Part shown: positions 1-64,000 of the stretch, piece by piece
How positions within the stretch are numbered: the stretch's first letter is position 1
How the letters are laid out: each line of letters opens with the position of its first letter
Origin: Spirochaetales bacterium
Lineage (GTDB): Bacteria; Spirochaetota; Spirochaetia; SZUA-6; JAFGRV01
Assembly (NCBI GenBank): GCA_016930085.1
Contig: JAFGHO010000067.1
Location: forward strand, 1,041 to 65,040
Direction of reading: 5' to 3'
DNA: 64,000 bases
Notes under the pieces: model-generated
Seen by the model: only the letters and a program-made list of their open reading frames with translations
Databases searched by the model: none
What the model was told of the DNA's origin: nothing
Translations under genes and position numbers: made by a program

Positions 1-336
1 CTGGTTTTTTCCCTTATACCGAAAATTATCATCAATCCGCCCGGGATAGACTGGTTCGACAAACTCCTCCATACCTCCGTATATACGGTATTGGGAGTTC
101 TTTCGTTTTTGTCGTTTATCGGGGAGAGGCGCTCTGTGATACAAAAGGCGGTGCTTCTTGTTATTCTGCTTTCCCTTTATGGCGGGATTATCGAAGTACT
201 GCAATCCTTTACCGGAAGGACTCCGGATATCTTCGATTTTTTTTCCGATTCGATAGGCGCATCCGTCGGTGTCGGGTCCTGTTTCGTGATATGCTTCCTC
301 AAAAGGAAATCGAAACACCACGCGGGAAACCTCTGA
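1..336 (+). CDS. VanZ family membrane protein, C-terminal part (5' end lies outside window)
   Basis: Frame 1 is open from base 1. Translation LVFSLIPKIIINPPGIDWFDKLLHTSVYTVLG...EVLQSFTGRTPDIFDF has the DKxxHxxxYxxLG and E..Q....R / D...N..G pattern typical of VanZ. Stop at 334-336. Confidence 0.55.
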   Translation: MVFSLIPKIIINPPGIDWFDKLLHTSVYTVLGVLSFLSFIGERRSVIQKAVLLVILLSLYGGIIEVLQSFTGRTPDIFDFFSDSIGASVGVGSCFVICFLKRKSKHHAGNL

Positions 337-420
337 AATTCCGTCACATTCCCTTGCCCTGAAACTCTTTTTTTCTTAAATTTACCAAATAAGTAATCTA
401 ATAAGAGGAGTAAGGAAAAA

Positions 421-843
421 ATGTTTAATAGAATAGTTATATTAATGATTTTATTTTCATTTTCCGGTTGTTTTTCGGAACCGAATAACAGCAGAGGGGA
501 GGGAGAACAGATGGTTAAGACCATAACACCCGAGTCCGCATATAAACTCGTCCTGGAGAATGAGGGAAAAGATGATTTTCATATTCTCGACATCAGAACT
601 CCGGCAGAATATGATGACGGCCATCTGGAGGACGCCATTCTCCTCGATTATTATTCAGCCGCATTCGAGGAAGAACTCGATAAACTCGATAAAAACGCGA
701 CCTGGCTTGTTTATTGCAGAACCGGAAACAGAAGCGGAAAGGCGATGAGTATATTCGAACGGCTGGGTTTTCATCGTGTATACAATATGGGAGAGGGGAT
801 CGTCGGCTGGAAACGGCTGGAATATCCCCTCGTCTCGGATTAA
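421..843 (+). CDS. Rhodanese-like sulfurtransferase, lipoprotein (signal peptide with lipobox FSGC)
   Basis: 140 aa. Single rhodanese domain with catalytic loop CRTGNRS. RBS AGGAG upstream. Hydrophobic N-terminus followed by Cys. Confidence 0.8.
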   Translation: MFNRIVILMILFSFSGCFSEPNNSRGEGEQMVKTITPESAYKLVLENEGKDDFHILDIRTPAEYDDGHLEDAILLDYYSAAFEEELDKLDKNATWLVYCRTGNRSGKAMSIFERLGFHRVYNMGEGIVGWKRLEYPLVSD

Positions 844-854
844 CGGCCCGGGCG

Positions 855-1778
855 TTATGATATGACCGTGCGGAGAAAGGAATAGGCCGAGGTAATCCGC
901 TTGCACATTTCAAGTCCTTCCGGATTAATATCTGGATGATAGGTTTTCATGAGGGTGACGTATCGCTTTTTCAATCGCTTCCGGGTTATAAGACCTGATT
1001 CGAGACCGAGTATTCTTTTTGCCCGTGTGATGTCGGAGACGGGTTTTTCATCCTGTTCGGAATCGTTATTTTTATTTATGAAGGAGTGCAGTTTTTTTTC
1101 GATGAACAGAAAAAGTCCGCGGGGATCGAAAATATGGCGTTGAAACAGCGAATAAAGATATGCCGGGACGGTCGCGTATGCGGTTGTATCGAGGTGTTTT
1201 TTTTCTATAAAACGTAAACAGGCTTTTTCGATCATCGGCCCGAGAGAGAAATATTCGGCGTAATACATATCGAGTGCGCGGTAAAAATCTCCTGCGACGC
1301 CGTACATGGATGTAAAATCCTCATGGTGTATCGAATGGGCGGAAAGCCGGGCATTGACTTCAGAAATAAAACATTCCATCAGTTCGATTCTGTCCGAATG
1401 TGGAATAAAGAGTCCGGCCTTTACAAAGGCTTCTTCGATCCTCGATCCGTTACGGCGGGGTAACGGCGGATATTCGCTTCTGGAGTCCTTTTTATCGATG
1501 AGCGGTAATCGTTCGATCTCCTCGAGAAGGGCAATGAGATTTCCCGCATCGTTATCCGTAAATAAATCTATCATGTCGAATAAGGGAAGGTTGTCCTTTT
1601 CACGGTAGAGTGTTCTGTAAAACTCGGCCGGATCGATATCGAGAAGCCGGATCAGGTTGTCGGTGGGAAGACGCCACCTGCCGTCCCTCGTGAGAGACGC
1701 TTTTATCGTTTCGATAATCCGTTGAACCCTGTATTCCATTACGGTGCCATTATACAGGGTATAGCGTTTTTTTTCCAT
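855..1778 (-). CDS. J-domain (DnaJ-like) protein with unknown N-terminal domain
   Basis: C-terminal J domain with HPD motif (KRYVTLMKTYHPDINPEG). The longest ORF begins with TTG at 1832; the first ATG (MEKKRYTLYN) is at 1778. Divergent from bactofilin. Confidence 0.55.
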   Translation of the reverse strand: MEKKRYTLYNGTVMEYRVQRIIETIKASLTRDGRWRLPTDNLIRLLDIDPAEFYRTLYREKDNLPLFDMIDLFTDNDAGNLIALLEEIERLPLIDKKDSRSEYPPLPRRNGSRIEEAFVKAGLFIPHSDRIELMECFISEVNARLSAHSIHHEDFTSMYGVAGDFYRALDMYYAEYFSLGPMIEKACLRFIEKKHLDTTAYATVPAYLYSLFQRHIFDPRGLFLFIEKKLHSFINKNNDSEQDEKPVSDITRAKRILGLESGLITRKRLKKRYVTLMKTYHPDINPEGLEMCKRITSAYSFLRTVIS

Positions 1779-1824
1779 AGGTCCGCCGGGCGCGGTACCC
1801 GGGAATGAGGCCGTCGGGAGTTCT

Positions 1825-1853
1825 GTTGACAATTAATGTCTCTGACGGTAGTA
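1825..1853 (+). promoter_or_regulatory. Sigma70-like promoter (TTGACA-N17-TAGTAT) upstream of bactofilin
   Basis: TTGACA at 1825-1830, 17-nt spacer, TAGTAT at 1848-1853. RBS GGAGGAGG follows at 1861-1868, then ATG at 1877. Confidence 0.35.
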
Positions 1854-1876
1854 TAGTTGCGGGAGGAGGAAAACGT

Positions 1877-2254
1877 ATGCTTGAAGTAAGGATAAAAAAG
1901 GTCGAGGAAAACAATATCGATACCATTCTGGCCGACGATATCGATTTTACCGGTATGGTGAGTTTCAACAAACCGCTTATGGTAAAAGGCAAGATCAATG
2001 GTGAAATCGATGCCAGTGGAGATCTGTATATTGACGAAGGGGCGGAAGTAGAGGCGCAAATCAAGGCACATATCGTTTCCGCAAAAGGGAAAATAAATGG
2101 CAATATCACAGCGGATGCGAAGGTGGAGCTCTTTTCCACCGCCATTGTGACCGGTGACATTGTGACCCCCGAGATTGAAATCGAAAGCGGTGCGCGGTTT
2201 AACGGGAATTGTATTATGAAGGGAAGCGGACAGGGGGATAATTATGGCCGGTAG
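1877..2254 (+). CDS. Bactofilin (polymer-forming cytoskeletal protein, DUF583)
   Basis: 125 aa. Repetitive beta-helical glycine/valine pattern (KINGEIDASGDLYIDEGAEVEAQIKAHIVSAKGKINGNITADAKVEL). Strong RBS. Start chosen at MLEVRIKK. Confidence 0.75.
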   Translation: MLEVRIKKVEENNIDTILADDIDFTGMVSFNKPLMVKGKINGEIDASGDLYIDEGAEVEAQIKAHIVSAKGKINGNITADAKVELFSTAIVTGDIVTPEIEIESGARFNGNCIMKGSGQGDNYGR

Positions 2255-2873
2255 ATTGCGGAGGTTCATTCTTGTTTTCTGTTTCCTTGTTCCGATAGCC
2301 GCGCTTGCGCAGGAGAAACCCGACGCACTCGCTTTGTACAGGCAGCAGAAATATGCCGAGGCGGAAAAGGTATGCCTTGCGGAACTGGAGGAGACGCCAA
2401 AACGGCTCGATTCCTATGTCGTTTTAGTGTGGGCGCTTTTAGCCCAGAAAAAATACGAAGATGCGGCCAGATATACGGAAAAGGCACTCAAGATATCACG
2501 CTATGACAAGAGAAATATATATAGCGCCGTCGAAGCGTATTATTATCTCGGCGACAACGACAAAGCCCTGAAATATTGTGAAGAATACGTTTCCATTGCC
2601 GTTGCGGATAAAAACATAAGTATCATTTATAATTATATGGGAGAGATTTTTATACGGCTGGGCGAGTTCAACAATGCGGATATCGCGTTCTCGACGGCCC
2701 TTCACTATGACAACAAGCAGGCGGACTGGTGGGCGCGGCTGGGATACGCGCGCGAGATGGGCAAAAATTACCGGGCGGCACTCGAAGCCTATGAGAACGC
2801 GCTGAAACTCAACCAGGACCATTCGGAGGCAAAACGGGGGAAAAAATCGGTTGAACAGAAACTGGCGGAATGA
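2244..2873 (+). CDS. Secreted tetratricopeptide (TPR) repeat protein
   Basis: Signal peptide (FLVPIAALAQE). Repeated A/Y/L-spaced TPR-like helices (ALKYCEEY, EAYENALKLNQDH). Overlaps bactofilin stop by 11 nt. Confidence 0.65.
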   Translation: MAGRLRRFILVFCFLVPIAALAQEKPDALALYRQQKYAEAEKVCLAELEETPKRLDSYVVLVWALLAQKKYEDAARYTEKALKISRYDKRNIYSAVEAYYYLGDNDKALKYCEEYVSIAVADKNISIIYNYMGEIFIRLGEFNNADIAFSTALHYDNKQADWWARLGYAREMGKNYRAALEAYENALKLNQDHSEAKRGKKSVEQKLAE

Positions 2874-2963
2874 GAGTGCTTGACGGATGAGAGTGTTTGT
2901 CGGATGAAAGTGTTTGTCGGATGAAAGTGTTTGTCGGATGAAAGTGTTTGTCGGATGAAAGTG
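2871..2963. repeat. 17-bp tandem repeat, about 5.4 copies (TGA[A/G]AGTG[T/C]TTG[T/A]CGGA), ending inside the mtaB start
   Basis: Copies start at 2871, 2888, 2905, 2922, 2939 and a partial one at 2956. The last three full copies are identical. Each copy contains ATGA(A/G)AGTG; the final one provides the mtaB start ATGAAAGTG (2955). Confidence 0.9.
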
Positions 2964-4310
2964 CTGCTTCAAACACTCGGCTGTAAGGTCAATCAGGCCG
3001 AAGGCGAAGCGATTGCCTGTACGCTGCGCCGGCGAGGTATCAGCCTTGTTTCCGCAGGAGAAGAAGCGGACATCTGTGTCGTCAATACCTGTACCGTTAC
3101 CTCGAAAAGCGACCAGAAATGTCGCAGGGCCATCCGGTTCTCCGTCAAGGAGAATCCCCATGCGCTCATCATCATTACCGGATGTTACGCCGAGCTGGAC
3201 GGGCCGTATCTTTCCCGCATCGCGGAGAATGTCGTTGTCGTTCCCCAACACCGCAAGGCGGTTCTTCTCGATATGTTCGACCGTCTTCCCGTCAAAGCGT
3301 TTCTCGACGCTTCGATTGAAGAAAAAAAAGCATTCATCACCGGGTTCCTTGAAACCCGGGAAGAGCGATCTTTCACCGCGTGTTTCCGGTTTTATACGGA
3401 CGACGTTCTCCTCCACAGCAGGGCATTTCTCAAGGTCCAGGATGGATGCAGCTATCGATGTACGTATTGCAGGGTCCCGCTTGCAAGGGGCCCTTCGATA
3501 AGCCTTTCCCCGCAGGAAATAATCAGACGGATACGTTTCCTCGAGGAAAAGGGATTCAGGGAGATTGTCTGTACGGGAATCAATATCACCGACTACTGTT
3601 ATGGAAGTGAAACGCTTGTTTCCCTGTTAAAGAGGATTCTCGCTGAAGTCCGCAGCGCCCGTATCAGACTGACGTCCCTCGAACCCGAACGGATCGATAA
3701 TGAACTTGCGGATGTCCTCTCCGATACCCGTATTTGTTCCCATTTCCATCTTCCCGTACAGTCCGGTTCCGACCGGATACTCGGCGGGATGAAGCGCCGC
3801 TACAATGCGGAAAGGGTGAGGGAAACCGTCCGCCTGCTCAGGGCGGTAAAGCCGGATTGTTTTATCGGTGCGGATATAATCGTCGGTTTTCCCGGTGAAG
3901 GGGATGAAGATTTCGCGTTGACCCGGGAACTCATTACTTCGTGCGCATTATCCGCCCTGCATGTTTTTCCGTTTTCACCGAGAAAAGGAACGGAAGCCTG
4001 GCTTTTAACGCATCGCGTGAAAGCGTCGGTGGTGAAGAAAAGAGTTGCGGAGCTTCTCTCTCTCTCTAAAATCCTTTCGGATACCTATATTTCCGGCTTC
4101 AGGGGAAAAAGGGTCCGTGTCATACTTGAAAAAAGCCTTTATAATGATGATAATGGGAAGGTGATATTTCAGGGATTGTCCGACAATTATATACGGCTTT
4201 CCATCGCGGGTATTCCGGAAAAAGAGGCGGTAAGGGGCAGGCTCGCCGAGGCGGTTATCGAGAAAACCGGGGACCCGGTGAACGCACGCTTTTGCAGGAT
4301 GCTGATATGA
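2955..4310 (+). CDS. mtaB: tRNA t6A37 methylthiotransferase MtaB (radical SAM MiaB/RimO-family MTTase with TRAM domain)
   Basis: N-terminal TLGCKVNQAEGEA (MTTase N domain, MtaB-type). Radical SAM motif CSYRCTYCRVP. C-terminal TRAM-like domain. ATG at 2955; the ORF track extends to a TTG at 2931 inside the repeat. Confidence 0.75.
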   Translation: MKVLLQTLGCKVNQAEGEAIACTLRRRGISLVSAGEEADICVVNTCTVTSKSDQKCRRAIRFSVKENPHALIIITGCYAELDGPYLSRIAENVVVVPQHRKAVLLDMFDRLPVKAFLDASIEEKKAFITGFLETREERSFTACFRFYTDDVLLHSRAFLKVQDGCSYRCTYCRVPLARGPSISLSPQEIIRRIRFLEEKGFREIVCTGINITDYCYGSETLVSLLKRILAEVRSARIRLTSLEPERIDNELADVLSDTRICSHFHLPVQSGSDRILGGMKRRYNAERVRETVRLLRAVKPDCFIGADIIVGFPGEGDEDFALTRELITSCALSALHVFPFSPRKGTEAWLLTHRVKASVVKKRVAELLSLSKILSDTYISGFRGKRVRVILEKSLYNDDNGKVIFQGLSDNYIRLSIAGIPEKEAVRGRLAEAVIEKTGDPVNARFCRMLI

Positions 4311-4668
4311 CCGGGCGGCGCCTGTTGCAGTAGGACCGGGAAGGGAATCACTGACGGTGGAAGAGAAAAAAATAACGGGGAAGGGTGAAATTTTGGATTT
4401 TTATGGAAAAAGAGATATATTGTTTATTAGAAGGATGTACGGCCTTCTCGCTGATTTATAATGTCATAACAAAAACAAAGGGGAAGTGATGCTCGGGATG
4501 AAGAAGTATGGCCGGCAACGGGCGGTGGAAAAGCCTTGCCTGCCGGAGTCGGAGGTTTTTTTCAGGATCGGGCGTGCATACTGAAAAAAATACAAACGGA
4601 AAGAGGCAACCCTGAAACGGGAAAGATGAACGATCGGATGGCAGAGGACGTCGAGGAGGATGAATGAG

Positions 4669-5874
4669 ATGGATAAGATGATTAATATGTTGAAATATAT
4701 TATACTATTCAGTATGTTCATGCTGGTGGCTGGCGTATATTCTTTTTCACAGGATGGGGGTCCGGTGAGTAAACAGCCGCCCTTTCTTCCCGTCAATCCG
4801 GCCGTCATGGCCCAGGGAGGGGCCTTTACCGCCGATGCAAACGGATACAATTCACTTTTTTATAATCCCGCGGGGTTTGCCGTCGGGGACGGAGGTCTTA
4901 CCATTGCCTCAATTACCCCGTGGGGCTACTCTGATCCTTTTACCCTGATGACGCTTCATCACAGTTCGAGTGTAAGTGCCGACCGCCTGCTGACCGACCT
5001 TGTTTCTTCGGGCGGATACGGGGGCGGCTATGCCGGGCTGATCAGTTTCGTCAAGGCGGGGCTTGGCATCGGTGCTGCATTTGTTTTCGATTCGTATCTT
5101 CACGGGAATGAAGAGTTGACACAGACGGACGGAAGCGTGCATATGACCCTCGGTTTTGTGCTGGGATACGCTTATTTGTTCACCTTTCCCGGATTCAGCC
5201 TCAGTATCGGGGCCGATGTCAGGCCCATGGCCCGGGTGTATGTTCCCGTTACCGAAACGCTCGCCGTGCGGCTTTTTGAAGAATATATCACGGGGGGAAG
5301 TGACGTCATCGGGGTGCTCGACAATGCGCCGGCTTTGAGCGGTATCGGTATCGGCTTTGATGCGGGACTTATCGCGGATTTCGGGATTATCAAATGCGGG
5401 CTTTCGTTCAGGGATATCGGGGGGACGCTTTTCGATTATCGTGAAAGCACGTTTGACGAAATCATGACCTCTTTGGCCGACTCGGGCGTCTTTCCCGAAG
5501 ACGCGGAGAAACCGGAGGAACGGTATATCATCCCCATGAATGTGAGTGCCGGCGTATCCGTTCATCCCGACCTCGGGGACCTGGAGGATATCGTTAAACC
5601 TGTTTTCCATCTGGATCTTCAGGATATTGTCGAAGTATTCGCCGAGCACAGGGATCCGTTACTTTTGCTTCACATCGGGGCGGAAGCGACATTATTCGAA
5701 ATATTCAGCCTCAAGGCGGGATTCGCAGGCGGTCATTTCAGTCTCGGTGCGGGTGTCAAGCTCTGGTTTCTCGATATAAATATGGCATTCTTTACCACCG
5801 AACGGGGAACAAGTGCCGGCGATGTCCCCAATTCGTGCTCTGCCATAGAAGTGGCCGCGCGGCTGGCACTCTGA
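4669..5874 (+). CDS. Putative outer-membrane beta-barrel protein (FadL/TodX-like N-terminal NPAG motif)
   Basis: Signal peptide. Motif GGAFTADANGYNSLFYNPAGFA resembles the FadL-family N-terminal NPA region. Gly/aromatic-rich alternating strands. Paralog at 6582. Several candidate ATGs at 4660-4687; RBS GAGGAGG at 4653-4659. Confidence 0.5.
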   Translation: MDKMINMLKYIILFSMFMLVAGVYSFSQDGGPVSKQPPFLPVNPAVMAQGGAFTADANGYNSLFYNPAGFAVGDGGLTIASITPWGYSDPFTLMTLHHSSSVSADRLLTDLVSSGGYGGGYAGLISFVKAGLGIGAAFVFDSYLHGNEELTQTDGSVHMTLGFVLGYAYLFTFPGFSLSIGADVRPMARVYVPVTETLAVRLFEEYITGGSDVIGVLDNAPALSGIGIGFDAGLIADFGIIKCGLSFRDIGGTLFDYRESTFDEIMTSLADSGVFPEDAEKPEERYIIPMNVSAGVSVHPDLGDLEDIVKPVFHLDLQDIVEVFAEHRDPLLLLHIGAEATLFEIFSLKAGFAGGHFSLGAGVKLWFLDINMAFFTTERGTSAGDVPNSCSAIEVAARLAL

Positions 5875-5937
5875 TTGAGGGGGTGAACGTCTCTATCTTT
5901 TATGCCGATTATGGCCGATAGAGAAAAGGAGGAACAT

Positions 5938-6558
5938 ATGGGGAAAATGAAAGCGATCATGATGGGGACGTGCGTCTGTCTTTTGCTGCTTATGCTGCAG
6001 GTCGCCTGCCAGGATCTGTATACCACCGGTATTTTCGGTTCTCTCCAGGACGACCCGAAGGACCTTTCGGACGAACGTCTGATCGATTACGGGTGGGACG
6101 CGTTGGGCACCGGTGAAAACAGCAAGATAGAAAAGGCTTTTGAAGCACTCGAAGACGCCCTGAAAGACTCCCCCAAAAATGCCGAAATGAATTACGTCGC
6201 CGCTTTCTGCGCTCTCGAACTTTCCGGCGTCACCGAAGTCATCATCAGCCAGCCGTCTGATTACACTGCCTTTAAAAACTCTCTCGATACCGCCTGTCTT
6301 ATCGACGCGGGAACATATTTCGACGCTGCTGCCGTCAATGGCGCTGATTTGAACGCGATCGATTCTTTTTTCTGCGGTACCGGAATACTTCTTAACGCGA
6401 CGGGAGGAGATTTTTCATTAATTCCTTTCGTCTTTGCGGCTCCATCGACACCGGAAGAGATAGCAGGTGTTGCTTATGCAACGGCGGGATTGACTGCAAT
6501 TAATAATGTAAACGCGGAACTGGGCTTAACGTTAATGGAATGTTTCCTTACTCCGTGA
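5938..6558 (+). CDS. Hypothetical lipoprotein (lipobox LQVAC)
   Basis: RBS AAAGGAGG 7 nt before ATG at 5938. Signal peptide ending LQVAC|QD. No recognisable domain. Sits between the two OMP paralogs. Confidence 0.55.
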   Translation: MGKMKAIMMGTCVCLLLLMLQVACQDLYTTGIFGSLQDDPKDLSDERLIDYGWDALGTGENSKIEKAFEALEDALKDSPKNAEMNYVAAFCALELSGVTEVIISQPSDYTAFKNSLDTACLIDAGTYFDAAAVNGADLNAIDSFFCGTGILLNATGGDFSLIPFVFAAPSTPEEIAGVAYATAGLTAINNVNAELGLTLMECFLTP

Positions 6559-6581
6559 TCAATAAAGCAAAGGATGTTCGT

Positions 6582-7730
6582 ATGGTAACGAGAAGACTAT
6601 TATATGCTATATTGCTGCTTTTTATTGCGGGAATCGGCAGTCTCTTTGCTTCGGGAGAAATTGAGCCCTCCCTTGTCCCCTCGAACGCCCGGTCCGCTTC
6701 TCTGGGCGGTCCGCACGCCGCTATGACGGACGACCACCGGACCATTTTCCATAATCCCGCCGGTCTGCGGACCGCGGAGTCCGGATTCCTCCTTTCCGAG
6801 TTGACCCTGCATCTGACGGGTCCGGTATTCGATGTCACGGGCGCGCTTTTGGAGGATTCGGATATCACGGAAAACTCTGAGCTTCTGGAATTGCTGACCA
6901 CCATCTACGCGGGGATGGAACTTGTCGGTCCTATCTCCTTTGCCTATATCGGGGGGGGATTCGGTTTCGGTATTTTCAACTGGGCCGATATCGAGTTTCA
7001 GACGCGCGGCTCCTACAACCTCCAGTTTTCGTTTCTGGAAAATCTCCTTCTGACGGCCGGTTACGCGTTCAGGGTTCCGATCGGAGAAACCACCCTCGAT
7101 ATCGGGGTGCAGTTGAAGGCGCTGGGCCGCGGTTCGACAACCAGTCTGATCCAGTCCGTGCTCGAAATCATGGAAACGGCGACCTCCGACCCCTTGCAGC
7201 TCCTTTTCGAAGGGGATTTTTACATTAGCAGCGGCGCGGGGCTCGATATCGGTTTGCTTTATACGATAGCCGATATTTTTTCAATCGGACTCGTTGCCCG
7301 CGACGCCTATACCCCGACCTGGCGGCTCCGCTTTGATTCACTCGAAGATTTCTCTGATCCCGCATCCGAATACGGCACCGTTCCCTGCGATCTTTCCTTT
7401 GGTATCAGGTTCGCCCTCCCCCTCGGAAGGCTACACTATTATCTCGGAGAACCGGTCCTGTATCTCGATTATACGGATATCCTCGATTTTCTCACGCACC
7501 CGGCAACTGCAAGAAACTGGTTTCTCCATCTCGGGCTGGGGCTGGAATGGCACATCCTCGATATTATCAGTCTTCGGGCCGGATTCGCGGAGGGATTGCC
7601 GGGGGCCGGACTCGGCGTTGATTTGACCTTCTTCACGATCGATGTAGCGATATTCGGGAGCGAGCTTTCAACCGAACCGTCATTCAGACCGGCCTATAAC
7701 ATGATAATCGGATTCGACTTTACACTATAA
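6582..7730 (+). CDS. Putative outer-membrane beta-barrel protein, paralog of 4669..5874 (NPAGL motif)
   Basis: Signal peptide LFASGE. Motif GGPHAAMTDDHRTIFHNPAGL parallels the upstream paralog. Ends with aromatic-rich ...IGFDFTL. Confidence 0.5.
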   Translation: MVTRRLLYAILLLFIAGIGSLFASGEIEPSLVPSNARSASLGGPHAAMTDDHRTIFHNPAGLRTAESGFLLSELTLHLTGPVFDVTGALLEDSDITENSELLELLTTIYAGMELVGPISFAYIGGGFGFGIFNWADIEFQTRGSYNLQFSFLENLLLTAGYAFRVPIGETTLDIGVQLKALGRGSTTSLIQSVLEIMETATSDPLQLLFEGDFYISSGAGLDIGLLYTIADIFSIGLVARDAYTPTWRLRFDSLEDFSDPASEYGTVPCDLSFGIRFALPLGRLHYYLGEPVLYLDYTDILDFLTHPATARNWFLHLGLGLEWHILDIISLRAGFAEGLPGAGLGVDLTFFTIDVAIFGSELSTEPSFRPAYNMIIGFDFTL

Positions 7731-7807
7731 CGGGATGTCAATCGCGGTAGTATGAGTCCTTTCAGAGAAAATGTTTAAAATAATGTGGTGAGGTCCTGTA
7801 AAAAGTG

Positions 7808-7836
7808 TTGACATGTCACGGATAAGTTGGTATATA
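7808..7836 (+). promoter_or_regulatory. Sigma70-like promoter (TTGACA-N17-TATATA) upstream of tRNA-Lys
   Basis: TTGACA at 7808-7813, 17-nt spacer, TATATA at 7831-7836. About 90 nt upstream of the tRNA. Confidence 0.35.
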
Positions 7837-7928
7837 GAACCTTGTATTATGATTTAAAAAAGCTGACCCGGGTTTTATAACAGTAACCGTAAAAATTCCC
7901 GGCACACTATATCGTTAGCAGGATAAAC

Positions 7929-8001
7929 GGGCCGCTAGCTCAGTAGGCAGAGCAACGCCCTTTTAAGGCGTGGGTCGAAGGTTCGAATCCTTCGCGGCTC
8001 A
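7929..8001 (+). tRNA. tRNA-Lys (anticodon UUU)
   Basis: Cloverleaf readable by eye. Acceptor GGGCCGC/GCGGCTC with one G-U pair. D-arm AGCTCAGTAGGCAGAGC. Anticodon loop CUUUUAA. T-arm GGTTCGAATCC. Discriminator A. CCA not encoded. Confidence 0.9.
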
Positions 8002-8008
8002 TAATAAA

Positions 8009-8036
8009 AGCAGGTGAGGTATCCTGCTTTTTTTTG
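8009..8036 (+). terminator. Rho-independent terminator after tRNA-Lys
   Basis: AGCAGG-tgaggtat-CCTGCT hairpin followed by TTTTTTTT. Confidence 0.7.
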
Positions 8037-8355
8037 TGCGCGCCCGTCAGGGTGCACCGCTTTAATGTGATTCTTAGATCATCGATGACGGGGACCATAC
8101 CGGTATCGGGTCTCATGAGCGTGTCAAGAAGGAGAGGTCCATGATCGGAATGGACCCGGCGTGAACACATCGTTTCGGCGTGATCGAGGGGCACTGAAGG
8201 CAGTCAATCCATAAAAAAAAGGATTTTGACCAAAGTAATACCGAAAAACTCTTGCAATTTCGCAAAGACTATATAATGATATAAGTGAGCCTCTATGACT
8301 ATTCTTTATTCATTATATATTACAGGCCTGAAAAGAGGAGGTAAGGAAGAGCGAT

Positions 8356-8871
8356 ATGGGAAAAACGTTTATCAAAAGAAAAACATATGTCATAGACAAA
8401 AAGTTTCAGTTCAGGTTTATTGCCACATTTCTTCTTTATATAGGGATATCTTTAATCATTTTTACCGTCGGTGTCGGTCTCTTTTACTGGTTTTCATATA
8501 TAGCGGGAGAAAATATTTTCAGTGAGTTTATTATCGTTTACAGGCAGATCGATGCAGTCGATAACGACGGGAATCACATCCTTGATGAATACGGCGATCC
8601 GGTAAAGACGACGGAACCCCTTCCCCCCGTCAATCGTATTCAGATCGTTCTCCCCGCGGTTCTTTTCAATAATATCATCATTATGATCATTATTTCCGTG
8701 CTTGGAATCTTTTACTCCCATAAAATAGCCGGACCGGTCTACAGAATCGATATGGAGATCTCAAAGGTTCTTGCCGGGGAAAAAGGGATCAGGATTAGGC
8801 TGAGAAGGAAAGACAAGCTTCAGAGTCTCGCGGAGAAAATAAATAAGCTTATCGAAAAAGCCGAGGGGTAA
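8356..8871 (+). CDS. Hypothetical membrane protein (2 TM segments)
   Basis: RBS GAGGAGG before ATG. Two hydrophobic helices. No identifiable domain. Confidence 0.5.
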   Translation: MGKTFIKRKTYVIDKKFQFRFIATFLLYIGISLIIFTVGVGLFYWFSYIAGENIFSEFIIVYRQIDAVDNDGNHILDEYGDPVKTTEPLPPVNRIQIVLPAVLFNNIIIMIIISVLGIFYSHKIAGPVYRIDMEISKVLAGEKGIRIRLRRKDKLQSLAEKINKLIEKAEG

Positions 8872-9037
8872 CGATAATTCCGTAAAACCACACTCACCTT
8901 TTCCATGTCTTTTCCCCGTTTCAAGCTTCACGATAACCGATGTCCCGGTAAGAATTCCGGCAATCCCGTACCGCTTTTTTCTCTCCGGTGCCCGAACACA
9001 ATTGACAAATTCGATGTTATCACGCAATGGTAGAGAT

Positions 9038-9772
9038 ATGGATAGAATCATTTTCGGGTATCATTCGATTGAAGAACGGCTTGAAAAAGGGGCGGGGAAG
9101 GCATGCCTGCTTTATTCAAGGGAAAAAGGAAGGTGCGGTCATATCATGGCACTGGCGGAACGGAAAGGTATCCGCGTGCAAAAGGTAAGTGAGGATGAAC
9201 TCGACAGACGATGCGAACGGCAAAAACACCGCGGTCTTCTTTTGATTATAGAAGGTATTCCGGAAGAACGGGTTGAAAAGGGGTCGTTTGTTGCCGAAAT
9301 CGATTCCCCCCATCCCGTTGTTCTCCTCCTTGACGGGATAACGGATCCTCATAATTACGGGGCCATTCTTCGTTGCGCAGACCAGTTCGGGGTTGACAGT
9401 GTGATCGCCCCGAAGCGGAAGTCGGCGCATGAAACGGGTGTAGTTCATGTCACCTCCGCGGGTGCTTCGGCATACGTCCGCCAGGTGGTTGTGGCGAATC
9501 TCGTGCATGCAATCGATCTTTTGAAAAAAGACGGATTCTGGATATACGGGGCTGATGCCGAGGGCGTGCCCGTTTATAATGTTGACCTTACCGGAAAAAT
9601 CGGAATAATCCTTGGAAGCGAGGGAAAGGGGATGAGACGGCTGGTACGGGAAGCATGCGATGCGATTATCGGCATCCCGCAGCGGGGGCATATCAATTCC
9701 CTGAATGTATCTGTTGCCGCCGGGATACTCCTTTACGAATGCAGGCGCCAACAGGGCCTTGAAAAAAAATGA
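9038..9772 (+). CDS. rlmB: 23S rRNA (guanosine-2'-O)-methyltransferase, SpoU/TrmH family (RlmB-like)
   Basis: SpoU_sub_bind N-domain followed by SpoU methylase motifs (LLLDGITDPHNYGAILRCADQFG; IGIILGSEGKGM; NSLNVSVAAGILLYE). Start chosen at MDRIIFGYHS. Confidence 0.75.
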   Translation: MDRIIFGYHSIEERLEKGAGKACLLYSREKGRCGHIMALAERKGIRVQKVSEDELDRRCERQKHRGLLLIIEGIPEERVEKGSFVAEIDSPHPVVLLLDGITDPHNYGAILRCADQFGVDSVIAPKRKSAHETGVVHVTSAGASAYVRQVVVANLVHAIDLLKKDGFWIYGADAEGVPVYNVDLTGKIGIILGSEGKGMRRLVREACDAIIGIPQRGHINSLNVSVAAGILLYECRRQQGLEKK

Positions 9773-10926
9773 ATATCCGGGAAGTGACCGCAAAAACAAT
9801 ACTGCGGAAATATAAAACAATCGATTCCTGGTTCATTTCACGTTACGGAATGAACCTCTACCGTGGGTGCGTTCATAATTGCATCTATTGTGACGGCAGA
9901 AGTGAAAAATACCTCGTCGAGGGCGAGTTCGGACACGATATCGATGTCAAGGTGAATGCGATCGAATTATTGCGCCGCGAACTCGATCCCGCGCGAAAAC
10001 GAAAACCCTTCAGAGCTTCTTATTTTCTTATGGGGGGCGGGGTGGGGGACAGTTACCAGGCGGTCGAGAGAAAATACCGGCTTTGCCGGCAGGCCCTCTC
10101 CCTCTGCCTTGACTTTTCCCACCCGGTGCATCTTTTGACAAAATCCACGTCCGTGGCGGAAGATATCGGACTCATTAGAAAAATACATGAAAAGCGCGGT
10201 GCGATCGTGTCCTTCAGTTTTTCAACTGTCGATGAAAAACTCGGCCGGCTCCTGGAACCCGGCGTTCCTTCTCCGAAAGAACGGCTCGAGGTGATGGCCC
10301 TGGTGAAAAAGGAAGGCATCCCGTGCGGCATGTTCCTGCTTCCCGTCGTTCCTTTTGTCACCGATACGGAAGACCTGATCGAAGCGTCCGTAAAAAAAGC
10401 CGCCGAAGCCGGGGCCGACTTTGTTATTTTCGGTCCGATGACCATGAAAAGGGGGCGGCAGGGGGATTATTTCATGAACACGATCCGGTCGTCGTTTCCG
10501 GACATACCGGAGAAATACCGCGCTGTCTACGGAAACGATGAATGGGGAAATCCGGTATCCTCGTATACCGATATGGTTCATGGACGGGTTGCCCCGATCG
10601 CATCGCGATACCGTATGCCGCTGCGCATTCCCATCGGACTTTTTGATACGCTGCTCGATGAAAACGACAGGGTAATCGTGCTGCTGCAACATATCGATTA
10701 TCTTCTCAAAATACGGGCTCAACCTTCTTCATTCGGTTATGGGGCCTACCTTCTTTCAAAACTCACGAAGCCGTTTTCGTCAATAAAAGAAGAGATCGAT
10801 AATATGGCCCGGCTGAATAAACGCGTTAAACAAACGGTTTTCGAAATTCTTCGAACGGGTTCCTCGTCACTCTACCGCCGGTTATGTCATTTTGAATTGC
10901 CCGTCTTGAGAACGCGAAAAGGATGA
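9769..10926 (+). CDS. Radical SAM protein, SplB / COG1533 (DNA photolyase-like) family
   Basis: N-terminal NLYRGCVHNCIYCDG (CxxxCxxC). Start overlaps the rlmB stop (ATGA). Confidence 0.65.
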   Translation: MNIREVTAKTILRKYKTIDSWFISRYGMNLYRGCVHNCIYCDGRSEKYLVEGEFGHDIDVKVNAIELLRRELDPARKRKPFRASYFLMGGGVGDSYQAVERKYRLCRQALSLCLDFSHPVHLLTKSTSVAEDIGLIRKIHEKRGAIVSFSFSTVDEKLGRLLEPGVPSPKERLEVMALVKKEGIPCGMFLLPVVPFVTDTEDLIEASVKKAAEAGADFVIFGPMTMKRGRQGDYFMNTIRSSFPDIPEKYRAVYGNDEWGNPVSSYTDMVHGRVAPIASRYRMPLRIPIGLFDTLLDENDRVIVLLQHIDYLLKIRAQPSSFGYGAYLLSKLTKPFSSIKEEIDNMARLNKRVKQTVFEILRTGSSSLYRRLCHFELPVLRTRKG

Positions 10927-10934
10927 AATCGCAC

Positions 10935-10963
10935 TTGACAGGGATACCGTAAAAAGTTATTGT
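10935..10963 (+). promoter_or_regulatory. Sigma70-like promoter (TTGACA-N17-TATTGT) upstream of trpE
   Basis: TTGACA at 10935-10940, 17-nt spacer, TATTGT at 10958-10963. No Trp-codon leader peptide or T-box was recognised in the 200-nt leader. Confidence 0.4.
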
Positions 10964-11167
10964 TTGCCTGCGTGAAAAAAAAACTGAAGTGGTTTTTCAG
11001 AATGCGTCAGACAAAAAAAGTGATCAGCCAGAAAGTTCATCCCCATGCCTTGAGACGAAAAGCCCCTTCAGTCGTAAAAGCGACGTATAAGAACTTCTTT
11101 ATGCCGGATCGAACGAAGTGAGTAATAAACGATCGAGATATTTTCACAGTATTCGAGGTGAAACGAT

Positions 11168-12580
11168 TTGAGTACGACAGTACCATTAAAACAGGGCCTT
11201 CTCAAAATTATCCCCGGTGAACGATTTACGCCCTTCTCCCTTGCATTGAAACTCCAGGCAAAAGTCATTCTGGAATCAGCTTCCTTTCACAAAGGGCGCG
11301 AGCGATGGTCCATCCTTCTGCTGAACGAGGCCTTCCGGGTATTCGAAACAAAACAGGGTATTTATATCGACCGTGACGGCAAGCGTTTTATGATCAAAAC
11401 CCCGGCCCGCGATATTCTCGATGTCCTTCTTTATATCGCCAACCAGCATGAAACCACCGACTACGATTTTCCGGTTCCTTCGGGGGGAATCGGATATATT
11501 ACCTATGAGAGCGCGTCGAAATTCGATACCATCCGCCTCATCGACAAACCGGACCGGATCGGTATTCCGGACGCTTTTTTTATCGTCGGCAACGTGTACC
11601 TTATTTTCGACCACTATACCGACTCGATTTTTCTTCTGGGACTCAATTATAATGAAAAAAAGATCGATCTCGAAGCGACACTTGCGTCAATTGAAAAACG
11701 GATAAATGATCTCGATTTCAATTTCATGACCTCATCGCCCGGTACCTATAATGCGGAGGTTATGGAAGTCAAAGGCGAGCGGGACAGGTTTCTCCAGGGC
11801 GTTATGGAGGTGAGAAAACATATCATCTGCGGCAATATTATCCAGGGGGTGCTCTCGAGGCGGGTATATATAAAAACCGGACTTCCCGCGATCGAAGCGT
11901 ATAGGAATCTCCGGGCACTCAATCCGTCGCCGTATCTTTTTTGTCTTGATTTTGACGCCTTCCAGATTTTCGGTTCTTCACCCGAGGTTCATGTGAAAGT
12001 GAAGAATAAAAAGGTGGAGATCCGGCCCATCGCCGGGACGAGAAAACGGGGGAAAAACGAGGAAGAGGAGATCGCTTTGCAAAAGGATCTGCTTTCGGAT
12101 GAAAAGGAACTCGCCGAACACCTCATGCTCGTCGATCTTGCCCGAAACGACATCGGGCGGGTTTGTATGCCGGGAAGCGTCGAATTGACTGAAAGTATGG
12201 TGATAGAAAAATATTCCCACGTGATGCATATCGTTTCGCAGGTGGAAGGAATCCTCGAAAAGGACAAAACGGGGGCGGACGCGCTGCGGGCGACATTTCC
12301 GGCAGGGACCGTGTCCGGTGCCCCGAAGATAAAGGCCATCGAGATTATCGATTCCCTGGAACCGGAAAAACGGTCTTTTTACGCCGGTATCGTCGGCTGG
12401 CTCGAACCCGGCGGCGATCTCAATTCGTGCATTACCATACGGAGTGCGTTCAAGAGAAAGGATCTTCTCGTCCTCCAGGCAGGGGCGGGAATCGTGTACG
12501 ATTCGGTACCGGAGAAAGAGTACGAGGAAACTTCGAACAAATTGCGGGCACTCGGGAAAGCGGTAGGAGTAGAGGTGTGA
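11168..12580 (+). CDS. trpE: Anthranilate synthase component I
   Basis: Chorismate-binding C-terminal domain (LMLVDLARNDIGRV...GAPKIKAIEIIDSLEPEKRSFYAGIVGW). Apparent TTG start with RBS GAGGTG 7 nt upstream; there is no in-frame ATG near the N-terminus. Confidence 0.9.
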   Translation: MSTTVPLKQGLLKIIPGERFTPFSLALKLQAKVILESASFHKGRERWSILLLNEAFRVFETKQGIYIDRDGKRFMIKTPARDILDVLLYIANQHETTDYDFPVPSGGIGYITYESASKFDTIRLIDKPDRIGIPDAFFIVGNVYLIFDHYTDSIFLLGLNYNEKKIDLEATLASIEKRINDLDFNFMTSSPGTYNAEVMEVKGERDRFLQGVMEVRKHIICGNIIQGVLSRRVYIKTGLPAIEAYRNLRALNPSPYLFCLDFDAFQIFGSSPEVHVKVKNKKVEIRPIAGTRKRGKNEEEEIALQKDLLSDEKELAEHLMLVDLARNDIGRVCMPGSVELTESMVIEKYSHVMHIVSQVEGILEKDKTGADALRATFPAGTVSGAPKIKAIEIIDSLEPEKRSFYAGIVGWLEPGGDLNSCITIRSAFKRKDLLVLQAGAGIVYDSVPEKEYEETSNKLRALGKAVGVEV

Positions 12581-12581
12581 T

Positions 12582-14180
12582 ATGTTTGTATTGATCGATA
12601 ATTACGATTCGTTTACCTATAATCTTTTTCAGTATATCACCGAGATCACGGAAAAAGAAGTTAAGGTGTTTCGAAACGATGCGGTCAAGGATATGAAGGA
12701 CATCGAGCGGCTCAAGCCGGAGGCGATCATTATTTCACCCGGCCCGGGAAGGCCTGAGGAAGCCGGTATTTCGATTCCGGTTGTCAAACACTTTGCCGGC
12801 AAGGTACCCATCCTGGGAGTGTGTCTCGGACATCAGGTAATCGGCGTCGCCTTCGGTGCCAAGATAAAGCAGGCGCGGCGGATCGTCCACGGTAAGGTCG
12901 AAAATATCATGCTCGACGGAAAGGGTCTTTTCAGGCAGGTCCCATCTCCTGCACGTTTCACCCGTTACCATTCGCTTTCCGTACGGGAGGACACACTGCC
13001 TGAATCTCTTGAAATTACCGCCTTCGCGAATGACGGTGAGATTATGGGACTTCGCCACAAGAAATATACGATCGAAGGAATACAATTCCATCCGGAATCG
13101 ATCGGCAGCGAATTCGGCAAACGCATTCTCAAAAATTTTCTCAACTACAAGCGGGAGGCCTTTGATACGAGGGGTTGTCTGGCACGTCTCATCGAAGGTC
13201 AGAGTATGAGTTTCCAGGAAGCTGAAGGATTTATGGATGAAGTGACCGACGGTAATTTTTCCGATATCCAGCTTTCCGGATTTCTCGTGGCCATCAACGC
13301 AAAAGGGCCCAGTCCGGAAGAGATAGCGGGGTGCGCGTCGATTCTCAGAAAGAAACGAAAAGTGCTGGATGTCCCGTTTCCGGTTCTCGATACCTGCGGG
13401 ACGGGGGGGGACGAACTGGGGACGTTCAATATATCCTCGCTCGCCGCGATCGTTTCGGCCGCCTGCGGGGCCCATGTCGCAAAACACGGCAACCGTGCGG
13501 TCAGCAGTAAAAGCGGGAGTGCCGATTATTACAAGGAACTGGGAATCAATATCGAATTACAGCCCGATGCCGCAAAAATATTGATCGAAAAGACCGGTTT
13601 CACTTTTCTTTTTGCGCCCCTCTACCATAAAGCGATGAAATATGCCGGGCCGGTAAGGCGTGAACTGCGGCTCAAGACAATCTTCAATCTTATCGGTCCG
13701 CTTTCGAATCCGGCGTGCGCCCAGTACCAGTTGATCGGTGTCTATTCAAGCGATCTCTGCCTGCCGGTGGCACGGGCTGCCAGGTTACTTGGCGTCAAGC
13801 GGATCATGGTTGTCCATGGCCTTGACGGGATGGACGAGATATCGGTCTCTTCTCCCACAAAGGTGGTCGAGATAACCGAGTCCGGCGATGAAAAACAGTA
13901 TATTTTCGACCCGAGGGATATCGGTCTCACAATATACCGGTCCGAAGAATTGAAAGGCGGAGATTCGAGTGTCAATGCGCAGATTACCGGCGAACTTCTT
14001 ACCGGTGTGAGGCTCGAGGCGGTACGGGACGCGGTTCTTCTCAACAGCGGGGCCGCCCTGTATATCGCGGGTATTACCGATTCGATAAAAGCTGGGTATG
14101 ACAGGGCGATGAAGGCGCTTGTGGAAGGGAAGGTCAGGGAAAAACTGAGCCGGATTGTTGAAACGAGTCAGTCATTGTAG
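12582..14180 (+). CDS. trpGD: Bifunctional anthranilate synthase component II (GATase) / anthranilate phosphoribosyltransferase
   Basis: N-terminal class-I glutamine amidotransferase (ISPGPGRP, GVCLGHQ, H-E near FHPES). C-terminal TrpD (GTGGDELGTFNISS, HGNRAVSSKSGSAD). Confidence 0.9.
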   Translation: MFVLIDNYDSFTYNLFQYITEITEKEVKVFRNDAVKDMKDIERLKPEAIIISPGPGRPEEAGISIPVVKHFAGKVPILGVCLGHQVIGVAFGAKIKQARRIVHGKVENIMLDGKGLFRQVPSPARFTRYHSLSVREDTLPESLEITAFANDGEIMGLRHKKYTIEGIQFHPESIGSEFGKRILKNFLNYKREAFDTRGCLARLIEGQSMSFQEAEGFMDEVTDGNFSDIQLSGFLVAINAKGPSPEEIAGCASILRKKRKVLDVPFPVLDTCGTGGDELGTFNISSLAAIVSAACGAHVAKHGNRAVSSKSGSADYYKELGINIELQPDAAKILIEKTGFTFLFAPLYHKAMKYAGPVRRELRLKTIFNLIGPLSNPACAQYQLIGVYSSDLCLPVARAARLLGVKRIMVVHGLDGMDEISVSSPTKVVEITESGDEKQYIFDPRDIGLTIYRSEELKGGDSSVNAQITGELLTGVRLEAVRDAVLLNSGAALYIAGITDSIKAGYDRAMKALVEGKVREKLSRIVETSQSL

Positions 14181-14390
14181 CCCGCTTCAGGTCATATGAA
14201 ACTCAGGGCGCCGATGGCTGTGCATATATAAACGGATGCAGATAACCCGTCTTCCCCATTCGAATGACGCTGCCTTCCCCGGACAACACCGGCCGGCTTT
14301 GGTTGCCGTGTACCGGCTTCCGGTAGATACATCCCGACAGGTCAGGTGCTGAAATATACCCCGAAGATGATTGTCAAGAAAGGATCGGGC

Positions 14391-15809
14391 ATGGATATAT
14401 TGACGGAAATTGTCGAAAAACGAAAAAATATGGTAACACAGACAGGCTTCACGATGGGGGAAGACGTTCCGGAAGAAAGGGAGGTGCCCGTCGTCCCTTT
14501 TGTCCGCGATCCGCTGCTTGTCTGTGAAATAAAGCGGAAGTCGCCTTCAAAAGGAGATATTTCACTCCGTCTCGACGCCGCCGGACAGGCCGAACAATAT
14601 TATCGTAAGGGAATCAGGTCCGTTTCCGTTCTCACCGAACCCAATTATTTTGCCGGTTCACTTTCCGATCTTATCCGGGTTAAGCGGACATTTCCCGATC
14701 TCGCCGTGCTTCGAAAGGATTTTCTCTTTTCGAAAGAGGATGTCGAGGTCAGCTACCGCGCGGGCGCGGATGCCGTGCTTCTTATCGCCGCCATTTTAGA
14801 TGAGGATGCCCTCGAAACGATGTACCGGAAAGCCAAAGGGTTGGGGATGGAGGTGCTTTTGGAGGTTCACGACGAAAACGATATCACGAAAGCGGCGGGC
14901 GTCAGGCCCGTGCTTACCGGGATCAATGCACGGGACCTGACCACCTTTACCATCGATCTCACCATTCCCTTACGGCTGAAACCTCATATTACATGGCCGA
15001 CCTCGCTGATCTTCGAATCCGGTATTCTACGGGAAGAGGATGCCGCGCTTCCGCTTTCCTCCGGTTTCCGCGGCCTGTTGATCGGTGAGGCGGTCGTGAA
15101 AAATTCCGGACTCATCGATGAAATTTTAAGTCTTTTCCCGGGAACATCGCGTCGCTTCTGGACCCGTTTGTACGGCGCGCGGCCGCCGTACGTGAAGATC
15201 TGCGGCATCACCCGTGAAGACGACGCGTACCACGCGGCGGATGCCGGGGCGGATATCCTCGGCTTTGTGTTTGCGCCCTCCCCCAGAATGGCGGAACCGG
15301 CGCTGCTCGAAAAAATCGGGAATTGTGATATTTTGAAGGTGGCCGTTGTCGTCACCGACCGGGGAAGCCGCGAACTCGACGGCCGGGTTCGCGGCCTTCT
15401 GGAAAGGGGGCTTCTTGATGCCGTGCAGTTTCACGGGGACGAACGGCCAGATGAGTGTTATACCATGGCCTTCCCGTACTATAAGGCCCTCAGGATACGG
15501 GATGCAGATGATTGTAAACGGATTTCGGACTATCGATGTCCGCGGGTACTTATCGACGCTTTTTCATCTGCCGCAAGGGGCGGTACCGGAAAACAGATTC
15601 CCCATGACCTTATCGGGGAGGTGCAAAAGGCGGGACCTCTCTGGCTTGCGGGCGGCATGGGGCCGGAAACGATTTCAGAAATTATGCAGCGGTTTACTCC
15701 CGAACTTGTCGACGCGTCGAGCAGACTCGAAAGCGCACCGGGAGAAAAAGATCCGGATAAGGTCAATGCCTTCATCGATGCGGTAAAAAAAGTGCATCAA
15801 AGCCGGTGA
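14391..15809 (+). CDS. trpCF: Bifunctional indole-3-glycerol-phosphate synthase / phosphoribosylanthranilate isomerase
   Basis: N-terminal IGPS (CEIKRKSPSKGDI, LLIAAIL). C-terminal PRAI (VKICGITREDDAYHAADAGADILGFVF). Start chosen at MDILTEIVEKRKN; a GTG at 14346 is the alternative. Confidence 0.85.
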   Translation: MDILTEIVEKRKNMVTQTGFTMGEDVPEEREVPVVPFVRDPLLVCEIKRKSPSKGDISLRLDAAGQAEQYYRKGIRSVSVLTEPNYFAGSLSDLIRVKRTFPDLAVLRKDFLFSKEDVEVSYRAGADAVLLIAAILDEDALETMYRKAKGLGMEVLLEVHDENDITKAAGVRPVLTGINARDLTTFTIDLTIPLRLKPHITWPTSLIFESGILREEDAALPLSSGFRGLLIGEAVVKNSGLIDEILSLFPGTSRRFWTRLYGARPPYVKICGITREDDAYHAADAGADILGFVFAPSPRMAEPALLEKIGNCDILKVAVVVTDRGSRELDGRVRGLLERGLLDAVQFHGDERPDECYTMAFPYYKALRIRDADDCKRISDYRCPRVLIDAFSSAARGGTGKQIPHDLIGEVQKAGPLWLAGGMGPETISEIMQRFTPELVDASSRLESAPGEKDPDKVNAFIDAVKKVHQSR

Positions 15810-15891
15810 TTCCCTCGGTATTAAGGCGGAAAAGCGATCTGTTTTTTTTCACGATAATTGACGATAACCTTGATAGGAGCGATTAAGAAAT

Positions 15892-16653
15892 ATGGGATAC
15901 AGAAAATTGAGTCCGGAAGAAATATCCGATGTTGTCGCGAAGATTCGGACAAAATACACCTTTTACTGCAAGACATTTTTCAAATCGAGTAGATTGAAGG
16001 ATGAGTTCGAAAACAGGTATATGATCACGTTGAAAAAGGGTTATGATATTTCCAATTTTCTGCTCGCCGAAATTAGTGTGATCGAGGAACTGATCAGGAA
16101 AGAGGAAGATAGAATCGCGCACAGCAAACCGAAAGAGGACAGTAAAAGGCGAAATTTTGCGGATAAAATCATTCTGGAAAATCTTGAGAAGATAAGGAAA
16201 TATCCCCATCTGGAAGTGCACCGCGACGCGAACGAGGAAATCAAATATTTAAGCGGGGCCTTGAATACGATCTATGAAACCCATATTCCCATGTTGCACG
16301 GATTAAGCAGGCATATTGAGGGTAATCTCAGCGTAAAAACCATCGAAAATCAGGAATCCAGGCTGAGGGTCCTCGCCTATGGCGGGAAAACCTCGATTCC
16401 TTCACAGCTTTCCAGATATGTCGCGTACCTGAACCGCTTCCCGCGGGATTACCGGGCAATCGAGTGGGAGGAAAAGGAGTACATCCTCGAATCCGCATTC
16501 ATCCTGCATGATATGTTTGGAACCCTTTCGACGATCCTTCAGACCACCTCGACCCTCCCGAAGCCCGAACAAACGCAGCTCATGGATATTATCGCGTATA
16601 TCCGGGGTATGATCGAAGATTTCCGGCTTAAGGATCTCAAGCGTAAGAAATAG
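15892..16653 (+). CDS. Hypothetical protein
   Basis: 253-aa ORF. Clean coding appearance, no recognisable domain. Follows the trp cluster. Confidence 0.45.
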   Translation: MGYRKLSPEEISDVVAKIRTKYTFYCKTFFKSSRLKDEFENRYMITLKKGYDISNFLLAEISVIEELIRKEEDRIAHSKPKEDSKRRNFADKIILENLEKIRKYPHLEVHRDANEEIKYLSGALNTIYETHIPMLHGLSRHIEGNLSVKTIENQESRLRVLAYGGKTSIPSQLSRYVAYLNRFPRDYRAIEWEEKEYILESAFILHDMFGTLSTILQTTSTLPKPEQTQLMDIIAYIRGMIEDFRLKDLKRKK

Positions 16654-16782
16654 CGAGATGCGGCAACAGCGGTAGTATACATCCACTCATGAACATAATG
16701 AAACCAGTGAGGAAATAATCGCAGGATTAAAGGCAGCTTTTACGAGATAATTTCGGCCGAACGGTATTGGTGGTTATGGTTT

Positions 16783-17325
16783 TTAAAGACGTAGTATCCA
16801 AAAAGGTGTATAATGACTTGTATATATGGATAACAATCTATTTCGACCTGGTAGATGTTGAATTATCTTAGACAATTGTCGTAAATTCCCTCGATGATTT
16901 TGTTGTATGCGATTATCCTCAGTACTCCATTGCTGAAATCTTTTCTTTAATTCTTCGATCAGTCTATCTCCAAATTCCTCTATCAGTGCCAAAAACAACT
17001 CCAATAACCACCTCACCAATTGGGCGATACTAAAACAATTCAAGTCCGCGTGAAGCATCTTGATCTTTCTATACTCATCTTCCGTGAAATACACATGAGC
17101 GTGTACACGTTTTTCGTCCGGGTTATCTGATACCGGTTGATACCGGCTCATCCTTTGTTTTCCCCATCGATGCTCCGTGATGATCAAAGGATCGATAAGA
17201 GAAATGATTCCTACAATGACACCGGATAAAGAATACCTCGAACCGAAAAGATGCACGTTTAGCAGCTTCGCTATCATCGTGTCTGTCATGATAATATGAA
17301 ATTCATGCTTTCTTGCTTGTATCAT
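16783..17325 (-). CDS. Hypothetical protein in AT-rich islet
   Basis: 180-aa ORF in a conspicuously AT-rich stretch (~16.66-17.49 kb). No recognisable domain. Confidence 0.4.
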   Translation of the reverse strand: MIQARKHEFHIIMTDTMIAKLLNVHLFGSRYSLSGVIVGIISLIDPLIITEHRWGKQRMSRYQPVSDNPDEKRVHAHVYFTEDEYRKIKMLHADLNCFSIAQLVRWLLELFLALIEEFGDRLIEELKKRFQQWSTEDNRIQQNHRGNLRQLSKIIQHLPGRNRLLSIYTSHYTPFWILRL

Positions 17326-17490
17326 GTAACACTCCCTGGATAATTGTTCTTCTACATTGTATAACGCTAAAAAAGTGTAATGTGCATTGATTTTTTAAAA
17401 GAAATAAAAAAACTGATTTTATTTGCTACGATATACATTTTGTTTTATAGTAAATTTATAAGCTAATGTATTTACCATAAAAGGAAGGGT

Positions 17491-17949
17491 ATGAAAAAAA
17501 AGAGGTATTGTCTGGTTTGTATTATGCTGCTTGGTGGAATCTTTCCGCTTTCCGCGCAATCGAACGAGATGCTCGATGAGCTGCTTTCGGAAGAGAGTGT
17601 ATCGTTCGGTAATGCCGTTTACATCGTTTTAGCGGGTGCCGGTCTGATCGGGGAAGGTGTGTCCGTCGAGGAGGCGGTCGGTATCCTTTTGGAACAGCAA
17701 TGGGGAATAAAAGGAAAGTCTCCGGAGGAACCCATCCACCTCGATGAATATTCGTTTCTGCTTATGAAAGCCTTGATGAAAGGGGGCGGATTGATGTATA
17801 CCCTGTTTCCTTCACCCCGTTACGCCTACCGGGAACTCGATTACCGGGGGCTTATCGAACAGCCCGCCGATCCCGGAAGAACCGTCTCTGGAGAAGAGGC
17901 GCTCAGGATGCTGGCCGGAGTACTCGCATTGAAGGAGGATGAAGGATGA
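17491..17949 (+). CDS. Secreted hypothetical protein
   Basis: Signal peptide (LLGGIFPLSAQS). First gene of a co-directional run of secreted proteins. ATGA overlap with the next gene. Confidence 0.55.
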   Translation: MKKKRYCLVCIMLLGGIFPLSAQSNEMLDELLSEESVSFGNAVYIVLAGAGLIGEGVSVEEAVGILLEQQWGIKGKSPEEPIHLDEYSFLLMKALMKGGGLMYTLFPSPRYAYRELDYRGLIEQPADPGRTVSGEEALRMLAGVLALKEDEG

Positions 17950-19283
17950 AGATACCGGTGAAACAGATCCTTGCCTGCGGATTGTTCATCCTGCTCGTGC
18001 TTCCTGCCGCGGCTATAGATTACGGGCTTACCGCCGACAACATAGTGACAATCTCTCAGGAAGCCGTCTTTTCCGGCAATTACCTCGGTAAAGCATCGCC
18101 ATGGATTTCATATGAAAGCGAGCACGTCTCCTTTGCACTCCAGGGGGTGTACATTTATACCTTCGAGATTCCCTTGTATATCGATCTCGATTATATGATG
18201 CTCGAGTACCGGACGCTTTTTTTCGGGGATTACACGGGCTTGTTTTCCGTGAGGGGAGGGCGCTTTCCCGTTTCCGATTTCACGGGTTGTGTCCTTAATC
18301 ACAAACTCGACGGGGTCCGGTTCGATTTCGCGAACGCGGGTTCCGAAATATCATTTTTCGCCGGGTACGCGGGACTGCTTCTCAAGCCGTACTCGACCAT
18401 CAGTCTAAGCAAGGCCGATATCTCTGATACGGGGGAACCTGATGTTATTCTGGCGCCCCCGCGGTTAGTCGGGATGCTGCAAATCGCCTTTCCGGAACTC
18501 TTTCCGAAACATACGATTACCGCGTCCTTCCTGGGGCAGATCGATCTGAGAACGGACGGACTCATCGAGGAGGGCGCGGGGACCTACGACGCTTCGACCG
18601 GCGGCTACCTTCATACCGTATATACCGGGGCCGGGCTTTCCGGTGGAATAGGGCCCGCTTTTTTTTACGATATCTTCGGGTATGCGGGTACCGGCGGCAT
18701 GCTCTCTTTTATCGGGGATATAAGCGGGATCGGGTTATATCAGTATAAACCGATTTTTTCCTTTCTTGCAGGCTTATCGATGAGAGTGTATTTCGATGAA
18801 CTGCTTCACTCCCGTCTTGGTGTTTCCGCGTTGTACGCGTCGGGAGACGCGGATTTCTCGGATTTTTATGAAGGAAATACCGATGGGGAGGCGAATCAGT
18901 TTATACCGATCGCCCATGAACCGGTCGCGCTTGTTTTCGCCCCGCAGCTTTCGAATATCGCGGTATGCGGACTTTCCTGGTCGATCAAACCCCTTTCTGC
19001 CGGTAAAGGCGATTTCATGCAGAACTTCCAGACGCAACTCACCGCCCAGGTTTTTCTTCGTCCGACGGCGGGTCCTATTTCAGAAGCGGGTTTGAACACT
19101 GATTCGGATGCCGTGTACCTTGGGATGGAGATCGACGCAACCATCAATATGAGAGTGCTTTCCGATGTCGGCTGCTCGATTTCCGCCGGTTGTTTCATCC
19201 CGGATAACACAGACGGCGGGGCTTTCGAAGGAAGCAGGGATGTCGAAATGGCCGCCAGGTTCGAGCTTTCAGTCGGGTTATAA
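17946..19283 (+). CDS. Secreted hypothetical protein (possible outer-membrane protein)
   Basis: Signal peptide. 445 aa, Gly/aromatic-rich with alternating hydrophobic segments. Translationally coupled to neighbours. Confidence 0.5.
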   Translation: MKIPVKQILACGLFILLVLPAAAIDYGLTADNIVTISQEAVFSGNYLGKASPWISYESEHVSFALQGVYIYTFEIPLYIDLDYMMLEYRTLFFGDYTGLFSVRGGRFPVSDFTGCVLNHKLDGVRFDFANAGSEISFFAGYAGLLLKPYSTISLSKADISDTGEPDVILAPPRLVGMLQIAFPELFPKHTITASFLGQIDLRTDGLIEEGAGTYDASTGGYLHTVYTGAGLSGGIGPAFFYDIFGYAGTGGMLSFIGDISGIGLYQYKPIFSFLAGLSMRVYFDELLHSRLGVSALYASGDADFSDFYEGNTDGEANQFIPIAHEPVALVFAPQLSNIAVCGLSWSIKPLSAGKGDFMQNFQTQLTAQVFLRPTAGPISEAGLNTDSDAVYLGMEIDATINMRVLSDVGCSISAGCFIPDNTDGGAFEGSRDVEMAARFELSVGL

Positions 19284-19296
19284 AGGAGGCTGATTC

Positions 19297-19965
19297 ATGA
19301 AACGATTGTCGTTTATTATTTTAGTGCTCGCCGGCGTCATCGGCTTTGCCGCGGGGGATGTGCGCGCTACCATTGAAGAGGTCAAGGGCAAGGTTGAAAT
19401 CAAAACGCCGAAAAAATCGTGGACGAAAGCGGAGGCGGGCATGACGCTTGAAAACGGCACCATGATATCGACCGGGTTTAATTCGCAGGCCGTTTTAAAG
19501 CTGGGTCCCTCGACCGTGATCGCCCGGCCCCTTACACGAATGACCCTGGAGGAGCTTGTCGAAAAAGAGGGAACCATCACCACCGAACTCTTTCTCAATG
19601 TGGGGAAGGTCCAGGCGGAGGTGAAAAGCAGTGAAGGAATCAAAAATGATTTTCTCTTGAAAAGCGTCGTGTCCACGGCGGCCGTCAGGGGTTCGATGGT
19701 CATATTCGACGGGAGAAGGGTGACCTTTCTGTCCGGAAGCGGTGTCGCGGTCAACCTGTACGGACAGAAACGGTATATGAGCAAGGGGGATGTCATTGAT
19801 ATTCCGAAGTTCAGGCCGCCTTCATTACGTGAGGCGGATAAAATCAGGAAGGCACTCGTCAATCCGCAAACAGGACTCACCGGCCTTCTGCCTCCTGATA
19901 TCATGACAAAGGCACTGGTCGTCGTTGCGTTTGTGTGGGTGACGGATACTATCGATGGGGACTAG
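19297..19965 (+). CDS. FecR-domain secreted protein
   Basis: Signal peptide. WTKAEAGMTLENGTMISTGFNSQAVLKLGPSTVIARPLTRMTL ... AAVRGS matches the FecR beta-sandwich pattern. Confidence 0.55.
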   Translation: MKRLSFIILVLAGVIGFAAGDVRATIEEVKGKVEIKTPKKSWTKAEAGMTLENGTMISTGFNSQAVLKLGPSTVIARPLTRMTLEELVEKEGTITTELFLNVGKVQAEVKSSEGIKNDFLLKSVVSTAAVRGSMVIFDGRRVTFLSGSGVAVNLYGQKRYMSKGDVIDIPKFRPPSLREADKIRKALVNPQTGLTGLLPPDIMTKALVVVAFVWVTDTIDGD

Positions 19966-20041
19966 ACGAACTGAAAATCGTATGGTATCCGGCCGATCAA
20001 CGATTCCCGTACCGGTTTTTCCGGAGATTGAGGTGAAGGAC

Positions 20042-21313
20042 ATGAAGGAAAGAAAAAAAATATATACCGCCGGCATTATGCTGATTGTACTGGCCATGGT
20101 GTCCGGTTGTTATATCGTGAACAGTGAAGACGCCGCGTTGTATCTTGATGTGAACGCCATGGTCAGGGGGGAAAGCCGCGCCCCGCTTCCCGGTTCGGTC
20201 CTGGGCATCCGGCTTGTCATTACCGGGCCGGGGATGGAGGTCATCGACAAATATTTCCCCCCCGGTCTTATGGCCGTATCCGTGGGCGTTCCCGCGGGCA
20301 GGGACAGGGTCATCAGTGTCGCCCTCGACATCGATCCCGCGGACCCCGGCGCGGTACTCGCCTTCGGGGACAAGGTCGCGACCGATCTCAAACCGGGACA
20401 GGTGAAAGTGGTGGCTGTCCGGATGAAGCCGGTAAAGACAAAACTGGTGGTTCCGGATTATATCGGTACAACGGGAGATGAATATGGAAGGGTAATACAG
20501 TTTGATAACATCGGCGGTGGTGGAAGAGTGGAACTCTATGGGACTGCGATCGGTATGGCAAGCGATTATTACTTTAAGCCCCATGATATCGCTTTTGACA
20601 GGGGAGGAAGGATATATATTGCGAACAATTACGCTTCAACCGGCTACGGACGGGTAGTGAGGATCGACAATATATTGGGGGCCGCTCCGGTCTTTTATCC
20701 GGATACGGGTTTTGGAATCGTTGCGGTTGCCGTCGATATGGAGAGGAGTCTGGTGTATTATACTTCCGGCATCAACCTCTTTAGCAGTCCAATTCGGGAA
20801 AATACGGTTGTCCTTCCACTTTCAACGACCGGCATCGGGCAGATCAGAGGAATAGATATTGACGATAACGGTTTTCTCTATATCGCCGGTACGCCGCAGG
20901 CAGGCGGTTATGGCATTTTCTATTACAATCCCTTTACTATGAATATCGTCGATCAAGTGACCGATGCAATGGTCGGCCAACTCAATACACCCTGGGATAC
21001 CCTTGTCAGGAACGACCGTATCTATGTATCAAACCTGAACGGGGCCGATGGGTCGAAGATCCTCCTGTTTGATAAATATCTTTCTTTTATCGACGGATAT
21101 GGCAACACCGCGGCAGGTATCGATATATCGCAGGGAATGTTCTATGGGCCGTATATGTTCGTCGCCATTCTCAACAAGAAGATCACCGTTATCGACGATA
21201 CATTCGGCATGAATAAAATCGTATCTATGGATGATATAAACGGAACAGGCTGGCAGACAAATCCATCGACGGCGGTCGACGGTAGGGCTTTCTTTAATTT
21301 TTACGAATGCTGA
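20042..21313 (+). CDS. Lipoprotein with NHL/beta-propeller-like repeats
   Basis: RBS GAGGTGAAGG. Lipobox MVSGC. Repeated Gly/Tyr/Ile-rich blades (GRIYIANN, GFLYIAGT, DRIYVSNL). Confidence 0.55.
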   Translation: MKERKKIYTAGIMLIVLAMVSGCYIVNSEDAALYLDVNAMVRGESRAPLPGSVLGIRLVITGPGMEVIDKYFPPGLMAVSVGVPAGRDRVISVALDIDPADPGAVLAFGDKVATDLKPGQVKVVAVRMKPVKTKLVVPDYIGTTGDEYGRVIQFDNIGGGGRVELYGTAIGMASDYYFKPHDIAFDRGGRIYIANNYASTGYGRVVRIDNILGAAPVFYPDTGFGIVAVAVDMERSLVYYTSGINLFSSPIRENTVVLPLSTTGIGQIRGIDIDDNGFLYIAGTPQAGGYGIFYYNPFTMNIVDQVTDAMVGQLNTPWDTLVRNDRIYVSNLNGADGSKILLFDKYLSFIDGYGNTAAGIDISQGMFYGPYMFVAILNKKITVIDDTFGMNKIVSMDDINGTGWQTNPSTAVDGRAFFNFYEC

Positions 21314-21316
21314 CCC

Positions 21317-22222
21317 ATGAAAATTCTCTATTATACCTCAGGCGTTACCGGCTCCGGTCGGGTCGTCCGCGGGATCGCGATCGCAAACGGGCTTGAACGC
21401 AGAAAACAGGGAACGAAGCGCGGCGGGATCGCGGCTGATTTTCATGTCCTCAGTTCCTGCCGCCTGGCCCGTCTCTGCGACCGCTTCGGCATTTCCCATA
21501 CGGAAATTCCCCCGGAAGGCGAGGACCGGCTGGGTCCGGATGCATACAGGGATTCGGAGCTTTTCAGGGCGATCACCGGGCTTGCCCCGGATATCCTCCT
21601 CGTCGATCTCCTCTGGTTTCCCCTCTATTTTTTTATCGATTCGCTGTCGTGCACGACGATTTTTCTCTGGCATGAAGTCGATGAGGCTTTTTTCACGATC
21701 GATTGCCGCGGGGGACGGAGGATCGTCTTTGATCCCTGCATGTTCGACCGCCTCGTGGCGATCGAACCGGTCGAAAAGCCTATCGGACCGGGGACGGAGG
21801 TCAATCCCCTTATCCTCCGCAACCGCGACGAAATTTTTCCACGGGACCGGGCGGTGAAAGAACTCGGGGTAGGAGATGATAAACGAAACTGCCTGCTCGC
21901 CTACAACGGGCATCCGGGTGATTTCGAGAAACTGAAAAGAATGTATTCCTATCTCGAAGATGAAGGGTTCCGGATGGTGTATACGACGAATTACAGGGGG
22001 GGGCTTTTCCCCGTCGTCGATTATTTCAATGCCTTCGACCTCATCATCTGCGGCGCGGGATACAATTCTTTCTGGGAAACGCGTTTTTTCGAAAAGGAAG
22101 CGGTTTATTATCCCCCCGTAACCAGGTTTTATGATCCCGGGCGGCTCATCCGCGACTATCATGATTATACCTTCAGCGAAAACGGTGCGGATCAGCTTGC
22201 GGATATGCTCATGAGTCTGTAA
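21317..22222 (+). CDS. Putative GT-B fold glycosyltransferase (MurG/UGT-like)
   Basis: N-terminal MKILYYTSGVTGSGRVVRGIAIANGL resembles the GT-B Gly-rich loop. C-terminal ICGAGYNSFWE resembles the donor-binding region. No close family assignment. Confidence 0.4.
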   Translation: MKILYYTSGVTGSGRVVRGIAIANGLERRKQGTKRGGIAADFHVLSSCRLARLCDRFGISHTEIPPEGEDRLGPDAYRDSELFRAITGLAPDILLVDLLWFPLYFFIDSLSCTTIFLWHEVDEAFFTIDCRGGRRIVFDPCMFDRLVAIEPVEKPIGPGTEVNPLILRNRDEIFPRDRAVKELGVGDDKRNCLLAYNGHPGDFEKLKRMYSYLEDEGFRMVYTTNYRGGLFPVVDYFNAFDLIICGAGYNSFWETRFFEKEAVYYPPVTRFYDPGRLIRDYHDYTFSENGADQLADMLMSL

Positions 22223-22326
22223 AATGGTCTGCGGTAATGGATGAAAAAGGCGGCCGAACGAGGATGTTGAGCGTTCGCCGGCACGCAAACCTGGTGTACA
22301 GGTTCCACGACTCATGACAGTGACGT

Positions 22327-23826
22327 TCAGTCGCGCTCCCGTTCGATCTCCAGGACGTTTTTCCCCTTTATCGAACGGAGAATTTCTTCGACCTTGAAAT
22401 ACCGGTTTCGACCGATCATACTCACCCCGTCCGTGTACCGGAGGGAGTTGCCCTGCCAGTCGCTGGGGATCGGATCGTAGGCGATAAAATATTGTTCATC
22501 GAGACTGTAGCCTTTGATGACGATATAGTGGCCGGTGGTGTCCGGATAGAAACGGTCGACAAACACCAGCCGTTCGTCTCCTTCGACGGGCGAGAGAACG
22601 GTCGTGTTGAAACTGACGATCGCGATATTTCCCCAGTCGATGATCCGTTTCATGTCGTTGAATTGATCGATAACGGTAAGTGCCGTTTTTATTCGGTGGT
22701 AGTTGAAATTCATTATCATATGCTGGTAGGAAAGCGCCCCGGATTTGATGGGAAGGCCGATTTCCTCCCTGCTTTTTTCCACGCTGATATACTTCCCCGT
22801 GGCCCAATGAAGCGCGATAGCTACGCAGGCGGGACCGCAGTTTCCGTACATCCCGGTATCGAACTGCGTCTTGTACCAGTCATACTCCGGTTCGACGCTG
22901 TGCTGGGAAGGAAAGGGACTGACAAACAGATAAAAGCCGAAACTCGTTTCTCTGCCGGTCAGCGTTATCTTTGCGTACCCCGGGGCTATCGCGGTAAAGA
23001 CATCGTCAGCAGTCTGTTTGAGTAGTACCGGGCGCTGGATTATCCGCGTTTCCATGTCGAATGCCGGGGCTCCGGCTTCTTTACGCTGTATCACTTCTCC
23101 AAGATCGAGATTCCCGTTGACATGATCGATCGTATAAAACGGGAGACCCTCCTTTGTTTCGATGCGTGTTCTTTTCACGCGGACCGTCAGGGGTGAGGAA
23201 AGAACTTCCCGGCCGCTTCCGTCGGCGACGGACAGACGGACGGTGTAATCGCCCGATTTCATGTAGGTATACGAAGGACGTTCCTCCCGGGAAAAATAGC
23301 CCGTTCCGAAATCCCACACACAGGAGAGATCGTCGGGGACATCGAGGACCGGATAGAAATCGACACGCAGGGGAATGTTACCGTTTTTATTGAACGCCGA
23401 GACGGCGAGTGTGGTGGGAAGCGTGCCGGTCCGGTTTGTCGGTTCGCCCGGAAACGTGGAATTCCGTCGCTGTTCGATACCCTTCGGCAGATAAAGTGCC
23501 GTTCCCACGGCGAGCAGCCGCGAGTCGATCAGGCCGTTGTATCGTGCAATGCCGGCGGCGCTTATTCCATAGGAATCCGCGATACTGTGAATCGTGTCGC
23601 CGATTGCATACCGGTGGATGGGAGGTATGTCGTTATGTGATATAGCGGCGTCGGCCGGATTCCCGTCTTCCTCCGTCCCCGGTTCCGCATCCGCCGGCTC
23701 CGCCCCCGGCGGTTTTCCTTCCTGGTCGAAAAGCGAGAACGAGGCCAGCAAAGAGATCGGAACGGCGATACAGAGTACCAAAAGGACTATGAAAAGTATC
23801 CGGTTTCTTTTCATCATCTCTTTCAT
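22327..23826 (-). CDS. Secreted LysM - PKD - C39-like (papain-fold) peptidase
   Basis: Signal peptide. LysM (YAIGDTIHSIADSYGISAAGIARYNGL). PKD-like (VWDFGTGYF...YTVRLSVADGSG). C-terminal YGNCGPACVAIAL ... GHYIVIKGY (Cys/His peptidase_C39-like). Start chosen among ATG candidates 23856, 23826 and 23817. Confidence 0.65.
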   Translation of the reverse strand: MKEMMKRNRILFIVLLVLCIAVPISLLASFSLFDQEGKPPGAEPADAEPGTEEDGNPADAAISHNDIPPIHRYAIGDTIHSIADSYGISAAGIARYNGLIDSRLLAVGTALYLPKGIEQRRNSTFPGEPTNRTGTLPTTLAVSAFNKNGNIPLRVDFYPVLDVPDDLSCVWDFGTGYFSREERPSYTYMKSGDYTVRLSVADGSGREVLSSPLTVRVKRTRIETKEGLPFYTIDHVNGNLDLGEVIQRKEAGAPAFDMETRIIQRPVLLKQTADDVFTAIAPGYAKITLTGRETSFGFYLFVSPFPSQHSVEPEYDWYKTQFDTGMYGNCGPACVAIALHWATGKYISVEKSREEIGLPIKSGALSYQHMIMNFNYHRIKTALTVIDQFNDMKRIIDWGNIAIVSFNTTVLSPVEGDERLVFVDRFYPDTTGHYIVIKGYSLDEQYFIAYDPIPSDWQGNSLRYTDGVSMIGRNRYFKVEEILRSIKGKNVLEIERERD

Positions 23827-23962
23827 TTCTCTACAATGAAATGAGAGAAAAATCAAGAGTAATATGAGAGTTTATCCCGTCTTGTGTCGGGGACTGCTGT
23901 ACTTTCTCGACCGTATTTGATAAAATCATTGAAAAAGCTGTCAATGAAAAGGGAGTTGAATC

Positions 23963-26167
23963 ATGAATGAAATAACCGTGTTGCCATTGGCCGAATACGG
24001 CCGGAAATTCATTCCGGATGAGTTTCTTCCGGAAGGAAAAGACGAGTATTATATCCGTAACGAGCAACTGGGAAAACCCGATTATCCATGGCGGCGACTC
24101 GAATCGGAAGAAATCGAAAACCTTATTAAAAACGGGAATACGAGCGAAGACTGGAGCAATATTTTCGTCACACAGAATTTCGAAGACCACCTTGTCAAGA
24201 ACTGCCTGTTTTCCGGTATCGTCAGAATCGGCCGGCTGGATAACGTCGCCCTCGAGCACCATAATCTCCAGGTGCCCGTCGGTATCACCAATTCGACGAT
24301 TATTTCATGTGACATCGGGGATAATTGCGCGATTCACAATGTCAATTATCTCGCCCATTATATTATTGGAAACAATGTCATTCTGCTCAATATCAATGAA
24401 ATGCATACAACCGATCATGCAAAATTCGGGAACGGCATCGTCAAGGAAGGGGAGAATGAGAATGTCAGAATATGGCTCGAACTCATGAATGAAATGGGCG
24501 GACGCGCGGTGCTTCCCTTTGACGGAATGATCCCGGCAGACGCTTATATATGGCTGAAATTCCGGCATCATGCGGCATTACAGCAACAACTCAGGGAAAT
24601 TACACAAAATCAGACCGACAACCGGAGGGGGTATTACGGGTCGGTCGGTGATTGCACGGTCGTGAAAAACAACAGGATCATCAAGGATGTCAAGATCGGT
24701 TCGTGCTGTTATATCAAGGGAGCGAATAAACTGAAAAACCTGACCATCAACTCGAGTGAAGCCGAACCCACACAGATCGGAGAAGGGGTGGAACTCGTCA
24801 ATGGCATTATCGGATACGGGTGCAGGGTGTTTTACGGGTGTAAAGCCGTTCGTTTTGTGATGGGAAGAAACTCGAACCTCAAATACGGCGCACGGCTCAT
24901 TCATTCGTACCTGGGCGACAATTCGACGGTATCGTGTTGTGAAATCCTTCACAACCTCATTTTTCCCGCCCATGAACAGCATCACAACAACTCGTTTCTG
25001 ATAGCTTCGCTGGTGATGGGGCAGAGTAATCTCGCGGCCGGGGCAACCGTCGGTTCGAACCACAATAGCCGAGCCAATGACGGCGAGATCCAGGCCGGAA
25101 GGGGATTCTGGCCCGGACTTTGTACTACGCTCAAGCATTCGTCCCGCTTCGTGTCGTTTGTCCTTATCGCAAAGGGGAACTATCCCGCGGAATTGAATAT
25201 ACCGCTTCCTTTTTCCCTGCTCAATACTAACGAAGGAAACGATACCCTCGAAGTGATGCCCGCCTTCTGGTGGATGTATAACATGTATGCCCTCGCGCGA
25301 AACACATGGAAGTTTCGAACCCGCGATAAACGGAAGATCAAGGTTCAGCATATCGAGTTTGATTCGCTTGCCCCGGATACAATCGAAGAAATATTTACGG
25401 CACGCAGACTGCTCGAGATATGGACGGCAAAGGCATTTTTCAGATCGCAAGGGGAGGCCTTTGACCGGAAAGACGGCGATGAGCTTTCGGAAAAGGGAAA
25501 AGAACTCCTTAACGGGCCGGAAGGGGCAATGAAAGGGCTCGAAGTCCTTGGTGAGTATATGGAGAAAAGCGGCAGGAAAGAAGTAATTCTCAAACCGCGC
25601 GACGGGTATCACGCGTACGGCCGGATGATTCATTATTATGCGATGAAGGAACTGCTCGCATACATGGATGAAAACAAGACGGTGACAATCGAAGCGCTTG
25701 GCAGAAAATTCTCACCGGTCCGTGAGGCCGGATGGATCAATTGCGGGGGACAACTCATCAAGGAAAAGGATGTTAAGACGCTCTGCGATAATATCGGAAG
25801 CGGAATGTATAAGAGCTGGGAAGAAATTCACAAAGCATATGACGAACTCTGGGCCGCGTATCGGCACGATAAATGCGCCCACGCCTTCGCAACGCTCCTT
25901 GAGATTCTTGGAACGGATTCCCTTTCATCCTCTTTATGGATGGAACAACTCGATGAGGCGGTGAAAACCCAGGAGTATATCCGCGATCAGGTTTACCTCT
26001 CGCGAAAAAAGGATTATGAAAACCCCTTCAGACAGGCGACCTTTGACTCTGCCGAAGAAATGGAGGCGGTGATTCATACGGCGGAAGATAACTCCTTCGT
26101 GCTGCAGGTAAAAAAGGAAACTGAGGAGTTTCGGCGGCTTGTCGATGATATACGGAAACGGGGATAG
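23963..26167 (+). CDS. Left-handed beta-helix (hexapeptide-repeat) protein, DUF4954-like
   Basis: 734 aa. Central hexapeptide-type repeats (ISCDIGDNCAIHNVNYLAHYIIGNNVILLNIN). Long alpha-helical C-terminus. Family assignment from memory only. Confidence 0.5.
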   Translation: MNEITVLPLAEYGRKFIPDEFLPEGKDEYYIRNEQLGKPDYPWRRLESEEIENLIKNGNTSEDWSNIFVTQNFEDHLVKNCLFSGIVRIGRLDNVALEHHNLQVPVGITNSTIISCDIGDNCAIHNVNYLAHYIIGNNVILLNINEMHTTDHAKFGNGIVKEGENENVRIWLELMNEMGGRAVLPFDGMIPADAYIWLKFRHHAALQQQLREITQNQTDNRRGYYGSVGDCTVVKNNRIIKDVKIGSCCYIKGANKLKNLTINSSEAEPTQIGEGVELVNGIIGYGCRVFYGCKAVRFVMGRNSNLKYGARLIHSYLGDNSTVSCCEILHNLIFPAHEQHHNNSFLIASLVMGQSNLAAGATVGSNHNSRANDGEIQAGRGFWPGLCTTLKHSSRFVSFVLIAKGNYPAELNIPLPFSLLNTNEGNDTLEVMPAFWWMYNMYALARNTWKFRTRDKRKIKVQHIEFDSLAPDTIEEIFTARRLLEIWTAKAFFRSQGEAFDRKDGDELSEKGKELLNGPEGAMKGLEVLGEYMEKSGRKEVILKPRDGYHAYGRMIHYYAMKELLAYMDENKTVTIEALGRKFSPVREAGWINCGGQLIKEKDVKTLCDNIGSGMYKSWEEIHKAYDELWAAYRHDKCAHAFATLLEILGTDSLSSSLWMEQLDEAVKTQEYIRDQVYLSRKKDYENPFRQATFDSAEEMEAVIHTAEDNSFVLQVKKETEEFRRLVDDIRKRG

Positions 26168-26192
26168 GGAAGACCGTCCCGTTGATCATCCT

Positions 26193-27209
26193 TCAGCCCA
26201 TAAACTCGTTTCCTACCTTTCGGGCGCGTTGCGGTTTGTCCAGGTTGATTCCCGCGGCTAGACCGATTTCGACAAGAAGATTCCAGCCCGCACAAAGGTA
26301 GACATACGGGGCCATCTCGCCCGCCCGGGGGACCACAACCGTCGGAAAGGGCGTCGCGTGATCGGCGATTGCCACAACGGTCAATCCCACCCCATCGACA
26401 AGCACCTCCTGGAACTTTTGTATCTCGTCTTCGATGGGATCGACAACGAAGACGATTTCATCCGGGTCCATCACCTCTTCAATCCCGTGCACGGCATAGG
26501 TGCCTTCGAGAAAATCCGATTTTTTTCTGGTGATTTCATTCGTTTTCAGCGTCAGTTCTTCCGCGACCCCGTCGTTATAACCGGCAAAATAGATGACCGG
26601 CGCGTTTTTCGCCTTCTCGACGATCGTGCCGTCGATGGTAAGCGTCAGAGCCTCCTCGATTTTTTCCGCAAGACCTTTAACCCCCTCTTTCATATTCATT
26701 CCCGCAATATGACTGATAATAGACTGATAAAAAAGGGCCTGTTCGACCACACTCTTTGTCGCCGCGACGGCCTCTTCCCATCCGCAGCCGAGAACAAAGG
26801 TTTCTTCGACTTCACGGGAAAGGACGGTGTCCTCGTTTGCCGTCAGACCGAAACATCGCCTGTTGCCTGAAGCGGTCAGTTTTTTTGCGAGCAGCACCAC
26901 TTCCCTGGTCCTTCCCGAATTCGAAGCGCAAAACACCGCAGAGTCCCTGAGATTGTACAACGCGGACTGCCGGGAGCCGTCGGTCGCGATACTCAGGGGT
27001 AGCCCCCACGTATGGGCTTTACGAATGGTATTCTTCGCGGGAAAGATACGGCTCGACCCCTCCCCGGTAAGAAGCAATCTGCCCGCCTCCTTTATCTTTC
27101 CGGCAACCGTCATGGTCTTTCCGGGATCGAATTTTCTCACCACATCCACGGTATCCATCATCTCCCGCGAAAGCGCGTACTGCGAATATCGGGCTTCATT
27201 CAGATTCAT
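26193..27209 (-). CDS. SIS-domain sugar-phosphate isomerase/deaminase (AgaS / GlmS-C-like)
   Basis: Two SIS-type phosphosugar-binding segments (LLLTGEGSSRIF; VIYFAGYNDGVAEE). Confidence 0.65.
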   Translation of the reverse strand: MNLNEARYSQYALSREMMDTVDVVRKFDPGKTMTVAGKIKEAGRLLLTGEGSSRIFPAKNTIRKAHTWGLPLSIATDGSRQSALYNLRDSAVFCASNSGRTREVVLLAKKLTASGNRRCFGLTANEDTVLSREVEETFVLGCGWEEAVAATKSVVEQALFYQSIISHIAGMNMKEGVKGLAEKIEEALTLTIDGTIVEKAKNAPVIYFAGYNDGVAEELTLKTNEITRKKSDFLEGTYAVHGIEEVMDPDEIVFVVDPIEDEIQKFQEVLVDGVGLTVVAIADHATPFPTVVVPRAGEMAPYVYLCAGWNLLVEIGLAAGINLDKPQRARKVGNEFMG

Positions 27210-27358
27210 AGCTTCCTCCTCATCGGTTTTCTGATTATCGACCCTGACCGGTTCGAACGGAACTCAGTATACATAACTTTATTACAATAATCAAGAAACC
27301 CGCTCGCCTTCGGCCCGCGAAAGGATTCGGCCGGATACCCGCTTTTCCGAAATATTTT

Positions 27359-27378
27359 TTTTCGAACTCCGTCCCCGT
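27359..27378. repeat. Direct repeat copy 1 (TTTTCGAACTCCGTCCCCGT)
   Basis: 20-mer. Pairs with the copy at 29983-30002 (1 mismatch). The two bracket the LRR-dockerin gene. Confidence 0.5.
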
Positions 27379-27394
27379 GTTTTCGGTTTCCGCG

Positions 27395-29800
27395 TCAGTG
27401 GACAACATTCACCCCATACTGCTCGAGGAGGGGGATGATCTCGGAACCGGAATGATCACTCAGCGGATTATCGCTGACATTGACCGTTTCGAGCCGCGGA
27501 AGGTCGATGAGTACGGATAAATCCGTGATACGGTTTGACCGGATATCGAGATTCCACAAGTACGGAAAGCCGCTTAACGGCGAGATATCGGTGATGTTGT
27601 TGCCGCCGAGATCGCACATAGAGAGGTTTCTGTTTCCGGCGAGCGGCGTTATATCCGTTATCCCGTTTCCCGCGGCGTGGAAAAAACTCAGGGACGGCCA
27701 ATTCGCAAGCGGCGAAAGATCGGTAATAGTGTTGTTATTTATCGAAAGCGAATCGAGGCTTTCGATTCCGGAGAGGAATGAAATATCCGTCAGGCCGCAC
27801 TTGTCAAGCTTGAGATCGATGAGTTTGGGCATTTCCAGAAGCGGACTGAAATCGGTGATATCGTTGCCGGAAATATCGAGTCTGCCGAGATTTGTCATCG
27901 CCAGAAGGGGGCTTATATCCGTCACATTATTACCGCCGATATAAAAACCGGTATAACTGTGAAGCAGCTTGTTCAAAACACTCAGGTCACTGATCTCGTT
28001 GTCGTTGAGGTACATATTGGTGAAATAGGTACCCTCGAGAAAATCGAGGTTCGTGATATTGTTTGATTCGAGGTGCAGTGCCCAGATCATATAAAGGTTC
28101 GAGTCCGAAAATGATTCATAGTCCTCTATGGGGACGGCATTGAGGGAAAGGATATCGAGGTCGATGCCCACCCTGCGAAGCGGACGGACACGAGTGATCG
28201 GATTCCGGTCGAGATACAGTTCGCAGAGATACGGGAGGTCGCTGTTGTTGAAAGGACTCAGGTCGCTGATATTGTTTTCCTCGAGGTGGAGGTAAAAGAT
28301 ATTGCCCGTCATGATGGGGGTAATATCCGAGATATTGTTTTCCCTGAATTCCATCTGTGCTATTCCGTCAAGGTCCGATAAGGGCTCCAGACTCGTTATA
28401 TCGTTCCCGTTCATGCAAAGCCTGTCCAGTTCCGAAAGGTGCCTGAGCGGTTCGAGATCCGAGATATTGTTGTCATTCATATAAAGATTCACCAGTGAAG
28501 CCGGTCCTTCAATACCGGACAGGTCGCCTATCATGTTGTTGTTCGCTCTCAGGCTGGTGATAAGGGAGAGTCCGGCAAGGGGGGTAATGTCCGTGATCCG
28601 GTTGTCACTCATCTCGAGTATTTTCAAAGAGACGAGTCCCGCAAGGGCGTCGATGTGCGTGATGCGGTTGTTGTTCATGTACAGTTCCGTAAGGGAGGTG
28701 CAGCCCGAAAGGGGGCCGATATCGGCAATAGTGTTGTTGTTGACGGACAACTCGCTCAGGGAGACAAGTCCGGCGAGTGCGGTAATATCCGATATAGCAT
28801 TATTATCGAGATCAAGGGATGTGAGGGCCGTTTTCCCGGCAAGAGCGGAAATATCGGTGAGTTCATTATATTGCAGTTCACATCCTGTCAGTCCGTACAT
28901 GTTTCTGAGACTTTCAATATTCCGGATAGTATTGTTCGATAGAGAAAGCGAGGACAGGTTCACGAGTGGGGCAAGCGGCGTTATATCGGCGATACGGTTA
29001 TAACCTACATCGAGAGAGGCAAGCGATGTCAGGCCGGAGAGCGGCGATAGATTGGCAATCCGGTTGTGGCCGGCGTAAAGTCTGGTAAGGTGCGATAATC
29101 CCGCAAGGGGACCGAGGTCCGTGACAGAATTACCGCCGCAGGACAGATATTCAAGATTCACAAGATTCTTTATTGGAAGTAAATCGGAAATGGCGTTGTT
29201 TCCGATATAAAGGGTTTTGAGATTGAGGAGTCCGGCAAGGGGTGAAATGTCGGTAACGGCATTGCCTGATACGGCGATGTACGTCAGATTCGCAAGCGAA
29301 GAAAGCGGGCCCAGATCGGCGATAGTGCTGCCGGTGAATACGATCTCTTCGAGGGCGGGAAGGTGTTCAATCCCGCTTATATCCGAAATATTCGGTTGAC
29401 GCTGCCGGAGGGAGGTGATGTTTTCGACTTCAAAGGCGTAAATATGGCCGGTGGACTTGCTGATGGTGAAGCGGATGAGGCTTTCGAAGGCCGGATCGGG
29501 AAAGGTGAGTATTTCCTGCTTCCCGCAATATCCCGGGAATTCGCTTATACTCCCGATATAATATCGAGCCACCAAAAGGGCGTCCACAATGTCGGCCTTT
29601 CCGTCATCGTTTACATCCATGTTTTCAGGGGCAATATTGGGAGGGTTTGTTCCCACATAATACTGCGCTATCAGAAGGGAATCGACAATATCGATACGCC
29701 CGTCATTATTCGCATCGCCGCAGGTCTGCCCGAAGGCGGTCACTCCCGGAAAAACGATTATAATGAAGAGAATCAAAAGGGAAACAACGCCTGGTTTCAT
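27395..29800 (-). CDS. Secreted protein: N-terminal type-I dockerin + ~25 leucine-rich repeats (internalin-like)
   Basis: Signal peptide. Duplicated Ca-binding dockerin segments (GDANNDGRIDIVDSLLIAQYYVG / MDVNDDGKADIVDALLVARYYIG). Then LxxLxxLxLxxNxIxDISPL repeats throughout. Confidence 0.8.
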   Translation of the reverse strand: MKPGVVSLLILFIIIVFPGVTAFGQTCGDANNDGRIDIVDSLLIAQYYVGTNPPNIAPENMDVNDDGKADIVDALLVARYYIGSISEFPGYCGKQEILTFPDPAFESLIRFTISKSTGHIYAFEVENITSLRQRQPNISDISGIEHLPALEEIVFTGSTIADLGPLSSLANLTYIAVSGNAVTDISPLAGLLNLKTLYIGNNAISDLLPIKNLVNLEYLSCGGNSVTDLGPLAGLSHLTRLYAGHNRIANLSPLSGLTSLASLDVGYNRIADITPLAPLVNLSSLSLSNNTIRNIESLRNMYGLTGCELQYNELTDISALAGKTALTSLDLDNNAISDITALAGLVSLSELSVNNNTIADIGPLSGCTSLTELYMNNNRITHIDALAGLVSLKILEMSDNRITDITPLAGLSLITSLRANNNMIGDLSGIEGPASLVNLYMNDNNISDLEPLRHLSELDRLCMNGNDITSLEPLSDLDGIAQMEFRENNISDITPIMTGNIFYLHLEENNISDLSPFNNSDLPYLCELYLDRNPITRVRPLRRVGIDLDILSLNAVPIEDYESFSDSNLYMIWALHLESNNITNLDFLEGTYFTNMYLNDNEISDLSVLNKLLHSYTGFYIGGNNVTDISPLLAMTNLGRLDISGNDITDFSPLLEMPKLIDLKLDKCGLTDISFLSGIESLDSLSINNNTITDLSPLANWPSLSFFHAAGNGITDITPLAGNRNLSMCDLGGNNITDISPLSGFPYLWNLDIRSNRITDLSVLIDLPRLETVNVSDNPLSDHSGSEIIPLLEQYGVNVVH

Positions 29801-29982
29801 TTTTTTTTCCTTTTTTGATATATATTCGAACTGTATTTCAGTTGTCCGTTTATTTTTGCATCAATGAAAGGTAAACGTATCATTGTATAACTCATCCCGT
29901 AAAAAGAAGGACGTTAACCTGTCATTCGAGATATTATATACCATATTGTATCAGCCGTCAACAAAATGTTATTACAGAATCG

Positions 29983-30002
29983 TTTTCGACCTCCGTCCCC
30001 GT
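29983..30002. repeat. Direct repeat copy 2 (TTTTCGACCTCCGTCCCCGT)
   Basis: See copy 1. Lies at the left edge of the AT-rich Fic island. Confidence 0.5.
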
Positions 30003-30147
30003 TATCTCAACCTACATCCCCCTCCCGGATGAGAATAACATACTTGATCATACCCGTTAAATGTAACATACTCCTTATTGAAAGAGCCGGAATCATTCAA
30101 TTTTGGGACGCGCGTGGGTATAATGGGAAGGTGCATGTCTGCATGGA

Positions 30148-30215
30148 AAGTAAAATATAAAATCCTATATTTTACTTTAAGGCCGTAAAGTAAAATATGG
30201 AATACTATATTTTAT
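30148..30215 (+). promoter_or_regulatory. Two tandem palindromic operator-like sites (AAGTAAAATAT-N8-ATATTTTA) upstream of or overlapping the fic start
   Basis: Site 1 at 30148-30177 and site 2 at 30188-30215, 40-bp register. Each is an inverted repeat AAAATAT...ATATTTT. Embedded in an AT-rich leader. Confidence 0.45.
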
Positions 30216-30228
30216 GTTGGGGAAAGAA

Positions 30229-31359
30229 ATGGATACAAAGGATTTCATGGCCGGTATTTATAAAAAGGCAGATAATTATCGGTATTTTATGCCTGAAAAA
30301 ATCAACCGTGCATTTATCTGGACAGATACTATGCTAAACGAAATCTTGGAAAAAGCATCGTTAAAACTAGGCGAACTGAACTCATTTTCACGACTTGTGC
30401 CGGATACCGATATGTTTATCCTTATGTATATTGTCAAGGAAGCGGTTATTTCAAGCCGTATTGAAGGAACACGGACTAATATCGAGGAAGCCTTTGCCGA
30501 AGAAAGTGATATCGATCCTGAAAAGAGGGACGACTGGAAGGAAGTGAAAAATTATGTCAACGCGATGAACCAGGCAATTAATGACCTTGAGAAGCTGCCT
30601 TTATCAAACCGGCTTATAAGAAAAACTCATGAGATATTATTGTCCGGAAGCAGGGGCGAAACAAAAACACCGGGAGAATTTCGTAAATCCCAGAACTGGA
30701 TCGGCGGGGTAAGTCTCGGCGATGCCGTTTTTATTCCTCCGTCACATATTGAATTGCCTGAATTATTATCGGATTTCGAGAAATTTCTGCATAACAGCGA
30801 TATCCATGTTCCACATCTGGTAAAGATAGCAATTGCCCATTATCAATTCGAGACTATACATCCATTCCTCGATGGTAACGGAAGGATTGGACGGCTTCTT
30901 ATAACACTTTACCTTGTCGCTAACGGAATCCTGGAGAAGCCTCTGTTGTATCTTTCGGATTTTTTCAATAAAAATAAAACATTGTATTATGACAATTTGA
31001 CTTTTGTACGCACCAAAAACGATCTCAATCAATGGATCAGATTTTTTTTGACGGGCGTTATCGATACGGCGGAAAACGGCGTTGCGACACTAAGGAAAAT
31101 AATTGCACTAAAAGAAACGATCGAGCATGATCATATCATGAAGATGGGAAAACGGCTTCAAACGGGACTTGCCCTGTTGCATGGAATATTAAGACAACCT
31201 CTGGTTTCGGCAAAAGACGTACAGGAAATGACACGTCTTTCTCCAAAGGCCGCAAACGATATTATAGATATTTTTATAGAAAAAAATATACTTGTCGAGA
31301 CCACAGGGTATAGACGAAATCGAAGTTATTTGTTCGAGTCATATATCAGGATGTTTTGA
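30229..31359 (+). CDS. fic: Fic/Doc family protein (AMPylator-type) with C-terminal winged-helix
   Basis: Canonical Fic motif HPFLDGNGRIGR. Alternative ATG at 30214 lies inside operator site 2. Confidence 0.85.
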   Translation: MDTKDFMAGIYKKADNYRYFMPEKINRAFIWTDTMLNEILEKASLKLGELNSFSRLVPDTDMFILMYIVKEAVISSRIEGTRTNIEEAFAEESDIDPEKRDDWKEVKNYVNAMNQAINDLEKLPLSNRLIRKTHEILLSGSRGETKTPGEFRKSQNWIGGVSLGDAVFIPPSHIELPELLSDFEKFLHNSDIHVPHLVKIAIAHYQFETIHPFLDGNGRIGRLLITLYLVANGILEKPLLYLSDFFNKNKTLYYDNLTFVRTKNDLNQWIRFFLTGVIDTAENGVATLRKIIALKETIEHDHIMKMGKRLQTGLALLHGILRQPLVSAKDVQEMTRLSPKAANDIIDIFIEKNILVETTGYRRNRSYLFESYIRMF

Positions 31360-31411
31360 CTTTGAGAATATTTTTATATGCTACTTCTTTATTAACCCGG
31401 GAGACTTGTAT

Positions 31412-32584
31412 TTGAGTAGTGAAAGTAAACAAATAAGCAATCCTTTTTCAACAGGTGGAGGTGGCATATATTTCGAAACACGCGTACAGTCGCTTTTTGT
31501 TGCGCTTATGCTTACGGGAGGATTTGCTCCATGTTTACCATGCTGCCCGATTACCAGGATTAAACTTCAGGGAAGATTTGCCGGATTCAATACTGATGAT
31601 ATGATCGTTTATATGAGTGATACATCGGGTAAGGAACGAAAACTTCTTGGACAGATCAAACATACAATAAGTATAACCGAAAGCGAAGAGGTTTTTAGAG
31701 AAGTAATACAGGCCGCATGGAATGATTATAGTAATCCGGATATTTTTACAAAAAATGAAGATGTTTTTGCACTTATTACCGGCCCTCTCAGTGTGACTGA
31801 TATCAATGATACAAGAACGATACTTGAATGGGCGAGGGCTTCAGGAAATGCAGATGAGTTTTTTACCAAAGTGAAACTGGCAAGATTTAGCAGTAAGCAA
31901 AAGAAAAAAAAGCTGGATGTATTCAAGCTCAATCTAAAGAAAGCTAACAAAGAAAAAGATATACCCAATGAAATTATTTTCGATTTTCTTAAACATTTCA
32001 ATCTTATCGGTTACGACCTTGACATCAAGTCCGGTGTCACATTGTCACTATTACATTCTATAATTGGTCAGTATTCACAGGATAATGCAGAATCAATATG
32101 GACAAGAATTGTCGATGAGGTTCAATCGGCAAACAAAAATGCAGGCACAATAACAATGGATATGCTTCCGGTGGAATTACAAAACATTTTTGGCAAGAAA
32201 GAAATCAATACAATACCTTCTGATTTACCAAAACCAGAGATTGAATCTATTTCTCCAGACTGGACACACCATAAATATGCTGTTCCATTATCAATCTCAG
32301 TTATTGCAGGTGCATGGAACGAGCAAAATCAAATGGATTGCGAGATTGTCGGCAAACTTGCAGGTGAAAATTACGAATCATGGATAGTCAAATTAAGAGA
32401 AATACTTCATGAATCGGAGAATCCTCTTGATTTTCGAAACGGACGCTGGAATATAAAAAACAGAATAAATCTGTGGGATATGCTGGGCTCGAGGATTTTT
32501 GGCAATAATCTGGATACATTCAAGGAATGTGCAATCAAGGTATTAGCGGAATATGACCCTCAATTTGATTTAAAACCAGAATAA
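31412..32584 (+). CDS. Hypothetical protein (no recognisable domain), island gene 2
   Basis: Long AT-rich ORF. Probable TTG start at 31412 with RBS GGGAGA 7 nt upstream; the ORF track extends it to a TTG at 31292 overlapping fic. No signal peptide or TM segment. Confidence 0.5.
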   Translation: MSSESKQISNPFSTGGGGIYFETRVQSLFVALMLTGGFAPCLPCCPITRIKLQGRFAGFNTDDMIVYMSDTSGKERKLLGQIKHTISITESEEVFREVIQAAWNDYSNPDIFTKNEDVFALITGPLSVTDINDTRTILEWARASGNADEFFTKVKLARFSSKQKKKKLDVFKLNLKKANKEKDIPNEIIFDFLKHFNLIGYDLDIKSGVTLSLLHSIIGQYSQDNAESIWTRIVDEVQSANKNAGTITMDMLPVELQNIFGKKEINTIPSDLPKPEIESISPDWTHHKYAVPLSISVIAGAWNEQNQMDCEIVGKLAGENYESWIVKLREILHESENPLDFRNGRWNIKNRINLWDMLGSRIFGNNLDTFKECAIKVLAEYDPQFDLKPE

Positions 32585-32614
32585 AGATTTGCAGCAGGTA
32601 TCCATGGAAAGGTT

Positions 32615-34981
32615 TTGAGTTATTCACGTGATATACGTAAAGGTATGGCAGAAGGGCTTGCCTTGATGGGCACAAGATCAAAATCGTTGATTAATTGTAC
32701 GGAACAAAAACCGGAAGCTGTTGCTGTTCTTACGATAAGAGAAATTTTTGATAAAGCCGGTTGGAAACGCTGGGCAAGTCTGAACGATTTGCTTCCAATA
32801 TTAGCCGAAGCATCGCCCGTAGAATTCCTTACTGCTGTGGAGCAGGCATTACAACAAAATGAATGCCCTTTTGATGAATTATTCGCACAGGAAGGAAAAG
32901 GATTATTGGGAAGTAATTATCTGTCCGGATTATGGTGGGCTTTGGAAGCTCTTTCATGGGATGAGGAATATATAACTCGAACATGTGTCATTCTTGGAGA
33001 ACTTGCATCTCATGATCCTGGCGGGAATTGGGCCAATCGACCAATTAATTCCTTAACTTCGATTTTATTGCCATGGCATCCTCAAACAAAAGCAAATAGT
33101 GATACAAGGATCGCCGCTTTCAAGGCTGTCCTTTTAGAATTTCCCGGAATTGCCTGGAAACTGGTCATTAATTTACTTCCTGAACAACATCAAACTTCAT
33201 CCAGTACATATAAACCACAATGGCGTAATCCAATACCTGGAGATTGGAAACCCAAAGTAACAAACAAGGAATATCAGGATCAAGTTGAAAAATATGCAGA
33301 TATAGCTGTTTATATGGCTGTTACAGATCCTTCCAGGATTAAGGATTTGGTTGAAAATCTTGATAATCTGCCTGAATCATCCTTTGACAGGATATTGAGA
33401 CATATTTCTTCAAAACAGGTAACATCGCTTCCTGAAAATGAACGGTTGCCCATTTGGATAAGTTTGAAACAATGTGCCAGAAAGCACCGGCGGTATGCAG
33501 ACACACAATGGGCTCTGGATGCTGTTTCAGTATCAAAAATAGAAGCGGCTGCCAAAAAGATTGCACCTGAAAGCCCTGAGGGGCGTTACAGAGAACTTTT
33601 TATAAATAGAAGCAATTATCTTTATGAAAGTAATAGTGATATACAAGAACAGAATGATAAATTGAATGAAAAACGACAAAAAGCTGTACAGGAAATAATG
33701 GATAAAGATGGAATTAATGGGATTATAGCTTTTACACATACTGTTGAATCTGCTGAGCAGGTAGGATGGGCACTTGGCGCAATAGCAAATGACGAAATCG
33801 ATACTTATTTGTTGCCTGAATTTTTAACGGATAAGACAGAAAAAATCAAACGCTTCATAAGCATGTATATATTAAATCGATATTGTATATATAGATGGGA
33901 ATGGGTTGATGGGTTGAATCGCTCTCACTGGACCATGGATCATAATTGTCAGTTCCTCATGTGTTTGCCATTTGTCATCGATACATGGCATAGAGTAACA
34001 AAATGGCTAAACGAAGATGAAAATCAATACTGGAAAAAAGTTAATGTTAATCCATATGATTCAGATGATGACCTTGTTTTCGCAATCGATAAACTTATTG
34101 AGGCAGGAAGACCTCAAAAAGCAATTGATTGCCTGTGTTACAGAAAATACAAGAAATTGCCACTAGATAGGGATCGTACAATGAAAGCTTTATTTAATGC
34201 AATATCTTCTGAAGAATCATCGGCTTATATAGATTCTTTAAATGCTATAGAACTTATTAAAGAACTTCAAAACGATCCTGAAGCCGATCCAAACGATCTT
34301 TTTAAAATCGAATGGGCATATTTACCCTTACTCGATTCTCATCACGATGCCGAACCAAAGTTTCTTGAGAAACAACTCGCTTCAAACCCTGGGTTTTTCT
34401 GCGAATTGATTCAACTTGTGTTTAAATCCAGCAAAGAAGAAAAAAATGACATTAATATAAATGAAGGAAGCAAAAATATTGCGGAGAATACATGGAGACT
34501 TCTTCATAATTGGAAAAGGCCGCCTGGAATGAATGAAAATGGAAATTTCGAATCAAAATATTTTAAGTCATGGCTTGAAATTGTAAAAGAAAAGTGCAGG
34601 GAATCCGGACATTATGAAGTAGCTATGAGGAAGATAGGTGAGGTGCTTGTATATTGTCCTGCCGATAAAGAGGGACTCTGGATTGATAAAGATATTGCAA
34701 GAATGCTGAATGAAAAGGATGCCGATCCTATGAGAAGGGGATTCAATACAGAAGTATACAATTCGAGAGGTTTTCATGCAGTTGATCCAAAAGGTAAACA
34801 GGAAAGGGAAATAGCTGGTAAATGGAGGGAAAAAGCATATGCTGTCGATAATGAAGGTTTCGCACGATTTGCCGCATCATTACGCGAGTTGGCCGGTTCT
34901 TTTGAACGTGAAGCAAGGATGTTTAAAAATATATTTATTGATGAATTCGGATTGGTAACTGGTGAGGAAGATACAGACTAA
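32615..34981 (+). CDS. Hypothetical 788-aa protein (no recognisable domain), island gene 3
   Basis: Uninterrupted 2.37-kb ORF, AT-rich, predicted cytoplasmic and largely alpha-helical. Start uncertain (TTG 32615 or ATG 32645). Confidence 0.55.
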   Translation: MSYSRDIRKGMAEGLALMGTRSKSLINCTEQKPEAVAVLTIREIFDKAGWKRWASLNDLLPILAEASPVEFLTAVEQALQQNECPFDELFAQEGKGLLGSNYLSGLWWALEALSWDEEYITRTCVILGELASHDPGGNWANRPINSLTSILLPWHPQTKANSDTRIAAFKAVLLEFPGIAWKLVINLLPEQHQTSSSTYKPQWRNPIPGDWKPKVTNKEYQDQVEKYADIAVYMAVTDPSRIKDLVENLDNLPESSFDRILRHISSKQVTSLPENERLPIWISLKQCARKHRRYADTQWALDAVSVSKIEAAAKKIAPESPEGRYRELFINRSNYLYESNSDIQEQNDKLNEKRQKAVQEIMDKDGINGIIAFTHTVESAEQVGWALGAIANDEIDTYLLPEFLTDKTEKIKRFISMYILNRYCIYRWEWVDGLNRSHWTMDHNCQFLMCLPFVIDTWHRVTKWLNEDENQYWKKVNVNPYDSDDDLVFAIDKLIEAGRPQKAIDCLCYRKYKKLPLDRDRTMKALFNAISSEESSAYIDSLNAIELIKELQNDPEADPNDLFKIEWAYLPLLDSHHDAEPKFLEKQLASNPGFFCELIQLVFKSSKEEKNDININEGSKNIAENTWRLLHNWKRPPGMNENGNFESKYFKSWLEIVKEKCRESGHYEVAMRKIGEVLVYCPADKEGLWIDKDIARMLNEKDADPMRRGFNTEVYNSRGFHAVDPKGKQEREIAGKWREKAYAVDNEGFARFAASLRELAGSFEREARMFKNIFIDEFGLVTGEEDTD

Positions 34982-35203
34982 ATCTAAACTTTTACATGTG
35001 AAACGAATATTATATTTATCTATCCATTATCAGAAACCAATCTTCCCTGATACTCCGGCCGTATAAAAATCCTTCTTGTAATACCCGCAGAATAATAAAA
35101 AAGGCGGCAAGGAAGCCTCCTTGGGGCCGTCTTTCCGGCGTCCCCGTGCTTCCCGCACCGCCCTTTCAGATGAAAAGGAATCAAGGCCGCAAGGCGGCCC
35201 CGA

Positions 35204-37336
35204 TTATTGATGTTCGCCCGCAAGCCGCATGGCGGCTGTAACCAGCGATATAAACTCCTCCCGGTAGCCGTATTCGTCCTTTCCGCGTGAGCCCCCGGCA
35301 AGATCGAGCACCTGCTCATAGGACGCATCGGCCTTGTGTTCCGAGTTTCTGAGGAGCAGTCCCCATTCGGCGACCGCCGAGGCGAACCGGAAATTGTCGG
35401 AGGAGGCCGTTAGCGGGATATCCTCATCGCGAACGGGGATTTCTATCAGGATGCTTGTATCCCCTTTCGGTTTTTTGTAGCGGAACTTCATTGTCATGAT
35501 TTCGTCCGTATTGTATGCGCCGTCGTTTATCCTCGTTTCCTGGTATTTCAGCTCCGTCCCGCCGCCGTCTCCAATCGAAGGAACGATTTCATAGAGGGCG
35601 GTAACGCTGTGTCCTGCGCCGAGTTCGCCCGCGTCCTTTGTGTCGTCGGCAAAATCTTCCTTCGCCATCACGCGGTTTTCGTATCCGATCAAGCGGTACG
35701 AATCGACGCGTGCGGGATTGAACTCGATCTGGATTTTCACGTCTTTCGCGATGGTAAGCAGGGTGCTTCCCATCTCCTCGACGAGGACCTTTTTCGCTTC
35801 GGAGACCGTGTCGATATAGGCGTAATTGCCGTTTCCCTTGTCGGCGAGTTTTTCCATCTTCGAATCCTTGTAGTTACCCATACCGAAGCCCAGAATCGTG
35901 AGGAAGATGCCCTTGTTTCGTTTTTCCTCGATCAGGCGGACCAGTTCCGCGTCGCTTGACACACCGACATTGAAATCGCCGTCCGTCGCGAGGATCACCC
36001 TGTTGTTTCCCTGCGGATTATAGTACTTCTCCGCCGTTTCATAGGCGAGCGAGATTCCCGCCCCGCCCGCGGTCGAACCGCCCGCCGAAAGACGTTCCAG
36101 CGCCCCGATGATCTTGCCCTTATCCGTTCCCGCTGTCGGGGGAAGGACAAGACCGGCCGCCGAGGCGTACACCGCGATAGCGACCCTGTCTTCCTGCCGC
36201 AGCTGATCGACGAGCAGGGAGAAGGCCTTTTTGAGAAGCGGCAGCTTGTTCTGGCTTTCCATCGACCCGGAAGTGTCGATGAGAAAAACGAGGTTGTTCG
36301 GCGGGAGCTGTGTCTTCGGGATCTCCTTCCCCTGTATGCCGATATGGATGAGCCGGTGCGGGGTGTTCCACGGGCATTCGGATATTTCGGTATAAAAGGC
36401 AAAGGGGTGCTCGCCCGAGGGCTGGGGATATTCGTAGGTAAAGTAGTTGACGAGTTCCTCGATCCTGACCGCATCCGGATAGGGAAGCCTGCCGTCGGTG
36501 ATAAACCGCCGCACGTTCGCATAGGAGGCGGTATCCACGTCGATGGAAAAGGTGGAGAGGGGGTTGTCGACCGCTTTCAGAAATCTGTTCTCGTAAATTC
36601 TGTCGTATTCCTCGGTATTCCAATCGGCTTCATCACCGCTTGAAAGAAGTTTGATCCTTTCGTCCGTCTTCCTTTCTTCTTCCGCGGATGCTTCGTATAG
36701 TTCCATGTCCATTCCCGATGTTTCGTCGATCATTGAATAAGCGAATATCCCCTTCTCGCCGGGTGAGGGCGGATTTTCTTCCTGGGCGGCGGTTTTCTTC
36801 TTTTCATCGGGTTTGTATTCCTTCTCTTCCTTTTTTACCGCGCTCCCCGAGCTTTCCGTTTCTTTCGATGCCGTCCTTCCCCGTTCGCCCGCTTCCGCCG
36901 GGTTTTCACTCTCCTGTTTATCCGCTTTCGGCTCCGGTATATCTTCGTCGAACGCATCGGGCACGATTCCTTCCGTGCCGGGTATCATCCCTTCAGGCGG
37001 CCCGGTGTATGTATTTATCGTGTCTTCGCTTTTCATGGTCTGCCAGAGGGGGATAAAAACCGCAAAACCGAAAACGGCGCAGAAAACCGCCGCTGCCGCG
37101 GTCACCGCGATTTTCATACCGTGTCTGCCCAGCCATTCGGTTACCGGATGGGATTTGTCCGTGAACTCTCTGAGAAGTCTTTTTTTGAGTGTTTTTCTGA
37201 ATTCCTCATCCATTGTGACATCCGGTTTCGAGGAAACGAGTTTTTCGATTATTTTCTTCAATTCGGTCTCCTTTTCCTTCAATGACGGATCGACCTCATA
37301 AAGGTCGTTCAAGATTGCATGTATTGTTTCATTCAT
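35204..37336 (-). CDS. Anti-sigma factor (N-terminal zinc-finger-less anti-sigma domain + TM) fused to periplasmic vWA domain, YfbK-like
   Basis: RBS AGGAGG. N-terminal cytoplasmic helix bundle, one TM (VTAAAAVFCAVFGFAVFIPLW), acidic linker. vWF_A N-domain (FSIDVDTASYANVRRFI...VRIEELVNYF). vWA MIDAS (DTSGSM ... ATDG). Start ATG overlaps the sigma-factor stop (ATGA). Confidence 0.75.
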   Translation of the reverse strand: MNETIHAILNDLYEVDPSLKEKETELKKIIEKLVSSKPDVTMDEEFRKTLKKRLLREFTDKSHPVTEWLGRHGMKIAVTAAAAVFCAVFGFAVFIPLWQTMKSEDTINTYTGPPEGMIPGTEGIVPDAFDEDIPEPKADKQESENPAEAGERGRTASKETESSGSAVKKEEKEYKPDEKKKTAAQEENPPSPGEKGIFAYSMIDETSGMDMELYEASAEEERKTDERIKLLSSGDEADWNTEEYDRIYENRFLKAVDNPLSTFSIDVDTASYANVRRFITDGRLPYPDAVRIEELVNYFTYEYPQPSGEHPFAFYTEISECPWNTPHRLIHIGIQGKEIPKTQLPPNNLVFLIDTSGSMESQNKLPLLKKAFSLLVDQLRQEDRVAIAVYASAAGLVLPPTAGTDKGKIIGALERLSAGGSTAGGAGISLAYETAEKYYNPQGNNRVILATDGDFNVGVSSDAELVRLIEEKRNKGIFLTILGFGMGNYKDSKMEKLADKGNGNYAYIDTVSEAKKVLVEEMGSTLLTIAKDVKIQIEFNPARVDSYRLIGYENRVMAKEDFADDTKDAGELGAGHSVTALYEIVPSIGDGGGTELKYQETRINDGAYNTDEIMTMKFRYKKPKGDTSILIEIPVRDEDIPLTASSDNFRFASAVAEWGLLLRNSEHKADASYEQVLDLAGGSRGKDEYGYREEFISLVTAAMRLAGEHQ

Positions 37337-37917
37337 ACGATGGTTCCTCCTTTTTGGAAAAATGTGGTGAAAAGAAAAACAAAAAGGAGTGCCGCAACGG
37401 AAAGGTGTTTCCGAAGACGGGCGATCACCCTCATGAACATCATCTTGCATGCGCCTTCGCTCTTTCCCATAATCTGGGCGATATCCCTGTACGGGAGTTC
37501 CTGCCAGACGCGGAGAATGAGAAGGTCGCGTTGTTCCGAGGGAAGTTTTTTCATCACCTTTTGCAGCTCCCTGAGATGTTCCCTGTTTTCCGTGTCGAGT
37601 TCGACATTCTGGCGCCCCGCGCAATCCCATACATCGTCGATGTCGACAGTCTTTCTGTGAGCTCGGTAATGATCGGTGACCAGATTCCGCGCTATCCGAT
37701 AGAGCCATGACGATATGCTTCCCTTCTCAGGATCGTATTGGGCCAGATGTTCGAGCGCCTTGAGAAATGTCGTTGCCGTGAGGTCTTCGGCGATTTCCCT
37801 GTGATATGTCTTGTAGTAGATAAACCGATATATTTTATCCGCATACATATCGTAGACGCTCCCGAACTCGTCCCGCTTCACTTTTGTCTTTCTTTTCGGA
37901 AATTCTATTACCTTCAT
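37333..37917 (-). CDS. ECF-type RNA polymerase sigma-70 factor
   Basis: Region 2 (DLTATTFLKALEHLAQYDP) and region 4 (LPSEQRDLLILRVWQELPYRDIAQIMGKSEGACKMMFMRV). Confidence 0.85.
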   Translation of the reverse strand: MKVIEFPKRKTKVKRDEFGSVYDMYADKIYRFIYYKTYHREIAEDLTATTFLKALEHLAQYDPEKGSISSWLYRIARNLVTDHYRAHRKTVDIDDVWDCAGRQNVELDTENREHLRELQKVMKKLPSEQRDLLILRVWQELPYRDIAQIMGKSEGACKMMFMRVIARLRKHLSVAALLFVFLFTTFFQKGGTIV

Positions 37918-38317
37918 CTCCTCTACTCCCTTATTGCACCGTGATAATGCCTGATATTTCGCCGGGTCCGATGATGCTTCACGATAACGGCCTGTTTAAT
38001 CAACGACTGGCCATTGGTCGATGATAAAGGCCGATTTGCCTTTCTACAGACGACCCGGCTGCAACCTGCGCCGGTTTTTTATATCCCTTGCAGTATATAC
38101 GGAAATTCGCAAAAAAGGTAACACGGAAAAAATGACATCACCAAAAACATGCTTTTCCGGTTTTTTATAACGCCTATAAATCATCATTGTATTGATCCGG
38201 GTACCGTTTTTTCTGCCGCAGGAGGTTTACGACCGTGATAAAAAAAGGTATATTTTGCCGGAAGACATTTTTTTCCCGTTTTCATTACACCGATATCAGG
38301 AGGAATCAGTCACCGTC

Positions 38318-38614
38318 ATGGTCCAGATGAACGCAATAATACGCAATGCAGCCGGCATCCATTGCCGGCCGTCTGCCTTGATTTTCAAACACACCGAGCA
38401 TTATAACGGAAAGATATTTCTATCGGTGGACGGAGAAAAAACGGAACTCACCTCGATTATGGATATTATCGCCCTTGGACTGCATAAAGGCGACATGGTC
38501 ATGATTCAGGTAAGCGGGCAGGGAGAGGATGAAATGATAAAACAACTTGCCTGCCTCTTTGAAACTTGTTTCGATTTTCCTCCCCGGGAAAAATCCGATC
38601 AAGGATCGTTGTAA
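38318..38614 (+). CDS. ptsH: HPr-family phosphocarrier protein
   Basis: NAAGIHCRPSA matches the HPr GLHARPA active-site region. RBS AGGAGG upstream. ~98 aa. Confidence 0.65.
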   Translation: MVQMNAIIRNAAGIHCRPSALIFKHTEHYNGKIFLSVDGEKTELTSIMDIIALGLHKGDMVMIQVSGQGEDEMIKQLACLFETCFDFPPREKSDQGSL

Positions 38615-39042
38615 AGAGAATCAGAAAGTACTCCTCCACATCGATCCGATTATGGATATATGGCGGGATTTCCAAAAAAAAGAGGGGATGAGAAGCTCCT
38701 TGTCGAATACAGGCGCTTCAGGCGGATACTCTTTCAGGTCCGGCAGGCAGGTTTTCTAATAGACGGCAGTCGCATTGTGTTTTCGGCCGGACCTGTTCAC
38801 AAGGGTTTCTTTTTCCGGTTTTTCATTTTCTTCATCCGATTCCCAATTGATACTGTTTTCCTGGATCTCTTTCATTATTATTGAAAACAGTACGATATCC
38901 TCGGATTTACCAGTCTTATTCATTTTTTCTCCAACTTCTTTTTTTTCGTTTATCAATGCCTTTTTTTAGTAAGCATCATATAAGCATCCGCTTCTCACCC
39001 CCCGGGGCTCTATTATAAATTACTACGTTCTGTGCCAAATGG

Positions 39043-39066
39043 AATCAGACTTTTGTCTGATTTTTA
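39043..39066 (+). terminator. Hairpin + T-run (AATCAGAC-tttt-GTCTGATT TTTTAT) in long intergenic region
   Basis: Perfect 8-bp stem followed by a T-run. About 430 nt downstream of HPr. Confidence 0.35.
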
Positions 39067-39077
39067 TATACAAATTA

Positions 39078-39093
39078 TTCCTTATATAAGGAA
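39078..39093. promoter_or_regulatory. Perfect 16-bp palindrome TTCCTTATATAAGGAA upstream of ppk2
   Basis: Identical to its own reverse complement. About 150 nt upstream of the PPK2 start. Confidence 0.35.
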
Positions 39094-39243
39094 TAAAATT
39101 ACCCGATATCATCCAGGCGATCACTATTGCCGGAAAATCGGCATTTACCGGATATGAATGATCGATAAGCGTCTTTCTTGAAAAAAGAATACGATCCGCT
39201 ATAATAAAAGTAACGCTGTGATGCAATAAAGGAGTGGAATTTT

Positions 39244-40053
39244 TTGAATAACGATATAAACACATTATGCGTAAAACCCGATGAAAAGGTGGATTTGAAC
39301 AAAAGAACGACCGTTTACAAAGGCGTGATGGAAAAAGAAGAGGGGAAGCGGAAGCTTAAAAAGCTGATCAGACAATTGCAGGACATGCAGGAGCTTCTCT
39401 ATGCGGATTCGGGCAGATCACTCCTGGTTGTTTTCCAGGCCATGGATGCCGGCGGAAAAGACTCGACGATCCGCCATGTTTTCGGTCCGCTTAATCCGCA
39501 GGGGTGCAGGGCTGTTTCATTCAAGGCCCCGACATCTTCCGAACTGGCGCACGATTTTCTCTGGCGTATTCACGGAAACCTTCCCCCGCGGGGCTATATC
39601 GGTGTTTTCAACAGATCCCATTATGAAGACGTCCTTGTCGTGAAGGTTAAAAAACTTGTCCCCGACACATTGATCGAGAAACGCTACGGGCATATCAACA
39701 ACTTTGAACGGCTGCTTCATGATGAAGGAACACGGATTCTCAAATTTTACCTTCACATTTCAAAGCGGTATCAGAAAAAACGGTTTGTACGGCGTCTTGA
39801 AAAAACGGAAAAACAATGGAAGTTCAATCCCGGTGATCTCGCGGAACGGAAACGGTGGGACGATTACATGAAGGCCTTCGAACAGGTTTTCAGGAGGTGT
39901 TCGACGAAATATGCGCCATGGTACATCATTCCCGCGGAAACGAGGTGGTTTCGTGATCTGGCGGTTGCGACGATTGTTGAATCGACCTTGCAGGATATGG
40001 AGCTTCGTTTCCCGAAACCGTCGTTCGATCCCTCATCGATTGTCATTCCTTGA
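39244..40053 (+). CDS. ppk2: Polyphosphate kinase 2 family (polyphosphate:nucleotide phosphotransferase)
   Basis: PPK2 Walker-A-like region LLVVFQAMDAGGKDSTIRHVF and lid/Walker-B (RSHYEDVLVVKV). TTG start at 39244 with RBS AAGGAG; alternative ATG at 39328. Confidence 0.8.
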   Translation: MNNDINTLCVKPDEKVDLNKRTTVYKGVMEKEEGKRKLKKLIRQLQDMQELLYADSGRSLLVVFQAMDAGGKDSTIRHVFGPLNPQGCRAVSFKAPTSSELAHDFLWRIHGNLPPRGYIGVFNRSHYEDVLVVKVKKLVPDTLIEKRYGHINNFERLLHDEGTRILKFYLHISKRYQKKRFVRRLEKTEKQWKFNPGDLAERKRWDDYMKAFEQVFRRCSTKYAPWYIIPAETRWFRDLAVATIVESTLQDMELRFPKPSFDPSSIVIP

Positions 40054-40130
40054 GAAAAAAAAGGAGGAAGAAACCCAAAGGTTTTCTTCCTCCCGATACA
40101 TCATGAACGATCATGACGGTCGATCAGTCA

Positions 40131-40274
40131 TCAGTAATTCTGGTTCTCGTTATCGTGATTTCCTTTCTGTTGCTTGTCCTTGATGAACCTGATGGCCTTA
40201 ACCACGACCGTATCGATCTGCGGTTTGAAAATATATCCGATAACGATACCGACTATTATTCCGAATAACATCAT
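40131..40274 (-). CDS. Small hydrophobic protein (47 aa), translationally coupled to hsp20
   Basis: ATGA overlap with the Hsp20 stop. Encodes MMLFGIIVGIVIGYIFKPQIDTVVVKAIRFIKDKQQKGNHDNENQNY, one TM then a basic/polar tail. Below the 60-aa ORF-track cutoff. Confidence 0.4.
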   Translation of the reverse strand: MMLFGIIVGIVIGYIFKPQIDTVVVKAIRFIKDKQQKGNHDNENQNY

Positions 40275-40786
40275 TCTTCCTCCTTCATAATATCTACCTT
40301 GATCCCTTCTTCCGATGAATAATCCTCCTTCGGAGGAACAACCACACGGAGAAGACCGTTTTTCAATTGAGCCGTGACCTTTTCGCGTTCAAACTTGCTG
40401 GCCGGCACATAATACTTCTGTTCGCTTACATCCTTGAGCTTAAGCCGCCGTTTGAAATAGCGCACGTTCTCCTTTGCCTTGAGTTCATCAGGGACTCGGG
40501 CGGATAGAACCATATAATCCCCCTTGAATTGCAGATCGATCCCTTTGTCGTCGAGTCCTGAAAGGGCGAACTCAAATACCATTTCCCTTTCATTTGTTAG
40601 ATAGACATTTGCAGGCGGGTAGGAATATGCAGGATAATAGTCTATGTTTTCGTCCCAGTGGAATTCGGTCTTGAACTCCCCGGGACCACAGGAAAAACCG
40701 TTCTTGAATGCATCCCTGAAGTTTTCCGCGGCTTCAAAGACTTCTTCAAGAATTCTGTTGAGGTCAAAGATAAAGCTTTCCTTCAT
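40271..40786 (-). CDS. Hsp20 / alpha-crystallin family small heat-shock protein
   Basis: RBS GGAGAGG. Alpha-crystallin domain (PANVYLTNEREMVFEFALSGLDDKGIDLQFKGDYMVLSA ... GLLRVVVP). Confidence 0.85.
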   Translation of the reverse strand: MKESFIFDLNRILEEVFEAAENFRDAFKNGFSCGPGEFKTEFHWDENIDYYPAYSYPPANVYLTNEREMVFEFALSGLDDKGIDLQFKGDYMVLSARVPDELKAKENVRYFKRRLKLKDVSEQKYYVPASKFEREKVTAQLKNGLLRVVVPPKEDYSSEEGIKVDIMKEEE

Positions 40787-41152
40787 ACAACACCTCTCCT
40801 TTAAGCGTGTTATCCGGTCCCCCATACGAGGCGACCCTTTTTGACACACAATAATCTCGGTTACCTTTGATTATCGGTCCTTACTATGTCAATCGGGAAA
40901 TATTCATTATCCCGAGCGAGTGCTTGAAAGCTCCTCATAGATAATATGCAAAATCCGTGCCGGATACTGATCCGCAGATATTTCATTATAATATAATAAA
41001 TTGCAGGAAGTCTGGCGATCGCGAATATTCAGACGGTTAAAATTTTGTAACATTCTGACACAATTACATAAAATCAGCAGAAAAACCGTGTTCTTTTGTT
41101 CTGCCTGCCGGTAACGGGCGTATGAAAAATATGCCTCCGTATACAACTTTAT

Positions 41153-41193
41153 TGAAAAAAAAACAGGGCCGTGCTTGAATGAACACGGCCCTG
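41153..41193 (-). terminator. Rho-independent terminator downstream of the small OMP gene
   Basis: CAGGGCCGTG-N10-CACGGCCCTG stem. A-run on the plus strand, so a T-run on the minus strand. Confidence 0.65.
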
Positions 41194-41224
41194 CTTGTTT
41201 AGCCTGACAGTTTACCTTTAACTG

Positions 41225-41752
41225 CTAGAAAATTTTGAAGAGGACCGATACACCCAGAAGCCCTTCGATGTTTTCCGGCTTGAATATATCGGCTGAATCT
41301 TCGCTGAGATCGATATCCATGAGGTAATTGAGTCCGATGGAAATTCCGCCGAGCATCACCTCGCCGCTCAGCTTGAGATTCATCCCCAGGTTGACTGTTT
41401 CCTCGAATCCCGGATCGCCCAGGTAGACGATTAGGTTCGGACCAAGACCCACTCCAAACCTGAAGATGAATATATCAAGCGCAATACCAAGATTGGTAAA
41501 CAGCTCGATGGAGCCTGGGTCGTCTTCATACCCGGGCTGGAAGAATGCGAAAGCCCCTGCCTGGAAGATACTCAGCTTCAAGCGGGTATCGAGTCCAAAG
41601 GTAAAATCATTCACCGAGAGTTCTTTCGCACCCGGCAGATCATCGGGCTCTGAAACATAGAAGTTGTAAAATGCTGTAGGCCCAATCTGGAAATCGGCAA
41701 ACGCTGCCAACGGTAACAAGAGAATTGCCAGGATAATTAGTATTCGTTGCAT
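41225..41752 (-). CDS. Small outer-membrane beta-barrel protein (OmpW/OmpA-like 8-strand type)
   Basis: Signal peptide (LLLPLAAFADF). Alternating hydrophobic strands. C-terminal ...VLFKIF aromatic terminus. Confidence 0.55.
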   Translation of the reverse strand: MQRILIILAILLLPLAAFADFQIGPTAFYNFYVSEPDDLPGAKELSVNDFTFGLDTRLKLSIFQAGAFAFFQPGYEDDPGSIELFTNLGIALDIFIFRFGVGLGPNLIVYLGDPGFEETVNLGMNLKLSGEVMLGGISIGLNYLMDIDLSEDSADIFKPENIEGLLGVSVLFKIF

Positions 41753-41884
41753 AATAAACCTCCTTACTAATGTAGTGGCGACAAGTACCTGCCTTAAATG
41801 GTAGCACTTTCTGATAAATTTTCAATCAATTACGGAAAGAATATATATAAAATACAAATTTTACACATATTCGCGAATCCCCGA

Positions 41885-42541
41885 TTACAGTATCCCGTTT
41901 TCCTGAAAGCTGAAATAGTCCTTTTGCGAGAAAATCACATGGTCGAGGAGGTCGATGCAGAGGATTTTTCCCGCGTTTTTGAGAAGACCGGTTACCTCCC
42001 TGTCTTCGGGACTCGGCATCACATTACCGCTCGGGTGATTATGTGCACAAATGATTGCCGCCGCTCTGTCGCCGAGCGGATCGGCAAAGACCTCCCTCGG
42101 GTGTACGACGGTTCTGTTGACAAGCCCGACCGAAACAACCCGTGCGGCGATCACCTCATGTGCCCCGTTCAACGAGATGCAGAGAAAGTATTCCTGCTTT
42201 CTGTCCGCGTAATGGCGGACAAGGGGAAGGATGTCCCGCGGAAAGCTAATCCTATGATGTCCGGGACAAAGTATCCTGCGCGAAAACTCGAAAGCCGCCG
42301 AAATGACGGACGCCCGGGCCGTTCCGAGTCCGCTGATTCCCTTGAGGGTGCACATTGTGGGGATGCCCCCGGTTGTATCGATAAGCCGTACGACTTCATC
42401 GGCAAGGGCCGCAACACCTTTTCCCCTGATACCGGACCCAATCAGTATCGCGACAAGCTCCCTGTCCGAAAGGTAAGCCGGGCCGTGGGCGGCCAGCCGT
42501 TCTCTGGGCCGGTTTTTCAGGGGGAGTTCTCTCACTTCCAT
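41885..42541 (-). CDS. radC: RadC-like JAB/MPN domain protein (UPF0758)
   Basis: N-terminal HhH (LSDRELVAILIGSG). JAMM motif HNHPSGNVMPSPED. RBS GAGGAG. Confidence 0.85.
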   Translation of the reverse strand: MEVRELPLKNRPRERLAAHGPAYLSDRELVAILIGSGIRGKGVAALADEVVRLIDTTGGIPTMCTLKGISGLGTARASVISAAFEFSRRILCPGHHRISFPRDILPLVRHYADRKQEYFLCISLNGAHEVIAARVVSVGLVNRTVVHPREVFADPLGDRAAAIICAHNHPSGNVMPSPEDREVTGLLKNAGKILCIDLLDHVIFSQKDYFSFQENGIL

Positions 42542-42733
42542 TTGTCGTCTCCTCTTCAAAGCTGGATTTTTATATACATTGACTATTAACGCCCGGAAAG
42601 TGTCCGTCACTTTGTTTTTTTTTGTATTTTTCGAATTTTTTTTTTCATATCCGTTACATCGGGTATAGGTGAAGAGGATTTTTAAAGTAATGCATGGAAG
42701 CTGTCCGGGAAATCTCCCGGACAGCCCTTATCC

Positions 42734-43207
42734 CTACAGTTTGGAGTTCGGATCCGAAGAAGGATCTTCACAAAGCGCGAGAAAATAGATGGATCGTGCT
42801 ATACTGAAAAACCGCTGGCTTGCAAGTTGTTTTACTTTCTTGATTTTAAATGCATCATAGAGGAGTGCAGCCTGCCGTTCACTCAATCCCTGAAGCGCTT
42901 CAAGTGGAGAATCGAGAATCTGCTTCAAGGTTTTTCCTTCATATGCCTTGTCGACCGCCTTATCGATATTGAAACTCGCATTTCCTCCGTGTCCCTCTTT
43001 CTCTGTTTTTTCCAGTTCCTGTATCGCCCATGCCCATTTGGCGAACCTGAGTTTCGAGAACTGCTCGACTGTGGAGATGCGGAAGGCCTCTTTCATTTTT
43101 GCCGCGTCCCCTTCGCTGACTCCCTGAATGGCGGACACCGGCTGTTTGAGGATTTCCCTCATTGACATCGACTCGAATTTCTTATCAACAGCATTTTTAA
43201 TGTTCAT
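42734..43207 (-). CDS. Hypothetical protein with two tandem helix-hairpin-helix-like repeats
   Basis: Internal duplication (ILKQPVSAIQGVSEGDAAKMKEAFRISTVEQFSKLRF / LKQILDSPLEALQGLSERQAALLYDAFKIKKVKQLASQRF). Confidence 0.45.
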   Translation of the reverse strand: MNIKNAVDKKFESMSMREILKQPVSAIQGVSEGDAAKMKEAFRISTVEQFSKLRFAKWAWAIQELEKTEKEGHGGNASFNIDKAVDKAYEGKTLKQILDSPLEALQGLSERQAALLYDAFKIKKVKQLASQRFFSIARSIYFLALCEDPSSDPNSKL

Positions 43208-43358
43208 TAAACACCTCCTTGAATGACATACTTTATTTATAATTAAAATGGCAGGAAATTACAAAGAATATTTTGATTTTTTTTGTGGTTATTTTATATT
43301 AATTTCTTACTTTTTGAGTCCCGATCGGTTACAATGACCGTATGAGACGAATACTATT

Positions 43359-44090
43359 GTGCTGGCCGCTCTTTTTTTTTTACTCGGGAACGGTGCGGGG
43401 TGCTGCGGGGTGAATGGTAAAGAAAAAAGTCCGCAGCTTCCCGAATGCAGATGTTTTGACGATGTGGTGCGGTATAACGGTATGACAGTCAGCATCGATG
43501 GATGGTATGAAGTCGAGCCGGTTCCCGGGGGGAAGCGCCTGCAGGCTGCTTCAATCGTGCTCGCCGACGGGACCCGGCTCATCCATTCCTACAGGCCGGT
43601 AAAGGAATTGTTCTGTTTTATCAACAGGCGGATTACGGTTACCGGGGTCGTCACGGTCGATTCGGGCCAGGGACCGGAGGTGCAGCAGGTGATGGCCCCC
43701 CATATCGGCATTGATACAATCTCCTTACATCCGGATGAAGAACCGTGCGGGGAAACACCCGTGAGGATTCCCGATCTCCCCTTTATCGAGAAAAAAGCCG
43801 ATATCGGAAAGTGGCATGACCGATGGGTGCATGTTTACGGCCGCCTATCCGGTCTCGACCTCCGTCCCCATGAATCACTCTGGGCGAATGCAACCCTCCT
43901 CTTGCACGACGGGACAACACTATGTTTTGAATGGGTTTCATTTTCCCGATGGTCGCCTTTTGTCGATTCGGACGTTACGGTGACTTTACTGCTTAAGCCG
44001 GAACGGGAGGAGAAGGGTGCGCTGTATTTCCGTGCCGGAAGAACGGCCGTTTGCAGCGGTAAAACGGCCCGGTGCGGCATGAATGACTGA
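43359..44090 (+). CDS. Hypothetical secreted/lipoprotein with internal two-fold repeat
   Basis: Hydrophobic N-terminus with GCCG. Two similar halves (…SIVLADGTRLIH… / …TLLLHDGTTLCFEW…). Confidence 0.45.
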   Translation: MLAALFFLLGNGAGCCGVNGKEKSPQLPECRCFDDVVRYNGMTVSIDGWYEVEPVPGGKRLQAASIVLADGTRLIHSYRPVKELFCFINRRITVTGVVTVDSGQGPEVQQVMAPHIGIDTISLHPDEEPCGETPVRIPDLPFIEKKADIGKWHDRWVHVYGRLSGLDLRPHESLWANATLLLHDGTTLCFEWVSFSRWSPFVDSDVTVTLLLKPEREEKGALYFRAGRTAVCSGKTARCGMND

Positions 44091-44173
44091 AAGATTCGGA
44101 TATACCGTGAGTACAGCGTCTCTTGTAAAAAGTCCGGGGGCGTATATACTGTATAGACAGAGAGAGAAACGAG

Positions 44174-44743
44174 ATGCCGACTAAAATAACTTTTTATCCG
44201 AATGGTACCTGGGAAGGAGGAGCGAGAATTCCTCCCGTGCTGCAGGACATGTCCGATCTTTCCGAATGGATACGCCATTTTCTCAAGGAATATAAAAACC
44301 TGGGGAAATTATATGCGAAATATTTTACGAATGACGGAGAACTCATTGGTCAGGAAAAGGCGAATCTCGTGAGTGCCCTTGACGGTATTATCGGCGGGCT
44401 TTTACTTCTCCGCAGGTACGTCACGCTAAACACCCCCCTTCATTTCGAATCCCTCGACAACTCGTATAATTTCTGGTTTGAAATAAAGCTCGACACGCTC
44501 AACTGGCGCGGAAGGGGTAAGATGAGCAACAGGTATACATTCAACATTTCCAGTTTCGCCCACTGGTACGGCAATACCATGATTCAGAAAATACAGCAGG
44601 TTTTCAGGGATTATTCCAGGGCCATGGAGGACGGGAAACTTACCACGGAGGAACGCAACGGCCTTATCCGATTTATCGAAGTTATTATTTTCGATATTCT
44701 CGTCATTGAGAAAGTACTTATCGCCACCGATATACACCGGTAA
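44174..44743 (+). CDS. Hypothetical protein
   Basis: 189-aa ORF. No recognisable domain. Confidence 0.45.
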   Translation: MPTKITFYPNGTWEGGARIPPVLQDMSDLSEWIRHFLKEYKNLGKLYAKYFTNDGELIGQEKANLVSALDGIIGGLLLLRRYVTLNTPLHFESLDNSYNFWFEIKLDTLNWRGRGKMSNRYTFNISSFAHWYGNTMIQKIQQVFRDYSRAMEDGKLTTEERNGLIRFIEVIIFDILVIEKVLIATDIHR

Positions 44744-44801
44744 TGATTGCTTATGGCGATTTCTTCTTTTATATCTATTTTATAAAGAGGAGCAGTGAAA
44801 A

Positions 44802-45137
44802 ATGAGGGAACGAAGACGCTTCCGGCGGCTGGAGCTTGATGTATTGGTGAATTTCTCGGAAAAAGCGCGGGCCCGCGCCAAAAATATCAGTCTGCTCGGG
44901 ATCTGTATCATCACCAATATCCCCTTTCATGCCGGAGTTTATCTGAATCTCCTTATTACCCTTCCGGATACTACAACGATTGAAACATTGGGCAGAGTGA
45001 TCTGGCAGAGAAAAATCAAACCGGATGAATACGAGAATGGAATCGAGTTTTATAATATAAACCCGAATGAAAAAAATAAGCTGGATGACTTTATCAGGGG
45101 ATATAATGCGGAGAAGGGGAACGGATCCTCTTGCTGA
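44802..45137 (+). CDS. PilZ domain protein (c-di-GMP receptor), paralog 1
   Basis: N-terminal RRRFRRLELD (RxxxR) and NISLLGICI (DxSxxG-type) PilZ motifs. RBS AGAGGAG. Confidence 0.7.
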   Translation: MRERRRFRRLELDVLVNFSEKARARAKNISLLGICIITNIPFHAGVYLNLLITLPDTTTIETLGRVIWQRKIKPDEYENGIEFYNINPNEKNKLDDFIRGYNAEKGNGSSC

Positions 45138-45301
45138 CGAACAGGCAGGGCATGTTACGGCATCGTCACTTCCCCCAATCCGGCTTGAGAATACCCGACT
45201 GGTATTGGAATATGAATATTCATCTTTTATTTTTGTCTTGATTAAAATCGTTTTCTGAATTAGTATCCTGACAATAAATGCAATGTGAAGAGTAAAGGCG
45301 G

Positions 45302-45715
45302 GTGAAAATGGGAAATGCCGAACAAGAACATCAGCGTGATGAGGTAAGCACCCTCACGGGCGGCAGAAAAAAAACGATCAAAAGCTCGGAATTGCTGCTC
45401 AATAAAGCCGTTCTTCTTGTACTTTCGGAGAAAGAATTCGGAAATGCCTTTGTTATCCGGAAACGTGAGGTTGTCGTCGGGCGCAATAAAAGCTGTGATT
45501 TTACGATTGACGATCCGCTTGTGAGTAATGAGCACTGCAAAATTACGAGTGGTGAAGACGGCAGGTTTTGTATTGAAGATCTACATTCGACGAACGCCAC
45601 CTTTATCAACAGGAAAAAACTCAAAAAAAAAGAACACCTGCTTTATGGAGACAGGATCGTTATCGGTGACACGATTATCCGTTTTTATCTCGAAGAGCAG
45701 ATAGAAGAAAAATGA
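45302..45715 (+). CDS. FHA domain protein
   Basis: FHA core: VVVGRNKSCDFTIDDPLVSNEHCKIT...STNATFINRKKL. Confidence 0.7.
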   Translation: MKMGNAEQEHQRDEVSTLTGGRKKTIKSSELLLNKAVLLVLSEKEFGNAFVIRKREVVVGRNKSCDFTIDDPLVSNEHCKITSGEDGRFCIEDLHSTNATFINRKKLKKKEHLLYGDRIVIGDTIIRFYLEEQIEEK

Positions 45716-45984
45716 GGGCACTTCCCCAAATTTACCGTGCAGGTTTTGGGAAGGATCCTTAGGAAATAATGCCCGATTACGCCTCATTTTCGGGAAATTC
45801 TTATGGCCGTTTGTAAATAAAACTAGTATATTTTAATCGGACGGAAAATGTGAAGAAAAAGTAACGGGGCCGTGAAGTGGGGCGCCCTGTTTTTATCTTT
45901 TAATACGAAAAAAGCAGAAAAATTAATTACTCATGTCCGGTGATGGATAAAACGGGAACGTTCGTTTAATAAAGGAGTTTATGT

Positions 45985-46338
45985 GTGCGGTATAATGTCA
46001 AGTATCCTTATGATTCTGAATCCGGGAACATTCGTATGAAAGAAAAACGGCGATTTGAGAGGGTCAGCCTCGATACCTATGCCAATTATTCGAGTGACAA
46101 AAGGGCACAGGTCAAGAATATCAGCCAGGGTGGGCTTTGTATCACCACCGACCACTTTATCTCAAAGGGTACATTACTTTTCCTGGTTGTTTCGCTTTCC
46201 CGAAAGGGTATGATTCAGGTGATCGGCGAGTCTGTATGGTGCAGAAAAAAGGGAGAAGGAGTCTATGAAAACGGAATTTCCTTCTTCTGTTTGGATGATT
46301 TTAATGTGCGGAAGCTGAAAGAGTATATCGGGTCATAG
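45985..46338 (+). CDS. PilZ domain protein, paralog 2
   Basis: KRRFERVSLD ... NISQGGLCI. GTG at 45985 with RBS AAAGGAG; alternative ATG at 46036 gives MKEKRRFERV, parallel to paralog 1. Confidence 0.65.
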   Translation: MRYNVKYPYDSESGNIRMKEKRRFERVSLDTYANYSSDKRAQVKNISQGGLCITTDHFISKGTLLFLVVSLSRKGMIQVIGESVWCRKKGEGVYENGISFFCLDDFNVRKLKEYIGS

Positions 46339-46858
46339 GCCGTCGGAGAATTGTCCGGAGGAGAAAGGTGGATTTTTTTCCGGCATTTTATTGTTTTTTG
46401 AACGAAAGACACAACCGGAAAGCACGGTGTTTCGGCGGTACCGGTATAAATCATGTAAAAAAGTCTGTTTTCCTCTTGAATAATGGAAATGCATGAACAA
46501 CAATATTAGTGGGGGTTCGTGGCGTGGTAATAGAGAAGCCGCGCCGTGTATGTATGGGGCAAGGATATACGGGAGAGAACCGCCGTACCGGTATGAATAT
46601 CTGCGACTGGTGCATCGGGATAACTGCCTGTATATGGAGAGAATTGGGTGTGTGCAGGAAGGAGTCGAGAAACCTAATGACATAACGCAATAGCAATAAA
46701 GCCATCGACATGACGCTTTTTCACAGGTCTTGATGAAAGAAGGAAAGACCACCGCGTGAAGGGAGGGGCCGGGGAGAAGCGACATGCAGGTGTAGCCGGG
46801 GTTTTATCCGGCAGGATAGAACATTATGGTTATATATCAAGGAGAGGAGGAATTACTA

Positions 46859-47191
46859 TTGAAAGAAGATAGAAGTTTTCCGCGTGTAAAACTGGATGTC
46901 ATTCTTTCAAGCGTAAAAAATCAACAAATCCAGACCGAAAATGTGAGTCAAAACGGTATTTGTATCATCACTGCGGAACCGTACAGCAACGGGAAGTATT
47001 TGAGCAGGATGTTGATGCTTCCCGGCGGCGAAGAGATCAATGTTCTGGGAAAGGTAGTGTGGTGCAACCGGTTCAACAATTATTACAAAAGCGGGGTTGA
47101 GTTTATCAGCATCAACAGTAATGATCGTGAAAAATTAAGAAAATATATCAAGAAGATGATAAAGAAGGAGAAAGGAGTAGTCTGCCGCTAA
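46859..47191 (+). CDS. PilZ domain protein, paralog 3
   Basis: TTG at 46859 preceded by GGAGAGGAGG (8-nt spacer) gives MKEDRSFPRVKLD ... NVSQNGICI. The ORF track's ATG at 46826 is upstream of the RBS. Confidence 0.6.
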   Translation: MKEDRSFPRVKLDVILSSVKNQQIQTENVSQNGICIITAEPYSNGKYLSRMLMLPGGEEINVLGKVVWCNRFNNYYKSGVEFISINSNDREKLRKYIKKMIKKEKGVVCR

Positions 47192-47384
47192 TTCTATCCG
47201 GGAAGAAATTCCGGATAACGGGATGGTTGCCGCGGATGGATTTCCACCGCCGAATCCAGGGCAACTCACAACAGGATGCAATGTCCGACCGAAATCCCGG
47301 GGTTGGCTTATAAAGCGGTTTTTTCAACCGGGGCAGCCAACCCCTTTTTTACATACGATACTTCCGTTTACCCGCGATACACCG

Positions 47385-48341
47385 CTATTTTATATTTTTT
47401 ACCGTCTCATCTTCCTGCAGCCTGCCCGTGACTAACCTGTTGACGACCGTCATGGCAATAATGATGAGAAAGACGAGGAGGGTGATGGCGCTTCCCTTCC
47501 CGTATCGCTGGGCCCGCTGGAGGAGCCACATGATGTAGAATGCCGATGTAAGTCCCGCGCTTCCCGTTCCCCCCATGTTGAGGTATCCGCCGGTGAGCAT
47601 GTACGGATCGTCGAAAAGCTGCATCCCCCCAATAATACTCAGCGTGACTGCAAAGAAAATAATCGGTATAAGCAGCGGGAGTGTGATGTATATATGTTTC
47701 TGAAGGGTGTTCGCCCCGTCTATCTCGACAGATTCATACAACTCTTCCGGAATCGCCTGAAGTCCGGCAAGGTAAATGACCGTATTCCACCCGATATACC
47801 GCCAGTTTACCATGATCGCTATCGAGGGCTTTATATACTCCTTGTTCCCCAGCCAGTCGATTCGCGGTAACCCGATCGCCTCGAAAACATAGTTGAGAAG
47901 GCCGAAATTGTTTCCGAAAACGTAATTGAAGATAATGGCGACGGAAACGGCGCTTGTTATAAAGGGGAGGAAATAGGCCGTTTTAAAAAAATCCCTTCCC
48001 TTGAGCGTCTTGTTGTTGAGGATAATCGCCAGGGGAATCGCGATTATGTGCTGTGTAAACGAACCGAAAAGAAGCAGCCACCCTGTATTATAGAGGGATT
48101 GCCAGAAAAATTTGTCTTCAAAGAGAAGCTGTCCGAAATTCCTGAGTCCGACAAACTCCATCGGTCCCATGCCGCTCCATTTTTGAAGGGAAAGGAAAAA
48201 CGCGAAAATATTCGGGAAGAATCCGAATATCAGGTAAAGAAGGACGAAGGGGGATAAAAAAAGATACGGCGCAAGGTGCTGCTGATTGAGACTCAATCTG
48301 GCAAGCAATCTCGGCACACGAATGGTTTGTTTTTTTTTCAT
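47385..48341 (-). CDS. Carbohydrate ABC transporter permease (MalF/UgpA-type)
   Basis: 6-TM permease with EAA-loop region (ELYESVEIDGANTLQKHIYITLPLL). Confidence 0.85.
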   Translation of the reverse strand: MKKKQTIRVPRLLARLSLNQQHLAPYLFLSPFVLLYLIFGFFPNIFAFFLSLQKWSGMGPMEFVGLRNFGQLLFEDKFFWQSLYNTGWLLLFGSFTQHIIAIPLAIILNNKTLKGRDFFKTAYFLPFITSAVSVAIIFNYVFGNNFGLLNYVFEAIGLPRIDWLGNKEYIKPSIAIMVNWRYIGWNTVIYLAGLQAIPEELYESVEIDGANTLQKHIYITLPLLIPIIFFAVTLSIIGGMQLFDDPYMLTGGYLNMGGTGSAGLTSAFYIMWLLQRAQRYGKGSAITLLVFLIIIAMTVVNRLVTGRLQEDETVKNIK

Positions 48342-48351
48342 TCGGTTCCTC

Positions 48352-49209
48352 CTATCCTTTCAGGCTTCCCGCGAGAAAATTGGAGATGATTTTTTTCGAG
48401 AAAAGAATGAAGACAAGCAGAAGCGGGATAATCGCCAGCGCGTTTCCGAGCATTTTGGCCCCGTAGCCCTGACCCGCGATTTCCGCTTTCAACTGAAACG
48501 CGGAGAGTGCGGGCGGTATCGTTCTCATTTCTTCTTTTGTCAGCATGAGAAGGGCCCAGAGAAAATTGTTCCATGAGCCGACAAAGGTTATCGTTCCCAG
48601 AACCGCGATACCCGGCATCGAAAGGGGGAACCCTATTTTCAGGAGAATCCAGAACTCGTTCAGGCCGTCGATCCGGGCCGCGTCCATCAGGTCCGACGGT
48701 ACCGTTGTCGTGATGAACTGTGTCATGAGGAAAATGCCGAAGGCGTTCGCCATGCCCGGAATGAACATTGGCCAGTAGGTGTTGAGCCACCCGAACCAGA
48801 GCATGAGTCTGTATGCAGGAATAATTCCGAGGAGTGGGGGAATCATAAGGGTAAGCAATATAAAGGAAAAGAAAAACGACTTTCCCTTGAAATTATATTT
48901 TGCCAGGGCGAATCCGCCCATCGTACAGAAAAATATAACCGTCGATGTCTGCAATACGGCGATAATGACACTATGGAAAAAATTGAGGGCAAAGGGTATC
49001 TGTTCGAAAAGGATACCCCAGTTGACGAGAAGTTTGTCACCGGGAGTGAATGGGGGCGGGATACTGAATATGGTTTTGAGGTCCCTGGTCGCGAGAATAA
49101 AAACATCATAAAAGGGAAATGCGAAAATGACGAGAAGCAGCGTGAGAAAGATGTATAAAATGGTCCTTCGTATGTAAAATCCTGTTTTCCTCAATAACAT
49201 GTTCTTCAT
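48352..49209 (-). CDS. Carbohydrate ABC transporter permease (MalG/UgpE-type)
   Basis: EAA loop DLMDAARIDGLNEFWILLKIGFPL. No substrate-binding protein or ATPase gene adjacent. Confidence 0.85.
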   Translation of the reverse strand: MKNMLLRKTGFYIRRTILYIFLTLLLVIFAFPFYDVFILATRDLKTIFSIPPPFTPGDKLLVNWGILFEQIPFALNFFHSVIIAVLQTSTVIFFCTMGGFALAKYNFKGKSFFFSFILLTLMIPPLLGIIPAYRLMLWFGWLNTYWPMFIPGMANAFGIFLMTQFITTTVPSDLMDAARIDGLNEFWILLKIGFPLSMPGIAVLGTITFVGSWNNFLWALLMLTKEEMRTIPPALSAFQLKAEIAGQGYGAKMLGNALAIIPLLLVFILFSKKIISNFLAGSLKG

Positions 49210-49311
49210 CGATTACTCCTTAATGGCATTAAGGTTTTGATGCGCGTCGATTTCAAGTATAGCATAAACGATATCGTATGGCCAGATCATTTTACTTAAA
49301 AATATTTTATC

Positions 49312-52300
49312 CTATTTTATGTCGATTTTTTCCTGGCCTTCCCAATCCTCCGGCACCCCCGTTTCGGCGTATTCTCTCGCGCGGTCCCGGTACAACCGGG
49401 CCGCCCTGTCGTATGAATCGATGTCGAGAACGGAATCGAAATATTTCTCCGCGAGGACGAAGTCCCTGCTCAAATAGGCGAGAAGGCCTTTTTCAAAGAA
49501 ATCCTTGGTTTTCTGTTTGATCTGCCCGCTTTCGCTGTTATCGAAGATTTCATAGATGGGAACCGAATCGCGCTTCCCCTTTACCTGCACATGCCCCAGG
49601 AAGCGGTAAAAATAAATGCTCGGGTCCTGGAGTGAAAAAAAGATCGATGAACTGATGATGATCGAACCGCCGTACGCCTTTGTCAGGGCCTCGAGGCGCG
49701 CGGCGACATTGACCGAGTCCGAGATAACCGTGCCTTCGATCCGGTATTCGTCGCCGATTGTGCCGAGCATGATCGGACCGTTATGAATCCCGATGCCGAT
49801 CTGGATCGGCGAATATTTCGATTTGACGCGGAATGTGTTGTACGTGGCGACCATCTTTTTCATTTCGAGCGCCGCCTTCAGGGCGTCTTCGGGATTGCCG
49901 GGAAAAATCGCCATGATCCCGTCCCCGATGTACTTGTCGATGTAGCCGTTGTATTTTCGTATCGACGGGCCCATTTTCTCGAAATAGGAGTTGAGAAAAT
50001 TGAAATTCTGTTTCGGCGACATGCTTTCGGAAAGCGACATAAACGAGCGTATATCGCAGAACATGATCGTCATATCTCGCTGGATCTGGTCGCCACGTTC
50101 CACCTCGACGATCGAATCACGGCCGAGAAGGCGAAGAAACCCGTTCGGAACGAACCTGCTGTAGGCGATATTGATCTTGGCGAGCTGGACGTGGGTTTTT
50201 ATCCGCGCGATCAATTCCGATTTGTGAACCGGCTTCGAGATGTAGTCGTTGGCCCCGGCGGACAGACCCTCGACGAGGTCCGATACGAGGTTTTTCACCG
50301 TAAAAATGATAATCGGCAGCTGATGTTTTTCGAATTTCTCCCTGATCTTTTTGCAGACGAGATACCCCGACATTCCGGGCATCATGACATCGAGGAGAAC
50401 AATATCGAAGGTGTCTTCCTGAAGCCGCTTGAGGGCGTCTTTTCCGCTCAAGACATGGACGAGTTCGAACTGATCCGGATCGAGCTGGGTCTTGATGACC
50501 TCATGGTTCACCTGTTCGTCGTCGACGATGAGGACCTTTATCGCTTTTGCCGTAAGAACGAGGGTTTCGGTATCTTCGACCGGAATCAGGTCGCCCTCGT
50601 ATTCGCTCATATCGACGAACCGGGAGGCCTTTATCTCATCCTCCTCCCGTTGCTGGACCTTGCTTATGGGAATGGAAAAGGTAAACGAAGAACCCCTCCC
50701 CACGACGGAATCGACGGTTATCGCGCCGCCCTGGAGTTCGATGAGCTGTTTTGTAATCGAAAGGCCGATGCCCGTTCCTCCGTACGGCCGCGAGAGGCTC
50801 GTGTCGACCTGTTCGAATGATTCGAATATACGGTCGAGCTTGTCCGGCGGAATCCCGATACCCGTATCGGTGACGGTAATAAAGGCTTCCGAACCTCTTT
50901 GTTCAGCGGAAACGGTGATCCTGCCCGATTCCGTGAATTTGATCGAATTACCGATCAGGTTGTGCATTATCTGCTGCAGCCGCGTTTCGTCGCCATAAAC
51001 AAAAGGGAAATCCTTCGGGATATTGTTTTCAAGCGAAATATCCTTCTGCGCGACCATTGGCCGCGAAAACACGAATACCACGTCGCATACCTCCCGCAGA
51101 TCGACCGGTTTTTTCTGAATCACCAGTTCTTTCTTTTTCATTTTCGAGAAATCGAGAATATCGTTCACCAGATTGGCGAGTCTCCTGCCGCTCGATATGA
51201 TCAGTGATATGGTCCTTGCCTGTGTGTCATTAAGTTTTCCGCTTGTCCCTTCATAAAGCGATTCGGCCAGTCCGATTATCCCGTAGAGGGGGGTGCGAAG
51301 CTCGTGGCTGGTGTTCGCGAGGAAGGCGTCCTTGAGTTTGTCAAGAGAAACGAGTTTTTCCGAAAGCCGTTCGACCGATGTCAGGGCTTCGAGGAAACGA
51401 AGCGAGAGAAGCACCGACTGGAAGAAAATGAATATAAACAGACCTACGGAAAGAAAGTAACCGATTTTCAGAATATTGAAATAATAGAGGATATCATTGA
51501 CCGCCGTCGCGAAGAAAATGAGAAATCCGATGAGAAAAATCAACGCACCTTTGTGTTTTTTTGCGATACCGATGAGGAGCCCCGCGATAATCGCCATTCC
51601 CACCGCGATGATGCAGAGCTGATAGAACGGCATGATTTCCGAATACACGTGAACCGGAAGCAGTACGACCGAAAAACTGAAGAGGCCGCTTATTCCCATG
51701 AAGACATAGTTCAGGTACCTGTACCATGTATACGGATAGAGGGAGTGAAAATAGAGAGAAAAGCAGACGGCGGCAGCCGGCACGGTGAGGAATTCTGTGG
51801 CCAGCAGGAAATGGTACAAACCGGGAAACATGGTATAAAGAAACCGTTCGCCCATTAAAATGGTTCTCAGACTCAAGGACAGGCAGAAAAGCCCGAAAAA
51901 GAGGGGCCCCTTTTCCTTTTTTCTCAGAAAAAAGAGGGCAAGATGATACAGCCCCATAATGAGAAAACTCCCGAAAAGAATCATTTCCATGGCAAGATTA
52001 CGGGAACGCAGCTGTTCGATCTGTATTTTCCGTCCCATGACAATCGGTGTAAAACCGCCGTGCCTGTCGCTGAAATTGCTGATTTGAAGAATAATGGTAA
52101 ACCCGCTGCGCTGCGGCGTAAAATATTCGGCCCGCGGAAGAATATCCGGTTTGTGTGTTTCCGCCGTGGTACCGATCGTTCCGCTCTGGATCAGAAGTAT
52201 ATCGTCGATATAAAGGCGGTAGGCGGTATCGATCTCCTTGACGTATATTCCGATGAGTCCGATACCGGCTTTGTGATCGACCCTCATTCTGAATGTCGCG

Positions 52301-52605
52301 CAACCGAATACCGGATAGATTTTTTTTATATCTTTCTGTTCGTTCCAGAATCCCGGGCCATGGAAATAGCCGGTCATCTGCGGTCTTTCTCCTCCGGTAA
52401 AATCTCCGGGTGAAAGCAGTCGGTTCCAGTAGAACTCCCATTCTCCTTTCAGCGATACGGGGCTGTCCATATTGAAATCGATATTTTGAAGGTCAAGGAC
52501 CCCCCGTTGCGCTTCAATATCTTCCCCGATACCGGAATCGCATCCGGAAAACGCAAGGAATATGAGGATTACGGGAAGAAATATGACGAGATTCCCCTTA
52601 TTCAT
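49312..52605 (-). CDS. Multidomain sensor: periplasmic 7TMR-DISMED2 + 7TM-DISM, histidine kinase, receiver, class III adenylate/guanylate cyclase
   Basis: Lipobox and signal peptide. GEWEFYW-type DISMED2 start, 7 TM helices. HisKA H-box (NTSHELRTPL). HATPase (GIGIP...GGTGIGLSI). REC (VLIVDDE...VLLDVMMPG). CHD cyclase (MFCDIRSF...YIGDGIMAIFPG). ATG at 52605 with G-rich RBS; the ORF track's TTG at 52623 is less likely. Confidence 0.85.
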   Translation of the reverse strand: MNKGNLVIFLPVILIFLAFSGCDSGIGEDIEAQRGVLDLQNIDFNMDSPVSLKGEWEFYWNRLLSPGDFTGGERPQMTGYFHGPGFWNEQKDIKKIYPVFGCATFRMRVDHKAGIGLIGIYVKEIDTAYRLYIDDILLIQSGTIGTTAETHKPDILPRAEYFTPQRSGFTIILQISNFSDRHGGFTPIVMGRKIQIEQLRSRNLAMEMILFGSFLIMGLYHLALFFLRKKEKGPLFFGLFCLSLSLRTILMGERFLYTMFPGLYHFLLATEFLTVPAAAVCFSLYFHSLYPYTWYRYLNYVFMGISGLFSFSVVLLPVHVYSEIMPFYQLCIIAVGMAIIAGLLIGIAKKHKGALIFLIGFLIFFATAVNDILYYFNILKIGYFLSVGLFIFIFFQSVLLSLRFLEALTSVERLSEKLVSLDKLKDAFLANTSHELRTPLYGIIGLAESLYEGTSGKLNDTQARTISLIISSGRRLANLVNDILDFSKMKKKELVIQKKPVDLREVCDVVFVFSRPMVAQKDISLENNIPKDFPFVYGDETRLQQIMHNLIGNSIKFTESGRITVSAEQRGSEAFITVTDTGIGIPPDKLDRIFESFEQVDTSLSRPYGGTGIGLSITKQLIELQGGAITVDSVVGRGSSFTFSIPISKVQQREEDEIKASRFVDMSEYEGDLIPVEDTETLVLTAKAIKVLIVDDEQVNHEVIKTQLDPDQFELVHVLSGKDALKRLQEDTFDIVLLDVMMPGMSGYLVCKKIREKFEKHQLPIIIFTVKNLVSDLVEGLSAGANDYISKPVHKSELIARIKTHVQLAKINIAYSRFVPNGFLRLLGRDSIVEVERGDQIQRDMTIMFCDIRSFMSLSESMSPKQNFNFLNSYFEKMGPSIRKYNGYIDKYIGDGIMAIFPGNPEDALKAALEMKKMVATYNTFRVKSKYSPIQIGIGIHNGPIMLGTIGDEYRIEGTVISDSVNVAARLEALTKAYGGSIIISSSIFFSLQDPSIYFYRFLGHVQVKGKRDSVPIYEIFDNSESGQIKQKTKDFFEKGLLAYLSRDFVLAEKYFDSVLDIDSYDRAARLYRDRAREYAETGVPEDWEGQEKIDIK

Positions 52606-52997
52606 CGACGGCACCCCCCTCAAACACTCTTACTATTGTATCGACTAAAAAAAAAAGAAAAAGCAGTCATTGTTTGTCAGTAAGGTAATAAAAAAACCGG
52701 TATCCGGCGAGCTATAGCATCTGCTTTTGTATCGCCAAAAGATTCATCCGCGTGACGGTTACGGTTCATAGTATAGTTCAGCCTGGGATGAATTTCAAAT
52801 TAAAAACCGGTCCGGGATATTCCGCCGGAACGGCCGCCCCGTTATCCTCCGTCTGTTTTCATACGGGAGAAACGCCCGGTTGCCGGACGGACGGCAACCG
52901 GGCTTCAAACGAGATCGTGAGTACCCCTTTGCCCCTTGACTTTCAGGTGTCGCGGGATTTACAATTGATGGTATGATGCGTCATAAGGAGGTCGTGT

Positions 52998-53516
52998 ATG
53001 AGTGACGATTATTCCCCGCCTGAAGGGATGAATGAGGGGGAAACCGTTCCGGCGGGCCGGTTATCATCGAAAAAACAATCGAGTCTCGTTCTCAATATCA
53101 TCATGATCGTTATCGGTCTTGTTTTCTTTTCAAAAGGCGTCCTCGAGTTTCTTGCCTGGCTCAAGGTTTTTCCACTGCCGGACTGGCTCAAGACGATCGC
53201 CATATCACTCGACAGCCGTGATATGGGGAACGCACTTTCGTTTCTGGGCACGCAGGGTATTATTTCAGCCACGCTGGGATTCTGGGCCGTAATCGCCGGA
53301 TTTCTCATGTTCGGGGAACAGGAGTCGGGATGGGGGATGGCGCTCGTTATCCTGAGTATCATGGTCGTGATGAGTGTGTCGGCGGTTCTCACCTGGATTC
53401 TCAATCCGAAAACACTCGATCTCGCCTACTGGCCGAACTGGATCACGATGGTCGCGATCGCAATCGGCCTGTTCGGGTTCATCTACCTGCTCGCGACAAA
53501 AAAACGGTACAGCTGA
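52998..53516 (+). CDS. Hypothetical membrane protein (4 TM)
   Basis: RBS AAGGAGG. Four hydrophobic helices. No known domain. Confidence 0.5.
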   Translation: MSDDYSPPEGMNEGETVPAGRLSSKKQSSLVLNIIMIVIGLVFFSKGVLEFLAWLKVFPLPDWLKTIAISLDSRDMGNALSFLGTQGIISATLGFWAVIAGFLMFGEQESGWGMALVILSIMVVMSVSAVLTWILNPKTLDLAYWPNWITMVAIAIGLFGFIYLLATKKRYS

Positions 53517-53560
53517 CGTTTATCGAAAAGACGATAAGCGACTGATACATTTTTTCTATC

Positions 53561-54403
53561 GTGTTTCGGATGAAAGCCATACAAAGGCTGATGTTATATT
53601 GTTTATCCCTCCTGCTTCTCGTCGTCATCGGTTTTGTCGACAGGGTCACCGGATATGAAATATCTTTCTCGATATTCTATCTGATGCCGATCGTCATATC
53701 GAGCTGGTATCTGGGAATGCTGCCCGGAATTGTTTTTGCGGCAGCAAGCGCTGTCGTCTGGCTCGTCGTCGATATCTCGGGTAATACCGCGTATTCCTTC
53801 CCGCTGATACCATATTGGAATATGTTCGTCCGCCTCGGCTTTTTTTTCATTATCAGTATCATGCTTTCGAGACTCAAAAAAGCCATGGACAGGGAGCGGG
53901 AACAGTCGCACATCGATTTTCTGACACGGGCTTTGAATTTGCGGTCGTTTATGGAAACTTCCGCACGTGAACTCCATCGCATGAGAAGGTATCGTCGTCC
54001 CGTAACGCTGATATATCTGGATTGCGATAATTTCAAGGCCGTCAATGACCGGTTCGGGCATCAAACCGGAAATTCCCTCCTCCAGAATGTCGCAAGGACG
54101 ATAGGGGAAAATACGCGTGCAACCGACGCGTTCGCCCGCCTCGGCGGCGATGAGTTCGCGATCCTGCTGCCGGAAACGGACCAAGAGGTCGCCCTCGGGC
54201 TGGCAGGCCGTCTTTCCGGGGCATTGGAGGAATGCATGAATGAAAACGAGTGGCCGGTAACGTTCAGCCTCGGTATCGCGACCTTCAGAAGCGCTCCGGA
54301 GGATGCGGAAGCGATGTTGAGGGCCGCGGACAACCTTATGTACGAGGCGAAGAACCGGGGCAAAAACGGAAGCGTCGACAGGGTTTTCGACGAACAGAAA
54401 TAA
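53561..54403 (+). CDS. Membrane-anchored diguanylate cyclase (GGDEF)
   Basis: 3-4 N-terminal TM helices, then GGDEF domain with intact RLGGDEF active site and substrate-binding NDRFGH. Confidence 0.8.
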   Translation: MFRMKAIQRLMLYCLSLLLLVVIGFVDRVTGYEISFSIFYLMPIVISSWYLGMLPGIVFAAASAVVWLVVDISGNTAYSFPLIPYWNMFVRLGFFFIISIMLSRLKKAMDREREQSHIDFLTRALNLRSFMETSARELHRMRRYRRPVTLIYLDCDNFKAVNDRFGHQTGNSLLQNVARTIGENTRATDAFARLGGDEFAILLPETDQEVALGLAGRLSGALEECMNENEWPVTFSLGIATFRSAPEDAEAMLRAADNLMYEAKNRGKNGSVDRVFDEQK

Positions 54404-54434
54404 AACGGGGACGGTCCTGGACCGCCGCGGCGGT

Positions 54435-56747
54435 TTACCGGTACACGATGACCTCGCGGGCGGCCGGTGTGAACCTGCAGCTGCCGGAACGGCTCACTTC
54501 GATTTCAGTCCCGTCGACAAAGGCCCTGCTCATGAAAAAAGGAATCGAAAACTCGATATACTCCGGCTGGGAGGAATAGTGGTTGTCGAGTGAGAGGATG
54601 ATCCGGTCGGATTTCGCTTCAATGATAAAGGCGATGGTCCCGAAATGACTCGGCGCGTCGGCCACCTCGATGAGCTCTCCCGCCTCCATCCAGCGGTGGT
54701 AGACCAGCGGTGTAATCACCAGCCCCCCTTCTTCCTCGAAGAAGAGGAAGTTGCGTATAAGATGGAGAAGTTCCGCGCACGCCCACCCGTGGTGGCCGTC
54801 TCCCATGCACCCCCCGCCGGTGACCGGATGTATCGCTTCAGGGAAGCTTCCGGTTCCGGTGATGGTATCCATAAGCCACTGGAGAATCGGATGAAGACGG
54901 GTGGAGCGGCGAAAAAGATAGCATTCGGCGATCTGGAGGGTGAGATAGACATTATAACCCGAATGAATGACCCGGTGGAAAAATGCCTGTTTCTGCTGGT
55001 AATTTTTTCTGAGAACATGAAGCGTCCCCGTTAGCCGGTCGTCACGGGGCTCGAGAAGCCTCAACGGGTAGAGGGCGACGATGGCCCCCACGATGGAGCT
55101 GTCGATATCCCTGTTCGGCGAGGAAGGGATAAGCGGAAAGGGATATTTGTGCTGTGTTTTTTCGATTGAAGAAAATATCGCTTTTTCATAATCGTCGATT
55201 TCCCGCCGTACTTCTTCGACGGCCTTCGATTTTTCGAGTTCGGCCGCGATGGCGAGAAAGCTTTTGCATCCCGCCAGCGCCCAGAAATTATCCCAGTAGA
55301 AGGTATCGTTCGGTCCGAAGTGCTCGGCGGAATAGCCGGGGGGGAGCAGCCCGTTTTTCTTTACCCGTTTCCGCTTTATCCAGTGAAAACCGGCGTACGC
55401 CGAATCATAGATATCCTCGAGAAAGCCCCTGTTTCGCGTATAGCGATAGTGCTCGTAATACGTCCAGAGCGCCTGGCCGTTCGAATCCCATTCGCCTTCC
55501 TGGGACATGAAATACCCGTCGGGCCGCTGGCGTTCCGGGTATGCCTTGAGAATTCGCTCCGTTTCCGCGTGAAACCCCATCTTGTCGAGGGCGGTCAGCA
55601 TATACGCGTCGTCCCTGAACCATTGATGATGGTAGGTGTACGGGCCGGGCGTGATCGAGGTGCCGTCGATAAAAAGATAGAGGTGCGCCTTGTTACCGTT
55701 GAAGGTATTCTGCATTTTTTGATACGGCAGCCGGATTCGTATGCTTTTCGCCAGGCGGTGTTCCCATTCGGTGATGACCCGCCGCTTGATCTCCTGATAC
55801 GGAAGGATATCGATGAGGGTCCGGTCGACAGTACGGGAGGGCGCAGGCGCCGCCGTCGCACGGACTTCGATTTCCTTCACTTCACCGGCCTCGAGGTCCA
55901 GCCTGTATTCCGCGAAGGCGGATGCGAGACCGTGTTTGCACGAGACCGCGGTTCTCCCGCGGTCGGAAAAGGCCTCCCATGACGTATCGCCGTCATCCTG
56001 GTTGGAGCAGTACACCCTGTCCGGTTTGTCGAGGAGAAAGAGTCCGTCATTGCCGTCGACTGAGAATATATTCCTTTCTTCATCGTATTCGATACGATGG
56101 ACGAGCGATATACCTTCGGGATTGTAGGGTCTGATATTGACGAATATCGATACCGAAACGTTCTGCGTATCGAGGTTCTCGACGCTGATCGAATTGGAGA
56201 TGATCTGGCGGCCTTCGTGTTTGTGGACAAAGACCTTTGTCCGGATGCGGAGGTCCTTTTTGACGAACTGGGACACGACGATCGGCAATTGTTTAACAAG
56301 GTACTGGTAGACCTCCTGGTTTTTCGACGGGACGACCAGGTACCCCTTTTTCCCCACCCAGAAATCGGTCGACCAGGAATCGTACCACGGGGTGAGGAGT
56401 CCGGTGGGATCGACGATCGGTTCCCGTTCGGAATCGAGCGCCCCGATCGCGGTCCAGTTTCTGTGGGTGAGGTTGATCGAGAGGACGGTCCCGGGGACGT
56501 AGCTGGTGCCCGCCTCGTCGTACTGCCGCTGGACCCAGTACGGAAGGACCCAGTCGAGGTTGCACTGGATCGCGAACATGTTGAGCAGACCGCGGGAGGC
56601 GACGTCGACGCTGATCGCGGCGATCTCTTTCGGGATCGCGATCTCGGTGCTTTCTCCCAGCTTGAAACTTGCGTCGATGCGCTTCAGGGCATCGATGAGT
56701 CCGTAATGTTCCGCGAGTTTTTTAAGAAAAAAGGATCGTATTCCCAC
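54435..56747 (-). CDS. Putative (alpha/alpha)6-barrel glycoside hydrolase (GH15/GH63/GDE-like)
   Basis: 770 aa. YHHQWFRDDAYM resembles the WxRD motif of GH15-type barrels. Apparent GTG start. Family not resolved. Confidence 0.45.
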   Translation of the reverse strand: MGIRSFFLKKLAEHYGLIDALKRIDASFKLGESTEIAIPKEIAAISVDVASRGLLNMFAIQCNLDWVLPYWVQRQYDEAGTSYVPGTVLSINLTHRNWTAIGALDSEREPIVDPTGLLTPWYDSWSTDFWVGKKGYLVVPSKNQEVYQYLVKQLPIVVSQFVKKDLRIRTKVFVHKHEGRQIISNSISVENLDTQNVSVSIFVNIRPYNPEGISLVHRIEYDEERNIFSVDGNDGLFLLDKPDRVYCSNQDDGDTSWEAFSDRGRTAVSCKHGLASAFAEYRLDLEAGEVKEIEVRATAAPAPSRTVDRTLIDILPYQEIKRRVITEWEHRLAKSIRIRLPYQKMQNTFNGNKAHLYLFIDGTSITPGPYTYHHQWFRDDAYMLTALDKMGFHAETERILKAYPERQRPDGYFMSQEGEWDSNGQALWTYYEHYRYTRNRGFLEDIYDSAYAGFHWIKRKRVKKNGLLPPGYSAEHFGPNDTFYWDNFWALAGCKSFLAIAAELEKSKAVEEVRREIDDYEKAIFSSIEKTQHKYPFPLIPSSPNRDIDSSIVGAIVALYPLRLLEPRDDRLTGTLHVLRKNYQQKQAFFHRVIHSGYNVYLTLQIAECYLFRRSTRLHPILQWLMDTITGTGSFPEAIHPVTGGGCMGDGHHGWACAELLHLIRNFLFFEEEGGLVITPLVYHRWMEAGELIEVADAPSHFGTIAFIIEAKSDRIILSLDNHYSSQPEYIEFSIPFFMSRAFVDGTEIEVSRSGSCRFTPAAREVIVYR

Positions 56748-56883
56748 TGCTTTTATGAGGTCATAAAACGTTCAGAATGTCAAGCGGGCGGAACCGGAAG
56801 CGGCGGTTTTGGAGAATATCAATGGGTCGGGACTTGCCCGCCCGGCCGGTTTTCCCGGCGGGCGGGCAATATATCGGTCTCAA

Positions 56884-58335
56884 TCAAAACCGGTAATGAA
56901 TCCATTCGTCGCCGTAATGTCCGTACAGCGACCATATTTCGCCGTTTGTGAGGTCATAAAGCGACCTGCTTCCCTTGACGGCCGCACGGGGGTTTGTCCC
57001 GTAATAATTGTAGGCCGGCGGATGCAGGTAATCGACGAGCCGCTTCGCCTTTTCGACATCGATACCACCGTAATTGTCAAGAAGGAGATTGGTCAGGGTT
57101 TCGTAACGCCACCGTGAGTCCGGGATGGCGGCGTTTCCGGAAAGGATCACCATCTGAGGAACGATGTAGTGATTGGCGAAGACCAGGAGGTCGGGTTTAT
57201 CCTCGATCTGTTTGGGCAAGCCGGAGATGAGGTTGTAGAACCGCGGGTAGGTGTAATCGGCGTACCGGATTTTCGTCAGGGTTGCCGATGTTTCGATCAC
57301 CGCCCCTTTGTTTTCGCTTTTTCCGCTTGCAAGGGCGATAATCCATGATATGCCGAGGTCCGCGTTCGTGATGTAATCGACACCCTCGGATAATTTTCTG
57401 CTGTACTGGAGGGCCCGTCTGTTCGCCATCAGGACACCCATTCCCACGTTCGTGACATTCGCCGCGACAGCGGGCGCCATGTCGCACCCGATACCGATCC
57501 CGTTTGCGTTCATCCCGGCAACAAGGCCGACCCAGCCCGGAAGCGTCGGTGAAACGAACCTGTAACCGTTCCGGGGACAGTATTCGACAAAGAGCATTTC
57601 CTCATGGAGATACGCGTCGGTAAACATGAAATTTCTTCCCATGAGTGTTCTTTTATCCGTTGTTCCGTTGCCGTAGACGATGAACCCGTCGCACATATGC
57701 GGTGCGAAGTTGTTTTTTATGCCGAGGACGGGCGATACGATCGGGTAGGCGACCCCGAGCAGGATGTCGAATGCGATATTGACGACCAGGATGTTGTCGT
57801 ACTCGACGGCGTATCCTTTTGCCGTGACACCGTCATATATGCCGCGCATTTCATCCCTGAACTCTTCCGGTATGTTGTCTTCGAAGATCCCCGACGTCGT
57901 CCTGAAGGCGTTGCAGACGAGTCTCGTAACCGCGGCGCCGACTTTGGACGTGAACTCCGAGGCTGTCATGTCCATGTAGTTGGCCAGAATCGTGATGATG
58001 AAATCGTCAGAGGCCAAACGGCTCACGTTACGGGCAAGAAGGTATCCGTGCTGGTACCCCATCTGGTAGCCCGTTCCTTCGATGTGAAGAAATTTTTTTC
58101 CCGCCGCATTCACAGCGAGGTATCCTTTTTTGTCCGGGGCATAGACCGGAGCGCCGAAGTCATCCGGCCCGGCGATCGACCGCGTCCCATGGGATTGTTC
58201 CACAGCCGTTTCATCACGCCCGGTCCGTTCGTCAAGCGAACAGGCGGCAAGTCCTGCGAGAAACAGCGTTACCAGAAGTAGTGCTTCGAAACGGAATAAT
58301 AACCCGTTATGTGAATGTGTTTTTTTGTGAATCAT
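56884..58335 (-). CDS. Hypothetical lipoprotein (possibly Ntn-hydrolase / peptidase C45-like)
   Basis: RBS AGGAGG. Lipobox LAAC. 484 aa. Weak resemblance to C45 acyltransferase/hydrolases. Confidence 0.4.
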   Translation of the reverse strand: MIHKKTHSHNGLLFRFEALLLVTLFLAGLAACSLDERTGRDETAVEQSHGTRSIAGPDDFGAPVYAPDKKGYLAVNAAGKKFLHIEGTGYQMGYQHGYLLARNVSRLASDDFIITILANYMDMTASEFTSKVGAAVTRLVCNAFRTTSGIFEDNIPEEFRDEMRGIYDGVTAKGYAVEYDNILVVNIAFDILLGVAYPIVSPVLGIKNNFAPHMCDGFIVYGNGTTDKRTLMGRNFMFTDAYLHEEMLFVEYCPRNGYRFVSPTLPGWVGLVAGMNANGIGIGCDMAPAVAANVTNVGMGVLMANRRALQYSRKLSEGVDYITNADLGISWIIALASGKSENKGAVIETSATLTKIRYADYTYPRFYNLISGLPKQIEDKPDLLVFANHYIVPQMVILSGNAAIPDSRWRYETLTNLLLDNYGGIDVEKAKRLVDYLHPPAYNYYGTNPRAAVKGSRSLYDLTNGEIWSLYGHYGDEWIHYRF

Positions 58336-58421
58336 TTTTTCCTCCTGCACGATCATGGCATGATTGTCCGATTCGGTCAAATATGTTTTAAAAAAAACGG
58401 TAAATAATACGCCAATCATAC

Positions 58422-58450
58422 TTGACATTTTATGATTTTGGGTATAGATT
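58422..58450 (+). promoter_or_regulatory. Sigma70-like promoter (TTGACA-N17-TAGATT) of leu leader
   Basis: TTGACA at 58422-58427. -10 TAGATT at 58445-58450 (or TATAGA with a 15-nt spacer). Confidence 0.4.
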
Positions 58451-58483
58451 GGAATTAAAGACGCGAAAGGGATAATAGAAGCA

Positions 58484-58615
58484 ATGAGATTTTCAGGATG
58501 CGGTTTAACGTTATCACTAAACCTCCTCACCCTTACCGGCGGGCTCCTTGGTCTACAGATGGGGAGCTCGGTAGTGAAAGAGGCATGTCTGAAGATTCCA
58601 TTGCACGACATTTAG
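58484..58615 (+). CDS. Leucine-rich leader peptide (43 aa) of leuA attenuator
   Basis: MRFSGCGLTLSLNLLTLTGGLLGLQMGSSVVKEACLKIPLHDI. Nine Leu among residues 8-24 (codons TTA, CTA, CTC, CTT). Ends 26 nt before the terminator stem. Confidence 0.45.
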   Translation: MRFSGCGLTLSLNLLTLTGGLLGLQMGSSVVKEACLKIPLHDI

Positions 58616-58640
58616 GCAATTTCAGGAATTGGAAATCGGA

Positions 58641-58683
58641 AAGCCCGCTACTGAGCTACTCAGGAGCGGGCTTTTTTATTTTT
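58641..58683 (+). terminator. Intrinsic terminator (attenuator) immediately upstream of the leuA RBS
   Basis: 14-bp stem AAGCCCGCTaCTGAG/CTCAGgAGCGGGCTT followed by TTTTTTATTTTT. Leader segment GGCGGGCT (58538-58545) can pair with the stem's 5' arm AGCCCGC (58642-58648) as an alternative antiterminator. Confidence 0.7.
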
Positions 58684-58704
58684 ATACCATTAAGGAGGTG
58701 TATT

Positions 58705-60372
58705 ATGCCAAAGTATCAGCCATTTCCGAAAATCGACCTCGAGAACAGAATGTGGCCGGACGCGGCCATTACCAAAGCCCCGATCTGGTGCAGTGTCGAC
58801 CTTCGTGACGGGAACCAGGCACTTGCCACGCCAATGAATATAGAAGAGAAATTAAGAATGTTTCAGCTCCTCGTCGATGTCGGCTTCAAGGAGATCGAGG
58901 TCGGATTCCCGTCGGCGTCGCAGATCGATTTCGATTTTTTACGCCGTCTGATCGACGGTCACCTGATCCCGGATGATGTCTGGATCCAGGTGCTCACCCA
59001 GTCGCGCGAACACCTGATCCGCCGGACGATCGAAGGATTGCAGGGCGCGGGGAAGGTGATCGTTCATCTCTACAATTCGACATCGCCGCTTCAGCGGAAG
59101 GTGACCTTCAACAAGACAAAGGAAGAAATCAAGGAGATAGCGGCCACCGGAACGAAACTCGTCAAATCCCTCGTCCCGGAATTGAAAGGCGCGGAAGTGC
59201 GGTTCGAGTATTCACCCGAGAGTTTTTCGGACACGGAAACCGACTACGCCCTCGAAGTATGCGAGGCGGTGATGGACGTCTGGGAGCCGACTGAAAAAAA
59301 CAGGATCATCCTCAACCTGCCGGACACGGTGCAATGGACGACCCCGAACATCCACGCGGACCAGGTCGAATGGTTCATCCGCAACATGAAACACCGGGAA
59401 AAGGCGATCATCAGCCTGCATACCCACAACGACCGGGGAACAGGCGTGGCTGCTACCGAACTCGCCCTGCTCGCCGGCGCGGAGCGCGTCGAGGGGACGC
59501 TTTTCGGAAACGGCGAACGGACGGGAAACCTCGACATTATCGTCGTCGCGTTGAACATGTTCGCAAACGGTGTCGATCCGGGACTCGATTTCGGCAATAT
59601 CCCGGCGATCCGCAAGGTGTACGAGGAATGCACGAAAATGACCGTTCACGAACGCCACCCCTATTCCGGCGACCTCGTGTTCACCGCGTTTTCCGGTTCG
59701 CACCAGGACGCCATCAAGAAGGGGATGGACATGAGGGCCGGGAACAAGGACAAGGACTCGAAGTGGGAGGTTCCCTACCTGCCCATCGATCCGCAGGATA
59801 TCGGGCGGACCTACCAGGCGATCATCAGGATCAACAGCCAGAGCGGCAAGGGCGGGGTCGCCTACATCATGTCGAGGGATTTCGGCATCGAACTCCCCAA
59901 GGCGATGCACCCCGAAATCGGGGCCGCGGTCAACCGGCTCGCCGACGAATCGGGACGCGAGCTTTCGCCGCAGGAGATTTACGGCGTGTTCAAAAAGGAA
60001 TACCTGATGCGGGAAAAACCCCTCCGGCTCGTCACCCTTCACACCATCGAGAACGGAGCCGCCGAACACGGCGTCTCGTGCCATGCGGAAGTGGAGTATA
60101 ACGGTGAGGTGTGCGAAATAAAGGGACGGGGAAACGGTCCCATCGACGCCTTCGTCCACGCCATGCAGCAGCTGGGGATCGAAAAGTTCTCGCTCACCGA
60201 TTTTCACGAGCACGCGATTTCAAGGGGATCGGAAGCGGAGGCGGTCGCCTTCGTCCAGATCGAACGGCCCAAAGGGAGCGCCTTCTGGGGCGCGGGGGTC
60301 GACACGAACATCAGCTACGCGGGACTCAAGGCCCTCCTGAGCGCGTATAACAGGTCGGTTGCCGAGGGCTGA
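58705..60372 (+). CDS. leuA: 2-isopropylmalate synthase (long, LeuA type 2)
   Basis: RBS AGGAGG. Motifs WCSVDLRDGNQAL, HTHNDRGTGVA, LeuA dimerisation/regulatory C-terminal domain. Confidence 0.9.
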   Translation: MPKYQPFPKIDLENRMWPDAAITKAPIWCSVDLRDGNQALATPMNIEEKLRMFQLLVDVGFKEIEVGFPSASQIDFDFLRRLIDGHLIPDDVWIQVLTQSREHLIRRTIEGLQGAGKVIVHLYNSTSPLQRKVTFNKTKEEIKEIAATGTKLVKSLVPELKGAEVRFEYSPESFSDTETDYALEVCEAVMDVWEPTEKNRIILNLPDTVQWTTPNIHADQVEWFIRNMKHREKAIISLHTHNDRGTGVAATELALLAGAERVEGTLFGNGERTGNLDIIVVALNMFANGVDPGLDFGNIPAIRKVYEECTKMTVHERHPYSGDLVFTAFSGSHQDAIKKGMDMRAGNKDKDSKWEVPYLPIDPQDIGRTYQAIIRINSQSGKGGVAYIMSRDFGIELPKAMHPEIGAAVNRLADESGRELSPQEIYGVFKKEYLMREKPLRLVTLHTIENGAAEHGVSCHAEVEYNGEVCEIKGRGNGPIDAFVHAMQQLGIEKFSLTDFHEHAISRGSEAEAVAFVQIERPKGSAFWGAGVDTNISYAGLKALLSAYNRSVAEG

Positions 60373-60490
60373 AACGAAGCGTCCCCGTATCGGTCTTCAC
60401 CCGAATGATCATGAACGTGGGGGGCGCGCCGCGGTTACCGGTTGACATCGGCTTCCTTTGATGTTTGCCGCCGGAGCCGGGGGCCGTCCC

Positions 60491-61258
60491 TCACTCCTTT
60501 TTCGTATAGTAGATTTCGTAGGTGAGGACTTCGTTTCCTGTTTTATGTTCGCCGGTCAGAACGACGTAATTGTTCACGAAGCCGAGGTTGAACCGGTACC
60601 CGGAATCGCCTTCCGGATAACGCCATTCGAACTCTTCGATTTTTTTCTGTGATTTGATGATGAAAACATCCTTTTGCCCGATATCCGGATGGAACCCGAT
60701 CGAAAAGACGAACTCGTCTTCGAGGGCGATGGCGATCACTGACCCCCGTAGCGCGGTGATGTAACTGTCCGGAAATTTGTGCCGGTTTATGATCTTGAAT
60801 ACCCCGTATTCGCCGGCCCATCGTTTGTCCTCCGGCCGTATCTCGTCCGAGTAATCGACACCGTGAACGGGAAGACGGTCCGGGGCCCCCTCCTCCATCG
60901 AAATATAATGGCCGTACGTCCAGCCCGCGAGGCCGTTCTTCCGCTTGATGAGGTACCAGTAGTCTTTCAGGTTGTAGACCTCATAGCGTTCGCCGGTCCT
61001 GCAGAAGACCGTGACCTCCTCACCCAGGCCGAGGTTTCCTACGATCTCCGCATTGAGGGTGGGGATGTTCCGCACCCTCACCTGGTCTTCCGTGATTTTT
61101 CCGGAAACCGCGCACGTTCCCGAAGCCATGCCGCCCGCTTCTCCGTCTGCGGACGTTCGGTCATCTGTGGTTGAGGTTTCCCGGGCCGCCTTCGGCGCGC
61201 AGCCCTGCATCAGTATGACTATAATGGAAACAAAAAGAATCGGTTTAATCGCGTTCAT
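60491..61258 (-). CDS. Lipoprotein with bacterial SH3 (SH3b) domain
   Basis: Lipobox LMQGC. SH3_3-like segment VRVRNIPTLNAEIVGNLGLGEEVTV. Confidence 0.5.
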   Translation of the reverse strand: MNAIKPILFVSIIVILMQGCAPKAARETSTTDDRTSADGEAGGMASGTCAVSGKITEDQVRVRNIPTLNAEIVGNLGLGEEVTVFCRTGERYEVYNLKDYWYLIKRKNGLAGWTYGHYISMEEGAPDRLPVHGVDYSDEIRPEDKRWAGEYGVFKIINRHKFPDSYITALRGSVIAIALEDEFVFSIGFHPDIGQKDVFIIKSQKKIEEFEWRYPEGDSGYRFNLGFVNNYVVLTGEHKTGNEVLTYEIYYTKKE

Positions 61259-61363
61259 CGCCGTCTCCCCCTCCTGTATTCAAAGACCGATTGTAACGAT
61301 ACGGCCCCCGATGATCAAGGGGGGAGGGGGCCCGTCCATGAGACATTATTTTCCCTCAGACGT

Positions 61364-63307
61364 TTATTTCCGCGAAATGGAAAAAAAGGGATAAAGGGTC
61401 CGCGTCCCGGATTCGTCGAACACCTCGCCGTAGGGGATGCGGACGAGTTTGTTCGCGATCGATTCGGATGCCCACACACCTTTTTCGTCGAACGAGTAGA
61501 CGGCGACATAGTGGCCGATCCACGACCCGCCCTGTTTGTACCTGTACTGGATCGCAGCCGGTTCTCCCCGTATCAGGCTGGCGAATAATGAATTGGCCGA
61601 ATCCTCCCATGTGTAGGCGAGGCCGTAAAGATCCGCCAGGTCCGTCATCATGGCGTAGTCCCACAGGTCGTCGCGCGATTTTCCGATCTTTTTTTCCGCC
61701 CCGTCCACGTCGATCGCTTCCCCGGTCATGTACTGGTACAGATGTTTGACAGCGAAGCCGAAACAGGCATTGTGGTGCTGTTTGGAACAGGGAAACGGGT
61801 AATCGGGTTTCATTTTCGGCCTTATATTCCTCTTTACGATTTCGCCGTACGCGAGTCTTTCACCGGCAAGGAACAAAAGATCGCCCAGGTGCGCTGTATA
61901 CGCCCCCGCGGTTTTCGCTTGTCCGGTTTCCATGGCGGCTTCGTACGGGGTTTTTCCACGGTAGTCCCGAAGAAAGGGATTCGCCCCCCGTTCGAGAAGC
62001 AACTCCGTTATCCCGATTTTTTCGTCCGATGCGCAGAACGACAGGGGGGGGCCGTTGTTGTGAAACGAGAGGATATTCATGTCCGCCGATTTGTCCAGAA
62101 GGAACTTCGCCATCTCGAGGTTGTTGTGCATGGCGGCATAATGGAGCGGCGCGTACAGCCCTTCGAAGGCGTCGACCTCCGTCCCCGCCGTATATGTTTT
62201 TTTCATCAGTTCGACGTCGTTGGTTTCCGCGGTCTCGACGAATGAAAGCGGGACATCGTTTTTGACAAAGCCTTCCGGCATATAGGGTTCGATTTTCGAG
62301 GCGAGAAAATCGCGCATTCCCAGCGAACTGCTTACCAGTTCGCCGAAGGATACGGCGAGAAATCCTTTTCGCGTGATGAGGTGATTCCGGCTTTCAATGG
62401 CAGCGGCATCGCGTCCGGGCCAGTTTTCGCACAATGCCGTCACGTCCACGACCGGGCAGGGGGCGGGGCGCTTCCGGAGTATCCGTTCGATCCTGTTTAT
62501 ATCCGTGTTTTTGAATCCCAGAAAGACCTTCACCTCCGGGTAGATCTTCCCCACACGGTCGAGAAGCGCGGTCTCCCAGACGAACATGTTTTTATCCGTA
62601 AATACGGCAAGCACTACGATTTTTCCTTCGAGTCCGCTTATACGGTATGGTTCGCCCGTTTCGATATCGGTAAAAGGGGTGTCCGGCATTTTTTTCGCGG
62701 GATCGGTCACGTCCTTTTTCGGGTACAGGGCCGTTTTTTTGTGTGTTTCCTTCCGTGCCGTCTTTTTTGCCGTCTCGAGGCGTTTTGCGATGTGAGCCCG
62801 GTTTTTCTCCAGGTTTTCGACCAGCGTCCGCATGACGGTATCGGCGTCGATGAGGGCCGTGGAAGTGCTCGAACCGCAGATTTCAAAGTCCGCCGCCGAG
62901 GCGAGGTACAGGGAGCAGCGCGCCGAAACATGGCGGGCTGGCTTCCGGGTGATATCGAGGGAGACGGTCGCGATGAGATCCGGCCCGAGGGCTTCGTTTA
63001 TCCTCGCGTAAACCTCCTCCGTATAGCCCTCCGAAGCGTCGGTGCCCAGCTCATCGAGGAACGGCTTCAACCGCTCCCGCGGAACGACCTTGAAGACCGG
63101 GCTTTCGGCGAGATACGACAGCAGGGCGGAGTCAAAGGCATCCGCGTCTTTCCTCGTGGTATGTTCGGAGACGGCCGGGGGCAGGACCGCGATCTCGAAC
63201 TCCCCCGTATCGTTTCCGGTGCTTCCGTTTCCCTGGGACACGCACCCGGGAAACCATGTCGAGATGATAAGTGAAAGTACGAGATAGTTCCGTAATTTAC
63301 GTTTCAT
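61364..63307 (-). CDS. Lipoprotein with ankyrin repeats and C-terminal C39-like (papain-fold) peptidase domain
   Basis: Lipobox WFPGC. Ankyrin repeats (LHYAAMHNNLEMAKFLLDKSADMN...). C-terminal NACFGFAV ... GHYVAVYSF Cys/His pair resembling the C39-like domain at 22327-23826. Confidence 0.6.
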   Translation of the reverse strand: MKRKLRNYLVLSLIISTWFPGCVSQGNGSTGNDTGEFEIAVLPPAVSEHTTRKDADAFDSALLSYLAESPVFKVVPRERLKPFLDELGTDASEGYTEEVYARINEALGPDLIATVSLDITRKPARHVSARCSLYLASAADFEICGSSTSTALIDADTVMRTLVENLEKNRAHIAKRLETAKKTARKETHKKTALYPKKDVTDPAKKMPDTPFTDIETGEPYRISGLEGKIVVLAVFTDKNMFVWETALLDRVGKIYPEVKVFLGFKNTDINRIERILRKRPAPCPVVDVTALCENWPGRDAAAIESRNHLITRKGFLAVSFGELVSSSLGMRDFLASKIEPYMPEGFVKNDVPLSFVETAETNDVELMKKTYTAGTEVDAFEGLYAPLHYAAMHNNLEMAKFLLDKSADMNILSFHNNGPPLSFCASDEKIGITELLLERGANPFLRDYRGKTPYEAAMETGQAKTAGAYTAHLGDLLFLAGERLAYGEIVKRNIRPKMKPDYPFPCSKQHHNACFGFAVKHLYQYMTGEAIDVDGAEKKIGKSRDDLWDYAMMTDLADLYGLAYTWEDSANSLFASLIRGEPAAIQYRYKQGGSWIGHYVAVYSFDEKGVWASESIANKLVRIPYGEVFDESGTRTLYPFFSISRK

Positions 63308-63470
63308 GACACCCTCCTTGTCGATACGGGCGGGCGGGTTTTCGGAAAAAAATTCCGCCGCTTTTTATAGTGTAGACAATGGGAAGGGAATTTTCCCGGA
63401 TTTTTTTTTGTGGAAAAGGATTCATTCTCATATTCGTGAACATCAATTTGCTTTACTCTTTGATTTTGTC

Positions 63471-63496
63471 GTCTGAATATGGTACTATATTCAGAC
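63471..63496. promoter_or_regulatory. Palindromic operator GTCTGAATAT-N6-ATATTCAGAC upstream of antitoxin remnant
   Basis: Perfect 10-bp inverted repeat overlapping a TATATT/TACTAT -10-like sequence. 12 nt upstream of the RBS/ATG. Confidence 0.4.
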
Positions 63497-63507
63497 AGGA
63501 GTACGAT

Positions 63508-63687
63508 ATGAATTTGAATGAGGATATAAAATCAATATCATATATTAAATCCCATACGGCGGATATACTGAAACAGGTAAACGACACGCATCGTCCGATA
63601 ATTATTACGCAAAATGGAGAAGCAAAATCGAATTATTGGATGCCGAATCGGCATGAACCCCGCACAACGGCGGCGGCTTCCGCATAA
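63508..63687 (+). pseudogene. Truncated Phd/YefM-family antitoxin remnant (no cognate toxin)
   Basis: MNLNEDIKSISYIKSHTADILKQVNDTHRPIIITQNGEAK matches the Phd/YefM N-terminal half. It then degenerates (SNYWMPNRHEP...) across a 7-bp inverted repeat ATGCCGA-A-TCGGCAT (63640-63654). No toxin ORF follows. Confidence 0.4.
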
Positions 63688-63724
63688 CGCGGCACGGGGT
63701 TCGTTTTTCCGGGACCGTCTCCTC

Positions 63725-64000
63725 CTAAAACCCCGATATAATCCCGACATAATACTGTGCGATTCTGAGGGCGTCGGCTATGGTAATCGAGCCGTCCCTG
63801 TTGACGTCCGCATTGGCGGTAATAAAACCGGAAGGCGAAAGCCCGACGTAATATTGCGCCGTCAGCAATGCATCGACGATACTGACGGAGCCGTCGCCGT
63901 TGACATCGCCCAACGTTCCGGGTACGGGCGTCGAGGTATTGTTCACCGCTTCGAGCAGGGCCTGTTGTATTGCGTAATAAGCCGGTTTTTTGTTGCCGCT
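63725..64000 (-). CDS. C-terminal type-I dockerin module of a larger protein whose 5' part lies beyond the window end
   Basis: Reading frame open to base 64000. Duplicated dockerin segments GDVNGDGSVSIVDALLTAQYYVG / ADVNRDGSITIADALRIAQYYVG, near-identical to the dockerin of the LRR protein at 29.8 kb. Confidence 0.7.
   Translation of the reverse strand, partial: SGNKKPAYYAIQQALLEAVNNTSTPVPGTLGDVNGDGSVSIVDALLTAQYYVGLSPSGFITANADVNRDGSITIADALRIAQYYVGIISGF

Follow-up and report, generated by a model that had tools for sequence, protein, structure and literature searches.

A hybrid sensor kinase with a predicted adenylate cyclase domain lies beside a CUT1 permease pair without an adjacent binding-protein gene in a Spirochaetales bacterium

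Our analysis suggests that the locus studied here, which lies in a 64-kb stretch of DNA from a Spirochaetales bacterium (the window), consists of two separate but physiologically related units side by side: a hybrid sensor-cyclase and a CUT1 permease pair that would use a binding protein (SBP) and an ATPase from elsewhere. On balance, we consider this reading probable. In three of five loci, the sensor gene adjoins the permease genes (G and F); the most likely reason is that both units serve glycan foraging and second-messenger control, and not that the sensor physically replaces the SBP. Every kind of component at the locus is already known, and the gene-poor pair is kept in related genomes. 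The ORFs of the sensor and both permeases were confirmed on the minus strand, in agreement with the initial annotation, which had placed the permease pair directly downstream of the sensor in the same orientation. The sensor ORF encodes 1097 aa from an ATG (1103 aa from an alternative TTG start at 52623), and the intergenic gaps are 102 bp between the sensor and G (49210-49311) and 10 bp between G and F. The features of the locus are as follows.

49312..52605, minus strand: hybrid sensor, 1097 aa, with signal/lipobox (C22), periplasmic jelly roll, 7TMR-DISM 7TM, HisKA, HATPase_c, receiver, predicted class IIIb adenylate cyclase, and C-terminal helical tail (ORF, Pfam)
51970..52548, minus strand: periplasmic sensory domain, residues 20-212, predicted beta-sandwich jelly roll, galactose-binding-domain-like/GH2_N type (AF2, Foldseek)
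51403..51990, minus strand: 7TMR-DISM_7TM membrane module, seven helices (PF07695, E 1.5e-23, profile positions 4-203 of 205; hydrophobic segments in residues 204-409)
50665..51333, minus strand: histidine kinase core, HisKA with H434 and HATPase_c with N553 and G1 and G2 boxes (PF00512, E 6e-19; PF02518, E 8e-30)
50197..50535, minus strand: receiver domain with DD694-695, phospho-acceptor D739, T769, and K791 (PF00072, E 3.5e-29)
49567..50079, minus strand: class III nucleotide cyclase domain, predicted adenylate-specific, Lys/Thr (IIIb) type (PF00211, E 7.6e-21)
49256..49284, minus strand: promoter-like element in the sensor-to-G gap, TGGCCA, 17 nt, TGnTATACT (promoter scan)
48352..49209, minus strand: G-type (UgpE/MalG-like) CUT1 ABC permease, 285 aa, EAA loop at residue 176 (PF00528; NCBIfam UgpE 1.4e-30, MalG 2.6e-12)
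47385..48341, minus strand: F-type (UgpA/GlcT/MalF-like) CUT1 ABC permease, 318 aa, EAA loop at residue 202 (PF00528; NCBIfam GlcT 4e-26, UgpA 5e-23, MalF 4e-20)
46826..47191, plus strand: single-domain PilZ protein, convergent on the F permease (PF07238, E 1.4e-13)
44802-45137 and 45985-46338, plus strand: two more PilZ paralogues (Pfam; paralogy at 34-39% identity)
45302-45715, plus strand: FHA protein (Pfam)
53561..54403, plus strand: membrane DUF4118-GGDEF diguanylate cyclase, divergent from the sensor (PF00990, E 1.3e-38)

The permease pair is best understood through its relatives. The assignment of a MalG-type followed by a MalF-type permease stands, given that in NCBIfam the 285-aa protein falls with UgpE/GlcU/MalG and the 318-aa one with GlcT/UgpA/MalF. 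The order had been described as reversed from the usual one, but it is no anomaly of this locus: all SBP-bearing relatives of at least 50% identity are arranged SBP-G-F, and the more distant ones (47% or less) are SBP-F-G. The spirochaete relatives at 50-56% identity (L093, L094 in Spirochaeta cellobiosiphila, L095, L097, L098, and L100) share the SBP-G-F arrangement without an ATPase gene, and G and F are colinear with theirs. The G-then-F order and the absent ATPase gene are thus inherited. These canonical loci differ from the window in carrying one or two SBP_bac_1 genes directly upstream, together with a homologue of the GH149 beta-1,3-oligosaccharide phosphorylase (6hq6, E 5e-242), GH16, GH3, or GH1 genes, and LacI/ROK regulators, whereas the window has none of these and holds signaling genes in their place. 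From these neighbors, we infer that the substrates of the permease subfamily are beta-glucan oligosaccharides.

The SBP-less G-F pairs form a monophyletic clade in which the SBP is absent from all five known contexts, an absence kept across about 35% amino acid divergence. In this clade, the SBP gene has left the locus, a derived feature. Both permeases remain colinear with their canonical relatives and retain their EAA (ATPase-coupling) loops in the alignment. Substitution patterns show strong purifying selection, as judged from sequence comparison, on both proteins: pN is 0.08 and pS 0.79 for G compared with L011, dN/dS is about 0.03 for F in the same comparison, and across the permeases pN is 0.08 to 0.13 against saturated pS. 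In the orphan clade, the alignment also showed an insertion of three residues in the final periplasmic loop of G; in MalG, this region holds the "scoop" loop, and SBP docking could therefore have changed. Loss of the adjacent SBP is unusual among CUT1 systems.

Neither an SBP nor an ABC ATPase was detected by Pfam scans of about 50 ORFs in the 64-kb window, tblastn of the window with the cognate SBPs of relatives returned nothing, and no ORF in the window has both a Walker A motif and an LSGGQ signature. These searches bear out the earlier statement that the permeases have no SBP and no ATPase gene beside them, and none emerged on the other side of the pair within the window. The evidence favors the second alternative of the initial annotation, reliance on components encoded elsewhere, given that close relatives also lack an ATPase gene and the EAA loops are kept. 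It is most likely, as an assumption, that the permeases use an SBP and an ATPase encoded elsewhere in the genome, and the lack of an operon ATPase in the close canonical relatives fits the CUT1 habit of one common ATPase. The use of a single orphan ATPase by CUT1 systems without an ATPase gene of their own is documented; in pneumococcus, all seven CUT1 systems lack one, and a monocistronic msmK serves several of them (PMC3302838). The window resembles these MsmK (S. pneumoniae) and MsiK (Streptomyces) systems in having permease genes without their own ABC ATPase gene, but those systems encode an SBP beside the permeases, whereas the window locus lacks the SBP too. On this reading, the two permeases supply the membrane subunits of a CUT1 importer for oligosaccharides and would work with a shared ATPase of the MsiK/MsmK type and an SBP from another part of the genome.

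At the level of sequence, the adjoining protein is supported as a sensor, kinase, receiver, and predicted adenylate cyclase in one polypeptide, as had been claimed. The 7TMR-DISM_7TM, HisKA, HATPase_c, Response_reg, and Guanylate_cyc domains all scored over the Pfam gathering scores, and the key residues H434 (kinase) and D739, T769, and K791 (receiver) are present. A cyclase domain lacking catalytic residues had been named as an objection to the earlier account; we found all of them in place (D851, K891, D895, T959, N966, and R970), and the cyclase residues are conserved in 31 homologues. PDB matches of the cyclase domain include Pseudomonas aeruginosa CyaB (3r5g), photoactivated adenylate cyclases, and CyaC (1wc0), with K891 and T959 aligning with the Lys and Thr of CyaB. 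The periplasmic domain had been named as DISMED2, an identity that could not be demonstrated: Pfam gave no match to residues 20-212 even at E<=10, and hhalign of the domain against the DISMED2 region of remote homologues gave 1% probability. The AF2 model is a beta-sandwich (pLDDT 93.2) whose best Foldseek matches are the N-terminal sugar-binding jelly rolls of GH2 glycosidases (E 6e-7 to 1e-5, TMq 0.45-0.54), and, as modeled, the domain most resembles a GH2_N-like sugar-binding-type fold.

The closest parallel to the cytoplasmic half is CyaC of Spirulina/Anabaena, in which phosphorylation of the receiver by the intrinsic kinase activates a type IIIb cyclase (PMC3009899). In both proteins, a type IIIb cyclase directly follows a kinase core and a receiver within a single polypeptide, and the CyaC catalytic domain matches that of the window with an E value of 1e-15. 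However, CyaC is a soluble protein that carries GAF domains and a further receiver at its N terminus, whereas the window's sensor has a periplasmic jelly roll and seven TM helices, and its predicted activity and regulation are read from sequence. Dictyostelium adenylate cyclase R (ACR) is also a seven-TM protein with a histidine kinase domain, one or more receivers, and a cyclase at its C terminus (PMC3009899); it has no jelly-roll ectodomain, and the window's sensor keeps H434, D739, T769, and K791. Pseudomonas RetS/LadS and Sinorhizobium RgsP similarly place 7TMR-DISM_7TM (PF07695) after an extracytoplasmic, beta-rich, predicted carbohydrate-binding domain, and the outputs of 7TMR-DISM receptors are histidine kinase or GGDEF/EAL domains (PMC6107284, PMC8846402). 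The window's sensor differs in that its ectodomain is not detected as 7TMR-DISMED2 and its output is a kinase, a receiver, and a predicted adenylate cyclase. We hypothesize that autophosphorylation of the sensor is under the control of a signal from outside the cytoplasm, plausibly a glycan, and that intramolecular His-to-Asp transfer would then modulate a dimeric cyclase, as in cyanobacterial CyaC, and change cAMP.

The G-F pair would be transcribed from its own promoter. The sensor-to-G gap contains a promoter-like element that is conserved in L011 and L012 (TGGCCA, 17 nt, TGnTATAAT) despite saturated synonymous sites in the flanking genes, so that, from sequence conservation, G and F seem to be served by a conserved promoter of their own, which makes cotranscription with the sensor doubtful. 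A scan of the gap found no terminator-like site, and read-through cotranscription is therefore possible.

We considered whether, as the first alternative of the initial annotation held, the sensor substitutes for the binding protein, its jelly roll docking on G-F to deliver or gate sugar, or whether the pair is binding-protein independent, as known MalFGK2 mutants are. The sensor gene sits where canonical relatives have their SBP gene, its periplasmic domain is of a sugar-binding type, the loop insertion in G falls in the orphan clade, and the window and L002 share the order sensor-G-F at 58-66% identity although all other neighbors differ. However, the same SBP-less pair follows a cytoplasmic REC-GGDEF protein in L010 and a 200-aa lipoprotein in L008, with no sensor beside it in either, and GCA_016934975.1 has its sensor orthologue (L006) on a different contig from its G-F pair (L010). 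Close sensor homologues P0003, P0005, P0006, and P0007 have no permeases nearby, and SBPs have a fold unrelated to the jelly roll, with two lobes that close on the substrate, opening the translocator. Divergence is also fast in the sensory domain (37-41% identity between orthologues versus 63-67% in the C-terminal half), whereas G and F are conserved. With the apparent promoter of the permeases added to these points, substitution is highly improbable. The sensor and the permease pair could instead be functionally unrelated, their linkage in three loci being inherited synteny not yet broken. The promoter-like element fits this explanation, as do the 700-bp sensor-to-G gap in L002, a sensor family that mostly occurs without permeases, and the varied gene preceding G-F (the sensor in 3/5 loci, the REC-GGDEF protein in 1/5, and the small lipoprotein in 1/5). 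Yet exactly these three genes are syntenic between the window and L002 despite saturated synonymous sites, a hint of more than chance linkage, and the clade recurs among signaling genes; we regard pure chance as unlikely.

It is also conceivable, though we judge it quite unlikely, that the transporter is itself a cosensor or a second-messenger target, with G-F and its ATPase wired into a cyclic-nucleotide network. Its transport state would be read by the adjacent signaling protein (sensor-cyclase or REC-GGDEF), in the manner of the "trigger transporter" systems already known, or the neighboring PilZ protein would gate transport on c-di-GMP. All five clade contexts do lie among cyclic-nucleotide signaling genes (for example, sensor-cyclase, REC-GGDEF, Peripla_BP-PAS-GGDEF-EAL, cNMP_binding-GGDEF, DUF4118-GGDEF, and PilZ), and in 4/5 SBP-less loci the gene immediately after F is a convergent PilZ gene, this PilZ subfamily being seen only there among 175 sources (2.5 Mb). 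The PilZ proteins keep the RxxxR and (D/N)xSxxG motifs (RxxxR and NxSxxG in the window copy, which has an 81%-identical counterpart in L011), and a dN/dS of 0.08 indicates purifying selection. However, PilZ lies on the opposite strand and hence is not cotranscribed, it is missing from L002, and the four loci that bear it represent about two independent lineages. The upstream signaling partner varies, our literature search gave no precedent of a PilZ-controlled sugar ABC importer, and no fusion ("Rosetta stone") proteins were seen, PF00528 being the only domain in all of the 120 G homologues listed.

The architecture of the sensor is common and occurs in several phyla: the protein belongs to a widespread 7TMR-DISM hybrid histidine kinase/adenylate cyclase family, and dozens of clusters at 90% identity, from Spirochaetota, Leptospiraceae, Anaerolineae, and cyanobacteria, share its domain layout. 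Vibrio ChiS with its chitin-binding protein, like other cosensing pairs, illustrates functional coupling of a hybrid sensor kinase to a sugar ABC importer component, but the partner of ChiS is the periplasmic SBP, the very component absent from the window locus. Several homologues of the window's sensor are labeled "ChiS" by JGI (automatic annotation), which we read as reflecting the shared kinase-receiver core, not orthology. A protein identical to the 1097-aa sensor is present in NCBI under the annotation "MAG: response regulator [Spirochaetales bacterium]."

The locus consists of three minus-strand genes, in which the sensor is followed after 102 bp by the G-type permease gene and, after a further 10 bp, by the F-type permease gene:

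49312..52605, minus strand: sensor ORF, 1097 aa from the ATG chosen in the initial annotation (a TTG six codons upstream is a possible start)
48352..49209, minus strand: G permease ORF, 285 aa, BPD_transp_1 (NCBIfam: UgpE/GlcU/MalG)
47385..48341, minus strand: F permease ORF, 318 aa, BPD_transp_1 (NCBIfam: GlcT/UgpA/MalF)

The proposed order of G then F was right, given that NCBIfam places the 285-aa protein with MalG kin and the 318-aa protein with MalF kin. A protein identical to the sensor, recorded as 'MAG: response regulator [Spirochaetales bacterium]', is encoded by a 69-kb contig and also occurs in run SRR13394437. An Rfam scan of the window at the gathering threshold returned only a tRNA at 7929-8001 and no riboswitch or other RNA near the locus.

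The permeases had been described as lacking nearby genes for a solute-binding protein (SBP) and an ATPase, and our searches of the 64-kb window bore this out. None of the window ORFs scanned matched an SBP family, and tblastn with the SBPs of two related loci (L093 and L094) found nothing in the window or in its closest relatives L002, L008, L010, and L011, leaving zero SBP remnant at these five loci. The search for a MalK/MsiK-type ATPase yielded zero ABC_tran Pfam matches and zero ORFs with Walker A and LSGGQ motifs in the 64 kb. An ATPase gene is also missing from the operons of canonical relatives; many carbohydrate uptake transporter 1 (CUT1) systems have no ATPase gene of their own, and sharing of an ATPase whose gene lies at another site is known for them (PMC3302838).

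We compared the neighborhoods of the closest sensor and G homologues, scanned two contig collections, and mapped G, F, and SBP by tblastn.

Gene order in relatives, by identity to the window G protein
66-88%: the window, L011/L012, L002, L008/L009, and L010; G-F, SBP absent altogether
50-56%: L093, L094 (Spirochaeta cellobiosiphila), L095, L097, L098, and L100; SBP-G-F, cluster without an ATPase gene
47% or less: L015, L101-L104, and L115; textbook SBP-F-G order in L101, L102, L104, and L115, F-G only in L015 and L103

The SBPs of the six SBP-G-F loci are homologous to one another, and the five SBP-less loci were grouped in a single 14-leaf clade of a neighbor-joining tree. The existence of SBP-G-F relatives without an ATPase gene at 50-56% identity indicates that the reversed order and the missing ATPase were both inherited in a spirochete subfamily. 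The reversed order, which had been noted for this locus, is thus shared with all six of these relatives, and the missing SBP is the sole trait special to the clade. A scan of genome contigs with G recovered a single clade member (L013, which shares its contig with L010); the other matches were two G genes standing alone and numerous canonical systems at greater distance. A scan of metagenome contigs with a clade profile gave SBP-G-F and SBP-F-G relatives and zero clade members among the matches listed.

The neighbors of the relatives point to a substrate. Related SBP-G-F loci and some SBP-F-G loci are accompanied by a protein of about 1100 aa without a Pfam family, which shows strong homology to the GH149 beta-1,3-oligosaccharide phosphorylase 6hq6 (E = 5e-242). 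It was found at the following positions, and also in L157 and L128:

L094, 1326-4748: GH149 homologue
L096, about 2010-5345: GH149 homologue
L097, 4210-7512: GH149 homologue
L098, 11647-14970: GH149 homologue

This suggests that the loci bearing it are laminari-oligosaccharide utilization loci. Further neighbors of the SBP-G-F genes include GH16 and GH3 (L093), GH1 (L095), and LacI or ROK regulators. Judged from these neighbor genes, the cargo of the subfamily is likely beta-glucan oligosaccharides, laminari-oligosaccharides above all. Separately, the Spirochaetales MAG Zod_Metabat.353 carries two lone G-type CUT1 genes (L014 9938-10849, 54%, and L018 9926-10816, 52% identical to the window G), with neither an F-type nor an SBP gene within 7-10 kb; one has an alpha-1,3-glucanase with CBM6/35 as a neighbor and the other has GH3, DUF389, and LacI genes. 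CUT1 parts seem to be generally dispersed in this lineage.

As expected of a CUT1 permease, G and F are two different BPD_transp_1 proteins, each with an EAA loop (Pfam, NCBIfam). The loops (DAARIDGLNEF..GFPL at residue 176 of G and YESVEIDGANT..ITLPLL at residue 202 of F) are conserved with canonical relatives, with which both proteins align colinearly, and their retention implies that the pair still uses an ATPase. Between the window and L011, pN was 0.08-0.09 for G and F with synonymous sites saturated at 0.74-0.79, and constraint was similar for the sensor (pN 0.13) and the neighboring PilZ gene (dN/dS 0.08). We also considered a decaying or pseudogenized operon remnant, which is excluded by these values, the intact EAA loops, and the zero SBP remnant found by tblastn. 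The SBP-less pair is predicted to be functional by every available sequence test. Alignment with the canonical relatives showed one notable difference: in all clade members, the last periplasmic loop of G is longer by an insertion of 3 residues.

The sensor contains five Pfam domains, all well over their gathering scores: 7TMR-DISM_7TM, HisKA, HATPase_c, Response_reg, and Guanylate_cyc. Its N terminus is a signal peptide with lipobox Cys C22, and the 7TMR-DISM_7TM match (PF07695; E = 1.5e-23, 84 bits versus a cut-off of 29, profile positions 4-203 of 205) is consistent with seven hydrophobic helices at residues 204-409. The kinase has H434 in the H-box, N553, DTGIGI at 580, and GGTGIGL at 609 (N, G1, and G2 boxes), and the receiver has D694/D695, D739, T769, and K791. 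By domains and residues, the sensor is a hybrid histidine kinase, with phosphotransfer predicted.

The initial annotation would have been refuted by a cyclase domain without catalytic residues. All are there: metal-binding Asp D851 and D895, adenine-defining K891, T959 at the position of the class IIIa Asp, N966, and R970 are conserved across 31 homologues. In class IIIb cyclases a Lys plus a Thr define the substrate, where IIIa enzymes have Asp and guanylate cyclases have Glu/Gly-type residues, and an Asn and an Arg serve the transition state. The best PDB alignments were to Synechocystis Cya2 (2w01), P. aeruginosa CyaB (3r5g), photoactivated adenylate cyclases, and Spirulina CyaC; K891 and T959 line up with the Lys and Thr of CyaB, and 2w01 has Glu at the Lys position. 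The domain is by these residues a class III adenylate cyclase of the IIIb type, predicted to synthesize cAMP as a homodimer.

The sensor has a common architecture. Searching for its homologues gave 6475 proteins at E<=1e-20, and in about half of the best 120 of them the domain content is exactly 7TMR-DISM_7TM, HisKA, HATPase_c, REC, and Guanylate_cyc; within this best 120, the exact architecture occurs in Spirochaetota, Leptospiraceae, Anaerolineae, and cyanobacteria. In the remainder, this core of kinase, receiver, and cyclase is preceded by sensors of the PAS, Y_Y_Y/propeller, dCache, or CHASE type. The protein had been called a complete circuit in one polypeptide, which is correct, but the design was already known. 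In cyanobacterial CyaC, an intrinsic kinase phosphorylates the proximal receiver and thereby activates the cyclase, and seven TM helices, kinase, receivers, and cyclase are combined in Dictyostelium ACR (PMC3009899). The sensor follows the CyaC logic, from kinase to receiver to a predicted class IIIb cyclase.

The one part of the sensor description that failed as written was the DISMED2 (PF07696) assignment of the periplasmic domain. Pfam gave zero matches on residues 20-212 even at E<=10, and when an ectodomain profile (29 homologues) was compared by hhalign with the DISMED2 regions of P0091 and P0116, the two remote homologues with PF07696, the probability was 1%, so the label was dropped for a description of the fold. 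An AlphaFold model built with 31 sequences is a beta-sandwich (pLDDT 93), and in the PDB it comes closest to the sugar-binding jelly rolls at the N termini of GH2 beta-glucuronidases and galacturonidases (E = 6e-7 to 1e-5, TMq 0.45-0.54). DISMED2 is predicted to have a fold of this class (PMC8846402), suggesting that the modeled ectodomain may work like one and plausibly binds a glycan.

How far the sensor and the permeases belong together is best judged from the related loci. The sensor lies directly upstream of G-F in the window, in L011/L012 (sensor 79-86% identical), and in L002 (58%), where all other neighbors differ from those of the window. Chance synteny is on the unlikely side as an account of this pairing. 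Speaking against close linkage, the sensor homologues P0005, P0006, and P0007 have no permeases nearby. The 102-bp gap between sensor and G contains a promoter-like TGGCCA, 17 nt, TGnTATACT element followed by a Shine-Dalgarno sequence, both kept in L011/L012 although synonymous divergence is saturated, and the corresponding gap in L002 is 700 bp. G and F probably form a transcription unit of their own, but the 102-bp gap of the window showed no terminator-like site, so read-through is possible. The suggestion that the sensor stands in for the SBP is highly improbable, given that it is not adjacent to G-F in L008 or L010. In L010, a cytoplasmic REC-GGDEF protein takes its place upstream of G, and the same assembly encodes the sensor orthologue P0003 (56%) on a separate contig. 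In L008, a 200-aa lipoprotein (6546-7148, lipobox ITSC) lies directly upstream of G-F, where the SBP or sensor stands elsewhere; its sole match is a sub-threshold one to PsbP_2 (E = 4e-5, 24 bits versus a cut-off of 27), and no homologue of it was found in the window. Structural replacement of the SBP by the sensor can therefore not be obligatory. It is plausible that the two units are more loosely related in function, with sensor and permeases both serving glycan foraging. At the locus of P0005 (L003), a paralogue or homologue 48% identical to the sensor that is also present in run SRR13394437, the flanking genes (7313-7828 and 11489-14815) encode a divergent cNMP_binding protein of 171 aa, which is a candidate cAMP receiver, and a 1108-aa protein without a family that is unrelated to the GH149 homologues.

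Cyclic-nucleotide signaling is a constant feature around the clade. Four of the five SBP-less loci have, on the opposite strand, a PilZ gene whose 3' end faces that of F. The window and L011 carry a single-domain version (81% mutual identity), and L008 and L010 carry a two-domain version (60%). In the window, L008, and L010, the permease pair is flanked by GGDEF, EAL, and cNMP_binding-GGDEF genes. The window PilZ (46826-47191; PF07238, E = 1.4e-13) has intact RxxxR (RSFPR) and (D/N)xSxxG (NVSQNG) motifs, and by fold family and motifs it is a predicted c-di-GMP receptor. The subfamily as a whole keeps its c-di-GMP-binding motifs, and it was not found elsewhere in 175 sequences (2.5 Mb), all SBP-G-F loci included. 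These observations favor a transporter coupled to a second-messenger network, which we nevertheless consider unlikely: the PilZ gene lies on the opposite strand and the four loci represent about two independent lineages, and for both reasons the adjacency is a lead and not a result. It is decidedly unlikely that the SBP-less G-F pairs form a distinct Spirochaetales class of CUT1 translocator without a dedicated co-encoded SBP, in which transport would be gated, or read in co-sensing, by the stand-alone PilZ (c-di-GMP), by the neighboring sensor-cyclase or GGDEF protein, or by both, so that uptake of beta-glucan oligosaccharides would be directly linked to second-messenger state. The window PilZ is the last of three paralogous single-domain PilZ genes (34-39% mutual identity) that, with one FHA gene, lie in a row at 44802-47191 (plus strand) and converge on F; the 490 bp separating the last two PilZ genes (46339-46825) hold a single 150-aa ORF without a family and zero Rfam matches.

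On balance, we favor a common type of sensor/adenylate cyclase beside the membrane subunits of a CUT1 importer for beta-glucan oligosaccharides, with the G-F pair working with an ATPase and an SBP that would be encoded elsewhere in the genome. The components are all of known kinds, and what is new, the conserved SBP-less clade with its PilZ neighbor, is modest and not a striking anomaly. If the favored reading holds, the sensor is one more member of a large, uncharacterized 7TMR-DISM kinase/adenylate cyclase family, and CUT1 importer parts are scattered over the genome in some Spirochaetales, which matters for annotation and the metabolic modeling of MAGs because operon-based transporter counts would miss such parts or mis-assign their substrates. 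Of more interest is that a monophyletic, selectively maintained SBP-less permease clade lies repeatedly beside PilZ, GGDEF, and cyclase genes. Our literature search turned up no sugar ABC importer under PilZ control; a functional linkage would be the first case of c-di-GMP or cAMP acting directly on one, and it would provide a genetic handle on the ligands of 7TMR-DISM sensors with sugar-binding-type ectodomains.

Several other features of the window were recorded. An 801-aa leucine-rich-repeat protein with an N-terminal type I dockerin is encoded at 27395-29800 (minus strand), and in a related MAG a GH9-CBM3-dockerin cellulase (L006, 1-1416) lies beside the sensor orthologue P0003; together, these suggest that Zodletone-type Spirochaetales may carry cellulosome-type modules. 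At 30214-34981 (plus strand), GC content falls to 0.38, against about 0.50 on either side. This stretch codes for a Fic protein of the SoFic type (PADLOC, E = 5e-116; Fic_N plus Fic) followed by 430-aa and 788-aa proteins without a Pfam family, and it may be a defense or mobile island. An ordinary tryptophan biosynthesis cluster with fused genes (anthranilate synthase I, GATase-TrpD, and TrpC-TrpF) occupies 11168-15809 (plus strand).

Follow-up and report, generated by a model that had tools for sequence, protein, structure and literature searches.

The leader of leuA in this spirochaete is very probably a ribosome-mediated (leader-peptide) transcription attenuator that senses leucine and is set by the supply of charged tRNA-Leu. 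A leader-peptide attenuator had been proposed in an earlier sequence-only reading of the same DNA, and is supported here by both sequence and comparative evidence: the parts of such an attenuator are present and conserved, small ORFs upstream of leuA are specific for Leu codons, and the alternative RNA pairings are complementary and covary. The 280 nt upstream of leuA would form a regulatory leader that contains a tiny ORF, invisible to gene callers, and this arrangement indicates that an uncultured spirochaete would use classical attenuation to make transcription of leuA depend on charged tRNA-Leu. Such a mechanism is textbook knowledge; its setting, in front of a spirochaete leuA, is one for which we found no published description. 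In what follows, "the window" is the whole 64-kb stretch of DNA that was analyzed, all positions are positions in this window, and the promoter, leader and leuA features described lie on its plus strand.

Gene Context and Predicted Promoter of leuA

The leuA gene (58705..60372) is monocistronic and encodes a long-form 2-isopropylmalate synthase of 555 aa, as assigned from its Pfam domains (HMGL-like, IPMS_D2 and LeuA_dimer) and from its 100% identity to a 555-aa Spirochaetales MAG protein (P0001) annotated as 2-isopropylmalate synthase at NCBI. The mechanical ORF list fuses the leader region to leuA, giving a single ORF of 624 aa (58498..60372). The sequence-only reading had regarded this as a mis-join, and comparison with the 555-aa database protein and with LeuA homologues, which begin at MPKYQPF, bears this out: judged from these sequences, the start of leuA is the ATG at 58705, and the list wrongly extends the gene by 69 codons at its 5' end. 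The leuA Shine-Dalgarno sequence, AAGGAGG (58692..58698), can be read directly in the sequence 6 nt upstream of this ATG. As the gene 5' of leuA is divergent and the gene 3' of it lies on the opposite strand, leuA stands alone, and a plus-strand hairpin in front of it cannot be the terminator of a neighbor.

The top promoter-like site in the region is of the sigma-70 type (58422..58450), with a -35 element TTGACA (58422-58427) and a -10 element TAGATT (58445-58450) separated by a 17-nt spacer, and matches 10 of the 12 consensus positions; from its position, transcription of the leader would start near 58457. Comparison of upstream regions shows the same TTGACA-N17-TAGnTT arrangement ahead of the leader in three close relatives (L114, L115 and L116, described below); the sigma70-like promoter sequence that had been claimed is both present and conserved.

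The Leader ORF and Its Leucine Codons

Downstream of this promoter lies a leuL-like leader-peptide ORF (58484..58615) of 43 codons followed by a TAG stop codon (58613-58615), its predicted product being MRFSGCGLTLSLNLLTLTGGLLGLQMGSSVVKEACLKIPLHDI. It is preceded, at a distance of 11 nt, by a Shine-Dalgarno-like AAAGGGA that is weak and poorly spaced, as are its counterparts in the relatives, and this counts against translation of the leader. Codons 8-24 (58505..58555) form the putative regulatory run, in which 9 of the 17 codons specify Leu (codons 8, 10, 12, 14, 15, 17, 21, 22 and 24, the codons used being TTA, TTA, CTA, CTC, CTC, CTT, CTC, CTT and CTA), exactly as had been counted in the earlier reading. 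When the intergenic region 58335-58704 was shuffled 5000 times with dinucleotide composition preserved, no shuffle contained an ORF with 9 Leu per 17 codons, and only 10 of the 5000 contained one with 8.

Rare codons (TTA or CTA) fill 4 of the 9 Leu positions of the run, compared to 4.5% of the 198 Leu codons in five window genes, although this difference has to be read against the higher AT content of the leader region (41% G+C, versus 49% for the whole window). Rare Leu codons are also present in the Salmonella leu leader, where they influence its sensitivity (PMC1183508). Among the small ORFs of the 64-kb window with runs of a single amino acid, a strong terminator adjoins only the leuA leader and one 11-codon ORF with a Ser run, the latter of which is taken to be spurious.

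The Terminator and Its Alternative Pairings

Between the leader ORF and leuA lies an intrinsic terminator (58638..58683), composed of a 5' arm (region 3, 58638-58655), a CUA loop and a 3' arm (region 4, 58659-58676). Its stem contains 17 pairs, including 2 G.U and 3 basal A-U pairs, together with one A.G mismatch, and has a calculated stability of -25.8 kcal/mol. The associated U-tract, T6-A-T5 (58672-58683, made up of 58672-58677 and 58679-58683), ends 8 nt before AAGGAGG, in agreement with the very stable terminator and U-tract described in the earlier reading. The hairpin is also part of the minimum free energy (MFE) fold of the whole leader, which is considerably more stable than its shuffled counterparts (z = -3.97), and its stem is 94.5% paired over 7 relatives. 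A consensus terminator scan of the region did not list the hairpin at 58638-58676, probably because of the internal A.G mismatch.

Two further segments compete with this terminator. Region 1 (58533..58553), the 5' strand of the predicted anti-antiterminator, lies within the Leu run at codons 17-24, so that in silico the regulatory codons overlap the sequestering strand. In the MFE fold it pairs with 58558-58577, the local 1:2 hairpin having a calculated stability of -21.1 kcal/mol. Region 2 (58558..58577) is the predicted switch strand, with a core AGCUCGGUAGUG (58565-58576, the "SVV" codons 28-31), and has two alternative partners, namely region 1 and the 5' arm of the terminator. With the latter it can form a 2:3 antiterminator in which AGCUCGGUAGUG (58565-58576) pairs with CGCUACUGAGCU (58646-58657) over 12 contiguous pairs, with a duplex energy of -23.7 kcal/mol; this pairing beats 199 of 200 shuffles (z = -3.05). 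The 2:3 antiterminator and the terminator are mutually exclusive, one of the properties by which attenuators are recognized. The calculated energies of the three helices (1:2, -21.1; 2:3, -23.7; 3:4, -25.8 kcal/mol) fall in the relative order of the trp attenuator, in which 1:2 and 2:3 are similarly stable and 3:4 is the strongest.

[quoted passage not shown] Its equivalent in the relatives changes in a compensatory manner, from GGUUACA...UGUAACC in L114 and L115 to GGCUACA...UGUAGCC in L116, and it may have a role in the leader.

Folding Tests of the Switch

In equilibrium folds of the full-length leader, the terminator was retained wherever along the ORF a ribosome mask was placed, codon by codon, from which it follows that the switch has to be kinetic. 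Kinetic switching is usual for attenuators, and equilibrium folding cannot show it. We therefore consider transcripts cut just before the 3' arm of the terminator and folded with and without a 30-nt ribosome mask. In the unmasked window transcript, region 2 (58558-58577) is held in a local hairpin with 58533-58553. When the mask is centered on Leu codons 8-11 or 16-24, the segment 58565-58584 instead pairs with 58643-58657 in the 5' arm and loop of the terminator. Masking the Leu-codon segment thus switches the preterminator fold to the antiterminator, in line with what the sequence-only reading would lead one to expect. The transcript of L116 shows the same mask-dependent switch. We note that modeled stalls at Leu codons 12-15 did not free region 2 in the cut-transcript folds of the window, that in the window transcript a mask over codons 1-7 or over the stop codon likewise yields the antiterminator, and that in L114, L115 and L117 the antiterminator forms with no ribosome mask at all. 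Antiterminator folds that appear unmasked or with an off-target mask imply that the off state depends on the order of folding and is not purely thermodynamic.

The scheme that we propose is as follows. Directed by the conserved promoter, transcription would start near 58457, and translation of the 43-codon leader by a ribosome would begin. Region 2 (58558-58577) could then pair either back with region 1 (58533-53) or forward with the terminator 5' arm (58565-76 with 58646-57, 12 bp). With leucine plentiful, the ribosome would pass the Leu codons and proceed to the stop codon at 58613, ~25 nt before the terminator arm, leaving region 2 either occupied or back on region 1, such that the terminator would form and transcription would stop before leuA. 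With leucine scarce, a ribosome stalled in the Leu run would cover region 1 and leave region 2 free to capture the newly made terminator 5' arm, in which case no terminator would form and transcription would read through into leuA. What we infer in this scheme is where transcription begins, that the leader is translated, that kinetic competition and pausing set the timing, and that the system responds to leucine.

Conservation and Covariation in Close Relatives

A protein search identified a closer group of LeuA sequences at 71-73% identity, the four closest of which (L114-L117) have leaders homologous to that of the window, with promoter, leader ORF and terminator all in common and with leader peptides of the type MKKTGITLITLLSLLLTLLISELLGLL..SVV.. 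(L114, MKKTGITLITLLSLLLTLLISELLGLLRKISVVANGCLGLQGSNM; L115, MNNTGIILLTLLSLLLTLLLSLLRRDSVVANRCLGLQGNQM; L116, MNNKGIMLLTLQSLLLTLLLSKLLGLLGTNSVVATGCLGLQEKQM; L117, VNKSGMALLSLLNLLLTLLSLEFLNLYNRSSVVKKACLMVTARL). Both the leader ORF (41-45 codons in these four) and its Leu enrichment are thus conserved. The earlier reading had named, as observations that would refute it, a leader ORF that is unconserved or not Leu-enriched in relatives and a hairpin absent from the MFE structure, and neither applies in silico. Indels of 6 and 12 nt in the Leu run separate these close relatives and keep the reading frame, which, like the conserved promoter sequence, speaks for a leader that is transcribed and translated. 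The shared terminator has the form GCCCGCU(A/G)CUGAG...GCGGGC, and the region 2 box CTC(G/A)GT(A/G)GTG is conserved in all four. In L117, the frame shifts after "CL" while the RNA sequence remains similar, which places conservation there at the level of the RNA and not of the peptide. The genes neighboring leuA vary among the loci while the leader module stays with leuA, and the module hence belongs to leuA. In an nhmmer search with a 5-sequence leader alignment, full-length homology was confined to the window and L114-L117, similarity in other spirochaetes being limited to the terminator part.

Covariation was assessed in an alignment of 7 leaders (the window, L114-L118 and L122) from two clades, with segments anchored by hand. 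The 2:3 antiterminator is 86.7% paired in these 7 sequences, compared to 38-57% in slid registers, and four of its pairs carry compensatory double changes, such as C-G to A-U or A-U to G-C; its covariation score was reached by none of 500 shuffles. RNAalifold suggested another 1:2 register, CACUACUnAG with CUCGGUAGUG, which we rejected: it is well paired in the relatives and shows no covariation, and the window prefers region 1 at 58533-53.

These comparisons bear on a component of the sequence-only reading that stands only in part. There, the antiterminator had been assigned to an 8-nt segment of the Leu run, GGCGGGCT, the position of which we correct to 58538-58545 (codons 19-21) and which forms 7 Watson-Crick pairs and one G.U pair with AGCCCGCU (58643-58650). 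The complementarity is present, but it is intact only in the window, and the conserved antiterminator is instead 58565-58576 with 58646-58657. It is unlikely that the same attenuator operates through GGCGGGCU (58538-58545) pairing with AGCCCGCU (58643-58650) upon a stall at the early Leu codons. The pairing is real, at -15.2 kcal/mol (-19.9 if extended), L114 retains 7 of its 8 pairs, with a central mismatch, and a stall at codons 8-12 would probably leave GGCGGGCU uncovered. Stalling late in the Leu run would, however, place the ribosome on GGCGGGCU; the pairing is weaker than that of 58565-76 with 58646-57, its segment is already taken up by the 1:2 hairpin, and it was never selected in the constrained folds. 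Its conservation is also poor, with two mismatches in L116, most pairs broken in L117 and the segment deleted in L115. In our folding model, the GGCGGGCU segment is placed in the anti-antiterminator strand, pairing with 58558-58577, and its complementarity to AGCCCGCU could be a minor accessory pairing of the window genome only.

Putative Leucine Leaders Across Three Phyla

Genome and metagenome scans with LeuA yielded 113 loci, at up to 68% identity, from Spirochaetota, Opitutales and Desulfobulbales. On a first pass, most of the scanned loci have a mini-ORF with a Leu run and then a strong terminator ~20-190 nt (mostly <100) upstream of leuA, with examples from Treponema (MLRLSLLLLLNFLSR), Desulfocapsaceae (MKLLLSLLLLNRMPVRTEARGRDL) and Alkalispirochaeta (MMSFSRPAIATLLLLGLTLALSDS...). 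In a survey set of 106 non-redundant regions upstream of long-form leuA from the same three groups, a mini-ORF with 5 or more Leu among 12 codons occurs on the sense strand in 72 of 106 regions and on the antisense strand in 11 of 106, and raising the threshold to 6 Leu leaves 49 sense and 4 antisense cases. For the 19 remaining amino acids, sense-strand mini-ORFs are not enriched in these 106 leuA upstream regions. For the 61 loci from the three phyla with both a mini-ORF and a terminator, the 5' arm of the terminator is complementary to the segment following the Leu run beyond what is found in shuffles (mean z of -1.6; z below -2 at 23 loci and above 0 at 7), and the leader stop codon mostly lies ~20-40 nt before the terminator arm.

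Judged by these sequence features, Leu leaders are frequent in front of long-form leuA in Spirochaetota, in Desulfobulbales and in some Opitutales, and the element in the window is no isolated oddity. The earlier remark that such leaders are much less well described in this kind of lineage than in enterobacteria therefore needs qualification: we found no description of a spirochaete leuA leader, but such leaders are common in front of this type of leuA. Our full-text literature search, which returned no published account of leuA leaders from spirochaetes, Opitutales or Desulfobulbales, did not take in the survey of Lopatovskaya et al. 2010, which possibly covers some of these taxa. As stated in 2010, the leader-peptide systems known at the time came from Proteobacteria and Actinobacteria, the exception being new cases in Firmicutes (PMC2965389).

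We put forward, as a tentative generalization that has a little less in its favor than against it, that the window element is one of a large uncurated set of Leu attenuators tied to the stand-alone, long-form leuA of Spirochaetota, Desulfobulbales and part of Opitutales, with a common geometry: an antiterminator strand encoded within the leader ORF, and a stop codon ~20-40 nt before the terminator arm. If this is true, classical attenuation would extend well beyond the documented Proteobacteria, Actinobacteria and Firmicutes, and the same leader solution would be found in three phyla with neither a published description that we could find nor an Rfam family. It would also raise the question of whether such modules arose repeatedly or moved with leuA between phyla, as well as that of whether abundant terminated leader RNAs of ~220 nt also act in trans, as the terminated leader RNA rnTrpL of Sinorhizobium has reportedly been shown to do. 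The surveyed leaders could serve directly as the starting collection for a new RNA family and for a test of repeated invention versus inheritance of attenuators.

The breadth of this survey also weighs on the possibility that the hairpin is read by a factor other than the ribosome (a T-box, a riboswitch-like RNA or an RNA-binding protein), or is a constitutive partial terminator, with the Leu-rich ORF being incidental. Genes of the leu and ilv pathways are under T-box or protein control in some bacteria, the leader RNA of the window is highly structured (z = -3.97), and the ribosome-binding site of its leader ORF is weak, all of which would accommodate such a reading. No T-box, riboswitch or other Rfam match speaks for it, however. 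A permissive Rfam scan of 58250-58800 (E up to 10) found no match to Leu_leader (RF00512), to a T-box or to a riboswitch; the only matches there were sub-threshold and terminator-like, to the Trp, Thr, His and PyrG leaders, and no leader family was found in 19 relatives at the Rfam gathering thresholds. In addition, Leu-specific mini-ORFs on the sense strand in three phyla, in otherwise unrelated sequences, are very hard to call incidental, and we consider non-ribosomal reading of the hairpin to be very unlikely.

Relationship to Known Leader-Peptide Systems

In the enterobacterial leu leader, leuA is immediately preceded by an antiterminator and a terminator that exclude each other, and stalling of the ribosome prevents termination; the E. 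coli leader has 28 codons, with 4 consecutive Leu codons. The window leader resembles enterobacterial leuL (RF00512) in having a small ORF whose Leu codons, rare ones among them, are grouped in a run (PMC1183508), as well as an exclusive antiterminator and intrinsic terminator before leuA that would follow the same stalling logic. It differs from the E. coli leuL in its length of 43 codons and in its 9 dispersed Leu codons, and from the enterobacterial system more generally in that its antiterminator strand lies inside the leader ORF and that it would regulate a monocistronic long-form leuA, in a spirochaete host, in place of leuABCD. As in the E. coli trp attenuator, there are four regions, with the regulatory codons in region 1, similar 1:2 and 2:3 energies and a stronger 3:4 helix. 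Unlike in trp, where the stop codon falls between regions 1 and 2, the stop codon of the window leader follows region 2, the amino acid sensed would be a different one, and an extra hairpin lies between regions 2 and 3.

According to a later paper that cites the original work, the Corynebacterium glutamicum leuL (MTSRANLLLLRRGGSQRS) controls a single long-form leuA by transcription attenuation (PMC8709942, citing Neshat et al. 2014). It shares with the window a Leu leader peptide in front of the same long-form leuA as a single gene, whereas the peptide and RNA of the window are unrelated to it, its leader is much longer and its host belongs to another phylum.

For the long-form leuA of Actinobacteria, Seliverstov et al. 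2005 (PMC1262725) described a LEU element, a pseudoknot without a terminator whose base stem forms between the Leu run and the Shine-Dalgarno sequence of leuA. Its leader ORF with a Leu-codon run 5' of long-form leuA is like that of the window, and one could envisage analogous translational control here, with CCUCCU of the Leu run (58523-58528) pairing with the leuA Shine-Dalgarno sequence and stalling freeing the ribosome-binding site. That the LEU element belongs to the same long-form leuA (PMC1262725) favors this, as do the complementarity of ACCUCCU in the Leu run to AGGAGGU of the leuA ribosome-binding site and that of CUCCUUA to UAAGGAG in L114-L116. We nevertheless regard such control as extremely improbable: the complementarity is not above chance, being matched by 56 of 300 shuffled leader ORFs in the case of the window and with similar or worse results for the relatives, the pairing is absent from the MFE folds, and the window leader has the strong terminator that the LEU element lacks.

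Finally, although the leader peptide is Leu-rich, ~40 residues long and conserved in four relatives, it is almost certainly not a functional hydrophobic micropeptide (a membrane helix or signal-like peptide) for which the hairpin is merely the terminator, given that its hydrophobic stretch in the window genome consists of Leu with Thr, Ser, Asn and Gly and contains no Ile, Val, Phe or Ala, that its C-terminus is unconserved (with the frame shift after "CL" in L117), that the leader peptides of the other phyla are unrelated save for the Leu run and always precede leuA, and that the conserved blocks of the leader coincide with RNA helices.

Leader Architectures in Other Lineages

The antiterminator-inside-the-ORF design of the window leader, in which a strand within the leader ORF (58565–58576) can pair with the 5′ arm of the terminator (58638–58683), is also predicted at Desulfobulbales loci, in leaders of unrelated sequence. 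The leader peptides of these loci (for example, L027, L030, L032, L033, L037, and L063) share a conserved C-terminal ...(H/R)RxTVAxxxxLF, and the TVA codons coincide with the strand that is predicted to pair with the 5′ arm of the terminator (z down to −5.4).

The Opitutales leaders are unlike those of the window-type spirochaetes. The LeuA of the window (58705–60372) shares 62–66% identity with Opitutales LeuA vs 52–59% with most Treponema LeuA. Because this spirochaete LeuA is thus nearer to the Opitutales than to most Treponema, these protein identities hint that the long-form leuA has moved between phyla by transfer. Five Opitutales loci (L002, L004, L005, L008, and L060) have in common a leader peptide, MQTTxGNxxxLLGxLxxLLP(xxDLK), located ∼130–250 nt before leuA, and the terminators predicted at these loci are weak (−9 to −13 kcal mol–1) or absent. 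These leaders may use a different readout, such as Rho-dependent or translational control.

Leu Codons and the leuA Shine-Dalgarno Sequence

We also considered pairing between the Leu-codon run and the leuA Shine-Dalgarno sequence (58692–58698), to which CCUCCU (58523–58528), from the CUC CUC Leu codons, is complementary, with equivalent complementarity (CUCCUUA vs UAAGGAG) at L114–L116, three of the four closest leuA loci. This candidate was rejected, the complementarity being no better than that of shuffled leader ORFs.

Antisense ORF and Neighboring Genes

Opposite the 5′ part of the leader, the minus strand carries a small ORF with a GTG start, VITLNRILKISLLLLSLSRL (58455–58517), with 8 Leu in a stretch of 17 codons, a number reached by only ∼0.2% of shuffles. 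Our scan found no strong hairpin after this ORF (best −7.1 kcal mol–1), and no Leu-rich ORF was seen by eye opposite the L114 leader. The antisense ORF probably arises incidentally from the purine richness of the sense strand.

Upstream of the leader lie two large divergent genes on the minus strand, encoding proteins of 483 aa (56887–58335) and 770 aa (54438–56747), neither of which has a Pfam match. We note that the N-terminus of the 483-aa protein carries a lipoprotein-like signal, ...LLLVTLFLAGLAAC. Also on the minus strand are genes for an ankyrin-repeat protein (61367–63307) and an SH3_3-domain protein (60494–61258), adjoining a 73-aa ORF (63725–63946, minus strand) with two dockerin-like repeats, GDVNGDGSVSIVDALLTAQYYVG and NADVNRDGSITIADALRIAQYYVG, recognized from its translation only.
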